From positions 1-35,322 of the forward strand of contig JBAVBF010000589.1 of assembly GCA_049586115.1 (NCBI GenBank): DNA of 35,322 bases, written 5' to 3'. How positions within the stretch are numbered: position 1 is the first letter of the stretch; each line of letters starts with the position of its first letter. The notes under the pieces are model-generated. The model made no database searches and had not been told where the DNA came from. It saw nothing but the letters and a program-made list of their open reading frames with translations. A program made the translations under genes and the position numbers. This DNA is from Thermoanaerobaculia bacterium (lineage in GTDB: Bacteria; Acidobacteriota; Thermoanaerobaculia; Gp7-AA8). This document shows positions 1 to 35,322 of this stretch, piece after piece.

Positions 1-529
1 GGACGGCGACGAGCATGACGGTGGCGTCGAGCGGATGCTGCGAGAGCACGCGCGCGACTTCCACAATCACGGCGACACCGGATGCATCGTCGTCCGCGCC
101 CGGAGCATCGAGCGTCGCGTTCATGACGTCGGAGTTGATCGAATCGTAGTGGCCGGTTGCGATGTAGATGCGATCGGGATCGGTAGTGCCCTTGATCGTG
201 GCCACGACATTGATCATCTCCACCGGCACGTTCTTCGTCCGCGCCGCCTGCTGCATCGACGACTGATACGCGACCGTCATCCGCCCATTACTCGCCGCCG
301 CGACGCGCGAAAGCTCGTCGAAAATCCAGCGCCGCGCCGCACCGATTCCCCGCGTATCCGAAGTCGTATCCGAAAGCGTGTGGCGCGTTCCGAACGAGAC
401 GAGCTTGTCGACCGTCTGCTTCATCCGCGCGGCATCGAGCTGCCCGACGATGCCGGCAACGTCGGCGCATTGGGCGTGAAGGCCGGCGGTGGTGAGGAGG
501 AGAGCGATCGCGACGACGATTCTGCGCAT
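1..529 (-). CDS. M28-family zinc peptidase, N-terminal portion (rest of the gene lies beyond the left edge)
   Basis: Truncated ORF absent from the track. Reverse-complement translation from the ATG at 529-527 gives a signal-peptide-like MRRIVVAIALLLTTAGLHAQ. It continues ...GTRHTLSDTTSDTRGIGAARRWIFDEL...NVVATIKGTTDPDRIYIATGHYDS...APGADDDASGVAVIVEVARVL, matching the H-x-D and GADDDASG metal-ligand blocks typical of M28 peptidases. Confidence 0.7.
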   Translation of the reverse strand, partial: MRRIVVAIALLLTTAGLHAQCADVAGIVGQLDAARMKQTVDKLVSFGTRHTLSDTTSDTRGIGAARRWIFDELSRVAAASNGRMTVAYQSSMQQAARTKNVPVEMINVVATIKGTTDPDRIYIATGHYDSINSDVMNATLDAPGADDDASGVAVIVEVARVLSQHPLDATVMLVAV

Positions 530-548
530 CGCCGTATCGTACGCGACC

Positions 549-902
549 CTATTCAGCGATATCGTTCACGATTCGTTCGAGGGTCGCTACGAGCTTGGGT
601 ATCTCGAGCTCCACGAGATTCCAGACAAGATCATCGTCGACGTCACCGTAGTCATGAATCAGCACGTTGCGCTGGCCGACAATTTTTCTCCACGGGATTT
701 CCGGATGCGCGGCGCGCGTCGAATCGGAAATGTGGGTCGCCACTTCGCCGATTAACTCCGTGGCTCGTTCGACGGCGCGCCGAAGCACCACGTCGTTTTC
801 GTAGTCAGAATAGGAACGTCCCTGCGTGAATGTGAGGACTTCTCTCGCGAACTTAAGCATGTCGGCGAGGTACGCCGCCTCGCCTCGCTCCTTACGCGGC
901 AT
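549..902 (-). CDS. hepT: HepT-like (DUF86) HEPN ribonuclease toxin
   Basis: 117 aa. Contains the Rx4H HEPN motif followed by Y (GQRNVLIHDYGDVD). Overlaps the upstream nucleotidyltransferase gene by 11 nt, the classic MntA-HepT arrangement. Confidence 0.85.
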   Translation of the reverse strand: MPRKERGEAAYLADMLKFAREVLTFTQGRSYSDYENDVVLRRAVERATELIGEVATHISDSTRAAHPEIPWRKIVGQRNVLIHDYGDVDDDLVWNLVELEIPKLVATLERIVNDIAE

Positions 903-1206
903 AGAGCACTCGTGCGGTCGTCAGGATCTCACGGCGCCGGAATGGATTCTTGAGAGCTCGTTTCGATAATAAGTCCGCCTTGCGGCCGAACAACTGCGAC
1001 AGCTCATCCTGCATATCGACGAAGTCGAACAGAGTCCAGCGTGTGCCGTCTTCGAAGGTCACCATCACGTCGACGTCGCTGTCGTCGCGAAACTCTTCGG
1101 GTCGAAGCACGGAGCCGAAAAGACTCAATTCCGCGATTCTCCACTTTCGACAGAAGCGGGTGATGGCGTCTCCGTCAATTGCGATCGCTGTCGTTAGTTT
1201 CTTCAT
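892..1206 (-). CDS. mntA: MntA-like minimal nucleotidyltransferase antitoxin
   Basis: Has the GS...DxD nucleotidyltransferase signature (LFGSVLRPEEFRDDSDVDVMV). The ATG at 1206 (MKKLTTA...) is preceded by AGGGA. The track ORF extends to a GTG at 1224. Confidence 0.85.
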   Translation of the reverse strand: MKKLTTAIAIDGDAITRFCRKWRIAELSLFGSVLRPEEFRDDSDVDVMVTFEDGTRWTLFDFVDMQDELSQLFGRKADLLSKRALKNPFRRREILTTARVLYAA

Positions 1207-1268
1207 ACGTCCCTGGCGTCGCACATCCTAACGCCGCTCCCGATCGGCGCTACCATCATGCGCATCCA

Positions 1269-4202
1269 ATGTCCGTTCGCCGCGTTGCGCTGATCGTATT
1301 GTTGCTGGCTGCCGTGCCGGCGGCGGCTCGCGTGTTGCCGGCGGGCATTCGGCCGTTTCGGACGTATGGCACCGAGGCGGGGTTGGGGAATCTGGCGGCG
1401 ATGCGGATGGCGCAGGACACAGCCGGATTTCTCTGGGTTGCGACGCAGGATGGCGTCTATCGCTACGACGGCAATCGCTTCGCGCGATTCGGACTGGCCG
1501 AGGGGCTGCCGTCGAGTTATGTGGCCAACGTGCAGGCCGCGCCGGACGGATCGGTTTGGGTGATCACGTACGGCGGACTGGCGCGTTTCGATGGGCGGCG
1601 GTTCAACGCCGTCGCAGCGCCGCAGCCGAACGCGATTTCGATCGATGACGCGAACAACGTCTGGATTGCGACGTCGCGCGGAGTTTTTCGCGGCGCCGCG
1701 AAGGATGCGTTTGCGAAGATCGACGGATGGCCCGACGAAGAGGCGACGGCCATCTGGTTCGATCAATCCGCGCACGCGGTCGTCGCCGCTTCCGCGAATC
1801 ACATCGGCCGTTTCGCGAATGGCGGCTGGACGTTCTGGACGAGTCCATCCAACGAACGGATCGACGCCATCGTCGTCGATCGTCAGCACACGATCTGGAT
1901 TCGCTCCGCCGCGCATCTCTGGGCCAAAGCAGAACGCGACACTGCATTTCACGACGAAAGCCGCGAGCTGCCGGCGACGAGCACCAGCGGCTATCTCGAC
2001 GTCGACCGGCGCGGCAATCTCTGGGTTCCGACCGATCGCGGCGTCGCCACGCACGACGACAACGGCTGGAGCGTCATCGGTGCGGCCGAGGGGCTGCCGG
2101 TGGAGTGGGCGCGCGACGTTCTCGAAGATCGCGAGGGTTCGATCTGGATCGCCAGCCTCGGCGTGCATCGCATGCTCGGGCGCGGCGAGTTGACCACATA
2201 CGATCGCCGGTCCGGTCTGCCGAACGCCGTGATCTGGTGTTTCGTCTGGGATCGCGCCGGCCGCCTTCTCGTCGGCACCGACCTCGGCCTCGCGCGTTCG
2301 ACGCCGACTGGCTGGGAGACGGTTCCGGGCACGGCCGGACATCAGATTCGATCGGTGATCGAGGAACCGGACGGCACTCTTTGGATGGCGGGAAGTCCCG
2401 CCGAAGTTTTGCGCGTCAGCGGCGACGTTCGCGCGTATCCGATGGCCGGACGCACCATCCTCAAACTCGTTCGCGACAACGACGGCGCGCTCTGGGCGGC
2501 CACGCGCGGCGCCGGTCTTCTGCACAAGGCAGCGAATGAGGATGGGTTCACTCGCGTCGCCGTTCCGAACGGCACCTCGGACGAAACCTTCCGCTGGCTT
2601 TTGATCGATTCGCGCGGCCGGCTGTGGGCCGCCGGTGAGCACGGCATCGCCTGTCTCGATCGCGGAATCTGGCGACGCTACACGACGCGCGACGGTCTCG
2701 CGCACAACCACGCCGCGTACATCGCCGAGACCGCGTCCGGCGATTTTCTGGCCACGTACTTCGAGCCGCTGGGCATGGTCCGCTTTTCGATCGACGGCGG
2801 CGCGGCGATACACATCGTCGATCATCTCGACGCCAGCCGCGGACTTTCGTCGAGCAAGATCTTTCTGGTTGGCGAGGACGCGCGTCATCGTTTGTGGGTC
2901 GGTACCGGAGTCGGCGTCGATCTCGTGAATGGTCCGCTCATCGAGCACCTCGGCATGGCTGACGGACTGGCCGGCGACGACGTTGACGCCATGGCCTTCC
3001 TCGCGCAGCCGGACGGGGAAGTGTTCCTCGGCACGAGCTCCGGATTCAGCCACTACGTCCCGCGCGCCGACGCGCCGCGCGTGGAGCCGCCGCCGGTACG
3101 CATCACGTCGTCCGCTATCGGCGCAAAGCACGACTTCTCCGCATCATTCGCCGCGCTGACCTATCTCAAACAGGATCTGATCGAATATCAGGTTCGCCTG
3201 GTCGGACTCGAAGACGAATGGCGCCCCGCGGTTTCGCGCGACGTTCGCTACGCGATGCTCGCGCCGGGGCAGTACCGTTTCGAGGCGCGCGCGCGGCTGC
3301 GTCCCGGCACGTGGAGCGCGCCGGTGTCGGTGCCGTTCACGATCGCGCCGGCATGGTGGCAGACGTGGTGGGCGCGCGCTCTTGGAATCGTGGCGATCCT
3401 CGCGCTGATCGTCCTCGCCCATCGCGCGCGCGTCGCTCTCCTGCGCCGCCGCAACCGCGAGCTCGAAGCGCTCGTCGCGCAACGGACGCACGAACTGGCC
3501 GACGTCAATACGCGGTTGTTGGACCTGAGCGTCACCGATGCGCTGACGGGCATGAAGAACCGGCGCTACCTCGATCTCTGCATGCCCGAGTACATGGCCG
3601 ACGCGCTGCGCCGGCATGAGTCGCTGTCGCGGACGGGCATCGATCCGGCGCGCGAAAACGCCGACCTGCTCTTCTTCCTGCTCGACCTCGATCGCTTCAA
3701 AGAAATCAACGACCGCTTCGGCCATGCTGCCGGTGACCGCGTGCTCGTCGACATTCACGAACTGTTGAAGACGACCATGCGTGACACCGACACGCTCGTG
3801 CGCTGGGGCGGCGAGGAGTTCCTGCTCGTGGCGCGCAATTCGTCGCGCCACGAAGCCGCGGCGATCGCCGAACGGATTCGCGGCGCCATCGCCAATCACG
3901 CGTTCATCGTCGGACGGCGTACGACGTCGCTGAGACTGACCTGCTCGATCGGCTTCGCCGCCTTCCCCTTCCTCCCGCTTGACCGCACCCGCTTCGGATG
4001 GCAGGAGGTTCTGGACGTCGCCGACACCTGCCTCTACGCCGCCAAACACGCCGGCCGCAATCGCACGGTCGGCGTCATCGGCGGAGAAAGCCGCGATCCC
4101 GGAACGCTGGTCCAACGAATCCGCCAATCACTCGATGAGGTTGTCGCCACGGGCGAAGTAACGTTAGCCACAAACGGCGACGCGACCGCGATCGCGGTAT
4201 GA
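1269..4202 (+). CDS. Sensor diguanylate cyclase: signal peptide + Reg_prop beta-propeller repeats + Y_Y_Y domain + TM helix + GGDEF domain
   Basis: Starting at MSVRRVALIVLLLAAVPAAA (ATG 1269) gives a signal peptide. Repeated W-containing propeller blades (GFLWVATQDGVYRYDG, VWVITYGGLARFDG, IWIASLGVHRM...). Y_Y_Y-like IEYQVRLVGLEDEWRP...GQYRFEARA, then a TM helix (ALGIVAILALIVLA). GGEEF active site with the RxxD I-site (RDTD) five residues upstream. Confidence 0.9.
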   Translation: MSVRRVALIVLLLAAVPAAARVLPAGIRPFRTYGTEAGLGNLAAMRMAQDTAGFLWVATQDGVYRYDGNRFARFGLAEGLPSSYVANVQAAPDGSVWVITYGGLARFDGRRFNAVAAPQPNAISIDDANNVWIATSRGVFRGAAKDAFAKIDGWPDEEATAIWFDQSAHAVVAASANHIGRFANGGWTFWTSPSNERIDAIVVDRQHTIWIRSAAHLWAKAERDTAFHDESRELPATSTSGYLDVDRRGNLWVPTDRGVATHDDNGWSVIGAAEGLPVEWARDVLEDREGSIWIASLGVHRMLGRGELTTYDRRSGLPNAVIWCFVWDRAGRLLVGTDLGLARSTPTGWETVPGTAGHQIRSVIEEPDGTLWMAGSPAEVLRVSGDVRAYPMAGRTILKLVRDNDGALWAATRGAGLLHKAANEDGFTRVAVPNGTSDETFRWLLIDSRGRLWAAGEHGIACLDRGIWRRYTTRDGLAHNHAAYIAETASGDFLATYFEPLGMVRFSIDGGAAIHIVDHLDASRGLSSSKIFLVGEDARHRLWVGTGVGVDLVNGPLIEHLGMADGLAGDDVDAMAFLAQPDGEVFLGTSSGFSHYVPRADAPRVEPPPVRITSSAIGAKHDFSASFAALTYLKQDLIEYQVRLVGLEDEWRPAVSRDVRYAMLAPGQYRFEARARLRPGTWSAPVSVPFTIAPAWWQTWWARALGIVAILALIVLAHRARVALLRRRNRELEALVAQRTHELADVNTRLLDLSVTDALTGMKNRRYLDLCMPEYMADALRRHESLSRTGIDPARENADLLFFLLDLDRFKEINDRFGHAAGDRVLVDIHELLKTTMRDTDTLVRWGGEEFLLVARNSSRHEAAAIAERIRGAIANHAFIVGRRTTSLRLTCSIGFAAFPFLPLDRTRFGWQEVLDVADTCLYAAKHAGRNRTVGVIGGESRDPGTLVQRIRQSLDEVVATGEVTLATNGDATAIAV

Positions 4203-4285
4203 CTCTGCCTTTCTCCGTCCCTCCGCGTCTCCGCGTGAACCCGTCCCCTCTCGCATTCCGCGAAAGAACGTAAACTACCGCCCCA

Positions 4286-6595
4286 GTGGACGCAGATGAA
4301 CTGCAAAAACTCCTGACGGATCATGAGACGTGGCTCAGCAGCCACGGAAGTCGCGGCGCGAGAGCAGAACTCGCAGCAGCGGACCTTCGCGATACAACGC
4401 TTCGTAGTACCAACCTGCGCAAGGCGAACCTCACCAGTGCGAACCTCAGTGGGAGAGACCTTTTCGGAACGTCTCTCGTTGAGGCCGATCTTCGGGGAGC
4501 CGACCTTACCGATGTAACGGGCCTCTGCTCTCAACAGGTCGCCGGAGCCAACCTGTCCGGAGCCAAACTGTCCGGGACTGTCGCGATATCGGATGGGCTG
4601 GCCCAGGTCAGCGAGCTTTCAAAGAATACGGCAAGGACGTTCGTCTTTCTCATCCTTGCCTGCGTTTATTGCTGGTTGACAATCGCCACAACCAGTGACG
4701 CTCGGTTGCTCACGAATTTCGTCTCTACGCCGCTTCCGGTCATTCAGGCGGCGATTCCGCTCTACCTGTTTTACCTGATCGTGCCGGTGATTCTTCTGGC
4801 TTTGTATTTGTACCTGCATTTACAACTACTCGATCTATGGCAGGAGGTCGCCGAAGTCCCCGCGATTTTTCCAGACGGCAGATCAATCAGTCAAAAAATC
4901 CACCCATGGCTTCTTGCTGTACTGGTAAGTAGCCTGATGCCCGCGCGCCCCAATGACCGCACTCCACGTTTTCTGGCGGCCGTCATCTCACATGTACTTA
5001 CGTGGTGGCTCTTTCCGGTTACGCTGGCGATCTTCTGGCTGCGCTATCTTCCGAGACACGATCTGATCGGATCGTCAGTTCAAGCCGGATTGCTTGGATT
5101 GGCGAGTTTCCTGGGGATATGGTCGCAGCAGCGCGCGCTGCGATTGCTTTCTCGTGAGCGACGCAGCTCCATCGCTGCCGCGGCGGCCGTTGGCCTCACT
5201 GTGTTCGCCGGTTGCCTGACCGTCTCCTATGGCGCCATCACCGGCGTCAATGAAGCGGCTGAGGAAAATCGCACGCCAGTGGGGCCGGTGAGCGGGTCCG
5301 ATGTGCTGACATACCTGAGAACTGGCATTCCGGAGCTCTTGTCGAAGGTGGGCGGACGTGCCTTTGCGGACATGAAAGATGCAGTCGTCTCGAACCGTCC
5401 CAACGCCGTGTCGTTCAGTCCTGCGCCGCTGTTGACGTCCCCGCATGGTGATTCATTAGTCAGAGAAACGATCAACGACGATGCACTTCGCGGCGTCCTC
5501 GGCGCTGACTTGCGCGGCAAAGATCTGCGGTACGCAAACGCGAGAGGCGCCTTTCTGGTTCGCGCCGATTTGACCAGGGTAAACCTGCGCGGCGCCGATC
5601 TTTCCTTGACCTACCTTCAGGAAGCGAATCTCGAGGATGCCAATCTGCGGATGGCGTATCTCTCCAAGGCTCAGATGGATCGGGCGGACCTGAAGGCTGC
5701 ACGGATGCAGGACGCGTATCTCGGTGACGCGCGGATGCAGCGAGCCGACCTTCGCAGCGCCCAGCTGACCGATGCGATCCTCGTCGACGCTGACCTTCAG
5801 GACGCCGATCTGACTTTTGCGCAACTCGATGGAGCGATCTTATCGAACGCGAACCTCGCCAATGCCGTGTTGTTCGGGACGTCGTTGCATGGCGCGAATC
5901 TGGAATTCGCACGAAATCTCACACAGGCCCAGATCAACGATGCCTTTACTGACTGCTCAACCATCCTTCCTGTCGGGATGACGCGGCCGTTGCCGTGCCC
6001 AACGCCGGCATCGGCAGGTGCCGCCGCTGATTCACGTTGCCGAATCGCCGAAAAACTTCCTGTAATGCACAACGGCATGTATACGGTCACGCTGAAGAGC
6101 GATGCGTCGACCTGTTCTGTCGTCCTGGGAACGCCGGGAGGAGCGCCGAAAGACATCGTCCGGGCGCTCGATAAGGCTCCGGCAAATGTCCGTGATCTTC
6201 CATTTCGACCGGTTGTCGCTGGAAGGTTCTATACGTTTACGCCGATCCCGCCTGGTGCGCCCAGAGGCACACAGGTCGTAAACGTTCCTCCTGGCGATGG
6301 GCGCAGCGGCTATTTTCGCGTTGCGTTTATCGCGCCTGAAGGATTTTCCCGTGTCCAGCTCCGGGGATTGGCGAACGCCGACGACACAGGCAGAGTTTTC
6401 TTGAACGGCACGGCAATTTCGCCGTCGCTATTTTCGCCGGACGCGATTACGGAGTTTGGCAACGTATCGTTCTCTGTGAACAATACCGCGTTGTTCAAGC
6501 CCGGCGCGGTCAATGAGATCCTGATCTCGGATTTGAATACCGGCGCAGGTCCGAGCGGCGCCGCCTTCTACTTCACCATTACATTTCGCAAGTAA
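4286..6595 (+). CDS. Membrane pentapeptide-repeat protein (N- and C-terminal pentapeptide blocks flanking a multi-TM region, plus a C-terminal beta-rich domain)
   Basis: GTG start. A(D/N)LxX repeats at both ends (ANLTSANLSGRDLFGTSLVEADLRGADLTD; ADLRSAQLTDAILVDADLQDADLTFAQLDGAILSNANLANAVLFGTSLHGANL). About 5-6 hydrophobic helices lie between them. The last 200 aa or so have no recognisable motif. Confidence 0.85.
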   Translation: MDADELQKLLTDHETWLSSHGSRGARAELAAADLRDTTLRSTNLRKANLTSANLSGRDLFGTSLVEADLRGADLTDVTGLCSQQVAGANLSGAKLSGTVAISDGLAQVSELSKNTARTFVFLILACVYCWLTIATTSDARLLTNFVSTPLPVIQAAIPLYLFYLIVPVILLALYLYLHLQLLDLWQEVAEVPAIFPDGRSISQKIHPWLLAVLVSSLMPARPNDRTPRFLAAVISHVLTWWLFPVTLAIFWLRYLPRHDLIGSSVQAGLLGLASFLGIWSQQRALRLLSRERRSSIAAAAAVGLTVFAGCLTVSYGAITGVNEAAEENRTPVGPVSGSDVLTYLRTGIPELLSKVGGRAFADMKDAVVSNRPNAVSFSPAPLLTSPHGDSLVRETINDDALRGVLGADLRGKDLRYANARGAFLVRADLTRVNLRGADLSLTYLQEANLEDANLRMAYLSKAQMDRADLKAARMQDAYLGDARMQRADLRSAQLTDAILVDADLQDADLTFAQLDGAILSNANLANAVLFGTSLHGANLEFARNLTQAQINDAFTDCSTILPVGMTRPLPCPTPASAGAAADSRCRIAEKLPVMHNGMYTVTLKSDASTCSVVLGTPGGAPKDIVRALDKAPANVRDLPFRPVVAGRFYTFTPIPPGAPRGTQVVNVPPGDGRSGYFRVAFIAPEGFSRVQLRGLANADDTGRVFLNGTAISPSLFSPDAITEFGNVSFSVNNTALFKPGAVNEILISDLNTGAGPSGAAFYFTITFRK

Positions 6596-6611
6596 CGAAG
6601 CGGGGAGACCG

Positions 6612-8276
6612 CTACGGCTCGCGGCTGTTGAGCCGCGTCTCCCACCGTTCGTCGTTCACGCGCCACTTCTCGCCGTCGCGGATGAGTTGATACGTCCACG
6701 TTCCGTACGTGCGCGAGGAAATCTGGCCGCGGATTTCCACCGTCGCCGCCTCCCCGGTCGCGTAACCGTGCACGAGCTTCGGATGCACGGGCCGGATCGA
6801 CTTCCACAGTTTGAAATCGACGTCGTCGAATGATTTGAACACCGAGGCCGCCTTCATCGCCCCGAGATCCTCGCGCTGGATTGCATCGAGCCAGACGAAG
6901 CAGGTTTGCACCGGCGGATCGCTTTCGCGCACCGGCTGGCCTTTCGATTCCGTGACGGTGTCGTCTTTCGCGCCGGCGTCGCGGAGGATGCGCACTACGT
7001 CCAGTTTCTCCGCGTCGAGCGCTTGTGTCAGCGCCGTCGAATGCCATTTCGTGCTGAGCGTGTCCAGCTTCGCTCCCGCGTTGACGAGCGCGCGAACGAC
7101 TTCGGTACGCCCGGCACTGGCCTGCTGCATCAGCACTGTCTGGCCGTCGCCGTCGGCGGCGTTCACGTCCGCGCCGTGCGCGATCAGCCAGCGCGCCATT
7201 GCCGCGTCCTGCGCAACGGCAAGCGTCGTGCGGCCGCCGGTGTCGTGGACATCGACGCCCGTGCCGTTCTCGAACAGTTTCTGCACCGTTGTTAGATTGC
7301 CGTTGCTCACGGCGTCGACCATCTCGTCGCCATGGATCGAGTGTTTCGCCATCGGCGTTCCGGCGAAGAGCTTCGATTTTCCGGCCGAGATCTGCAGCAG
7401 TGTGTACACCGCGCCATTCACCGCCGCCGCGAAGATCAGACCTCCGATCAGGCCGCCGATGCATTTGCGCCAAAGTCCGCTCACGATTTTCTGCGGATCG
7501 CCTTGCAGCAGCCGGATTGCGCCGCCGGCCGGTGGAATGAGACCGTGTTTCGCGGCCGACCAGCGGCCGATCGCGCAGACCTGATCGCCGGGCGCCACGA
7601 TCTGTTCGCGCAGATCTTTGTCCGACAGGTCGCGGTCCTCGGTCATCTTCCAGTCCTTGCGGAACTGGCCGTCGTCGTCGGTCAGCAGCTCCTTGATCTC
7701 GTGGAAGATCGTGCCGGGATGAAAGCCCTGCATGTCCTTCAACGCCGTCGCTTCGAGATACGCCGCTGCGTTCTTCCGTCCGTCGTCCGTGCTGTACGGC
7801 TTTTTCGGAAATCCCTCCAGCATCGGAAAGCCGAGGATGCGCACCGAGCCATGCGGCGAATCGATGGCGCAGGGCGCCAGCGCGAAACCGGAATAATCCA
7901 TCACATTCGTGGAGTCATGGGAACTTTGCGAAATGTGGTCGATGTCGTAGCCGTAGAGAACCGCCGCGTTTCCGCTGAACGGGGCGCGAAGAGTCGACCC
8001 GACCGCGCGGATGTGCCCGACCACCGTCACGATCGCGTCGTCCTCGAACTGTTCGCCGCCGTAGCCGCCGAACGATGACTCGCTCGACACGCGCATTGCG
8101 TCGCGCGCCGAGGTCACCGAGCCTTGCAACATCGAGACGGCGATCCACATGAAGAAGCTGGCCAGGCCGGTCGCCCACCAGAATGCGGGCGGCTCGATAT
8201 GGCCGTGCAGTACGTACCAGTAGCCGCCGAAACAGGCGGCCAGGATCAGGAGGCTGATCAGACATCCGCGCTTCAT
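6612..8276 (-). CDS. Membrane-anchored ankyrin-repeat protein
   Basis: N-terminal hydrophobic helices (CLISLLILAACFGGYWYV; WWATGLASFFMWIAVSML) and an internal TM (GLIGGLIFAAAVNGAVYTLL). Ankyrin-type repeats follow (GRTTLAVAQDAAMARWLIAHGADVNAADGDGQTVLMQQASAGRTEVVRALVNAGAKLD). Confidence 0.8.
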   Translation of the reverse strand: MKRGCLISLLILAACFGGYWYVLHGHIEPPAFWWATGLASFFMWIAVSMLQGSVTSARDAMRVSSESSFGGYGGEQFEDDAIVTVVGHIRAVGSTLRAPFSGNAAVLYGYDIDHISQSSHDSTNVMDYSGFALAPCAIDSPHGSVRILGFPMLEGFPKKPYSTDDGRKNAAAYLEATALKDMQGFHPGTIFHEIKELLTDDDGQFRKDWKMTEDRDLSDKDLREQIVAPGDQVCAIGRWSAAKHGLIPPAGGAIRLLQGDPQKIVSGLWRKCIGGLIGGLIFAAAVNGAVYTLLQISAGKSKLFAGTPMAKHSIHGDEMVDAVSNGNLTTVQKLFENGTGVDVHDTGGRTTLAVAQDAAMARWLIAHGADVNAADGDGQTVLMQQASAGRTEVVRALVNAGAKLDTLSTKWHSTALTQALDAEKLDVVRILRDAGAKDDTVTESKGQPVRESDPPVQTCFVWLDAIQREDLGAMKAASVFKSFDDVDFKLWKSIRPVHPKLVHGYATGEAATVEIRGQISSRTYGTWTYQLIRDGEKWRVNDERWETRLNSREP

Positions 8277-8334
8277 GATTGTGGCGAACGCGGCGATTGT
8301 ACTCGCGGCATTCGTCCCCTACACTGCCGCGCAC

Positions 8335-9735
8335 ATGGCACTTCCGAAAGTCTCGCTTACGCAGAAGATCTTCATCGGTCTGGCGATCGGTGTGCTCGTC
8401 GGCTGGCTCTGGCCGGCGTACGGGACGATGATGCGGCCGCTCTCGCTGCTGTTTCTGAACCTGATCAAATCGATCATCGCGCCGCTGATTTTCGCGACGC
8501 TCGTGATCGGAATCGCGGGCACCGGCGACATCCGCCAGGTCGGGCGCATCGGATTCAAAGCGCTGCTCTACTTCGAGATCGTGACGACGTTCGCGCTCTT
8601 CATCGGCCTCGGCGCGGTGAACCTGACCAAACCGGGCGTCGGCGTCTCGCTCGCGGGCGTGCACACCGAGGAGAACAAAGCGGTTCTCGCGGATCGCGCG
8701 TCGAAACTTTCGAAAGAATCGTCCGAGGCGGCCGCGCGCGGCGACAGCGCCACAGCCGCCGCGAAAGCATCGCAGGCGGCCGACGCGGTAGGGAAGGGAT
8801 TGACCGCGCCCGACCCGCCGGGCAAGCCGCAGAAATTCGGCGACATCATCGCCCACCTCGCGCCCGCGTCGATTTTGAAAGCGATGGCCGAAGGCGACGT
8901 GCTGCAGATCGTCGTTTTCTCGGTCTTGTTCGCGCTCGCCGTCACTTCGATCGGCGAGAGAGCGCGGCCGGTCGTGCAGTGGTGTGAGTCGCTGGCCGAC
9001 ATCATGTTTCGCTTCACCGAGTTCGTGATGAAGTTCGCGCCGGTCGGCGTTGGCGCCGCCATGGCCAACACCATCGGCCACTCCGGCCTCGGCGTCCTTC
9101 GCAACCTCGGCATGCTCGTGCTGACGCTCTACGGCGCGCTTGTCGTCTTCCTGCTTTGCGTGCTGCTGCCGGTGGCGCTGCTCTTCCGCGTGCCGCTCCG
9201 CGACTTTTTCCGCGCCGTGAAAGTGCCGGCGACGATCGCGTTCGCCACGACCTCATCCGAATCCGCACTGCCGAAGGCGATGGAGAACATGGAGCGCCTC
9301 GGCGTCCCGCGCCGCATCGTCGGCTTCGTCCTTCCGACTGGCTACAGTTTCAATCTCGACGGCACGACACTCTACCTCGCGCTGGCCTCGATCTTCGTCG
9401 CCCAAGCCGCCGGCATCCATCTGACCTGGACGCAGCAGATCGTCATGATGCTCACGCTGATGCTGACGTCGAAAGGCGTCGCCGGCGTTCCGCGCGCGTC
9501 GCTGGTCATTCTCCTCGGCACGCTTGCATCGTTCGGTCTTCCCGCCGAGGGAGTCATCGTGATCCTCGGCGTCGACGAGCTGATGGACATGGCCCGCACC
9601 TGCGTCAACGTCATCGGCAACTGCCTGGCCACGGTGGTCGTAGCGCGCTGGGAAGGCGCGTTCCGCACGAGCGAATGGGTGGCGGAGGAAGCGGAACTGG
9701 AACAGGTTACGGGGCTGCCGGCGATTGCGAGTTGA
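8335..9735 (+). CDS. Dicarboxylate/amino acid:cation symporter (DAACS / GltP-DctA family)
   Basis: Family motifs SSESALP, GYSFNLDGTTLY and VDELMDMARTCVNVIGN. ATG 8335 (MALPKVSLTQKIFIGLAIG) is preferred over the track start at 8275, which overlaps the divergent gene. Carries an Ala/Ser-rich insertion of roughly 70 aa after the third helix. Confidence 0.9.
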   Translation: MALPKVSLTQKIFIGLAIGVLVGWLWPAYGTMMRPLSLLFLNLIKSIIAPLIFATLVIGIAGTGDIRQVGRIGFKALLYFEIVTTFALFIGLGAVNLTKPGVGVSLAGVHTEENKAVLADRASKLSKESSEAAARGDSATAAAKASQAADAVGKGLTAPDPPGKPQKFGDIIAHLAPASILKAMAEGDVLQIVVFSVLFALAVTSIGERARPVVQWCESLADIMFRFTEFVMKFAPVGVGAAMANTIGHSGLGVLRNLGMLVLTLYGALVVFLLCVLLPVALLFRVPLRDFFRAVKVPATIAFATTSSESALPKAMENMERLGVPRRIVGFVLPTGYSFNLDGTTLYLALASIFVAQAAGIHLTWTQQIVMMLTLMLTSKGVAGVPRASLVILLGTLASFGLPAEGVIVILGVDELMDMARTCVNVIGNCLATVVVARWEGAFRTSEWVAEEAELEQVTGLPAIAS

Positions 9736-9742
9736 TACGTCA

Positions 9743-10177
9743 ATGCGCGCCACGCTTCTCGCCGTAATCCTGCTCGCCGGCTGTGCCTCGGCGACGCCGG
9801 ACGACGCGAACGCGCCGAATGTTTCGCTGCACCTCGCAGAAGAAGAATCCGCGCCGAACTCCTACCTGTACGGCGGCCAGGTAAACGTGCGCTACACGCT
9901 ATCGGTCGCGAACCGGACGAAGGATCCGGTCACGCTGACGCGCATTGAAATCCATACGGTCAGCTCCGGCGCGTACACGATCCGTCCGACTTCGACGGTA
10001 ATCAACCTCGACGTCGCGCCCGGCCAGGAGAAGACGATTCCGATCTCGCTCTGGGCCAACGCCCGTGGCGGCAATCTCTCCGCCCACGAATCGGTCACGC
10101 TCCGCGCCGCGGCCTATATGAGCGGCCCAACCGGTCCGTTCGTACGCCTCTTCACCGAATACCTCAGCGAGCAATGA
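9743..10177 (+). CDS. Hypothetical lipoprotein
   Basis: MRATLLAVILLAGC gives a lipobox (LAGC). No other recognisable motif. Confidence 0.6.
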   Translation: MRATLLAVILLAGCASATPDDANAPNVSLHLAEEESAPNSYLYGGQVNVRYTLSVANRTKDPVTLTRIEIHTVSSGAYTIRPTSTVINLDVAPGQEKTIPISLWANARGGNLSAHESVTLRAAAYMSGPTGPFVRLFTEYLSEQ

Positions 10178-10205
10178 GTTAAAAATCGATGCCGGCGAAC
10201 TGCTT

Positions 10206-11903
10206 TTGAGAGAGACCTCTGACGTACGAGGTCGATGGCTCCGCTGGCTCGGTGCCGGATTGAACAGCGACGGCGCGCTCTACGTTTTTCTTCTCCTTCT
10301 GGTTTGGGGGCTGACCGTGCCCAAACGCGGCCTGTGGCAGGACGACACCTTGCTGCTGCGCCTCGCGCGCGACTTTCAGGGCCACGGTTTCGTCGCCGCG
10401 TTTACGCCGGTCGTTACTCCGTTGCGGCGGCTCTACTCGCTGCCATGCCGTCTGGCGCTGGCCACGCCGCAGCCCGTCCTGACGATGCACCTGATCTTCG
10501 GCGCGGTTTGGCTCGGGCAGGCGCTGGCAGCCGGCTGGATCTCGCGGCTGCTGATGCCGGGCAGGCGTCTTACGCAGTTTCTGGCGATCTGCCTGACGCT
10601 CACGGCGACCAGCGACTACCTGACCGACAATCTCACCGCGATCGGCTACAACATCAGCGCGTTCATGCTGCTGCTTGCGGTCGGCTGCAGCCTGCGCTAC
10701 ATGCTGGGCGGACGCATCGGTTGGATCGCTCTCGCGTGCGCGGCTACCTCGGTCAGCATCTGGACCATTGACGTCGCCATCCCGGCCCTGCCATTCGTAC
10801 CGCTGATCCTGTTTTGGCGTGGCGGTACCGAGGCCTGGCGGCGAATTTTCCTGGTGCTGTCGGCGCTCGGTCTGACGCTGGCTCACGCTGCCCAGGTCGA
10901 GTGGCGGTTTCTCCACGATCCCGCCAGTTATGCGGCAGTGGCGCTTCTGCCGATGCGCCTCGGGGATCGTCTTCATCGCACGATCGTTTTCTGGGCAGAG
11001 AACTTCACACCGTGGCGCTGGGTCTTCGCCCGCTCCGTCTGGTATCCCCGGCCGCCGGCGGCGATTCCGTGGTGGGCCATGGCGCTCGCTGCGGGAGTTG
11101 CGGCGGCGTGGTTCGCGCTCCGGGCACGCAGGACACAGAATCCGGATCTGCCGGAGCGCACGGCACGCACGCTCGTGCTCGCAGCGATCTTCGCTGCGAT
11201 GGCCCTGATCGCGAATGCCGCATATGCCGGACTGCAGATGGCCGAAATTCACTATCGCACGCACATCCTGTCGCGAACATGGGCATCATTGGCGGTCGCC
11301 GTTTCGGCCGGCTGGGCGGTGCAACAATGGCCTCGCTTCCGGAACCTTGTCCTGCTCGTGCTCGTCCTCTTTGTCGGGTTTGGAGTGTGGGGAGGACTGG
11401 AGCGTCAGGACCTCTGGGTTTCGACCTGGAGGCTGCACAAGAAGGAGCTCCTGTCGATCGTTACCGCGGCCCCCGCCTTGACACCCGGGACGGGGATCAT
11501 CCTTCGCAGCCCGCCCACGCCCGATTTGTATCTCGCGACCGAGGCCGAGTATCTGGCGCAGAGCTGGCTCATCCTGCTCTACGATGACCCTGCCATTCAC
11601 GCTCTGCGCATGACTCCTGATCGAGGGACGGGCTGCCGCGCCACGCCCGAGGGACTCGCGTGCTGGCGCGAGCAACAGGCCGGCTGCGTCGACGCCGGCA
11701 CGTGCGCTCCCGATCGCTTTCCCTACGAAACGCTGGTGATGATGGACTTCGACACGCGGAGAGGAACCTGGCAGTTGGTTTCCACCCCGCGGGGTGATTC
11801 TCTATTGGGCGGATCGGCCGCGGCGCTGGCTGGTTATCGGCCAGCCGGCCGCATCGTGCAACGTCCATTGACGCCGCGGCAGCGCGCCCTCTTGCTCGAG
11901 TAG
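10206..11903 (+). CDS. Polytopic membrane protein, possible GT-C-fold (ArnT/PMT-like) glycosyltransferase
   Basis: TTG start. More than 10 hydrophobic segments, with an acidic DD motif just after the first TM (GLWQDDTLLL) as in GT-C enzymes. Sits directly upstream of a GT2 and a sugar epimerase. The functional call is tentative. Confidence 0.55.
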   Translation: MRETSDVRGRWLRWLGAGLNSDGALYVFLLLLVWGLTVPKRGLWQDDTLLLRLARDFQGHGFVAAFTPVVTPLRRLYSLPCRLALATPQPVLTMHLIFGAVWLGQALAAGWISRLLMPGRRLTQFLAICLTLTATSDYLTDNLTAIGYNISAFMLLLAVGCSLRYMLGGRIGWIALACAATSVSIWTIDVAIPALPFVPLILFWRGGTEAWRRIFLVLSALGLTLAHAAQVEWRFLHDPASYAAVALLPMRLGDRLHRTIVFWAENFTPWRWVFARSVWYPRPPAAIPWWAMALAAGVAAAWFALRARRTQNPDLPERTARTLVLAAIFAAMALIANAAYAGLQMAEIHYRTHILSRTWASLAVAVSAGWAVQQWPRFRNLVLLVLVLFVGFGVWGGLERQDLWVSTWRLHKKELLSIVTAAPALTPGTGIILRSPPTPDLYLATEAEYLAQSWLILLYDDPAIHALRMTPDRGTGCRATPEGLACWREQQAGCVDAGTCAPDRFPYETLVMMDFDTRRGTWQLVSTPRGDSLLGGSAAALAGYRPAGRIVQRPLTPRQRALLLE

Positions 11904-11918
11904 CTCGGGATTAGTCGA

Positions 11919-12644
11919 ATGGTCCCGGAGCTCTCCGTCGTCATCCTTTGCTACCGCTCCGGCAGTGCCGCGCGCTCCTTCGCGGCGCGCATTGGCAAGT
12001 CACTGCTCGATGCTGGTGTCGACAACTATCAGCTCGTGCTCGTCGGCAACTATGTGGACGGTAGCGACGACACGACCCCGGACGTCGTACGCGAGCTGGC
12101 GGCCTGTGATCGCCGCATCGTCTGTTCGGCGGTGGTGAAGCAGGGAATGATGGGTTGGGACTTGCGCAGCGGACTGGCGCTCGCGACCGGCCAGTATCTG
12201 GCGGTCATCGATGGCGACGGTCAGGTTCTGGTCGAGGATCTGGTGCGGATCTACCGGCTGCTGCGCGAACAGCAGCTCGATCTGGCGAAGACGTACCGAA
12301 AGCAGCGCGGCGACGGTCTCAAACGCAAGGTCATTTCTCTCGTCTTCAACGGGCTCTTTCATGTTCTTTTCCCTGGCGTTCTGGTGCGGGACATCAACGC
12401 GAAGCCGAAGATCCTGACCCGCGCGGCCTACGAGCGGATGACGCTGCAATCCTCCGATTGGTTCATCGACGCCGAGATCATGATCCAGGCCCGCGCTCTG
12501 GGACTTCGCGTCGGCGAGACGGAAACAGAGTTTCTCGGTTTGACCGGCCGCCGCTCCTTCATCACGTTGGCGGCAGTCTTCGAGTTCCTGCGCAATCTCC
12601 TGCGCTACCGGATCGTGGAGTTCCGGCGAAAGGTCCGGAAATGA
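11919..12644 (+). CDS. Family 2 glycosyltransferase (polyprenyl-phosphate sugar transferase-like)
   Basis: LSVVILCYRS N-terminal strand, DxD-type motif (VIDGDGQ), and a size and layout typical of GT2. Confidence 0.85.
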   Translation: MVPELSVVILCYRSGSAARSFAARIGKSLLDAGVDNYQLVLVGNYVDGSDDTTPDVVRELAACDRRIVCSAVVKQGMMGWDLRSGLALATGQYLAVIDGDGQVLVEDLVRIYRLLREQQLDLAKTYRKQRGDGLKRKVISLVFNGLFHVLFPGVLVRDINAKPKILTRAAYERMTLQSSDWFIDAEIMIQARALGLRVGETETEFLGLTGRRSFITLAAVFEFLRNLLRYRIVEFRRKVRK

Positions 12645-13522
12645 GGATCCTGGTGACCGGTCCCGGGCGCCTCGGCCGTCCGCTGATTGGGGAGTTGCAC
12701 CGGCGCGGCATCACCGGCACTGTCGTGCATCGCAACGCGTCGGACGACGTACCGCCCGGCTGGCGATCCGTCCGCGCCGACGTGACGCGGCCGGAGAGCC
12801 TCGCGGGCGTCTGCACCGACTGCGATGAGGTTCTCCACCTGGCGGCCGTCACGCACTCCAACCGTAGCAGTCGCTACACCGAGGTCAATGCAATCGGAAC
12901 GAGGAATCTCGTGGAGCAGGCACGGCGAGCCGGAGTCAAACGGTTCACGCTCGTCAGCACGCGTGCGATCTCTCCCGCGGGCGGCGCCTACAGCCGGTCC
13001 AAAATTCAAGCCGAGGAAATCGTTCGGAGTTCGGGTCTGACCTGGAACATCCTCCGGCCTGCCGAAGTCTATGGCGCAGGCGGTGAAGGGATCTCGACGT
13101 TGATCGAACGCTGCCGCGAAGGCCGCTGGGTCCCTGTCGTCGGCGACGGCAGCCCTCGGCTGGCGCCGGTCTACGTCGATGACGTCATCGACGGCATCTG
13201 CCGGGCTGTGATCACTCCCAGCGATGGCGGCGTTCACGTGCTCGCGGGACCGGAAGAAATGAGCTACCTCCAGCTGATCGAGCGCCTGTCAGCCATTTTC
13301 CACACCACTCCTCGGACCATCCGCGTGCCTGCCACCTTGCTCGCCCTCGCCGGTCGAGCGCTCGCGCTCCTCCCACTCGAAAAGCCACCGCTCTACGCCG
13401 ACCAGGTGGCGCGCCTGTTCAGTCCGAAGAGCCACGACACCGAGAGCGCGTTTCGAACCTTCGGTTTCACCGCCCGGCCGCTCGAGCAAGGTCTTCGCGC
13501 GCTCGTCCATGCCCGGTCGTGA
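12641..13522 (+). CDS. NAD-dependent epimerase/dehydratase (extended SDR)
   Basis: MRILVTGPGRLGRPL Rossmann GxxGxxG motif and a YxxxK catalytic motif (YSRSK). The ATG at 12641 overlaps the GT2 stop (ATGA). The track ORF from 12155 is an out-of-context upstream extension. Confidence 0.85.
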   Translation: MRILVTGPGRLGRPLIGELHRRGITGTVVHRNASDDVPPGWRSVRADVTRPESLAGVCTDCDEVLHLAAVTHSNRSSRYTEVNAIGTRNLVEQARRAGVKRFTLVSTRAISPAGGAYSRSKIQAEEIVRSSGLTWNILRPAEVYGAGGEGISTLIERCREGRWVPVVGDGSPRLAPVYVDDVIDGICRAVITPSDGGVHVLAGPEEMSYLQLIERLSAIFHTTPRTIRVPATLLALAGRALALLPLEKPPLYADQVARLFSPKSHDTESAFRTFGFTARPLEQGLRALVHARS

Positions 13523-13596
13523 GAGCCGCGTGCTAGAATCCGCGGGCCGTTTTAGAGGCTGCTTCTCTTGAAAAAGACGTAGTTGCCTTGATCGGG

Positions 13597-13672
13597 CGAG
13601 CGTAGCTCAGTTGGTAGAGTAGGAGCTTCCCAAGCTTGGTGTCGAGGGTTCGAGTCCCTTCGCCCGCTCCAT
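13597..13672 (+). tRNA. tRNA-Gly, anticodon CCC (13630-13632), CCA encoded
   Basis: Manual cloverleaf fold. D arm is GCTC/AGTTGGTA/GAGT. Anticodon loop is TTCCCAA. T arm is GAGGG/TTCGAGT/CCCTT. The 3' end CGCCCGC-T-CCA matches my recollection of the E. coli glyU 3' end. Two stem mismatches are present (A4:C69, G27:G43). Confidence 0.85.
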
Positions 13673-13757
13673 TAGATTCAGACATTTAACCTGTTCGTAG
13701 TGACTTCGAAAACGTCGAGGTCTCTATGGCGGTCTCCATTCGCTCCCCGCTTTCCCA

Positions 13758-13784
13758 CTTCCGAGTCGTTCCCACCGCTTCCGA
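13758..13784 (+). promoter_or_regulatory. Two CTTCCGA repeats 20 nt apart between attL and the xis-like gene (possible arm-type or operator sites)
   Basis: CTTCCGA occurs at 13758-13764 and 13778-13784, with a degenerate third copy GCTTCC at 13794-13799. The same core recurs in other island intergenic regions. Confidence 0.3.
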
Positions 13785-13834
13785 TTCTCACGCGCTTCCT
13801 CCATGCACGATGGTGCGGACCACCGAGGTCACGC

Positions 13835-14053
13835 ATGGAGAAACGGATCTCATCGACCGACGCGGCGCGCCTCATTGGGATACGCACGCAGACGCTCGCG
13901 AAGTGGCGTTGGCAGGGCAAGGGCCCAGCCGGTTGGGTGCGCATCTCTCCGACGCACGTCACATATCCGCTCAGCGCGATCGAGAAGTTCATCGCAGAGT
14001 GTGGAGCCGCCGAGGAGCCGAAGGAAAAACGGGGGTGCGGCGATGAACCTTAA
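13835..14053 (+). CDS. Excisionase-family / HTH_17-type DNA-binding protein
   Basis: MEKRISSTDAARLIGIRTQTLAKWRWQGKGP...ISPTHVTYPLSAIEKFI has the typical short Xis/AlpA-like helix-turn-helix. Overlaps the integrase start by 11 nt. Confidence 0.7.
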   Translation: MEKRISSTDAARLIGIRTQTLAKWRWQGKGPAGWVRISPTHVTYPLSAIEKFIAECGAAEEPKEKRGCGDEP

Positions 14054-15224
14054 GGGGCTTCACTACGACGCGCGCCGGAAGCGAGCGGTCCTCGACGGCT
14101 ACACGCGAGATACGGACGGAGAGCGGCGCCGACGGCAGCGAACGATCGAGAACATCACGAAACGCGAGGCCGTCGAGGAGTGGAAGAAGTTCCGCGCCGA
14201 CCTCGAAAGCGGTCGCGCAATCGACGGTCCCGTGACCCTGAAGCAGTTCGTCGATCTGTTCTTCGAGGACATTGGTCAAAACCACCAGGAGAGCACGCGC
14301 GCGACACAGCGAACGCTTCTCGATTGCCAGATCTTGCCGTACTTCGGCAAGACGGTGCTCGAGGAGATTTCGAGCATCCGCGTCGCGAAGTTCATCGCCA
14401 ATATGAAGAAGAACGGTCGCGCTCCGAGCTACATAAACAACGCCGTGCGACTCATCAAGATGCTGCTCCGGCAGGCCGTCGAGCGCGATGTCATTGCCGA
14501 CTATCCCCTCAAAAAGAAGGTGCCGAAAGAGAAAGAGAAGCCGCTCCGGCTGGAACTCACGCGCGATGAACGCGACCGGTTCTTTGCGGTATTTGATGAT
14601 GAAGCAGGATTCCGTCGATACCTCGACGACAAGCGCAAACTTGGCCCTGTCACGCAGAGCGAGAGCTTCAAGAAACCTCGACGCTTTGGCGGCGGACTGC
14701 GAGGCGACAGCAAGGCTGCGGGTATAGCCTTCGCTCGCTTCCAGGAACTTCGCGAGCTGTTCGTTGTCGCCGTGGATACCGGCCTGCGCAAGGGTGACCT
14801 GCGGAACCTCCGATGGAATCAGATCGATTTCGCCGAAGGCTTCATCCGGGTCCTGATGCAGAAGACATCGTTGGAGGCAGAGATCCCGATCTCGGCTGCC
14901 TGTCGCGCGGCGCTCATCGCCATTGAATCGCGATGCGGTCGCGCCGAGTACGTGTTCCGCGACGGAACCGGCAAGCGGTATTCACAGACGAGGATTCGAC
15001 GCACGTTCGTGCTCGCGAAGAAGCTTGCCGGGATCACTCGACGCTTCCGACCTCACGATCTTCGGCACACCTTCGGGTGCCGGCTCGCCAGTAGCTCGGT
15101 CGGGCTGCAGATCATAGCGAAGGCGCTCGGGCATACGACCACGCGCATGGCCGAGCGCTACGCGCGGCCATCGGAGGAAGCGATGCGCATCGTCGTCCGG
15201 GCGCTCGATGCGGATCCGCTCTAG
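14043..15224 (+). CDS. Tyrosine site-specific integrase
   Basis: Catalytic signature present: GLRKGDLRNLRW (Arg I), HDLRHTFGCRLA (H-x-x-R), LGHTTTRMAERYARP (His and Tyr nucleophile). The ATG at 14043 (MNLKGLHYD) is preferred over the long Arg-rich track extension from 13803. Confidence 0.9.
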   Translation: MNLKGLHYDARRKRAVLDGYTRDTDGERRRRQRTIENITKREAVEEWKKFRADLESGRAIDGPVTLKQFVDLFFEDIGQNHQESTRATQRTLLDCQILPYFGKTVLEEISSIRVAKFIANMKKNGRAPSYINNAVRLIKMLLRQAVERDVIADYPLKKKVPKEKEKPLRLELTRDERDRFFAVFDDEAGFRRYLDDKRKLGPVTQSESFKKPRRFGGGLRGDSKAAGIAFARFQELRELFVVAVDTGLRKGDLRNLRWNQIDFAEGFIRVLMQKTSLEAEIPISAACRAALIAIESRCGRAEYVFRDGTGKRYSQTRIRRTFVLAKKLAGITRRFRPHDLRHTFGCRLASSSVGLQIIAKALGHTTTRMAERYARPSEEAMRIVVRALDADPL

Positions 15225-15371
15225 CTCGGCGACGAGGGCCATCGACGACGTTCGCCTCTGGATCAAGTCTTTGGTGAGGAGCTGGTAACAATGTGGAACC
15301 TGGCGGCGACAACCGACTGCCCGCCCCTGATCTGTTCATCGACGCTAAACCGCTCGCCGTCTATTGAACCG

Positions 15372-15521
15372 TCATCGCTCCACTCGCTGAAGAGTGGTCC
15401 CGCATTTGTGGCATCGTCCGCCGTTCGAACATCCCCACGAGAGATGCCAGCGGCACTTGGGACACCAATAGGGGATCTGGTCGATGACACGTCCGCAGCG
15501 CACGCAAACTGGCCTGGGCAT
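15372..15521 (-). CDS. 49-aa zinc-ribbon mini-protein (below the track size cut-off)
   Basis: Manual translation gives MPRPVCVRCGRVIDQIPYWCPKCRWHLSWGCSNGGRCHKCGTTLQRVER. It has three CxxC pairs plus one extra Cys. A strong SD (GGAGGAG) lies 5 nt upstream of the ATG. GC3 is about 67% by my count. Divergent from the radical-SAM operon. Confidence 0.45.
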   Translation of the reverse strand: MPRPVCVRCGRVIDQIPYWCPKCRWHLSWGCSNGGRCHKCGTTLQRVER

Positions 15522-15786
15522 TAGCTCCTCCGCGTTCCGACGAAATCGTACACCCCTCCGCTTCCTTCAGCTCGTCGAGCGAATTACTTCGTGAAAAAAG
15601 GGAAATGTCGCTGCTGCTAAGTTAAGATCCACTTGGTCCAGCAAAAATGGGAGTACCGGGTGTGACAAAGAGTTCCACGGAGATCGCTACAAATCCTCCG
15701 TGAACAAGAAATGCGCATTCTAGGATCGGAAACGAGTTCGTGTTGTATCGCAACGTCGATCCTTCTTTTTCGATGATGGAGCAAGG
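15522..15786. promoter_or_regulatory. AT-richer divergent intergenic region, presumed promoter/operator region for the Zn-ribbon ORF and the radical-SAM operon
   Basis: 265-nt non-coding gap between divergent starts. Contains a 6-bp inverted repeat ACGGAG-N13-CTCCGT (15676-15700) and one TTCCGAC copy (15535-15541). No convincing -35/-10 pair could be assigned. Confidence 0.3.
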
Positions 15787-16458
15787 ATGGAAGACAGGGA
15801 CGACTGCTGGCCCGAGGATCCAGACGTACTCCACATCGCCCATCGCGCCGATCGGTGTGCGGTTCTCGGGCCCGGCATGCGGGCCGTAATTTGGGTGCAG
15901 GGCTGCAAACTCCGGTGCCCAAGCTGCATCGCACCACAGTCTCTGCCCTTTCACGGCGGATATGTCGTCGGCGTTGATGAGCTGGCCCGAGATCTCGCTG
16001 CGCTTCCGATTGACGGCGTCACCATTTCTGGAGGCGAACCGTTCGAGCAGGCCTTGGCACTCTGCCGCTTGATTCGCTCGACACGCATTCGCAGAGATGT
16101 CTCGTTCCTCTGCTACACCGGATATGAATTCGAGCATCTGCAGCGCCACGGAACTCAAGCCCAACTCGAATTGATCACGGAACTCGATCTGTTGATTGAC
16201 GGCCCGTACGTCGAAGGACAACACGGGGAAGACCTCTGGCGCGGATCGGCGAATCAGCGCATCCATTTCCTGTCGGACCGCCACACGCGAGGAATTCTGG
16301 ATCGTGCCTCAGATGCGTCCCTGATCGAAGCGACGGTAACCTCCGACGGGTCTCTCTTTTGGATGGGCATACCCCCAAAAGGCTTCACGCGAGACTTGCT
16401 ATCACGACTCGCGGCTCAGGGGATTACTTTCGAACATCGAGGAGCCTACGATGAGTGA
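15787..16458 (+). CDS. Radical SAM enzyme of the NrdG/PflA-activase-like (4Fe-4S single-cluster) type
   Basis: GPGMRAVIWVQGCKLRCPSCIAPQ carries CX3CX2C (C40, C44, C47; nt 15904-15927), preceded by the GPGxR...QGC block typical of activases. ISGGEP SAM-binding motif is present. About 220 aa. SD GGAG lies 5 nt upstream. Confidence 0.8.
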   Translation: MEDRDDCWPEDPDVLHIAHRADRCAVLGPGMRAVIWVQGCKLRCPSCIAPQSLPFHGGYVVGVDELARDLAALPIDGVTISGGEPFEQALALCRLIRSTRIRRDVSFLCYTGYEFEHLQRHGTQAQLELITELDLLIDGPYVEGQHGEDLWRGSANQRIHFLSDRHTRGILDRASDASLIEATVTSDGSLFWMGIPPKGFTRDLLSRLAAQGITFEHRGAYDE

Positions 16459-17269
16459 CTCTCCCAAGTGTTCCACACCGAGTCTGAGGGATCAGGAAGA
16501 GCAGCGCCTCCGTGCGGAGCGTGAACGGCTCGCGGCGGAGGAGAACGCACGTCGCCATGCGGAAGCTGAGAGGATCCGACGTGAGCGGATCGAGCAACTC
16601 CGTGTGATCGAGGAGCTTCGAGCAAGGCATCGGGAGGCTCTCGAGAACCTTGCAGACCTCCAGGGAGAGGTTGAGGCGCTCAAGTCGGATGCCGTGACCA
16701 TGCGTTGGAAGCACGACGCTGTGGACGCTCTCGAAACAGCGGTGGCACGTGCAGCGCGGGAGATTGAGGCCGGAGCATTCGATGTGCCGATCTCGAAGCT
16801 TCGATCGATGAAGAAGACCATCCTTGTGATAGTCGCTGAGGCGCAAGAGCGCCAACTTGCCGAGGATCGTCGTCAGTACATCGTCAATGGTCTGGTGACG
16901 GTCTTAGGGCAGATGGGGTTCGTACTCTCTGCGGACAGCCCTCGGCACGGGGATGCGTCGCCATCCTCCGACGTCATGCTCAGTGCACGCAGACTCGGGG
17001 GTGGGGCTGTTGCTGTTTCGATCCCTCTCGAAGGAGAAGTGTTGTACGACGTGGAGGGATACGCGAAGCGCAAGGAGACACACTTCGACGGGGCCGTCAC
17101 GGCAACGTGCGACGAAGCTGAGGCTGAGATCCAGCACGTGCATGACGCGCTAGCTCGGGATTTCGGTATTCAGATGAGCGAGCTCACTTGGGCAGGGAAG
17201 CCGGTTCGAAGCGACAAGCAGGCCGAAGCGCTCCCGCGCGGTGGTAGCCGTGGTCGCGAACGAACGTAG
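16451..17269 (+). CDS. Coiled-coil protein with a C-terminal alpha/beta domain, unknown family
   Basis: The N-terminal 130 aa or so are strongly charged heptad-like sequence (EEQRLRAERERLAAEENARRHAEAERIRRERIEQLRVIEELRARHREALENL). The start overlaps the radical-SAM stop by 8 nt, with GGAG 6 nt upstream. Confidence 0.7.
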   Translation: MSDSPKCSTPSLRDQEEQRLRAERERLAAEENARRHAEAERIRRERIEQLRVIEELRARHREALENLADLQGEVEALKSDAVTMRWKHDAVDALETAVARAAREIEAGAFDVPISKLRSMKKTILVIVAEAQERQLAEDRRQYIVNGLVTVLGQMGFVLSADSPRHGDASPSSDVMLSARRLGGGAVAVSIPLEGEVLYDVEGYAKRKETHFDGAVTATCDEAEAEIQHVHDALARDFGIQMSELTWAGKPVRSDKQAEALPRGGSRGRERT

Positions 17270-17283
17270 TCGGAGATAAACGT

Positions 17284-19131
17284 GTGACTGTTTCTGGTGC
17301 TTGGATTCGCGATCTTGACACCCACCTCTTGCGAGGCAAGCAGGTACTTCTGTACGGGAACGTATTCGATCAACAGTTGATCAACGGACGGTACAACAGG
17401 TTCCGTGAGGCGTTGGAGGCGTACTTCACGGGGGTCGGATACAAGGTGATCGGGCACTACGATCTTGTCGACGGACTCACCCTTCAAACACCGGCGGCAC
17501 GCCAACTCGTCGACGAGATCATGTCCCGCGCCCTCGGCGGTTCGCCAGCGGCGTCTTCCGCGACGAACGTCCAACCCCAACGCTCGATGCCTCGCGCGAC
17601 AGTTGTCGACATGTCCCTGTTCCGCCCCGAACAGGCGCTCGACGTCATCCGACACGTGCTTGCGCAAGCCGAGCACCCGGCGGCGTTCATCGTTGACTTC
17701 TCAGACAAGTTAACGGGCGACCCGGACCGTTTCTCGGAGGATGAGCGGAGATGGCTCGTATTACTTCGAAAAGCGCTGGACTCCGCTGAATTTGTCCGAA
17801 CGGGTGAAGCCAAAGGACGCAGGAATGCCTTGGTGACCGTCGCTGGCCAGCTGGCTGGCGTGCCGGCGTGGTTTTACAAGGAGAATCCCCTTGTTGCGCT
17901 CGTACACGTCGCACAGCCGAGCCGCCACGAGCGGGAGTTCTTCATTCGTCAGTTTTCAAAGCAATTCTACGGAGGCACCGAGCCGAGCGATCTGGCACAA
18001 GAGATCGTCACAGAATTTGCCGACCTCACCGACGGCATGACGGTTTGGGATCTCGAGGGGATACGGCGAGCGTCGCTTCATGAAAAGCTCTCTATTGCAC
18101 GGCCTAAAGCATTGGTCGACTACTACCGATACGGAGCCGTCGAAGACCCGTGGGAACAACTCGACTCTGCCAAGATCCAGTCTGCTGCTAGCGCGATTGC
18201 CGTGGACGTGTTGGGACAGGATGCTGCCGTGGCGGCGGTCATCGACATGCTGGTGGCTGCGCGGGTCGGTCTAACGCTATCTGACTCCTCAGCCAAAGCC
18301 GGAAAGCCGAAAGGGGTGTTCTTCTTCGTTGGGCCTACTGGTGTGGGAAAGACAGAACTGGCCAAGGCCCTCTCGAAACTGGTGTTTGGCGAGCAGGATG
18401 CCCTCGATCGCTATGACATGAGTGAGTATGCAGAGAAGCACGCGGCTGAAAAGCTGGCGGGGTCGCCGCCTGGGTACGTTGGCTACGACGAAGGTGGCAG
18501 GCTAACGAACCGCATGATCAAGAAGCCATTCAGCTTGCTTCTGTTCGATGAGATCGAGAAGGCTGATCCTCTTGTCATGGACAAGTTCCTGCAGATTCTC
18601 GAAGACGGTCGACTCACGGACGCGAAGGGACAGACCGCCTACTTTTCGCAATCGGTGATCATCTTTACGAGCAACATCGGCTCAGACACCGCCATGGACT
18701 GCGTACCGGATGACAGTGGTCACCCGACCTACGAGACGCTTCGTACGCATTACCTAAATGCCGTCCGCCAACACTTCACACACAAGATTGGGCGACCAGA
18801 ACTGCTGAACCGTTTCGGCGACAACATACTTGTGTTTGACATGTTGCGGCCGGCGTACATCGAAGGCATTGCTCACAAGTTTCTGCAGAAGCTCGCCGCT
18901 TCTGCGGCCTTGCGATACGGCATCGCGGTGACATTTGAGCCGTCGGTCCTGGACGCGGTACGGCAGTGGATGCAGGACGGAAGTAACATGCAGTTTGGTG
19001 GGCGTCGAATCAAGACGCTGCTCGATGCCACGATCGTCTTGGCGCTGAATCGCTGGGTTTTTGTGGAGAAGCCAAAGAGGGACACGGCCGTCCGAGTCGC
19101 CTGGAAGAGTGGTTCAGTAGTGATTTCATAA
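17284..19131 (+). CDS. Two-domain AAA+ protein: degenerate classical-AAA-like N-domain + intact ClpA/ClpB D2-type ATPase with D2-small domain
   Basis: The C-terminal half has GQDAAVAAVIDML, Walker A FFFVGPTGVGKTELAKAL, GSPPGYVGYDEGG, Walker B LLLFDEIEKA, sensor-1 IIFTSN and ELLNRF. In the N-terminal half, VLLYGNVFDQ replaces the P-loop and AAFIVDFSD replaces Walker B. GTG start with GGAG 8 nt upstream. Confidence 0.9.
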   Translation: MTVSGAWIRDLDTHLLRGKQVLLYGNVFDQQLINGRYNRFREALEAYFTGVGYKVIGHYDLVDGLTLQTPAARQLVDEIMSRALGGSPAASSATNVQPQRSMPRATVVDMSLFRPEQALDVIRHVLAQAEHPAAFIVDFSDKLTGDPDRFSEDERRWLVLLRKALDSAEFVRTGEAKGRRNALVTVAGQLAGVPAWFYKENPLVALVHVAQPSRHEREFFIRQFSKQFYGGTEPSDLAQEIVTEFADLTDGMTVWDLEGIRRASLHEKLSIARPKALVDYYRYGAVEDPWEQLDSAKIQSAASAIAVDVLGQDAAVAAVIDMLVAARVGLTLSDSSAKAGKPKGVFFFVGPTGVGKTELAKALSKLVFGEQDALDRYDMSEYAEKHAAEKLAGSPPGYVGYDEGGRLTNRMIKKPFSLLLFDEIEKADPLVMDKFLQILEDGRLTDAKGQTAYFSQSVIIFTSNIGSDTAMDCVPDDSGHPTYETLRTHYLNAVRQHFTHKIGRPELLNRFGDNILVFDMLRPAYIEGIAHKFLQKLAASAALRYGIAVTFEPSVLDAVRQWMQDGSNMQFGGRRIKTLLDATIVLALNRWVFVEKPKRDTAVRVAWKSGSVVIS

Positions 19132-19144
19132 CGAGAGGTGAACG

Positions 19145-19894
19145 ATGGCGAGCTTGTACGATTCGATCCGCTCGATGGAAAGGGATGGCAAGATTAGCAA
19201 GGCCACCGCGGATGCCTTCACGGGTACGGCTGACCGTCAGATGCAGATGCCGCCGCTTCATGCGGTCGCTTATGATCCTCAATTCATCTGCGTCCTACTG
19301 GATCAGTCAGGATCCATGAAGCCGTTGCGCGAGGCAGTAATAGAGGGGCATGCCGAGGTTATAAACGCATTCCGCAAGAGCGCCACGTGTAGGAACAACG
19401 CGTTGTTTATCGCGCAGTATGTGTTCAGTGGGACGAGCGAACCGCTCAACGGCTTTCGACCTCTATCGGAGCATGGGAACGATGACGTTGTCCGTCTGAC
19501 GGAATCGAACTACACACCGGCGGGTGTGACAGCTCTCTATCAGACGGTTCATGGAATGCTGCAGGACACGCTCATGGTGGTAGATCACTGCGGCCGCAAC
19601 GAAGGACTCGCGCCGAGCATTTATATCATGCTCGTAACGGATGGCGACGATACGGAGGGCAAAGTCGATCCAGCGGACATTCGCCGTTGTCTCACTGAGA
19701 TGCGTGACAAGGGCACACTTGGTATCGCGGGCGTGCTGGGCGTATTGAGCGACAAGCTGACCCCGCAACAGCTTGAAAACATTAGGGCGACACTCGGATT
19801 TGATGTGGTGATACCCGCGGGCGCGACTGCGAAGGAGCTTCGTGACGCAATGGGTCAGTTCTCTAAAAGCATTGCGGACAGGCTGGGTAAGTAG
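19145..19894 (+). CDS. vWA-domain protein (TerY-like) with a complete MIDAS motif
   Basis: FICVLLDQSGSM (DxSxS), GVTALY (Thr) and IMLVTDGDD (Asp). GAGAGGTG SD upstream of the ATG. Confidence 0.85.
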   Translation: MASLYDSIRSMERDGKISKATADAFTGTADRQMQMPPLHAVAYDPQFICVLLDQSGSMKPLREAVIEGHAEVINAFRKSATCRNNALFIAQYVFSGTSEPLNGFRPLSEHGNDDVVRLTESNYTPAGVTALYQTVHGMLQDTLMVVDHCGRNEGLAPSIYIMLVTDGDDTEGKVDPADIRRCLTEMRDKGTLGIAGVLGVLSDKLTPQQLENIRATLGFDVVIPAGATAKELRDAMGQFSKSIADRLGK

Positions 19895-19922
19895 CGCGCT
19901 CTGTTGGGGAAAGAGGTGGGAT

Positions 19923-21131
19923 GTGCGGTTTGAGTTTGAAGATCGAAGCGGTGAGTACGAGTGCGAGACGCTTTCGAAACTCGGCGAGGGTGGCGAAGGT
20001 GTGATTTATATCTTGGATGACCAGGCGCTTGCGAAGGTCTACCATGCCAAAGAGCTGAATCGACGTCGCCAAGAGAAGGTTCTCGCACTCTGCGCGAGAT
20101 ACAACCATTTCGCCGGTGTGTTCGGAGCGGCGCGTTTCGCGTGGCCGGAGGCGCCGGCGATCTCCGCTGATATTCACGAGATTGTTGGTTTTCGGATGGC
20201 ACATCTCGGAGCCTATCCCAGCCTCGAACAGGTGCGCTACGACTCCTCAGAACGTCAGTTTCGCACGGCTGGTGGCGAGCGGCTAGACGATGACAAAGCG
20301 ATAGCGGTGGCCTATTCGCTCTTCGATGCCCTAGAACGCCTCCATACGGCTCGTATCGTGCTCGGGGACCTAAACCCCACAAATGTGTTGGTGGACATAC
20401 ATTCCGCGAATGCATTGATTGTCGACATCGACTCATGCCACGTTGAGGGGTTCCCGTGCCCTGTATTCAAGGCCGAGTATCTCGATCCAATGACAGAGGC
20501 GGCCGGGAAGCAATCGGACGGGTCTCTGAACTACACCTCGTCCAGTGACTACTATGCAGCAGCAGTTATGACATACGAATTGATCGTCGGGAGCCTGCCC
20601 AGCTTCTTTCGTTCGGAGCAGGGCCTCGGCGCGCTAGACCTGAAGGCGAAAGGCGTGAGCCTTCTGGCCCACGTTGAGGATCCTACGTTCCTTTCCTCGC
20701 ACGGCGTGCGTCTTCGGTCACATCCTTTGAACGACGGACTGTGCCGGCGCTTGCAAGAGGTCAAGTTACTCGACGGAGGACGTCTATACCGATACTGGCA
20801 CGACGTGTTGGTGAAGGGACGGCGGTACAGCCTCCTCGAGCGGCTGCCGGTGTCGGATCCGCGTAATCCGACACACCGGCTGCTTGCCAAGAAGGGGTCA
20901 CGGACCGTTGTCGACGTGATTCGAGATGGACAGTCGCCGCGTGCCGTCGTGCCCTTGCAGGCGGATCCCATTTTTTTTCAGGAGGAGGATGTTCAGACAA
21001 TCGTCGGACTGACACGACGCAGCTCGAGGCTCCGTGCGACGTTCGATGGTGTAGATCCGATTGGATTCCAGCTGTTCGTCGAAAACCTAGGCTTCGACTA
21101 TCGTGCGCTGCTCGAGAGAGGCACAGGATGA
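19923..21131 (+). CDS. Ser/Thr protein-kinase-like protein (TerY-P-type)
   Basis: Gly-rich loop LGEGGEGVIY, Lys in LAKVY, and a catalytic-loop variant IVLGDLNPTNVLV. DIDS occupies the DFG position. GTG 19923 is the first start after the vWA stop, with AAGAGG 6 nt upstream. The track alternative, ATG 19842, overlaps the vWA gene by 53 nt. Confidence 0.75.
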   Translation: MRFEFEDRSGEYECETLSKLGEGGEGVIYILDDQALAKVYHAKELNRRRQEKVLALCARYNHFAGVFGAARFAWPEAPAISADIHEIVGFRMAHLGAYPSLEQVRYDSSERQFRTAGGERLDDDKAIAVAYSLFDALERLHTARIVLGDLNPTNVLVDIHSANALIVDIDSCHVEGFPCPVFKAEYLDPMTEAAGKQSDGSLNYTSSSDYYAAAVMTYELIVGSLPSFFRSEQGLGALDLKAKGVSLLAHVEDPTFLSSHGVRLRSHPLNDGLCRRLQEVKLLDGGRLYRYWHDVLVKGRRYSLLERLPVSDPRNPTHRLLAKKGSRTVVDVIRDGQSPRAVVPLQADPIFFQEEDVQTIVGLTRRSSRLRATFDGVDPIGFQLFVENLGFDYRALLERGTG

Positions 21132-22360
21132 CGGGCTTTGATGAGCGACGCCGTGTTGCGAGCCACTTCGCGCTGTGTCATGACTCTTCGACGGCGCTAC
21201 CGTTCACCGTCGGCGGCGTGACACAGCATGGATGGCACGCGGACTCGCGGAACAATCAAGACGCCATGGGGCTCTGGATTGAACAAGGCTTCATCGTAGC
21301 CGTTGTGTGTGATGGGTGCGCCAGTCCGGCGAGCGCGAGCAAGAATTCCGTGTCGCTCAACGAGGTGGGGGCAAAGCTGACGTGTTTGGCCGCACTACGG
21401 GTTGTGCGTGAGCAGATTCGCATAGGGACGCCTCTGGACGAGTCATTGTCCTTAGCGGTTGTCGAGGGGGTACGGCGGATGGCCCGGCAAGTGGTCGGTA
21501 TCGGACTCCATCGATCCGAGCCAAGAGCGCTTCGCGAGAAGATCTTGCTCGAGTACGTCATGAGTACGTTGCTTCTTGCAGTGGTCACCGCGGAGAACTA
21601 CCTCGTCTTCGCGGTGGGCGATGGATTCATACGTGTGAATGATACCAACCATGATCTGAGCCAAATGAGCGGACACTATCTCGCCAATGAATGGTTTCCC
21701 GCCGCCGAGCGTCGTAGGTCTGCCGTTGAGGTTTCGTCCATCGAACCCGAGGCGGCTGTACCTCCGCGGTGGCTCCAAGTGGGGTCGACCGCAGAGCTCC
21801 ACAGTCTTGTCTTGGCGTCCGACGGAGCAGCTGATCTCTTTTCCAGTCAGAATAACCTCCTCGGTGAACTTCAGAAACGCTCGGCAACGCGTGAGTACTC
21901 GAGCGGATATGACCCTCTGTTTTTTCGGGAGTTTCGCGTGCTCGCGAGCCGGCTGCCTGTGGGGCCGAGGAACCAAGATACCGATGATCAGACGCTCGTG
22001 GCGATTCGACGGTTGCCGCAATCTGAGAAGGGCGATCTCGCTGAAAAGGAGCAACAAGGCAGCGCGACAACGGAAATGCTTGCCGCTCCCACCATCGAGC
22101 GCTTTCCCGCGGTCGAACAACTGCCCGCTGGCGAAGCCCTTCCCAACGTCGAAGCGCTTCCCAACGTTGATCCTGTTTCCACCTTAGAGCCTCTTCGCAG
22201 CGTCGAGTGCATTCCGGCCGCCGAATCTGTTCCCGACTCCGAACCTGTTCCCGGCGCCGAAGTCGTCCTCAATGAACTAATAGAGATATCTGAAGCCGGG
22301 GTTGAAAAGGACAAACCAACCGATCGCGAGGTACCTGATGCTGACAGTGTCGGCGAGTGA
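21128..22360 (+). CDS. PP2C-family protein phosphatase with a hexapeptide-repeat acidic tail
   Basis: Metal-binding blocks NQDAMG, VVCDGC, FAVGDGF, LASDGAADL and DDQTLVAI. ATGA overlap with the kinase stop. Confidence 0.8.
   Translation: MTGFDERRRVASHFALCHDSSTALPFTVGGVTQHGWHADSRNNQDAMGLWIEQGFIVAVVCDGCASPASASKNSVSLNEVGAKLTCLAALRVVREQIRIGTPLDESLSLAVVEGVRRMARQVVGIGLHRSEPRALREKILLEYVMSTLLLAVVTAENYLVFAVGDGFIRVNDTNHDLSQMSGHYLANEWFPAAERRRSAVEVSSIEPEAAVPPRWLQVGSTAELHSLVLASDGAADLFSSQNNLLGELQKRSATREYSSGYDPLFFREFRVLASRLPVGPRNQDTDDQTLVAIRRLPQSEKGDLAEKEQQGSATTEMLAAPTIERFPAVEQLPAGEALPNVEALPNVDPVSTLEPLRSVECIPAAESVPDSEPVPGAEVVLNELIEISEAGVEKDKPTDREVPDADSVGE
22097..22258 (+). repeat. Nine tandem 18-nt (hexapeptide) repeats inside the PP2C tail
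   Basis: In-frame units ERFPAV EQLPAG EALPNV EALPNV DPVSTL EPLRSV ECIPAA ESVPDS EPVPGA. The DNA units are clearly related (gaagcccttcccaacgtc / gaagcgcttcccaacgtt ...). Confidence 0.8.
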
Positions 22361-23882
22361 CATTTCGAACGCGGGCGGACTATTGGCGGCAATCTCTGCG
22401 AAGTCAGCTGACTTTGTGGCTGAGCTGCTATCGGGAACCCGGACTCGCCTTCCGGCAGCCGCGGCTCGAGTCACGAAGCTCGTGACACATGCCAACCCGC
22501 ACCTGGACGAGTACTTCGCGGCACTAGTGTTCCGAGCGCTGTTGCCGTCTTCGAAGCGTGGCCTCGTGCTTGGAGAGGCCGTCCTGGGATCGCGAGACAA
22601 CGATTCGCTTGCACAATCGACGTGGCCGGACGCGGCCGTATTCGGCATCGGCGCGACTGAGAACGGGGGCGCACGGCCACTAATCTTGTACGACGAGCAC
22701 ACGCATACTGGTGTCAAGCGAAAGGCCTCATCCTGCTCGGAACTGACGTTGAAGCGCGTCGTGGAGGGCTTCCCCCATGCATTGCCGCCGGAACTCTTCT
22801 TTGTATTCGGCGAGATAGATCACATCGACGCGAATGGCGGCGCTCACCCGCAGCAGCTGGCTAACGCCGTCAAGTGGCTCCATGACATCAGTTTTATGGT
22901 GCACGCAGGCGCAACACCCGCCGAGAGGATCTCAGAGCAGTTGTCGTTTATCTGGAAACAGGCCCTTGTGGATGCGGCTGTCGTTGCTGCTTTGTACGTC
23001 CTTCGGGAGCGGATCGACCTCAAGAAGCGGGACGCGTGGAAGGACTATGCCGGTGACTCGCTTCGACACTACAAAGAGCACACCCTGCTAAGGGAGCGCC
23101 CTCAGTTCGAGGCGTGCTATCAACGGCTGACGCAGAACGTCCTTGGATTCCCGGGTCGTGGTCCCGTATGGTTGACAACACGTGGCGCCGATGGCGTTTT
23201 GGTGCCCAGGCTCGATTCGCATAAACGGGAAATACCTCAACGACTCGTCATGCCTTGGCTTAGCCGCGCATGTGTGGAGTGCTGGGGGCCGCAACTGGGT
23301 CATGTCATTCTCGCCCATTTCTGGGAGGCGACGTTGATGAACCAGCTGTCGTTCGTTCGAATTAAGGATGAACTGACGACAGTTCTTGGAGAAGGTCGAG
23401 TGGATGTGGATGTCGACACACCCGTTGGGGAGCTTCAGTTTCGAACTCTCTCGGGCATCGCCGTGAAGCCCGCTGGATCAGCCGACGGAAACTCAACGGT
23501 GCAGCCGTGGGTATTGTTCTACCGTCCACGAATTGACATAGAGGCACCGAAGCCACCCATCTCCAACTTCATAGCAAGCAAGAATCAGGGTGTTGGCATC
23601 TTCGCGATTGTTAACCCACGGTCGGATACATTGGTGCTTTCGCGCGGAGGCGGTGTCTCAGATTCCGTTTGGGAAGCTGTAATCGGCCAGCTCGTTGAGC
23701 GCGAAGGTGACTCGGACGCGAAGGACGTCCCTGGGTGCTGGCATATCACTCGGGATGAGAAGGGCAAGCCGGCAGATTTTCTGCTGAACGGGAACAAGGC
23801 TCACCAGTATGTTCCTAGGTCGGCGCTTCGGGATGTGAACAGTCTGACCCACCTCGTAAAGGCCGCGTACAGACCAACGTGA
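22338..23882 (+). CDS. Large protein of uncertain family; N-terminus resembles MYG1/UPF0160 (DHH-superfamily) metal-dependent phosphoesterases
   Basis: KLVTHANPHLDEYFAALVFRALLP and FGIGATENGGARPLILYDEHTHTG resemble, from memory, the MYG1 blocks GTHxGxFHxDE and DVGGxYD...YDHHQ. ATG 22338 has GAGG 6 nt upstream and overlaps the PP2C gene by 23 nt. The CDS call is solid; the family call is tentative. Confidence 0.55.
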   Translation: MLTVSASDISNAGGLLAAISAKSADFVAELLSGTRTRLPAAAARVTKLVTHANPHLDEYFAALVFRALLPSSKRGLVLGEAVLGSRDNDSLAQSTWPDAAVFGIGATENGGARPLILYDEHTHTGVKRKASSCSELTLKRVVEGFPHALPPELFFVFGEIDHIDANGGAHPQQLANAVKWLHDISFMVHAGATPAERISEQLSFIWKQALVDAAVVAALYVLRERIDLKKRDAWKDYAGDSLRHYKEHTLLRERPQFEACYQRLTQNVLGFPGRGPVWLTTRGADGVLVPRLDSHKREIPQRLVMPWLSRACVECWGPQLGHVILAHFWEATLMNQLSFVRIKDELTTVLGEGRVDVDVDTPVGELQFRTLSGIAVKPAGSADGNSTVQPWVLFYRPRIDIEAPKPPISNFIASKNQGVGIFAIVNPRSDTLVLSRGGGVSDSVWEAVIGQLVEREGDSDAKDVPGCWHITRDEKGKPADFLLNGNKAHQYVPRSALRDVNSLTHLVKAAYRPT

Positions 23883-23890
23883 GAGGTTTT

Positions 23891-24052
23891 ATGTCTGTCA
23901 TACAGTGTGCAGCATCGGGATGCACCGCAACCGAGAAGTCTGGACGGATTTTTGCGCGGTGCGCAAAATGTGGAGCATGGTGGTGTGGCAGACACGCAAC
24001 GAAGGGGAATCCCTGCCCTGGTTGCCGCCACAAGTATCTGGTTGGCAAGTAG
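23891..24052 (+). CDS. 53-aa zinc-ribbon mini-protein (below the track size cut-off)
   Basis: Manual translation gives MSVIQCAASGCTATEKSGRIFARCAKCGAWWCGRHATKGNPCPGCRHKYLVGK. Cys pattern is Cx4C...CxxC...C..H...CxxC. GAGAGG lies 5 nt upstream of the ATG. The start is 8 nt after the preceding stop. Confidence 0.5.
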   Translation: MSVIQCAASGCTATEKSGRIFARCAKCGAWWCGRHATKGNPCPGCRHKYLVGK

Positions 24053-24250
24053 CCTCGTCGACCTGTGCCCGCGGCACGTCAGTGCGCAAAGCCGGGAGAT
24101 CGATGCCGATCCTCATTCGCCGTGTGTCTGAGTCCCGCACGCTACGAGTGGTCGCTGCGGTCAACGCACAGCTCTCGTCCATGGCGTTCCGCTGCCTCGC
24201 GGGTGCCGAGCAGCCATAGCCAGCCGTCGATGCGACCACAATTCGAGGCA

Positions 24251-24267
24251 TTCCGATCCATTCCGAT
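24251..24267 (+). promoter_or_regulatory. Two TTCCGAT repeats exactly 10 nt apart upstream of the 24316 gene
   Basis: cATTCCGATCcATTCCGATGc. The repeat lies 49-65 nt upstream of ATG 24316. Confidence 0.35.
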
Positions 24268-24315
24268 GCTCCTTCCGCGCCCATCTTCACACTTGATGCG
24301 GAAGGAGAAGCGAAG

Positions 24316-24876
24316 ATGGAACGTGAAATCGAAGAGGGAGCAAATGTTGGTCGACGAGCGCCGGCATCATGGGTGCCAGAGGAGCATGTCATCACCGAGT
24401 GCTACCCAGTGTTCCCACCACACGTGGTGGCCTACCCCCGCATCAAAGGCCAGCCGGACGCACAACTCAACGTGAGCTACCTCGTGAATAGAGTGTGCCG
24501 TCAGGTGGCACTCTCACGTTCACGCGTGATCGGCGGGCAAGGACGCAAGGGAGTGCCGATGGACGCGGGCTACTTCGAAATCGACTGCTCGCTGTCTGCC
24601 TTCGCCCCGCAGCGTACTTCTTCCGCCTACGAGACGCTCATGGCGCTTCTCGAGGAGTATCCGCGGAACGATGGTACCGACCATCTCCGCAGCGTCATTG
24701 AGGCCATTCCGGTCGCGAATTGCCGCGCGTGTGCAGCGGAGTTCAACGTGCGTCTCCCGCATGCATGCGCGCCGCGAGATCTAGCCGAGAATGGGCGCTA
24801 TCTCGCCAAGGCCTACCGCGCACTCGACCGCACATTGCGCTCTCTTCCGCGGCGAACATCAAATCATACAGATTGA
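24316..24876 (+). CDS. Hypothetical protein (186 aa), no recognisable motif
   Basis: AAGGAG SD lies 8 nt upstream of the ATG. Its stop abuts the stop of the convergent gene (TGATCA). Confidence 0.55.
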   Translation: MEREIEEGANVGRRAPASWVPEEHVITECYPVFPPHVVAYPRIKGQPDAQLNVSYLVNRVCRQVALSRSRVIGGQGRKGVPMDAGYFEIDCSLSAFAPQRTSSAYETLMALLEEYPRNDGTDHLRSVIEAIPVANCRACAAEFNVRLPHACAPRDLAENGRYLAKAYRALDRTLRSLPRRTSNHTD

Positions 24877-25470
24877 TCAGGCCTTTCGCGCGAACAGGAG
24901 CGCGACATCCTTGCCAATCTCGGTCGACCGAACGAGATTGATCGGCACTCCATCGCAGAGTGCGGAGAGTTCTCGCCGCACGTCCTCGAGCCAGGTCTTG
25001 TCGTGACGTGCGTGTTGATACAGCGCGAGCCAGTCGTCGGTGGCGAGTTGCCGCCAACAGGCCTGCACCTCCTCCCGCACCACATGTTCCGCACTCGCCC
25101 GTGTAGGTTGCAGTCCCGTGTCGGGGTCGAGGAACAGTAGAACTGCGCCATCGCGATTCGCGGCGAGTACATCGATTACGCGTTGTAGGTATGCGGCCCG
25201 TTTCTTAGGGTCAAAGGGATCGTCGATCACATCGATTGGGATACCGACCGTCGCGCCGAGATGCCGGATGCGCTGGAGGTCACGGAAGAAGGTCCACACG
25301 GCATCATCCACAGCGACAGTCTGTTCTTCGCCGATCGTCACCTGCGGCCGTTCATCAGCGCGCGCGTACGCAACCTGGATGACCCTCGTGAGTGAATGCG
25401 CACGCGCGAAATGCAGGAGCGCCGACCATTTCACGAGGTCACGGTCGTCAGCGAACCAACGTTCCTTCAT
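24877..25470 (-). CDS. Hypothetical protein with an acidic LFLDPDTG motif, unknown family
   Basis: Starting at MKERWFADDRDLVKWSALLHFA (ATG 25470) puts it 17 nt after the DUF4238 stop. Conserved-looking blocks are LLFLDPDTGL and LALYQH. The track ORF extends to 25575. Confidence 0.65.
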   Translation of the reverse strand: MKERWFADDRDLVKWSALLHFARAHSLTRVIQVAYARADERPQVTIGEEQTVAVDDAVWTFFRDLQRIRHLGATVGIPIDVIDDPFDPKKRAAYLQRVIDVLAANRDGAVLLFLDPDTGLQPTRASAEHVVREEVQACWRQLATDDWLALYQHARHDKTWLEDVRRELSALCDGVPINLVRSTEIGKDVALLFARKA

Positions 25471-25486
25471 GCTTTCAGTGTACGCG

Positions 25487-26431
25487 TCACTCGACCACGA
25501 CCATTGGCGGGCGCACGGAACCCTCGAGCTGCGTGCGGCGAACGACGCTGCGAACCAGCGCTTCATCACAGCCAATGACGAACCGCTCGCAGCGTGAGGC
25601 CATCGCGAGATTATTCTCGCGGACCTGTCCCTTGGTGAGTGGCAGGAAGTCGAGGCCCGTCCCGAGGTCGCCGATGAAAAGAGCGACGGAGCGGCTCAGG
25701 GGAATCATCTTGTGTGCACCTGGAGTCGCGAGACCGAAGCCTCGCATTCCGTGCTGCCAGTCACGCGGCGGAATCAGCAGCAGAGGAGCGTCCGTGAGGA
25801 TCAGCGACATGCGGGCTGGCGTCTCCGCCACGACCCAACGCATGTTGAGGAAGATCTCCGCGAGGTCACCACTCATCTGGATCATCGTCTTGATAATGTT
25901 CTGCCGGGGTTCGACGACGGTATATCCGCCGTCTCTCAGGAGTTCGAAGTCCTCCTCCGGTGTCACGTCCATCGTGGTGCCGGTCCGCGCCTCGAATTTT
26001 TCGTGCTGGATTCGTACATCGTCGACAGTCGTTGCCATCCGCCGCCCGAGCGCTTGAAACGCTCCATTCATCATCTCCCGCATCGCGCGGTCGAATTGCG
26101 GGACACGGGTATGCAGCAGCGCGCAGAACAGAGCCAGCACTTCGCGGTCATGATCCGTCGGTGCTTCGCGGCGCTCCAACTTACGGATCACCGGCTCGGC
26201 TTCACCCTCAATAGATGACAGGAAGGCCTCGACCTCCATCGACTTCTCGCCGGTCACCGCATCGTCGATGGCGTAGTAGTAGCGGCTGACGGCTGTGTTC
26301 TTCGGCGTCTGGGGACGAAACGCATTGCTGTCGCGATCGAAGACGGTGAACACGGAATCGCGCTGCCTGTCCGAAGTGAAGCCTGCAAGGTAGAACTCAG
26401 GCAGGTAGTGGTGCCGCTTCGGGGTAGTCAT
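25487..26431 (-). CDS. DUF4238-family protein
   Basis: The N-terminus MTTPKRHHYLPEFYLAGF matches the H-Y-(V/L)-P-x-F-Y-L-x-x-F hallmark I associate with DUF4238. About 314 aa from ATG 26431. The track ORF extension to 26656 is Arg/Gly-rich and implausible. Confidence 0.7.
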   Translation of the reverse strand: MTTPKRHHYLPEFYLAGFTSDRQRDSVFTVFDRDSNAFRPQTPKNTAVSRYYYAIDDAVTGEKSMEVEAFLSSIEGEAEPVIRKLERREAPTDHDREVLALFCALLHTRVPQFDRAMREMMNGAFQALGRRMATTVDDVRIQHEKFEARTGTTMDVTPEEDFELLRDGGYTVVEPRQNIIKTMIQMSGDLAEIFLNMRWVVAETPARMSLILTDAPLLLIPPRDWQHGMRGFGLATPGAHKMIPLSRSVALFIGDLGTGLDFLPLTKGQVRENNLAMASRCERFVIGCDEALVRSVVRRTQLEGSVRPPMVVVE

Positions 26432-26475
26432 TGCGGTCTCAAACAATCCGGCGTCGCGTGAGCATTTCGAGCAGC

Positions 26476-27021
26476 CTAGCCCACGTGTGAGGCAATGTAC
26501 GCTGCGACCGGTGCGGATCGGTCGACGCCCGCGCTGCAGTGTAGGAGCACCGGTTTCGGCAACTCTTTGAACGCCGCGAGCGCAACTTCGCGGACGGTCA
26601 ACAGCTTCTCCTCGATGGTGTCCCGTGACGACTTGCTGTGCTGGGGGTCTTCCCACGGGAGGTGCTGAATCTGAAACCGCGTCCGGTAGAACTCGATCAG
26701 GTTGTCCGTTCCGAGTTCCAGGTCCTTGTAGAACCCGACCTCGGTGTCACTCATCAGGCAAATGATGCTCTGTATGCCGCACACCTGAATCATGTCCGCC
26801 CACTCCGCGACGTAAGGAGCCGCATCGGGCGTCAAGGTCCGCGCACTCCCACCGAATCGTTTGTGGTAACGGAGCGGACGCTGCGAACATGCGAGCTGGC
26901 CGGGGATGATCCAAACGATGAGTTCGGACTCATCTCCGTCCTGCAGCCTCCGGCGAAGAGTTGCGAGCTCCCGCCGAATCGAAGCGGTGCGCTGGACGAT
27001 GTCGGCAGGCATGGTAGTCAT
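26476..27021 (-). CDS. Cys-based protein phosphatase (dual-specificity / PTP-like)
   Basis: HCSAGVDRS is the HCX5R(S/T) P-loop. A candidate general-acid Asp (LPWEDP) lies about 37 aa upstream. IIPGQLACSQRP is typical of DSP N-termini. Start taken at MTTMPADIV. Confidence 0.8.
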   Translation of the reverse strand: MTTMPADIVQRTASIRRELATLRRRLQDGDESELIVWIIPGQLACSQRPLRYHKRFGGSARTLTPDAAPYVAEWADMIQVCGIQSIICLMSDTEVGFYKDLELGTDNLIEFYRTRFQIQHLPWEDPQHSKSSRDTIEEKLLTVREVALAAFKELPKPVLLHCSAGVDRSAPVAAYIASHVG

Positions 27022-27350
27022 TGTCGCAAGCAGACGAACAACCGCGAAACACGGGTGATGAATGGAACGAGCCGCCGTACGACTTCTGAGCGAGGACGAG
27101 ACCGCCCGGTTGGTTGAGGCATGCACGAGCGATGAAGTCCTCGAAGTGAGCAGCATGGCGCATCGGGTCTGACCTCTCGCGACGTGTCGCCGCCGAAGGC
27201 GACGAAGTCCTCAGCGAGACCTTCCGGTTCATCTCAGGAGTCCTTGCTCCGAGGGTCGAAGCGATTCTGAAGATCGAGACTGCGGCGAACACCTTCTGGG
27301 TCGAGCCGTCGACGCTGACGGAGACTGAGCGTGAGCTTCTGCGGCAGCTT

Positions 27351-28832
27351 GTGGCGACGGCTGCTGACCCCGAGATAAAGGCGCGGTTCGCCGACTTCCT
27401 GTGGCTCGCAGCGCGCGATTGGAAATCCGGAGAGATCGCGGTCGACTCCTATCTGGAGTCGGCGCGCCGTCTAAGGGACCCGGAAAACTGGGCGGGCGCC
27501 GCACCGCGATATGAGCGTGCCGCGTCCCTTGCCGGCTCCCTCGGTCGCAAGAAGCAGCGCTACTTGGCGGTGATCGCTGAGATCGAGGCATACCTCACGG
27601 AACTCGATGCGACGGACCCGCTCTTCATGAGCTGTCGGCTCATGGAGATTCTGCTCGCGCAGAAGGAGGGCAATCGCGCGAAGTACGCGGCGCTCGCGGA
27701 GAAAGCGGCGCACGCGGCCGAGGCCCGCGGTAATTTCTATGTGGCGCAGTTCCACTGGGACCTCGCGGCGAAATGGCAGTCTGCCCTGGAGAATACTGAT
27801 GGCGTTCGCGCTGCGCGGATTGGTGCGGCCGAGACGCTCGTGAAGGAAGCCGAGAGCAAGACGGAAGGCGCCAATGCAAGCTTCCTTACGGCAGCGAGCG
27901 TGCTGCAGGGTGCGATAGCGATCCTGCAAAAACAGAGCGGCACGCAGGACCGTGTTAAAGAACTGTTCCGCCTCCTCAAGGAGTACGAGATCAAAGGCGT
28001 GAAGGAGCTCAAGCCGATCGGAGGCACGGTTGATCTGACCGATGTGGCGGAGTTGGCGCGACAGGAGGTTGCCGGCATATCACGTCCAGATGCGATATCC
28101 GGGATCGCAGCGATGGTCCGTTTCCCACGGCGCGAGAAGGTGAAAGCCGATGTGCGAAAGGCGGCGAAGGACGATCCCCTTCAGCACCTCTTCGGTGAGT
28201 CGCTCCTCGACGCAGATGGCGCGATCATCGCCGGCCGGGGATCGGTCGATCCGGAAGACGAAGGCGAGGACCGTTCCGTGCTCGCGCGGATGTATGAAGA
28301 TGTCGTCCGCACCTTCAGCTTCACGGCGCTCGGCCAGATAGACCCGGCGCGACGCCAAATCGTCGACGAACATGACATCCGCGAGGGTGACCTGTCCGTC
28401 ATTGTGCAGCGCAGCTGGTTCGTGCCGCCGGGGCGCGACCCACTCTTCTCGCGCGGCCTGCTCGCGGGCTTCGAAGGCGATTTCGCCGTCGCACTGCACC
28501 TGCTCACGCCACAGATTGAGGCAGCACTGCGATGGAATCTGCGCCGACGTGGCCATGTCACGACGCGACTGAATCGGGACGGATTCCAGGAAGAGATGGA
28601 CCTCAACCAGTTGCTTGCAGATGCTCCCGCCGGTGAGCTTCTGGGCGATGACTTGCGCTTCGCGTTGCAGGCACTCCTCACGAGCCGCTTCGGGTTCAAT
28701 CTGCGGAACAAGCTCGCGCATGGTTTGCTGGATATCGGCGCCATGTATTCGACGGTCGCGGAGTTCTTCTGGGCGGTCGTGCTCATGATCTGCGTGCGCA
28801 CAACGGTCACGGCTGAGCATCCATCGACGTAG
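27351..28832 (+). CDS. DUF4209-like protein with a C-terminal HEPN-type Rx4H motif
   Basis: The C-terminal FGFNLRNKLAHG contains the LRN motif I associate with DUF4209 and an Rx4H (RNKLAH). The N-terminal part is a long helical region. GTG 27351 is the first canonical start, although the frame is open from 27150. Confidence 0.7.
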   Translation: MATAADPEIKARFADFLWLAARDWKSGEIAVDSYLESARRLRDPENWAGAAPRYERAASLAGSLGRKKQRYLAVIAEIEAYLTELDATDPLFMSCRLMEILLAQKEGNRAKYAALAEKAAHAAEARGNFYVAQFHWDLAAKWQSALENTDGVRAARIGAAETLVKEAESKTEGANASFLTAASVLQGAIAILQKQSGTQDRVKELFRLLKEYEIKGVKELKPIGGTVDLTDVAELARQEVAGISRPDAISGIAAMVRFPRREKVKADVRKAAKDDPLQHLFGESLLDADGAIIAGRGSVDPEDEGEDRSVLARMYEDVVRTFSFTALGQIDPARRQIVDEHDIREGDLSVIVQRSWFVPPGRDPLFSRGLLAGFEGDFAVALHLLTPQIEAALRWNLRRRGHVTTRLNRDGFQEEMDLNQLLADAPAGELLGDDLRFALQALLTSRFGFNLRNKLAHGLLDIGAMYSTVAEFFWAVVLMICVRTTVTAEHPST

Positions 28833-28861
28833 CAACCTTCTTCTCTAACCCTCCTGTTCTT

Positions 28862-28885
28862 GCGCTTCGGCGTTGGTCGAAGCGC
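28862..28885 (+). terminator. Terminator-like hairpin downstream of the DUF4209 gene
   Basis: Perfect 8-bp stem GCGCTTCG / CGAAGCGC with an 8-nt loop, 30 nt after the stop. No U-tract. Confidence 0.35.
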
Positions 28886-29002
28886 GCCTGCTATCCGCGC
28901 GGCGTGCTGGCCGAACTGCCAGAACGCCGCCCGTGAGAGCGAGTACACGGAACACCGTCCAGGACGTTCACGGGGGCAACAAGCTGTCGGATCCAGCGAC
29001 GA

Positions 29003-29029
29003 TTCCGACCGGCTCCGATCCGTTCCGAT
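29003..29029 (+). promoter_or_regulatory. Three (T/C)TCCGA(T/C) repeats at exact 10-nt spacing upstream of the 29092 operon
   Basis: gaTTCCGACcggCTCCGATccgTTCCGATgcg, with cores starting at 29003, 29013 and 29023. The array lies 63-89 nt upstream of ATG 29092. Confidence 0.35.
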
Positions 29030-29091
29030 GCGTAGTGCGACGCGGGGAGTCCAATGCTCCACAGCATCAGTGAACGATCAACGGAGGGTCG

Positions 29092-29304
29092 ATGAAATTC
29101 AAAGCAACAATCGAATCAGCGACGCACAGCTATGACGTCGAATTTGACCTCGACGACCAGGCGACAGCACAGGCACGTCTGGCAGATGTACTCGGGGATA
29201 TCTCGAAGAGGTTTCTCCGAAAGGGCGAGCGCGCCGAGAAGCAGGGTCGTGCAATGAAGTCTGGTCCCGCCTCTCCGACCATGGCCGGGGGAGGTGCGAA
29301 ATGA
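29092..29304 (+). CDS. Small hypothetical protein (70 aa)
   Basis: GGAGGG SD lies 4 nt upstream. The stop overlaps the next start (ATGA). Confidence 0.6.
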   Translation: MKFKATIESATHSYDVEFDLDDQATAQARLADVLGDISKRFLRKGERAEKQGRAMKSGPASPTMAGGGAK

Positions 29305-30092
29305 CGCGCGCTGTTTCGCTCGTGCTCATCGCACTGACGCTCGCCGGCTGCAACAGCCCGGTCGGCATCATGTTGGGCTTCGGCCACGTACCAACCAAGC
29401 CCGCCGCAACGGTCGACTTTCTCTGCGACTTCGACGCAGGTGGAACATGCACTGCCGACAATCTCCAGGAGGCGCTTGACCGGGTACTGCCGTGTTTGAC
29501 GGATCGGCCGGGATCTCTCCTGCGCCTCTGGGCGATGGGAAACCAGCTGGGGGATACCACACTCCTCGCCTCCGCAACCGTGCCCTCTCTGACCGGCCGC
29601 AAGAACGTGGATCGCACAGCGTGGGCACGCTTCGTAAAGACAACGAGGTCGCTGTTCCTGGGCGCATATGCCGCGACGACAGATGCGCGGCACCGGCATC
29701 AATCTCCGATCGCGGAATCGCTCACGCGGGTGGCTTGGGCGGATAGCGCTTCCGAGCGCTACATCCTCGTCCTCACGGACGCGCGTGAGTACAGCGATAT
29801 CGGCGGTGACCTAGAGTGTGGCGCACTCCCCACGGCGAGCGCGTTCACCCGCCAGTTGCAACGCAATCATGTCCTCGCACCGCAATCGCTCCGCGGTACG
29901 ACCGTCGCTTTCTGCTTCGTCACGATCGGCTCGATCGACGGGCGCCGGTGCGACTCCACTCTCGAGCGTGCCGACAAGGTGAGGGAACTCTGGATCACGG
30001 CACTCGGCGCGGCTGGAGCAACACGCGTTCTCTATTCCACCGCTGTACCGCATCTGCAGGGCCTGGAGGGCCGTCATGCAACTACCGATTGA
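29301..30092 (+). CDS. Lipoprotein, possibly a degenerate vWA/Rossmann-like fold
   Basis: MTRAVSLVLIALTLAGC provides a lipobox. The strand-loop pattern VDFLCDFDAGGT ... SPIAESL ... ILVLTDARE loosely resembles vWA MIDAS positions without the canonical DxSxS. Confidence 0.6.
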   Translation: MTRAVSLVLIALTLAGCNSPVGIMLGFGHVPTKPAATVDFLCDFDAGGTCTADNLQEALDRVLPCLTDRPGSLLRLWAMGNQLGDTTLLASATVPSLTGRKNVDRTAWARFVKTTRSLFLGAYAATTDARHRHQSPIAESLTRVAWADSASERYILVLTDAREYSDIGGDLECGALPTASAFTRQLQRNHVLAPQSLRGTTVAFCFVTIGSIDGRRCDSTLERADKVRELWITALGAAGATRVLYSTAVPHLQGLEGRHATTD

Positions 30093-30870
30093 GAAACAGA
30101 TTGAACAATCCGCGGAGAACGACGCGATCGCAGGCATTCATCAGGGTGATCTCGCCCGCCAGGCGGCGCTGGGAAAGAAACCCGTGTGGGACACGGATGG
30201 CAACCCCGAACATGCCAAGGCCACCGAAATGATGAACCGGGGTCCGCAGCGCGACGATCTCAACGCGCAGCTCGAGGTGGAACATGAACGAATCGGCCAG
30301 GTTCAGACTCCGCCCTTGTTTATGGCGCTCACCATCGCGATCGCGGCTGTTGTCGAGTCAACCGGGAGCACGATCATCATGAAGAATTGCGGGTTCGAAC
30401 CGCCGGTGCTGTTCGGCATCACGCTGGCGGCCGCGGTTTTCGCGCTCGTGAGCCTGACCCGCAAGACGCGTGACTACCGCTCATACCTGGTCATCGCGGC
30501 CTTAGTCACCCTGTCGTTCGCGGTCGCGTCGTTGCGCGCGCGAGAGGCCGTCGGTGACGAAGGAGATGGAGGTCCAAGTAGCTGGGCGATGGGGGTCATC
30601 GCGCTCGTGATGACCATTGGCCCGGCCCTGTGGGCGGAGCCTGCGTTGCGCGAGCTCGGGATGCTGTTTCCTCACCTGCGCAGGAGGAGGCGCCTCGCCA
30701 AGCAGCACGCACAACTTGAGCGCGACATTAAGGCCGCGGAAGCATTCAGTGAGAAACACAAGAAATCCCAGCTCGCGTGGGAAGACACCGACCACCGCCT
30801 GAAGGCGAGATATGACATCGCGCACGCGCGCAAGCGTGCCGAGATCGAGTCCACGAACCCAACTCAGTAG
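30076..30870 (+). CDS. Membrane protein (about 4 TM) with a basic coiled-coil C-terminus
   Basis: Hydrophobic helices LFMALTIAIAAVV, VLFGITLAAAVFALVSL, YLVIAALVTLSFAVASL and AMGVIALVMTIGPALW. The tail is RRRRRLAKQHAQLERDIKAAEAF. GGAGGG SD. Overlaps the upstream gene by 17 nt. Confidence 0.7.
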   Translation: MQLPIEKQIEQSAENDAIAGIHQGDLARQAALGKKPVWDTDGNPEHAKATEMMNRGPQRDDLNAQLEVEHERIGQVQTPPLFMALTIAIAAVVESTGSTIIMKNCGFEPPVLFGITLAAAVFALVSLTRKTRDYRSYLVIAALVTLSFAVASLRAREAVGDEGDGGPSSWAMGVIALVMTIGPALWAEPALRELGMLFPHLRRRRRLAKQHAQLERDIKAAEAFSEKHKKSQLAWEDTDHRLKARYDIAHARKRAEIESTNPTQ

Positions 30871-30912
30871 GTGCACAACGCGTTTTCAACAATCAATCAA
30901 AGGAGGTGTGCG

Positions 30913-31890
30913 ATGACAGTCGTGAATATTTCGGATGTAGACAAGCGGCCAGAATGCGCGGTCTCGATTCTGGGTGCGAACCGCGGAGGCATGGCGAGCC
31001 AGAACCATGTCGTGCGCACTGCGCAGCAATCCACTGCATACAGATTTCAGGTTGCCTACACGGATGCGGTCGCCGGTCGCGCGGAAGCGTTGGCCACCCG
31101 CGCCCGCACCCAGGGCCTCGCAGCGGTCGGACATGAGGCCGATATTCGCGAGCTTCCGGCCGGGTCTCTCGGCAAGATCATCATCTCTCATCTCGATGAC
31201 CCTCGGCTCCTCGCGGAGATTCTCGCGAACAATCCTGACGCAGACATTCTTGGATATGTCTTCGCCCGAACCGCCGATGACCGTCTCGCGCTCGTCTGCA
31301 CCACGGCTGCGGCGGATGAAACTGAGGAGCGCTTCGGCAGCGCACTGCTGCTCATGGCGCTGGATCGTCACTCAGCGGCCGGCGGGTCGGAATTCATCTT
31401 CGGTGACCAGTCCACAGCGGCGATCCGCCAGATCGAGCCGCTGTTCCGCACCCTCGTCGGCTTCAATATCACCGATAAGATCGACCGGCTGCTCTCGCGT
31501 CGATCGATCGAGCCCGGAACCCATATCTGTCTCGATGGACGCGAGGCCTTGCGAACCGTCGTCCTCGATCATCGCGAACCCGGTTGGGCCAATCCCGCAG
31601 TGATCGCCCATGAGCAACTCAGCAATCCAAAGCATCCGATCGCGCGAGGCAAGTCGATGGTCGCCGCCGAAATCGGCCCCGACGCCGAGATCCGCCTGCA
31701 TGTTCTTCGTCGCCGCGTCACCGATGAGGCAGTCACCGTCGGCGGAGTGGCCGTGATCGACCCGCGCACCGTATCGATGCGAACGCCAGAGGCATGGCAG
31801 CAGGCGCAGCGCGAGCGCCAAGCGGCGCTCGCAGTTGCAGCTGCCAACACCATCACCCGTCGTCGTCGTCCCGTGTACGTCACCGACTGA
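30913..31890 (+). CDS. Hypothetical cytoplasmic protein (325 aa)
   Basis: ATG 30913 is preceded by AGGAGG. No motif recognised. The track ORF starts at GTG 30871. Confidence 0.65.
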   Translation: MTVVNISDVDKRPECAVSILGANRGGMASQNHVVRTAQQSTAYRFQVAYTDAVAGRAEALATRARTQGLAAVGHEADIRELPAGSLGKIIISHLDDPRLLAEILANNPDADILGYVFARTADDRLALVCTTAAADETEERFGSALLLMALDRHSAAGGSEFIFGDQSTAAIRQIEPLFRTLVGFNITDKIDRLLSRRSIEPGTHICLDGREALRTVVLDHREPGWANPAVIAHEQLSNPKHPIARGKSMVAAEIGPDAEIRLHVLRRRVTDEAVTVGGVAVIDPRTVSMRTPEAWQQAQRERQAALAVAAANTITRRRRPVYVTD

Positions 31891-31892
31891 GT

Positions 31893-31919
31893 AGGGCCGG
31901 GCCGGTTCGTGCCGGCCCT
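31893..31919 (+). terminator. GC-rich hairpin immediately after the 30913-31890 gene
   Basis: AGGGCCGG / CCGGCCCT 8-bp stem with an 11-nt loop, starting 3 nt after the stop. No U-tract. Confidence 0.4.
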
Positions 31920-31963
31920 TCGTCCTGAGCCCCTGACCCGTTCAGCGGCTCACGAGGAATCTC

Positions 31964-32326
31964 ATGATCATCACCCTCTGCTTCGCCTTGGGCTGCTTTC
32001 TCGTAGTGGTCTCGCTGCCACTCGGCTCAGCGGGCGTCTCTGTTAGGCGTGTGGGAGCGTGTCTCATTCTGGGTCCGCTGGTCGCGTCCGTCCTGTGGGG
32101 AACGCTGAAGGTCGCGCTACAGGAGGGCGATGTGCGTGTGGGCCTGAGCGCCACCGTTGGCGTGATTGTCTTGAGCTTCGTGGCATATGCGGTTCTGAAG
32201 GTGCGGAAGCGCATGTCCTCCTCAGGCGGACAAGGAAAACGTATCGCGACCAAGCGACCGTACATCCACCAGCGCGGGCGCGACGTGATGACGTTCATTA
32301 AGGAACAGCTGAATCGCGATGAATAG
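31964..32326 (+). CDS. Small membrane protein (about 3 TM)
   Basis: MIITLCFALGCFLVVVSLPL, ACLILGPLVASVLWGTL and ATVGVIVLSFVAYAVL, followed by a basic tail. GAGGA SD. Overlaps the ATPase start by 8 nt. Confidence 0.65.
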   Translation: MIITLCFALGCFLVVVSLPLGSAGVSVRRVGACLILGPLVASVLWGTLKVALQEGDVRVGLSATVGVIVLSFVAYAVLKVRKRMSSSGGQGKRIATKRPYIHQRGRDVMTFIKEQLNRDE

Positions 32327-33905
32327 GCTCATCAAATTTTTCCTCGACTTGGACCAGGCGCGGCATCGTGCCCAAGCCTTGGCCTTCGAACGGCGCCAAC
32401 AGGCGACAACGGCGGTTCGGCGGTCGATCGAGGATGTCATCCGATCCCTCGATGGTGGGGACACCGTATCCGTCTTCGAGCTTCCGGATCGACAGTCGCT
32501 GAAGATCAGCCGTCGATTGTTCCGCAGACACGCGGTACTGCTCGGCAGCACGGGGCACGGGAAATCCGTCTGCGCCATGTCGCTCCTCATCGCAGAGATC
32601 GACAGGGCACTCGATACGGCGGTGCTGTCTGGCAAGCCACTCGACATCGAGATCATGGTGATCGACATCAAAGACGATATCTGCACATTCAAACAGCGGA
32701 TCGCAGCGATCTTTCACCTTGCATCCGTCCCGAAGCGGGAGGTGATGCGATCGGCCTTTCATCTCATCCAGTGGAAGCACAGCGGCATCACGTTGCGTCC
32801 GCTTCTCGTCCCGCGCCCCGGCGTATCGATCGAGTACGTGGCAGAGCTGCAGGCCGACATCGTTGTGCAGACGAGCCCGTCGGACTGGTCGGACTCACTC
32901 CGTTTCCTGCTGTTCCAAATGCTCCGACTGCTCCTGCAACACGACTTCGCGTTCGATGGCCCAACGGTGATTGCGATCCTCACCGACGAGACGTTTCGCT
33001 TGACCCTCACGAACACCCTGCCAGTGGACCTCGCCGAGTTCTTCACGCGGCTCGCGCAGCTGATGGCTCCCCAGACGATCGCGGCCTTCATCCGCCGCGT
33101 CCTGATCTTCTGCGCGTACCGCGAGGTCGCGGCGTCGATCTGCATCCCGTGGACGATTGCGCGCGACCTGCAGCTCCCGACGGGCGCGCCGATCGTGCTT
33201 GCGGATTGCGGCTCACGGAGTCTGTTGCCCCCGAACGTCGCGCTCGCGGAGGCGAACGCTCTCATCACGGAACTCCTCCTTGCAGCTCGGGCCCGTGATC
33301 CGCGCGTGCCGCTCATTGCCTACATCGAGGAGGCGCTCTATCTGCTGACGCTTCTGCCGTCACTGCGTCAGCGCGTGCTAGACGGGCTCCGCCTCCTTCG
33401 CTCGAGCGGCACCTCGGTATGGTTCTCCGCTCAGTCATTTGCCAGCTTTCCTGGCGCGGCCGTTTCTGAAATTTTGAACAACATTGGATTTCTCGTGGCG
33501 TTCCAGTCGCGTTCAGACGTCGCGGACATGTTGTTTCCACAAATGCTGGTGCAGGCCTCCGAGACGCGCTCCAAAACCGATCGCAGGGACGAGTTCGCGT
33601 CACAGCTCGCATCACTGCCACCCCAGGAAGCCGTGCTCTGGGTGAAGCCTGAGCCGGCTATTCGCGTCCGCTCCAGCGACGTTCAAAGTCCGTCCGTGAC
33701 CACTGGCCTTTCGGGGAGCGCACTCGAGGACATCTTCGATCGGGAGCTCACCCCGAGATCCACCATCTCGCTCGACCGCGCCGAGTCCTTGATGGCGGAC
33801 TGGCGCGCGGCGCACCTGCCCCAGGCCAAGGGTGGGAAACACCAAGACGCCGCCACGCAAGCCTCGCTCCGGTCGCTCCTGGGGCTGGGGGAGGAGCACC
33901 GTTGA
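32319..33905 (+). CDS. P-loop NTPase of the FtsK/HerA/TraD-VirD4 (T4CP-like) superfamily
   Basis: Walker A AVLLGSTGHGKS, Walker B PLIAYIEEALYL, and a downstream LRSSGTSVWFSAQSFASF block resembling the R..G....Q motif of this clade. No N-terminal TM helix. Confidence 0.7.
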   Translation: MNRLIKFFLDLDQARHRAQALAFERRQQATTAVRRSIEDVIRSLDGGDTVSVFELPDRQSLKISRRLFRRHAVLLGSTGHGKSVCAMSLLIAEIDRALDTAVLSGKPLDIEIMVIDIKDDICTFKQRIAAIFHLASVPKREVMRSAFHLIQWKHSGITLRPLLVPRPGVSIEYVAELQADIVVQTSPSDWSDSLRFLLFQMLRLLLQHDFAFDGPTVIAILTDETFRLTLTNTLPVDLAEFFTRLAQLMAPQTIAAFIRRVLIFCAYREVAASICIPWTIARDLQLPTGAPIVLADCGSRSLLPPNVALAEANALITELLLAARARDPRVPLIAYIEEALYLLTLLPSLRQRVLDGLRLLRSSGTSVWFSAQSFASFPGAAVSEILNNIGFLVAFQSRSDVADMLFPQMLVQASETRSKTDRRDEFASQLASLPPQEAVLWVKPEPAIRVRSSDVQSPSVTTGLSGSALEDIFDRELTPRSTISLDRAESLMADWRAAHLPQAKGGKHQDAATQASLRSLLGLGEEHR

Positions 33906-34198
33906 GTGACCGTGCCGGCATCCGTCTCCTGACGATCGTGGTGCTCTACGCCCTCGCGTTGCCGGTCTTCGTCGTGAAGGCCTGCCTCGATCTCGTCCGG
34001 TCCTGGCGCAAGCTCGAGCCTGTGCGACAGGGCGTCATCGTGTGCCCGTGGTGTTCGCATCCAAACGCAGCAGCCCGGATGGCCACTTGTCCGTGCGGTG
34101 CGACGGAGCCGAATACGGTGTTCAGCTGTTCTTTCTGTGGTGCCACGTTCGACGCGATCACCTGCGAAGGCTGCGGCGCCACGATCAAAGTCCTATGA
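33902..34198 (+). CDS. Membrane-anchored zinc-ribbon protein
   Basis: The TTG start overlaps the ATPase stop. TM helix IRLLTIVVLYALALPVFVV. Then CPWC...CPC...CSFC...CEGC (four Cys pairs). Confidence 0.6.
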   Translation: MSDRAGIRLLTIVVLYALALPVFVVKACLDLVRSWRKLEPVRQGVIVCPWCSHPNAAARMATCPCGATEPNTVFSCSFCGATFDAITCEGCGATIKVL

Positions 34199-34614
34199 CC
34201 ACATCCACGCACAGCAACTACGTTCTTAGTCTTGAGCAAAAGGAGGATGCCGGCTGCAAAGCTCTCACGGCGCGTTCTGCCGTGTCCCTATTTCTTCATC
34301 CCACCTGTATGACGATCACCCGTACCCGCATCATCCCCCAAGTGTCCACCGAGGGCACCACCGACATTCCGTTCGACGCATTCGCCGACATCGAGGCGGT
34401 TGTGCAGAACGAGTTCGACGCGAACATCGCTGTTCACAACCACACAGCGGCTGGCAGTTTCCACGGTCGCCCCTTCGTCAACGTCGCCCATTACCTTCTC
34501 GAGCTCACCGCAGAGAGGGACGACATCGACGAGATCATTTCGCGGATCGAGCCAATGGTCGAGGACCTCATCGAACGTCATACACGGCAGCTCGCCCTGC
34601 CGATCGAGAGCTAA
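34195..34614 (+). CDS. Hypothetical protein (139 aa)
   Basis: ATG 34195 overlaps the preceding stop (ATGA). The acidic C-terminal half is DDIDEIISRIEPMVEDLIERH. The track ORF from 34042 overlaps the previous gene in another frame. Confidence 0.55.
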   Translation: MTTSTHSNYVLSLEQKEDAGCKALTARSAVSLFLHPTCMTITRTRIIPQVSTEGTTDIPFDAFADIEAVVQNEFDANIAVHNHTAAGSFHGRPFVNVAHYLLELTAERDDIDEIISRIEPMVEDLIERHTRQLALPIES

Positions 34615-34822
34615 CGCATGCTGGCATCCATCCCAACGCTCGAGTTCTCCACCACGGCGCTCTGCTGCCGCGCGCGAACGTCCGATCCCTCCGTGTTCGT
34701 CGAGACGAACAGAGAGGTGACTCGAACCAACGGGACCGCACGGCAGCACCGCCGCGGCTGGCGAACGACCCGACGCTTGGCACCCGGCGACGCGGCCCAG
34801 CTGTTCCTAACCGCCTCGCTTT

Positions 34823-35014
34823 ATGAAAACACTCATGACCACCCGCAGGACACCCGCGCAGAAGCGGCCGCTCTTCAAGCCGCTTTCACTTGTGCTCCTC
34901 AACGACAGTCAGCGTCTGTTGTTTTTTGTTATCGACGTCATCCTGCTCGTCACCTGCGCAGTGACGCTCAATGCCCTCCTGTTTCCGGGTATCGCAGCGA
35001 TCCTGCTCTCCTAA
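34823..35014 (+). CDS. Possible small membrane protein (63 aa)
   Basis: Basic N-terminus plus one long hydrophobic stretch (LLFFVIDVILLVTCAVTLNALLFPGIAAILL). No SD seen. Confidence 0.3.
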   Translation: MKTLMTTRRTPAQKRPLFKPLSLVLLNDSQRLLFFVIDVILLVTCAVTLNALLFPGIAAILLS

Positions 35015-35322
35015 CGTCACGCGGCGTCGGCACTGCCAAGGTGCGCGCTCGTGGGCTCGTGTGCGTTGCCCGAAGTCTGGCAGCGGGATCGGATCGAGGC
35101 ACTCGATCATCTTCCGCGCCGCCCTCTGGCGGACGGTTGCGCACCGGGTCCCGAGCCGTTGCGCGATCCAACTCTGTTCCCCCTCTCTCCTGGACCAAGG
35201 GTCGGTCGTCGCGGTCTCGCACCAACGCCGCTTCCTTCCCCCACGCTCCTATGCCCACCTCCCTCAGACCCACGGTCGCTTTAGACGTTCTTATCCCGCT
35301 TTCTAGTAATTTGGGCGTCCCC

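Follow-up and report, generated by a model that had tools for sequence, protein, structure and literature searches.

A TerY-P-like tetrad and a radical SAM/coiled-coil/AAA+ triad joined in a candidate conflict system on a tRNA-Gly island of a Thermoanaerobaculia bacterium

Introduction

Do the nine genes crowded between positions 15372 and 24052 of a Thermoanaerobaculia contig form one conflict system, or do they belong to several? The window (the whole stretch of DNA analysed, 35,322 nucleotides of contig JBAVBF010000589.1) had received a first-pass annotation that placed a TerY-P triad in one operon with a radical SAM protein, a coiled-coil protein, a pseudo-AAA/ClpB-type ATPase and a MYG1/DHH-like protein, bracketed by two Zn-ribbon mini-ORFs. 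The TerY-P triad was defined by Anantharaman, Iyer and Aravind (2012) and, according to the summary in PMC11090510, was reported as anti-phage by Gao et al. (2020). Here we ask how the genes of the block are linked, in the window and across bacteria, and whether a known system accounts for them.

Results

A nine-gene block on a tRNA-Gly island

The block and its immediate context comprise the following features.

13596-13671, plus strand: tRNA-Gly(CCC) (ARAGORN); context of the block
13803-15224, plus strand: tyrosine integrase of the island (Pfam Phage_integrase, 7.6e-30; Phage_int_SAM_3); context
15372-15521, minus strand: zr1, divergent double-Zn-ribbon mini-ORF, 49 aa (sub-threshold Pfam DZR_2, 6e-05, and DZR; Shine-Dalgarno present)
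15522-15786, no strand: divergent intergenic, putative control region, 265 nt
15787-16458, plus strand: radical SAM protein of the glycyl-radical-activase (NrdG/PflA) type, 223 aa (Pfam Fer4_12, 2.4e-30)
16451-17269, plus strand: protein X, 272 aa (family alignment A6)
17284-19131, plus strand: two-tier AAA+ protein, 615 aa (Pfam AAA_2, 1.3e-46)
19145-19894, plus strand: divergent stand-alone vWA protein, TerY-like, 249 aa (hhalign to canonical VWA)
19923-21131, plus strand: Ser/Thr protein kinase, 402 aa (Pfam Pkinase, 38.4 bits against a cut-off of 31.7)
21128-22360, plus strand: PP2C phosphatase, 410 aa (Pfam PP2C_2, 1.8e-17)
22338-23882, plus strand: p7, two-domain DHH-fold protein, putative metal-dependent phosphoesterase, 514 aa (AF2 and Foldseek)
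23891-24052, plus strand: zr2, Zn-ribbon mini-ORF translationally close to p7, 53 aa (weak zf-AN1 match; Shine-Dalgarno present)

The eight plus-strand genes are tightly packed between 15787 and 24052, with coordinates and junctions exactly as first annotated. The radical SAM and X genes overlap by 8 nt; gaps of 14 nt and 13 nt separate X from the AAA+ gene, which begins with GTG, and the latter from the vWA gene. A 28-nt gap precedes the kinase gene, whose GTG start is the one also called in a 99%-identical relative (L008). Kinase and PP2C genes share an ATGA overlap, PP2C and p7 overlap by 23 nt, and 8 nt separate p7 from zr2. Shine-Dalgarno sequences of the GGAG/GAGG type, first noted at nearly every start, were found upstream of all of them, and no terminator-like sites beyond the level of shuffled sequences were detected within the block. 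This geometry suggests co-translation of all eight plus-strand genes. The divergent zr1 lies across a 265-nt region that is indeed AT-richer (49.4% GC, the genes having about 59%), identical to its L008 counterpart in ~91% of alignment columns, and in which no sigma-70 consensus or inverted repeat was found.

The island probably integrated at the tRNA-Gly(CCC) gene. The order tRNA, integrase, system recurs in L008, where the integrase is 87.5% and the system 97.6% identical to those of the window; the L008 chromosome and the host chromosome share only 77% identity. Genes for DUF4238, PDC-S39 and HerA-like proteins are further island content, so that the setting is mobile and defence-like, as proposed. 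Synonymous changes dominate over nonsynonymous ones in the comparison with L008 (26/11 in the radical SAM gene, 18/5 in the AAA+ gene) and each large product has homologues elsewhere, from which we conclude that the genes of the block are real. The Zn-ribbon calls rest on Pfam matches that are weak or sub-threshold. For zr2, the 12 synonymous against 3 nonsynonymous changes indicate purifying selection. zr1 is kept in L008 with 94% amino acid identity and is missing from other related loci; a 55-aa Zn-ribbon ORF upstream of the tetrad described below in L173 and L174 is unrelated. Both mini-ORFs are lineage-specific.

The radical SAM, coiled-coil and AAA+ proteins

The radical SAM protein, called as such from the outset, is NrdG-like and displays a CX3CX2C motif, GGEP and a GPGxR loop, together with a C-terminal WMGIPPxGF region specific to its family. 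Its catalytic residues are conserved in the family alignment. It scores 100 bits against the NCBIfam NrdG model, under the cut-off of 126, and its closest solved structure is PFL-AE (1e-13).

Protein X, whose gene neighbours that of the radical SAM or the AAA+ protein in all cases, carries an MSxSPK motif at its N-terminus, a charged coiled coil and, towards the C-terminus, an alpha/beta domain in which Gly156, Cys220, Trp247 and Arg253 are invariant. Its coiled-coil designation holds, PDB matches being confined to the coiled coil; no match was found in Pfam, PADLOC or NCBIfam. Alignment by hhalign relates it at 99.3% to the X' proteins of plasmid and type-C loci. The invariant Gly precedes F, L or M and looks like a helix cap and not like the classical RVxG[FYW] glycyl-radical motif.

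The AAA+ protein combines, as annotated, a pseudo-AAA N-domain with a ClpB-type second nucleotide-binding domain. The first tier (D1, residues 1 to ~290) is degenerate and lacks a Walker A motif (GNVFD). It has no match in Pfam and defines a family of 447 clusters, and its AF2 model (pLDDT 79) matches Rpt/PAN/Vps4/p97-D1 with a Foldseek probability of 1.0. The second (D2) carries Walker A (GPTGVGKT), Walker B (FDEIEKA), a GYVG pore loop and a D2-small domain, with catalytic residues conserved in the family alignment; residues 292-599 match the D2 domains of ClpB, ClpC and ClpA in PDB at 1e-55.

A vWA, kinase and phosphatase with a DHH-like partner

The vWA protein of the window has no Pfam match, while its homologue in L002 matches PF00092 weakly. 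Its assignment as TerY-like is upheld by hhalign to the canonical VWA of actinobacterial triads (94.1%, E 1.3e-7) and by an intact MIDAS with invariant residues (D53-x-S55-x-S57, T129, D166). The kinase and PP2C calls were likewise confirmed by Pfam and by invariant catalytic residues. The kinase retains the G-loop, K38, D149/N154 and D168xD170, and matches PADLOC PD-T4-6 and MkoA over the kinase region; it lacks CxxC motifs, and neither a Zn ribbon nor an OB fold is fused to it. In the PP2C protein the metal-binding aspartates are invariant (D45, D62-G63, D232-G233, D286-D287), and a variable tail of acidic/Pro-rich repeats differs in repeat number from that of L008.

Only 26 p7 proteins were found among 5.8 billion, none annotated and one fused to a kinase-like domain. 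Residues H51, H55, D57, E58, E120, H121, D164, N484, N486 and H489 are invariant. The AF2 model (pLDDT 92.6) gave DHH enzymes as its top Foldseek matches, namely PPX1, RecJ/Cdc45, NrnA and family-II PPase (best E 5e-4), the fold match being moderate (TM about 0.2-0.33). The N-terminal H-x3-H-x-D-E and D-E-H motifs presumably recall MYG1 signatures. None of the 26 members has a Pfam or PDB sequence-profile match. Thus, of the MYG1/DHH-like designation, the modelled structure supports a DHH-like fold but not membership of the MYG1 family.

Two conserved modules that also occur apart

Comparison of gene neighbourhoods resolved the locus into two conserved modules, each of which also occurs separately. 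Module A, the radical SAM, X and AAA+ genes, is a widespread strict triad, its members always adjacent in Actinomycetota, Cyanobacteriota, Proteobacteria plasmids and many metagenome contigs. Module B, the vWA, kinase and PP2C genes followed by p7, is a rare strict tetrad, often located downstream of a variable NTPase; in all 8 lineages p7 occurs only directly downstream of vWA-kinase-PP2C. The suggested linkage of the additional genes to each other is thus observed, and so is their linkage to TerY-P-type triads. All 10 module A triad loci whose flanks reach 4 kb or more on each side contain a Ser/Thr kinase gene within 10 kb, accompanied by PP2C in 7, vWA in 5 and FHA in 4. Control radical SAM loci have one in 4 of 59 (type-2 triads 0/8, NrdD-linked NrdG 0/25, others 4/26), one of the four positives being itself a triad locus whose AAA+ gene is truncated where the retrieved sequence begins; kinases in distant loci were detected with ad-hoc HMMs, and only some calls were confirmed with Pfam. 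Three different phospho-modules accompany ClpB-type triads, and the order VWA-PP2C-kinase-rSAM-X-AAA is repeated in Amycolatopsis, Streptomyces, Kitasatospora and metagenomes.

At one locus, L175, an unrelated pair of coiled-coil and double-AAA genes occupies the same position upstream of the p7 tetrad; an AAA+/coiled-coil partner of the tetrad has therefore arisen twice. Five of the seven tetrad lineages examined have no such partner gene, and module A triads pair with many other partners. Since the modules occur apart and with varied partners, they can be called only putatively linked, physically or functionally, at this locus. The proposal of an expanded TerY-P system stands as far as these conserved linkages go; the exact nine-gene set was encountered only in this window and in a second, near-identical island, and the full combination therefore counts as a single evolutionary event.

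Discussion

Searches of PADLOC v2, NCBIfam and the literature open to search, and of Pfam for X, p7 and the AAA+ N-domain, gave no matching catalogued system. Like the TerY-P triad, the block has a stand-alone vWA, PP2C and Ser/Thr kinase in one operon, and it is mobile and joins up with further conflict modules, as is seen for TerY-P in CoCoNuT types II and III-A. It differs in gene order (vWA-kinase-PP2C), in a vWA too divergent for Pfam, in a kinase devoid of the fused domains, and in the strictly linked p7 downstream and the triad upstream. No TerY-P-named PADLOC v2 model matched the window, nor did one match canonical actinobacterial triads. With NrdG/PflA activases the radical SAM protein shares a small partial barrel, the N-terminal CX3CX2C, the GPGxR loop, GGE and the nearest structure; unlike them it falls below family cut-offs, has the extra C-terminal region, lacks a nearby glycyl-radical enzyme, is tied to a coiled-coil protein and an unfoldase, and belongs to a family found in strict aerobes. 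The AAA+ protein shares its D2 ring with ClpB/Hsp104 but has neither Clp_N nor M-domain. Partial HMM matches to Dodola DolB (1.6e-19) and the PADLOC candidate PDC-M37B (2.6e-31) cover the AAA core only; in contrast to all of these its D1 belongs to a pseudo-ATPase family of its own, and the DolA and M37A partners are replaced by the radical SAM protein and X. Triad relatives also sit in GAP1-N2 operons (Kaur et al. 2020, PMC7159879): those of Kitasatospora, Streptomyces, Geminocystis and metagenomes share operons with GAP1-N2, DO-GTPase2, HSP70-like and vWA-PP2C-kinase genes. Neither GAP1 nor GTPase genes occur in the window, and the text of PMC7159879 names no radical SAM or ClpB-like component and offers the role of the GAP1-N2/DO-GTPase/HSP70 genes as a prediction only. 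Finally, p7 resembles DHH/DHHA proteins (RecJ, NrnA, PPX1, family-II PPase) in its two-domain fold and best PDB matches; low TM-scores, the missing profile match and confinement to TerY-P-like tetrads set it apart from these and from MYG1/UPF0160.

We favor, with a probability of about 0.55, the view that the block, transcribed as a unit, is a single composite conflict system whose two modules act together. What we infer about its working is that it serves defence, that p7 is the effector and X the substrate of the radical SAM protein, and in which direction the signal runs. Module B would provide a phospho-switch and an effector: the vWA protein may bind a target or partner through its MIDAS, the predicted active kinase and PP2C would form the switch, and p7 might degrade nucleic acid or a nucleotide upon switching. 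Module A would be a protein-remodelling and protein-modification unit, in which the AAA+ protein is a predicted ClpB-type unfoldase, hexameric and inactive in its upper ring, and X a coiled-coil adaptor or substrate. Glycyl-radical-activase-type enzymes act on an extended protein loop. The radical SAM protein might abstract hydrogen from, or otherwise modify, a protein presented by the AAA+ motor, the likeliest target being X at its invariant Cys or Gly. The kinase/phosphatase pair could gate the radical SAM step, or this step the pair.

That two autonomous, co-transcribed systems, rSAM-X-AAA and the TerY-P-like genes with p7, lie side by side is rather unlikely, yet a serious competitor. At L001, L002, L003, L006, L173/174 and L176 the tetrad has different neighbours or none, parallel triads of radical SAM, coiled-coil and double-AAA genes show no kinase nearby in any of 8 cases and so can be self-sufficient, and unrelated systems are routinely neighbours in defence islands. 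Against this, the vWA gene starts only 13 nt after the AAA+ stop codon, with a Shine-Dalgarno sequence and no terminator in between; kinases of three phospho-module types attend ClpB-type triads far more regularly than control loci; an analogous coiled-coil and AAA pair precedes another p7 tetrad; and module A contains no obvious toxic effector.

We regard as improbable a non-immune function, in which a mobile regulatory or proteostasis module would combine, for example, stress or development Ser/Thr signalling with a chaperone and a protein-maturing radical SAM enzyme, in parallel with multicellular actinomycetes and planctomycetes. Many triad loci do lie in Actinomycetota next to GAP1-N2/DO-GTPase/HSP70 genes, no nuclease, pore-forming or NADase domains are recognisable, and ClpB-type proteins are classic chaperones; but the integrase/tRNA island carries PDC-S39, DUF4238 and HerA-like genes, and the triad is present both on one IMG/VR contig and on plasmids, conjugative and NDM ones, where its neighbours include Mokosh-like helicase and PIN, viperin-like and ArdA genes. 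Its patchy phyletic spread, an island conserved above the host chromosome and highly variable partner modules, typical of conflict systems, point the same way. It is hardly credible that the radical SAM protein is an ordinary NrdG with accidental neighbours. NrdG is its best NCBIfam model, and JGI names homologues 'anaerobic ribonucleoside-triphosphate reductase activating protein'; yet the score misses the cut-off, the window has no NrdD, which accompanies genuine NrdG loci of the same scans (37 non-viral loci, of which 25 have 4 kb or more of flank to either side), the C-terminal region and the strict tie to X and AAA+ are its own, and many hosts, such as Amycolatopsis and Streptomyces, are strict aerobes.

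The block thus looks like an undescribed and testable conflict system, whose role on the island is probably anti-phage or anti-plasmid.

Organization of the gene block

The first-pass annotation had described eight tightly packed plus-strand genes, and its coordinates and junctions proved exact for all of them. It had placed Shine-Dalgarno sequences at nearly every start; motifs of the GGAG/GAGG type are in fact present at all nine. The divergent Zn-ribbon ORF was also recovered, and the AT-richer stretch of 265 nt separating it from the rSAM gene has a GC content of 49%. The genes are as follows.

15372-15521, divergent: zr1, Zn-ribbon mini-ORF
15787-16458, plus strand: rSAM, radical SAM enzyme; first gene
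16451-17269, plus strand: X, coiled-coil protein; 8-nt overlap with rSAM
17284-19131, plus strand: AAA, two-tier ClpB-like ATPase; 14-nt gap after X
19145-19894, plus strand: vWA protein; 13-nt gap after AAA
19923-21131, plus strand: Ser/Thr kinase; 28-nt gap after vWA
21128-22360, plus strand: PP2C phosphatase; ATGA overlap with kinase
22338-23882, plus strand: p7, DHH-like protein; 23-nt overlap with PP2C
23891-24052, plus strand: zr2, Zn-ribbon mini-ORF of 53 aa; 8-nt gap after p7

The geometry of the junctions suggests that the eight co-oriented genes are translationally coupled. Terminator-like sites are no more frequent in the block than in shuffled sequences, and a scan of the control region for promoters, terminators and inverted repeats found nothing exceeding shuffles. 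The same nine genes occur on a JGI contig (L008), their products being 94-99.6% identical in amino acid sequence to those of the window. Synonymous changes predominate between the two, including in zr2 (12 synonymous vs 3 non-synonymous). The existence of these counterparts and the predominance of synonymous changes indicate that the nine ORFs are real genes.

In agreement with the proposal that the gene set is uncatalogued, scans of all nine products with PADLOC, NCBIfam and Pfam gave no system-level match, and X, p7, vWA and the N-domain of AAA matched no family in these collections. No paper in the searchable literature combined TerY-P with a radical SAM enzyme (an earlier mention in Anantharaman et al. 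2012 is possible), nor radical SAM with ClpB and defence; judged by title, none of the papers on Mokosh with radical SAM or Fer4_12 with defence concerns the rSAM-X-AAA triad.

The radical SAM enzyme, protein X and the ATPase

The rSAM protein matches Pfam Fer4_12 (2.4e-30), and its closest solved structure is pyruvate formate-lyase activase (PFL-AE). Alignment of 27 sequences showed C40, C44 and C47 (CX3CX2C), G82-G83-E84 and G28-P29-G30-x-R32 to be invariant; GGEP and GPGxR are likewise invariant, and the C-terminal region, WRGSxNQ...WMGIPPxGF, is family-specific. The N-terminal CX3CX2C, the GGE SAM motif and the G-x-G-x-R loop are shared with the NrdG and PflA activases. In PFL-AE, DGxGxR is the substrate loop, and activases of this type act on an extended protein loop. 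Unlike true members of either class, however, rSAM scores under the curated cut-offs, reaching 100.1 bits against its best NCBIfam model, NrdG TIGR02491 (cut-off 126.1), and 45 bits against PflA (cut-off 232). Nor is a partner glycyl-radical enzyme, marked by a C-terminal RVxG[FYW], encoded in the window; at control loci, 18 of 28 NrdD-like neighbours had this motif. Relatives of rSAM number in the thousands at about 50% identity and are mostly annotated NrdG.

In protein X, the N-terminal MSxSPK(Y) is conserved, the coiled coil is variable and the C-terminal domain has four invariant residues: G156, C220, W247 and R253. A PDB sequence search returned coiled coils as the sole matches. The idea that X is a glycyl-radical protein of the classical kind was set aside as unproven: the invariant Gly of X precedes F, L or M, with no RV before it, which does not conform to RVxG[FYW].

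The ATPase had been described as pseudo-AAA/ClpB-type, and both halves of that description were borne out. Residues 292-599 form a D2 ring of the ClpB/ClpC/ClpA kind (PDB ClpB D2 match 1e-55; Pfam AAA_2), with Walker A and B, a GYVG pore loop and the D2-small domain. Residues 1-290 gave no match by sequence; their AlphaFold model (pLDDT 79) matched Rpt, PAN, Vps4 and p97-D1 in Foldseek with probability 1.0. In this AAA+ fold the P-loop reads GNVFD instead of GxxGxGKT, making the first tier a pseudo-D1. Thus AAA resembles ClpB/Hsp100 class-1 unfoldases in its active-type D2 ring but differs in having no Clp_N, no Walker A in D1 and no coiled-coil M-domain; Pfam found neither Clp_N nor AAA_lid_9, and the score against the ClpB equivalog was 244 bits (cut-off 1232). 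The match to Dodola DolB/PDC-M37B is confined to the ATPase core (residues ~289-476), and no neighbouring gene matched a model of the DolA or M37A partner. An exhaustive search placed the AAA N-domain family at 447 clusters at 50% identity.

The vWA-kinase-PP2C-p7 tetrad

TerY-P triads are known to act as phospho-switches for other conflict systems, to which they attach. The assignment of vWA, kinase and PP2C as TerY-P-type components was upheld for each of these adjacent genes. The vWA protein matches no Pfam family, and a PDB sequence search gave nothing useful; its MIDAS residues (D53-x-S55-x-S57, T129, D166) are invariant in eight homologues, and hhalign related it to those VWA proteins of actinobacterial triads that do match Pfam (94.1%, E 1.3e-7). 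The kinase exceeds the Pfam cut-off for Pkinase (38.4 bits), PP2C matches PP2C_2 (1.8e-17), and the catalytic residues of both are invariant. PP2C ends in an acidic, Pro-rich tail of SEPVP/GAEPVP-type repeats (residues ~300-410, window 22000-22360), whose copy number is unequal in the window and L008, where an 18-aa indel is seen.

Like a TerY-P triad, the tetrad holds a stand-alone vWA with a MIDAS, a PP2C and a kinase, adjacent in one operon. It differs in gene order and in having p7 as an additional gene. In TerY-P, the C-terminus of the kinase bears a fused Zn ribbon (CoCoNuT-type) or OB fold (Gao-type), and a role as a phosphorylation switch has been proposed (summarised in PMC11090510). 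Here, in contrast, the kinase has no such fusion: it carries no CxxC motif, Pkinase is its sole Pfam domain, and Zn ribbons occur only as separate mini-ORFs. Neither the triad of the window nor a canonical VWA-PP2C-kinase triad drew a TerY-P-named match from PADLOC v2, in which such models may be missing or narrow.

For p7, described as MYG1/DHH-like, comparison of structures pointed to a possible DHH-type two-domain fold, and sequence profiles gave no link to DHH or MYG1. The AlphaFold model (pLDDT 92.6) gave DHH-family proteins as nine of the 11 top Foldseek matches in the PDB, the best being PPX1, RecJ/Cdc45, NrnA and family-II pyrophosphatase (best E 5e-4, probability 0.89); TM-scores were only 0.18-0.33, a low range of the kind expected when two domains are joined by a hinge. 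None of the 26 p7 family members matched the DHH, DHHA1 or UPF0160 Pfam models, even at E 5, and a p7 profile search against PDB sequences came back empty. A His/Asp/Glu cluster is invariant. A search of 5.8 billion proteins gave only these 26 homologues, none of them annotated; their sources are Brocadiae, Myxococcota, Anaerolineales and metagenomes. One of them (P0021, 794 aa, from a Logan contig) has an N-terminal extension of about 280 aa that resembles the tetrad kinase and includes a catalytic-loop-like motif, HxxxLGNxxPxxF. By sequence, P0021 appears to be a naturally occurring fusion of kinase and p7.

The p7 gene directly follows vWA-kinase-PP2C in all contexts that were examined. The genes preceding the tetrad vary: rSAM-X-AAA in the window and L008, a STAND NTPase in L001, an SNF2/DUF6094 protein in L003, a Cas3-like DEAD helicase in L176, a coiled-coil protein with a double classical AAA in L175, and no relevant gene in L173/174 and probably in L006. 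L006 carries the closest p7 relative, and the 105 nt present upstream of its tetrad contained no AAA C-terminus. Just 5' of the vWA gene, L173 and L174 carry an ORF of 55 aa in which CxxC occurs four times (L173:3115-3282, L174:2822-2989). Zn-ribbon mini-ORFs are thus sporadically recurrent at p7 tetrads; zr1 and zr2 have no homology to those of L173 and L174.

Relatives and partners of the rSAM-X-AAA triad

Related loci were collected with rSAM as the query; many genuine NrdG loci were among the matches listed and served as controls. The rSAM, X and AAA genes were always adjacent at the triad loci among these matches, in the order rSAM-X-AAA in Actinomycetota and many metagenome contigs and X-AAA-rSAM in other lineages and on plasmids. 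The X sets of the two orders align with each other at 99.3% in hhalign. VWA-PP2C-kinase genes lie directly 5' of the triad in Amycolatopsis (L009), Streptomyces (L010) and Kitasatospora (L011), on the contig of homologue P0043 and in L096, L111 and L123. Together with the constant position of p7, these arrangements support the linkage that the first-pass annotation had envisaged, of the non-TerY-P genes with each other and with TerY-P triads. Other partners are Zn-ribbon-FHA, PP2C and kinase (L119, L134, L162), kinase-FGE-sulfatase (L109, L004) and GAP1-N2/DO-GTPase2/HSP70-like genes (L011, L092, L090 and the Geminocystis plasmid L170).

Kinase, PP2C, vWA and FHA genes were called with purpose-built HMMs, a subset being checked with Pfam. 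Counting only those loci among the matches listed that had at least 4 kb on both sides, a Ser/Thr kinase was found within 10 kb of 10/10 ClpB-type triads, 0/25 NrdD-linked genuine NrdG genes and 4/26 other rSAM loci, a ratio that is indicative and no formal statistic, since several loci are mutually related and detection relied on purpose-built HMMs. L092, one of the four kinase-positive "other" loci, is a triad whose AAA+ gene is truncated where the retrieved sequence begins.

GAP1-N2 systems with kinase/PP2C/vWA or HSP70 themes were described by Kaur et al. 2020 (PMC7159879), whose text gives no radical SAM or ClpB-like component for them. The window differs in having no GAP1-N2/M/C and DO-GTPase genes; the likeness is that such genes stand beside its triad relatives in L011, L092, L090 and L170. 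L011:1769-20465 (Kitasatospora sp. NPDC002965) is one long co-directional array with a CHAT protease-like protein at one end, in the order CHAT ... VWA-PP2C-kinase-rSAM-X-AAA-HSP70-like-DO-GTPase2-GAP1(N2/M/C), in which the triad is joined to the GTPase-centric system.

On plasmids, a five-gene cluster was found, composed of a Mokosh MkoA-like helicase (320 bits), a PIN protein, an X-like protein, a ClpB-like AAA and rSAM:

L172:1722-11441, Acinetobacter NDM plasmid pNDM1_010055; adjoins a viperin-like radical SAM with a VakA-like kinase
L171:1481-11434, Moellerella conjugative plasmid pW18-2-a; adjoins ArdA

No p7 relatives were found on viral contigs. The rSAM matches there are phage NrdG next to NrdD, except in L177:6311-10258 (IMGVR_UViG_3300010355_002158), the only IMG/VR contig found with an X-AAA-rSAM triad.

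A parallel triad

A second triad, built on a distinct NrdG-like rSAM subfamily followed by a coiled-coil protein of ~470 aa and a double classical AAA of ~900 aa (PF00004 x2), was found at L012:9946-14614, L014:2091-7074 and L015:9971-14877, at L016, L024 and L045, and at about 10 metagenome loci; its hosts include Streptomyces atratus, Chloroflexota, Muribaculaceae, Saprospiraceae and Kordia. None of the eight such type-2 loci with enough flank among the matches listed had a kinase within 10 kb. PADLOC gave no system-level match for the L175 homologues of its coiled-coil and AAA proteins. This triad may be an autonomous undescribed system. At L175:3135-11491 its coiled-coil and double-AAA pair, without rSAM, lies directly 5' of a vWA-kinase-PP2C-p7 tetrad; beyond the tetrad come a NERD protein and another vWA-like/kinase set.

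Mobility and island context

The locus had been described as a tRNA-integrated island among defence-type genes, and its surroundings agree:

13596-13671: tRNA-Gly, 5' of the integrase gene
13803-15224: tyrosine integrase, immediately 5' of the block
25487-27156, minus strand: DUF4238 protein, weak DUF4238-Pers PADLOC match
27351-28832, plus strand: PDC-S39 homologue (DUF7380/DUF4209), strong match (464 bits), a PADLOC single-gene candidate system
29301-30092, 30076-30870 and 30871-31890, plus strand: three tightly packed ORFs, no family match
32319-33905, plus strand: HerA/MAD8-like ATPase, after the three ORFs

Further upstream lie ordinary chromosomal genes (GGDEF, pentapeptide, ankyrin, symporter, glycosyltransferase, epimerase). 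The interval 29301-33905 may be another defence cassette. A dual-specificity-phosphatase-like ORF lies upstream of the DUF4238 gene on the minus strand, and DUF4238 is likewise found downstream of the system in L008. Identity between the window and L008 is 97.6% over the system, 87.5% over the integrase and 77% over the flanking chromosome; since the system is closer than the chromosome, the block must have moved more recently than the hosts diverged. No repeat of the tRNA 3' end of at least 14 nt, as expected of an att site, was found in the window.

Interpretation

The catalytic motifs of rSAM, AAA-D2, kinase and PP2C are intact, as are the putative ones of p7. Linkage is strict inside each module and recurrent between the rSAM-X-AAA triad and phospho-signalling modules, and the context is that of a mobile defence island. 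We favour, at a probability of roughly 55%, the reading that the block is one composite system of two modules, with a putative role in conflict. The vWA/kinase/PP2C unit would be a phosphorylation switch, as proposed for TerY-P, and p7, the sole non-regulatory enzyme of the tetrad and private to it, would be the effector. The AAA+ hexamer would thread or remodel a protein. Since rSAM is of the activase type, its target is presumably a protein and not a small molecule. The best candidate for substrate or adaptor is X, given that it never parts from the other two triad members and that one Cys and one Gly in it are invariant.

The main competitor is that two independent systems lie side by side. 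The varied genes preceding the tetrad and the varied partners of the triad would suit it; the presence of two unrelated AAA+/coiled-coil pairs at the same position before the tetrad argues, on the other hand, for a functional reason behind the juxtaposition in the window, and we consider such independence rather unlikely. A non-immune regulatory role, against which the defence-island context speaks, is less probable still. That rSAM is an ordinary NrdG, as its best NCBIfam model would have it, is scarcely credible given the sub-threshold score, the lack of an NrdD gene in the window, the family-specific C-terminal region and the strict linkage to X and AAA.

A bolder and distinctly tentative scheme makes the triad an immune module of a previously unrecognised kind, in which the unfoldase would feed an extended polypeptide, either X or an invader protein captured by X, to the activase-like rSAM. 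Radical chemistry on the backbone or a Cys would then serve as switch or as lethal step, governed by Ser/Thr phosphorylation, with p7 as a second, nucleic-acid-directed effector. The rSAM step is speculative; candidate reactions would be O2-dependent cleavage, crosslinking or a Cys-to-formylglycine-type oxidation.

The locus is modular and composite: a TerY-P-type switch is joined to new partner modules, and the full combination represents one evolutionary event. Together with its relatives it brings to light two conserved partners of such switches that are undescribed. The first is a private family of DHH-like putative hydrolases, invariably encoded fourth, after the three genes of a triad subfamily. 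The second is the widespread rSAM, coiled-coil and two-tier AAA+ triad, almost always accompanied by Ser/Thr kinase, PP2C and vWA or FHA genes and, on plasmids, placed after Mokosh-like helicase and PIN genes; there is a substantial chance that this triad is itself a module of a new kind. A further consequence concerns annotation, as thousands of genes of the rSAM family are currently mislabelled NrdG. To our knowledge, the only radical SAM enzymes so far implicated in prokaryotic immunity are viperins, which act on nucleotides. If the triad functions in defence, activase-type radical SAM chemistry on proteins would enter prokaryotic immunity, and the block would offer a tractable eight-gene model coupling phosphorylation, unfolding and radical chemistry.

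Follow-up and report, generated by a model that had tools for sequence, protein, structure and literature searches.

Three adjacent genes, encoding a radical-SAM enzyme (rSAM), a coiled-coil protein, and a ClpB-like AAA+ protein, raise the question of whether they form a module of their own or are simply the first part of a longer operon. We analyzed them in a 35,322-nt window (the whole stretch of DNA studied: contig JBAVBF010000589.1 of assembly GCA_049586115.1, a Thermoanaerobaculia bacterium, forward strand), to which all coordinates refer; all features described are on the + strand. The three open reading frames (ORFs) have 223, 272, and 615 aa, respectively. The coiled-coil gene starts (ATG, 16451) before the rSAM gene stops (TGA, 16456-16458), giving an 8-nt overlap, with AGGAG 6 nt upstream. 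After the coiled-coil stop (TAG, 17267-17269) comes a 14-nt gap containing GGAG and then the GTG start of the AAA+ gene at 17284. These junctions agree with an earlier note on this DNA, which had concluded from them that the trio is a coupled block by itself. That conclusion did not hold. Only 13 nt lie between the AAA+ stop and the next gene (19145), which has its own ribosome-binding site (GAGAGG) ahead of it, and the kinase and PP2C genes farther on overlap by 4 nt; thus, the seven genes are one equally coupled block, and spacing in the window does not set the trio apart.

The block lies in a defense island. A tRNA-Gly (CCC) gene (13596..13671, found by ARAGORN) is the likely integration site of the island carrying the system; no direct repeat of its end was found downstream. 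Directly after it is a tyrosine integrase gene (14040..15224; Phage_integrase, 5.3e-30; Phage_int_SAM_3, 7.7e-10), whose ORF opens at 13803 and whose true start is uncertain. Integrases also adjoin related loci (L008, L010-L012, L149). Beside the tRNA and integrase genes, other neighbors in the window match PDC-S39 (2.5e-139), DUF4238, and a HerA/mad8-like ATPase; the trio sits beside these other candidate defense genes.

The three proteins

The first gene (15787..16458) encodes an enzyme of the NrdG family (Fer4_12, 2.4e-30). Its top NCBIfam match is NrdG (TIGR02491, 1.1e-28), its closest solved relative is the PFL-activating enzyme (9e-14), and it matched no PADLOC model. Like the NrdG and PflA activases, it has a minimal radical-SAM core, with C40-x3-C44-x2-C47 (nt 15904-15927), SGGEP (16027-16041), and WRGSANQR (16237-16260), and the NrdG-type pattern DG.[YF]...WRGSxNQ. 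Among 14 orthologues, the CX3CX2C, GGEP, and WRGSxNQR motifs are conserved, with most positions invariant; judged by these motifs, the enzyme looks active. Because the NrdG and PflA activases act on a protein partner, the rSAM of the trio may do so too.

The enzyme could also be an ordinary anaerobic activase of the NrdG/PflA type, serving a glycyl-radical enzyme encoded elsewhere, with its neighbors being unrelated island cargo. The family matches fit this idea, as does the fact that the Thermoanaerobaculia include anaerobes, but we consider it highly improbable. The NrdG score is below the family cutoff (100 versus 126 bits), and a conserved C-terminal extension of ~55 aa beyond the NrdG core is absent from NrdG. 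No NrdD- or PFL-type substrate and no RVxG[FWY] motif lie near the rSAM gene; no real gene in the window has a glycyl-radical motif (the single regular-expression match, in an 88-aa six-frame ORF, was judged spurious); and a plausible NrdD-like neighbor was found in 1 of 80 rSAM loci (L129). Instead, the gene is linked to the coiled-coil and AAA+ genes, and its overlap with the coiled-coil gene recurs in dozens of genomes, including those of aerobes and oxygenic phototrophs (cyanobacteria). This conserved linkage largely refutes the idea of an ordinary activase.

The protein encoded by the second gene (16451..17269) founds a new family. Close homologues number 14, and a profile search gave 622 representative relatives at E ≤ 1e-3; at the stricter E ≤ 1e-30, there were 205. 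The protein had no match in Pfam, NCBIfam, PADLOC, PDB sequences, or Foldseek. In its AlphaFold2 model (mean pLDDT of 80), residues 12-154 form three long helices, and the C-terminal domain is small and β-rich; this α/β domain (about aa 155-250, nt 16913-17200) had no significant structural match. Invariant residues include G156, G195, Y199, C220, E222, and H231. The usual length is ~430 aa but the coil varies, and the window protein is a short-coil variant. A motif scan found no glycyl-radical motif (RVxG[FWY]) in it. Its N terminus is MSDSPKC (nt 16451-16471). The motif MS.[ST]PK was enriched in kinase-linked loci (38 versus 9 with the motif, 10 versus 13 without it; Fisher P = 0.0025), an association confounded by phylogeny and truncated contigs, and was absent in helicase-type operons.

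The third gene encodes a protein with two rings. The N-terminal 300 aa (17284..18183) are a degenerate AAA+-like ring domain with no GxxxxGK[ST] in residues 1 to 300: LLYGNVFD (17347-17370) replaces Walker A, and FIVDFSDKL (17686-17712) is at the Walker B position, both being conserved in orthologues. The domain matched the VAT D1 lid weakly by profile (E = 0.035), and its iterated HMM recruited canonical GPPGTGKT AAA+ proteins. This first ring is predicted to be ATPase-dead. The C-terminal part (18184..19131) is a ClpB-D2-type motor (AAA_2, 1.3e-46; ClpB TIGR03346, 2.9e-72). The TIGR03346 match spans model positions 560 to 851 only, and the ClpB, ClpV, and ClpA models match the protein only at residues ~295 to 613. 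With Walker A (GPTGVGKT, 18331-18354), a pore loop (GYVGY, 18472-18486), Walker B (LLLFDE, 18535-18552), and sensor-1 (IIFTSN) all kept, the second ring looks active; GRPELLNR and GGRRIK are candidate Arg-finger/sensor-2 motifs. A tripeptide of the [LIV]G[FL] type docks ClpP, and the only one in the AAA+ protein lies in the D1-D2 linker (VGL, residue 328).

Conservation of the trio

We counted as a trio locus one in which all three genes were within one fetched locus (≤10 kb of flank on each side of the query match). There were 50 such nonredundant loci, in about a dozen phyla and also on plasmids; the genomes of Singulisphaera and Oscillatoria PCC 10802 each have two copies. The three genes are mostly coupled in translation, with typical junctions of −8 to +3 nt between the rSAM and coiled-coil genes and of −7 to +14 nt between the coiled-coil and AAA+ genes, and they are still linked where the order permutes to coiled-coil, AAA+, rSAM (L102, L105, L107). 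The association of the three genes is far beyond chance. Thus, two outcomes that the earlier note had set against its proposal, a trio unique to this genome or randomly associated elsewhere and a coiled-coil ORF with no homologues, were not what we found.

The kinase gene is the commonest neighbor of the trio. With neighbors called by home-made HMMs on six-frame ORFs, which would overlook divergent partners like the small vWA-like protein of the window, 8 of the 50 fetched loci had no detectable kinase, PP2C, vWA, or FHA gene, 16 had a kinase as the sole such neighbor, and 31 had no vWA match. Together with the helicase/PIN plasmids described below, the eight loci answer the question raised by the earlier note: the trio is conserved elsewhere without the vWA, kinase, and PP2C genes.

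A different reading is that there is no three-gene unit but two independent pairs that are often side by side: the rSAM with its coiled-coil substrate, and an AAA+ chaperone with vWA, FHA, and kinase partners, by analogy with MoxR-type AAA+ proteins and their vWA partners. The AAA+ stop and the vWA start do overlap by 8 nt in many genomes (L019, L028, L030, L052, L058, L065, L066), and in the window the coupling of the AAA+ gene to its downstream neighbor is as tight as its coupling to the coiled-coil gene. At L064 and L065, a divergent AAA+ paralogue is accompanied by kinase, vWA, and FHA genes, with no rSAM or coiled-coil gene within 10 kb, and at L109 and L146 an Hsp70-like ATPase takes the place of the AAA+ protein beside relatives of the rSAM/coiled-coil pair; thus, the three parts are not strictly obligate partners. 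However, of 22 well-flanked AAA+ loci, 19 had the coiled-coil gene, and the coiled-coil and AAA+ genes mostly overlap or are ≤14 nt apart. The trio also remains intact when its order permutes or when it has vWA-free partner sets (helicase/PIN, GTPase, or TIR), and the AAA+ genes that lack the pair are the most divergent (28 to 31% N-domain identity). We regard two independent pairs as unlikely; the trio is probably one functional unit in biological conflict.

Exchangeable partner genes

In the window, the trio is joined to a TerY-P-like set of four genes. The first (19145..19894) encodes a 249-aa vWA-like protein recognized by motifs only (DQSGS, 19301-19315; TDGDD, 19637-19651); it had no Pfam, PADLOC, NCBIfam, or PDB match and is dissimilar to the ~410-aa VWA protein of related systems. 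Next is an atypical Ser/Thr kinase gene (19842..21131; Pkinase, 1.5e-9; PADLOC PD-T4-6, 1.5e-9, and mad6, 8.6e-7), with the catalytic loop GDLNPTN and an uncertain start (alternative GTG at 19923). The PP2C phosphatase (21128..22360; PP2C_2, 1.8e-17) has a low-complexity Pro-rich C-terminal tail. The last gene of the block (22302..23882; start uncertain, ATG at 22338 possible) encodes a 526-aa protein with no family match in Pfam, PADLOC, or NCBIfam. At L149, a homologue of the 249-aa protein is followed by the same kinase and PP2C genes and a ~512-aa gene in the position of the 526-aa gene.

Partner genes are exchanged between lineages. Kinase, PP2C, vWA, and FHA partners are found in cyanobacteria and others, a kinase alone in Planctomycetes, DO-GTPase, GAP1-N2 (as defined in PMC7159879), and Hsp70 in Actinobacteria, and TPR and TIR proteins on one soil contig. 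Genes that physically adjoin the trio include those for DO-GTPase, GAP1-N2, Hsp70, TerD, FGE-kinase, and GUN4-kinase; the partners include DGR-type FGE-kinases beside a reverse transcriptase, and toxin-antitoxin genes are inserted within some clusters. On plasmids of Acinetobacter, Moellerella, and Polaromonas, the trio (HMM E-values for the three families of 1e-13 to 1e-16, 1e-28 to 1e-40, and 1e-38 to 1e-46) makes up the 3′ half of a five-gene operon that also encodes an Upf1-like SF1 helicase and a PIN protein, and no kinase, PP2C, vWA, or FHA genes were detected on these plasmids. The helicase matches MkoA (6e-96), and the nuclease-type PIN protein matches MkoB weakly (1e-5). Plasmid hosts of the module include an NDM-1 plasmid and conjugative plasmids. 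A Zixibacterium and an archaeon have a similar block with the SF1 helicase first; in the archaeon a 916-aa protein without a Pfam match occupies the PIN position.

Interpretation and proposed mechanism

A widespread trio joined to different infection-sensing or killing gene sets probably represents a new component of microbial immunity. On balance, we lean slightly toward a mobile conflict-system module, not described before, of which the trio is the conserved core and whose role is most likely anti-phage or anti-plasmid. Comparative genomics (the 622-member family and the 50 loci) supports the main idea of the earlier note, that the trio may be a separable module.

The module might instead serve not immunity but proteostasis or cell architecture, as a phosphorylation-controlled device of organisms with complex lifestyles, for example, with the AAA+ protein regulating assembly and disassembly of coiled-coil filaments. 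Such a device would parallel the ClpV plus PpkA/PppA/Fha1 switch of type VI secretion, and the threonine-phosphorylation pathway of type VI secretion has its counterpart in the set of kinase, PP2C, FHA, vWA, and Clp-type ATPase. Filamentous cyanobacteria, Planctomycetes, Actinobacteria, and Chthonomonadaceae account for many of the hosts, the coil varies in length, and none of the core trio proteins is an obvious toxin. However, the distribution is patchy, island-borne, and plasmid-borne (including the NDM-1 and conjugative plasmids), integrases adjoin the loci, and unicellular hosts and an archaeon also carry the module. Conflict is indicated by partners such as TIR and PIN proteins, a Mokosh-like helicase, and DGR-diversified sensor kinases, and we judge the proteostasis or architecture device quite unlikely.

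As a conflict module, the trio may act as a chaperone-type switch. The partner set would sense the invader; in the window this would be the kinase, reset by the PP2C. The kinase might phosphorylate a Ser/Thr-Pro site in the conserved N terminus of the coiled-coil protein. The AAA+ hexamer would engage and remodel the coiled-coil protein, a chaperone-type threshold step, and the rSAM would act on the C-terminal domain of this coupled partner. The nearest relatives of the rSAM abstract hydrogen from a protein glycine. That the coiled-coil protein is the protein substrate of the rSAM is possible but doubtful; a stable glycyl radical fits poorly with the aerobic or oxygenic lifestyle of many hosts. 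The modified complex may arrest the cell or license the attached effector.

Comparison with known systems

No defense-HMM library, solved structure, or paper within reach of our search describes the trio, and the earlier note likewise knew of no system pairing these genes. The AAA+ protein shares with ClpB/Hsp104 and ClpV a ClpB-D2-type second-ring motor with the GYVGY pore loop, and in type VI secretion ClpV operates alongside a kinase/PP2C/FHA switch. In contrast to these proteins, it has no Clp_N domain or M-domain, it has lost Walker A from the first ring, and it scores 244 bits versus the ClpB cutoff of 1232.

The ClpB-like DolB protein of Dodola had been proposed as a defense precedent. 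Dodola (DolB) and PADLOC PDC-M37 (component B) each have a Clp-type AAA+ protein, and their HMMs do match the window's AAA+ core (PDC-M37B, 2.6e-31; DolB, 1.6e-19). However, the matches cover only the ~130- to 180-residue ATPase core (for DolB, model positions 121 to 284 of 375, the generic AAA+ core), the remaining window proteins matched no PADLOC model named for Dodola or PDC-M37, no Dodola component other than DolB was matched, and PADLOC contains neither the rSAM nor the coiled-coil protein of the trio. The precedent thus extends to the generic core only.

The TerY-P triad (Anantharaman et al. 2012 and Gao et al. 2020, summarized in PMC11090510) consists of the vWA protein TerY, a PP2C, and a Ser/Thr kinase. 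Window genes 4 to 6 share this architecture, and the trio is outside it, as the note had said. In the window the triad appears to be an optional accessory of a different system, as is reported for CoCoNuT systems. The window set differs in that its vWA is recognizable by MIDAS-like motifs only, Pfam detected neither a zinc ribbon nor an OB fold in its kinase, and a fourth gene of ~520 aa is attached; the TerY-P name was not among the PADLOC matches of the vWA-like, kinase, and PP2C proteins.

Mokosh is an Upf1-like COG1112 helicase plus a PLD nuclease (Millman et al. 2022 preprint). On proteobacterial plasmids, the trio similarly comes after an MkoA-matching helicase and a nuclease-type protein, and L105 and L107 have an SF1 helicase, assigned by AAA_11/AAA_12 only, in the same position. 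However, the plasmid nuclease is PIN and not PLD, the three trio genes are translationally coupled to it, and the window has no helicase.

Kaur, Burroughs, Iyer, and Aravind (2020) described chaperone-based "ternary" conflict systems, among them MoxR-vWA systems and DO-GTPase/GAP1-N2 systems, the latter with Hsp70 or kinase-PP2C-vWA themes. Their text mentions radical SAM once, for FtsH systems, and does not mention the trio's rSAM, coiled-coil, or AAA+ proteins. The trio's ATPase is Clp-type, not MoxR, but the likeness is in the plan: the NTPase/chaperone core is constant, the sensors and effectors vary, and multicellular prokaryotes are enriched among the hosts.

Gene block and island setting

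An earlier note on this DNA described three ORFs at 15787-19131 as a coupled block of their own. All three lie exactly there: a radical-SAM protein (rSAM; 15787-16458, 223 amino acids [aa]), a coiled-coil protein (CC; 16451-17269, 272 aa), and an AAA+ protein (17284-19131, 615 aa). The rSAM and CC genes overlap by the claimed 8 nt (ATGAGTGA), with AGGAG upstream, and the 14-nt gap between the CC and AAA+ genes, said to hold a Shine-Dalgarno sequence, contains GGAG; the AAA+ gene starts with GTG. Coupling of the three genes was thus borne out, but their separation by spacing was not: the next gene, encoding a 249-aa vWA-like protein, begins 13 nt past the AAA+ stop and is preceded by GAGAGG. 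Farther on, the PP2C and kinase genes share a 4-nt overlap, and the end of the PP2C gene is overlapped by a 526-aa ORF. Because of the 13-nt gap and these overlaps, spacing delimits a block of seven genes rather than three. In its C-terminal third, the PP2C protein (21128-22360) has a tail of imperfect repeats rich in Pro, Glu, and Val (…PAVEQLPAGEALPNVEALPNVDPVS…), to which no domain model matches.

Upstream of the trio, a tRNA-Gly(CCC) gene is directly followed by a tyrosine integrase gene (13596-15224). No direct repeat of the tRNA-Gly 3' end occurs downstream within the window, which leaves the island without a defined far end. Four candidates lie downstream of the operon: a DUF4238 protein (25487-26656, minus strand; Pfam, 2.1e-39; PADLOC DUF4238-Pers, 1.3e-7), a weak Tyr/dual-specificity phosphatase-like ORF (26476-27156, minus strand), a DUF7380/DUF4209 protein (27351-28832, plus strand; PADLOC candidate PDC-S39, 2.5e-139), and a HerA/mad8-like ATPase (32319-33905, plus strand). 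Together they indicate a defense island around the window's trio. A flanking symporter, 99% identical to one in a Thermoanaerobaculia (Acidobacteriota) metagenome-assembled genome, identifies the host.

Conservation and distribution of the trio

Word-indexed searches, which gave 14, 3, and 5 matches (the 14 being CC homologs), suggested that the trio is rare. This proved to be an index artifact: when a profile of the CC family was run exhaustively against 1.84 billion representatives, 622 relatives were returned, 205 of them at E<=1e-30. Loci were fetched from three independent starts (the CC family, the AAA+ N-domain, and rSAM) and from contigs encoding individual homologs. Neighbors were scanned by comparing six-frame ORFs with our own HMMs, built on Pfam-checked seeds, over limited flanks, and therefore "no partner" here means "none detected."

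The complete trio was found in 50 nonredundant loci, with junctions that typically overlap or lie a few nucleotides apart, so it is neither confined to this genome nor built on a CC protein that lacks homologs. The profile searches with CC and the AAA+ N-domain, together with the tabulated neighbors, show a conserved trio with varying partners. The earlier note had raised the possibility that the pairing persists apart from the vWA, kinase, and PP2C genes; it does so in 8 of the 50 complete loci, where no kinase, PP2C, vWA, or FHA gene was detected. In a further 16 of the 50, a kinase is the only one of these four partners.

The hosts include Cyanobacteria, Planctomycetes, Actinobacteria (many Streptomyces, Kribbella, and Nocardia), Armatimonadota, Abditibacteriota, UBP7, Riflebacteria, Zixibacteria, Lentisphaerae, Spirochaetes, Acidobacteriota, and one archaeon of the Methanobacteriota. 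All three families also occur on plasmids, namely, Geminocystis pGM01, an Acinetobacter NDM-1 plasmid, conjugative Moellerella plasmids, and Polaromonas pPNAP02. The plasmid-borne members have HMM E values of 1e-13 to 1e-46 and carry the RefSeq labels "4Fe-4S single cluster domain-containing protein," "hypothetical protein," and "AAA family ATPase." No relatives of CC or of the AAA+ N-domain were found in IMG/VR viral contigs, and no Escherichia coli copy was found at the DNA level.

Partner genes across lineages

The partners follow lineage-specific layouts. In cyanobacteria, UBP7, Armatimonadota, and Abditibacteriaceae the order is [kinase]-rSAM-CC-AAA-VWA-FHA-(PP2C)-(kinase), and the kinases of this layout often bear FGE-sulfatase or GUN4 domains. 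Planctomycetes have rSAM-CC-AAA-kinase and then an integrase; Actinobacteria have (PP2C)-kinase-rSAM-CC-AAA followed by Hsp70 plus GAP1-N2 or by DO-GTPase plus GAP1. On one soil contig, TPR and TIR proteins take the place of the other partners.

A Zixibacterium, the archaeon, and the proteobacterial plasmids have an SF1 helicase (~1,300 aa) and then CC-AAA-rSAM, with all genes overlapping by ~4 nt. Between helicase and CC the plasmids encode a PIN protein, and the archaeon encodes a 916-aa protein with no Pfam match. The Acinetobacter plasmid helicase matches MkoA (6e-96), and the PIN protein is present there also; the Moellerella and Polaromonas operons carry the same annotation, helicase plus PIN protein. 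At loci L105 and L107, the SF1 helicase was recognized by Pfam only.

The window's own 249-aa protein has DQSGS and TDGDD motifs and no HMM, BLAST, or PDB match as a vWA protein, and it is kept as "vWA-like by motif." Its sequence shows no relation to the ~410-aa VWA protein of the cyanobacterial type. One homolog of it elsewhere precedes the same series of genes, for a kinase, a PP2C, and a ~512-aa protein.

Among 22 AAA+ loci with at least 8 kb of upstream and at least 7 kb of downstream sequence, CC was found in 19, a kinase in 19, rSAM in 16, and vWA in 15; the AAA+ and vWA genes overlap by 8 nt in many genomes. The AAA+ proteins that diverge most, one from Trichodesmium and the other the second copy of Oscillatoria PCC 10802, have neighbors of the kinase, vWA, and FHA types and no rSAM or CC gene within 10 kb. 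In Pyrinomonadaceae, relatives of rSAM and of the CC C-terminal domain stand beside an Hsp70-like ATPase and a kinase. Given these AAA+ copies without rSAM and CC, and these rSAM and CC relatives with Hsp70, the parts are modular, not inseparable. The original observation of three linked genes is thus confirmed, and its reading as a separable module is supported, with qualifications as to spacing and modularity.

Several other arrangements were seen. Two Pyrinomonadaceae loci (L109, 5883-10627; L146, 6299-10672) encode a kinase, an Hsp70-like protein (Pfam HSP70, 2e-23, in L109), a coiled-coil-rich protein, and then a related rSAM; upstream are a CC-family member with an "MSG.K..Y" motif and a large tandem AAA+ protein. 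The two loci represent a sister architecture that places Hsp70 beside rSAM. At six more loci (L106, L117, L118, L121, L130, and L139), other rSAM relatives adjoin a ~520-aa single-ring AAA+ protein (Walker A GIPGTGKS or GVPGCGKS), which suggests that rSAM and AAA+ proteins are paired more broadly than in the trio alone. An RVT_1 reverse transcriptase gene lies beside the kinase-FGE-sulfatase gene next to the trio at two loci (L005, 288-3252; L022, 7307-8041) and looks like a diversity-generating retroelement that diversifies the sensor kinase. Some cyanobacterial loci have toxin-antitoxin pairs between the cluster genes (HigB plus a regulator, PhdYeFM plus DUF3368, and MNT/HepT), with inserts at 8238-8943 in Geminocystis pGM01 (L230) and at 3703-4729 and 6958-7802 in L001. 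On Acinetobacter pNDM1_010055 (L231, 9712-11694), the five-gene operon is directly followed by genes for a small ATPase resembling VakA/PDC-M51B and for a second radical-SAM protein, weakly similar to pVip; they are a further candidate defense system on this NDM-1 plasmid.

The coiled-coil protein

The window's CC protein has no Pfam, NCBIfam, or PADLOC match. Its AlphaFold2 model (pLDDT 80) has three long helices (residues 12 to 154) and a small beta-sheet-plus-helix domain (157 to 238); modeled alone, the C-terminal domain has a pLDDT of 67. In Foldseek comparisons against the PDB, neither the full model nor the C-terminal domain gave anything under E = 0.1. The best match, the spermine synthase N-terminal domain (probability 0.97, TM 0.43), was not relied on. 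A profile of the CC family gave only low-complexity coiled-coil matches among PDB sequences.

In the family alignment, an N-terminal MSDSPKY or MSGSPKY motif precedes a coiled coil of variable length, and the C-terminal domain is rich in invariant positions (G156, G195, Y199, C220, E222, H231, FG, and W247). Since most members are ~430 aa long, the 272-aa protein of the window represents a variant with a short coil. The motif, as MS.[ST]PK, occurs more often in loci that have a kinase or PP2C gene (38 versus 9 with the motif, 10 versus 13 without it; Fisher P = 0.0025), in a comparison confounded by phylogeny and truncated contigs; it is missing from the CC proteins of the helicase-type operons. 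The association fits a putative Ser/Thr-Pro phosphoacceptor. At three loci (L058, L099, and L112), the CC N termini are hydrophobic (MSGGIELIPLLL, MSGGMEGLVVLG, and MSGLVVGFFVIG) in place of the SPK motif, and these may be membrane-associated variants. In UBP7 metagenome-assembled genomes (L049 and L050, 7423-9983), two tandem paralogous CC genes (426 and 427 aa) lie between rSAM and AAA+.

The radical-SAM protein

By its motifs and best matches, gene 1 is a predicted radical-SAM enzyme of the activase type. It matches Fer4_12 (2.4e-30) and has the CX3CX2C cluster (C40/C44/C47) and the SAM-binding motifs SGGEP and WRGSANQR, all kept in 14 orthologs. In the alignment of these orthologs, VWVQGC-x3-C-x2-C, SGGEP, and DG.Y...H..LWRGS.NQR are conserved, most positions being invariant, as is a C-terminal extension of ~55 residues. 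The best NCBIfam match is NrdG TIGR02491 (1.1e-28; 100.1 bits, under the 126.1 cutoff), scores for other activase models are far under their cutoffs, and the closest solved structure by sequence is the PFL-activating enzyme (9e-14). Two assignments were rejected: NrdG itself, the protein being under the family threshold and having no cognate glycyl-radical enzyme partner, and viperin (pVip), as the window protein has no PADLOC match. The Acinetobacter ortholog has only a weak pVip match (2.5e-7).

The glycyl-radical motif RVxG[FWY] is in no real ORF of the window; its one regex match falls in an 88-aa six-frame ORF (11215-11481) that we judged to be spurious. Across 80 rSAM loci, the scan gave one plausible NrdD-like neighbor (at L129) and two further matches, in a kinase ORF and in a likely spurious minus-strand ORF. 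The nearest relatives of rSAM abstract hydrogen from a glycine of a protein. Against a classical glycyl radical here are the absence of RVxG[FWY] from the CC family, the small size of the CC C-terminal domain, and the aerobic life of many of the hosts.

The AAA+ protein

A motor of the ClpB-D2 type occupies residues ~300 to 615 of the AAA+ protein (AAA_2, 1.3e-46), and the ClpB, ClpV, and ClpA models align to it by their second ring only. In this ring, Walker A, Walker B, the GYVGY aromatic pore loop, and the sensor motifs are intact. The protein has a single Walker A, at residue 350; residues 1 to 300 have none, and in them neither Clp_N nor any other Pfam model matches. They do contain AAA+-like remnants (LLYGN..D, VVDxxDKL, and RN.LV.VA), and their profile weakly matches the VAT D1 lid (E, 0.035). 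On iteration, this profile drifts into canonical GPPGTGKT AAA+ proteins, and it was used for AAA+ ancestry only, not for locus counts. We read residues 1 to 300 as a putative degenerate first ring. Large "GNPGTGKT" proteins were considered as carriers of an active first ring and rejected: they too begin with a Walker-A-less N-domain (alignment A6). An assignment to ClpB/Hsp104 was also rejected, since the protein has one active ring, no Clp_N, and no M-domain; against the ClpB model it scores 244 bits (cutoff, 1232).

Possible function and significance

The trio combines conserved linkage, intact catalytic motifs in rSAM and in the second AAA+ ring, and a dead first ring with exchangeable sensor/effector-type partners and a mobile, island, or plasmid context. 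From these features we infer how it might work. The partner set would sense infection, and the AAA+ protein would remodel CC as a threshold step, of the kind proposed for MoxR-vWA and DO-GTPase systems by Kaur et al. (PMC7159879). The rSAM enzyme would act on its translationally coupled CC partner. A speculative reading, to which we give a rather low probability, is that the NrdG-like enzyme installs a radical, a radical-derived modification, or a cleavage on the CC C-terminal domain and that the Clp-type unfoldase presents or resets this domain, together making a radical-SAM "activase" switch that arms immune effectors.

The radical-SAM defense systems known so far (viperins and Ophion, the latter from a 2025 preprint) are proposed to depend on the chemistry of nucleotides or nucleic acids. 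The combination of an activase-type enzyme, its own dedicated protein partner, and an unfoldase would differ from them in chemistry. If true, the switch would bring to immunity a biochemical principle that is new and unlike the viperins' nucleotide chemistry; bacteria and archaea would share it, and resistance plasmids would carry it. As a functional unit, if it is one, the trio is a widespread, still unnamed addition to the building blocks of prokaryotic conflict systems. For experiments, the plasmid versions from Acinetobacter (NDM-1), Moellerella, and Polaromonas are the more tractable entry points.

Comparison with known systems

Glycyl-radical activases such as NrdG resemble the window's rSAM in the CX3CX2C core but differ in family score and in having a glycyl-radical enzyme partner. 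ClpB and Hsp104 share the D2-type motor with the window's AAA+ protein, whereas their two active rings, Clp_N, and M-domain are not found in it. The sole Dodola-named match in the window is a partial one to DolB (1.6e-19, model positions 121 to 284 of 375), and no other window protein matches any Dodola model, including that of the second component, DolA. The B models of PDC-M37, a PADLOC candidate, match the AAA+ protein in the ATPase core only, and no window protein matches the A model.

Genes 4 to 6 may be a TerY-P-like triad: the kinase (1.5e-9) and PP2C (1.8e-17) are confirmed, the vWA-like protein is recognized by DxSxS and TDG motifs only, and PADLOC gave no TerY-P-named match in the window. 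As the earlier note stated, the trio is not part of this triad; such triads are known to join other systems optionally (PMC11090510). MoxR-vWA ternary systems (Kaur 2020) have an AAA+ protein of the MoxR clade, whereas that of the window is Clp type, with AAA_5 as a weak secondary match (3.1e-7); no VMAP-, iSTAND-, or FtsH-named third component is among the Pfam matches. The DO-GTPase and GAP1 genes of DO-GTPase/GAP1-N2 systems (Kaur 2020) are absent from the window and adjoin the trio in actinobacterial and planctomycete loci. Kaur et al. (PMC7159879) describe the DO-GTPase/GAP1-N2 neighborhoods that host the actinobacterial copies and make no mention of this rSAM, CC, or AAA+ protein. Mokosh is defined as an Upf1-like COG1112 helicase plus a PLD nuclease (Millman et al. 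2022 preprint), whereas the plasmid operons have helicase, PIN protein, and trio; the window has neither the helicase nor the nuclease of Mokosh.

We found no description of the trio in the literature searched, and we rate the module as lying outside every kind of known system compared here. It connects classes that have been described separately: TerY-P-like phosphoswitches, DO-GTPase/GAP1 systems, Mokosh-like helicase-nuclease pairs, and TIR proteins. That the trio is shared among them suggests a common regulatory step.
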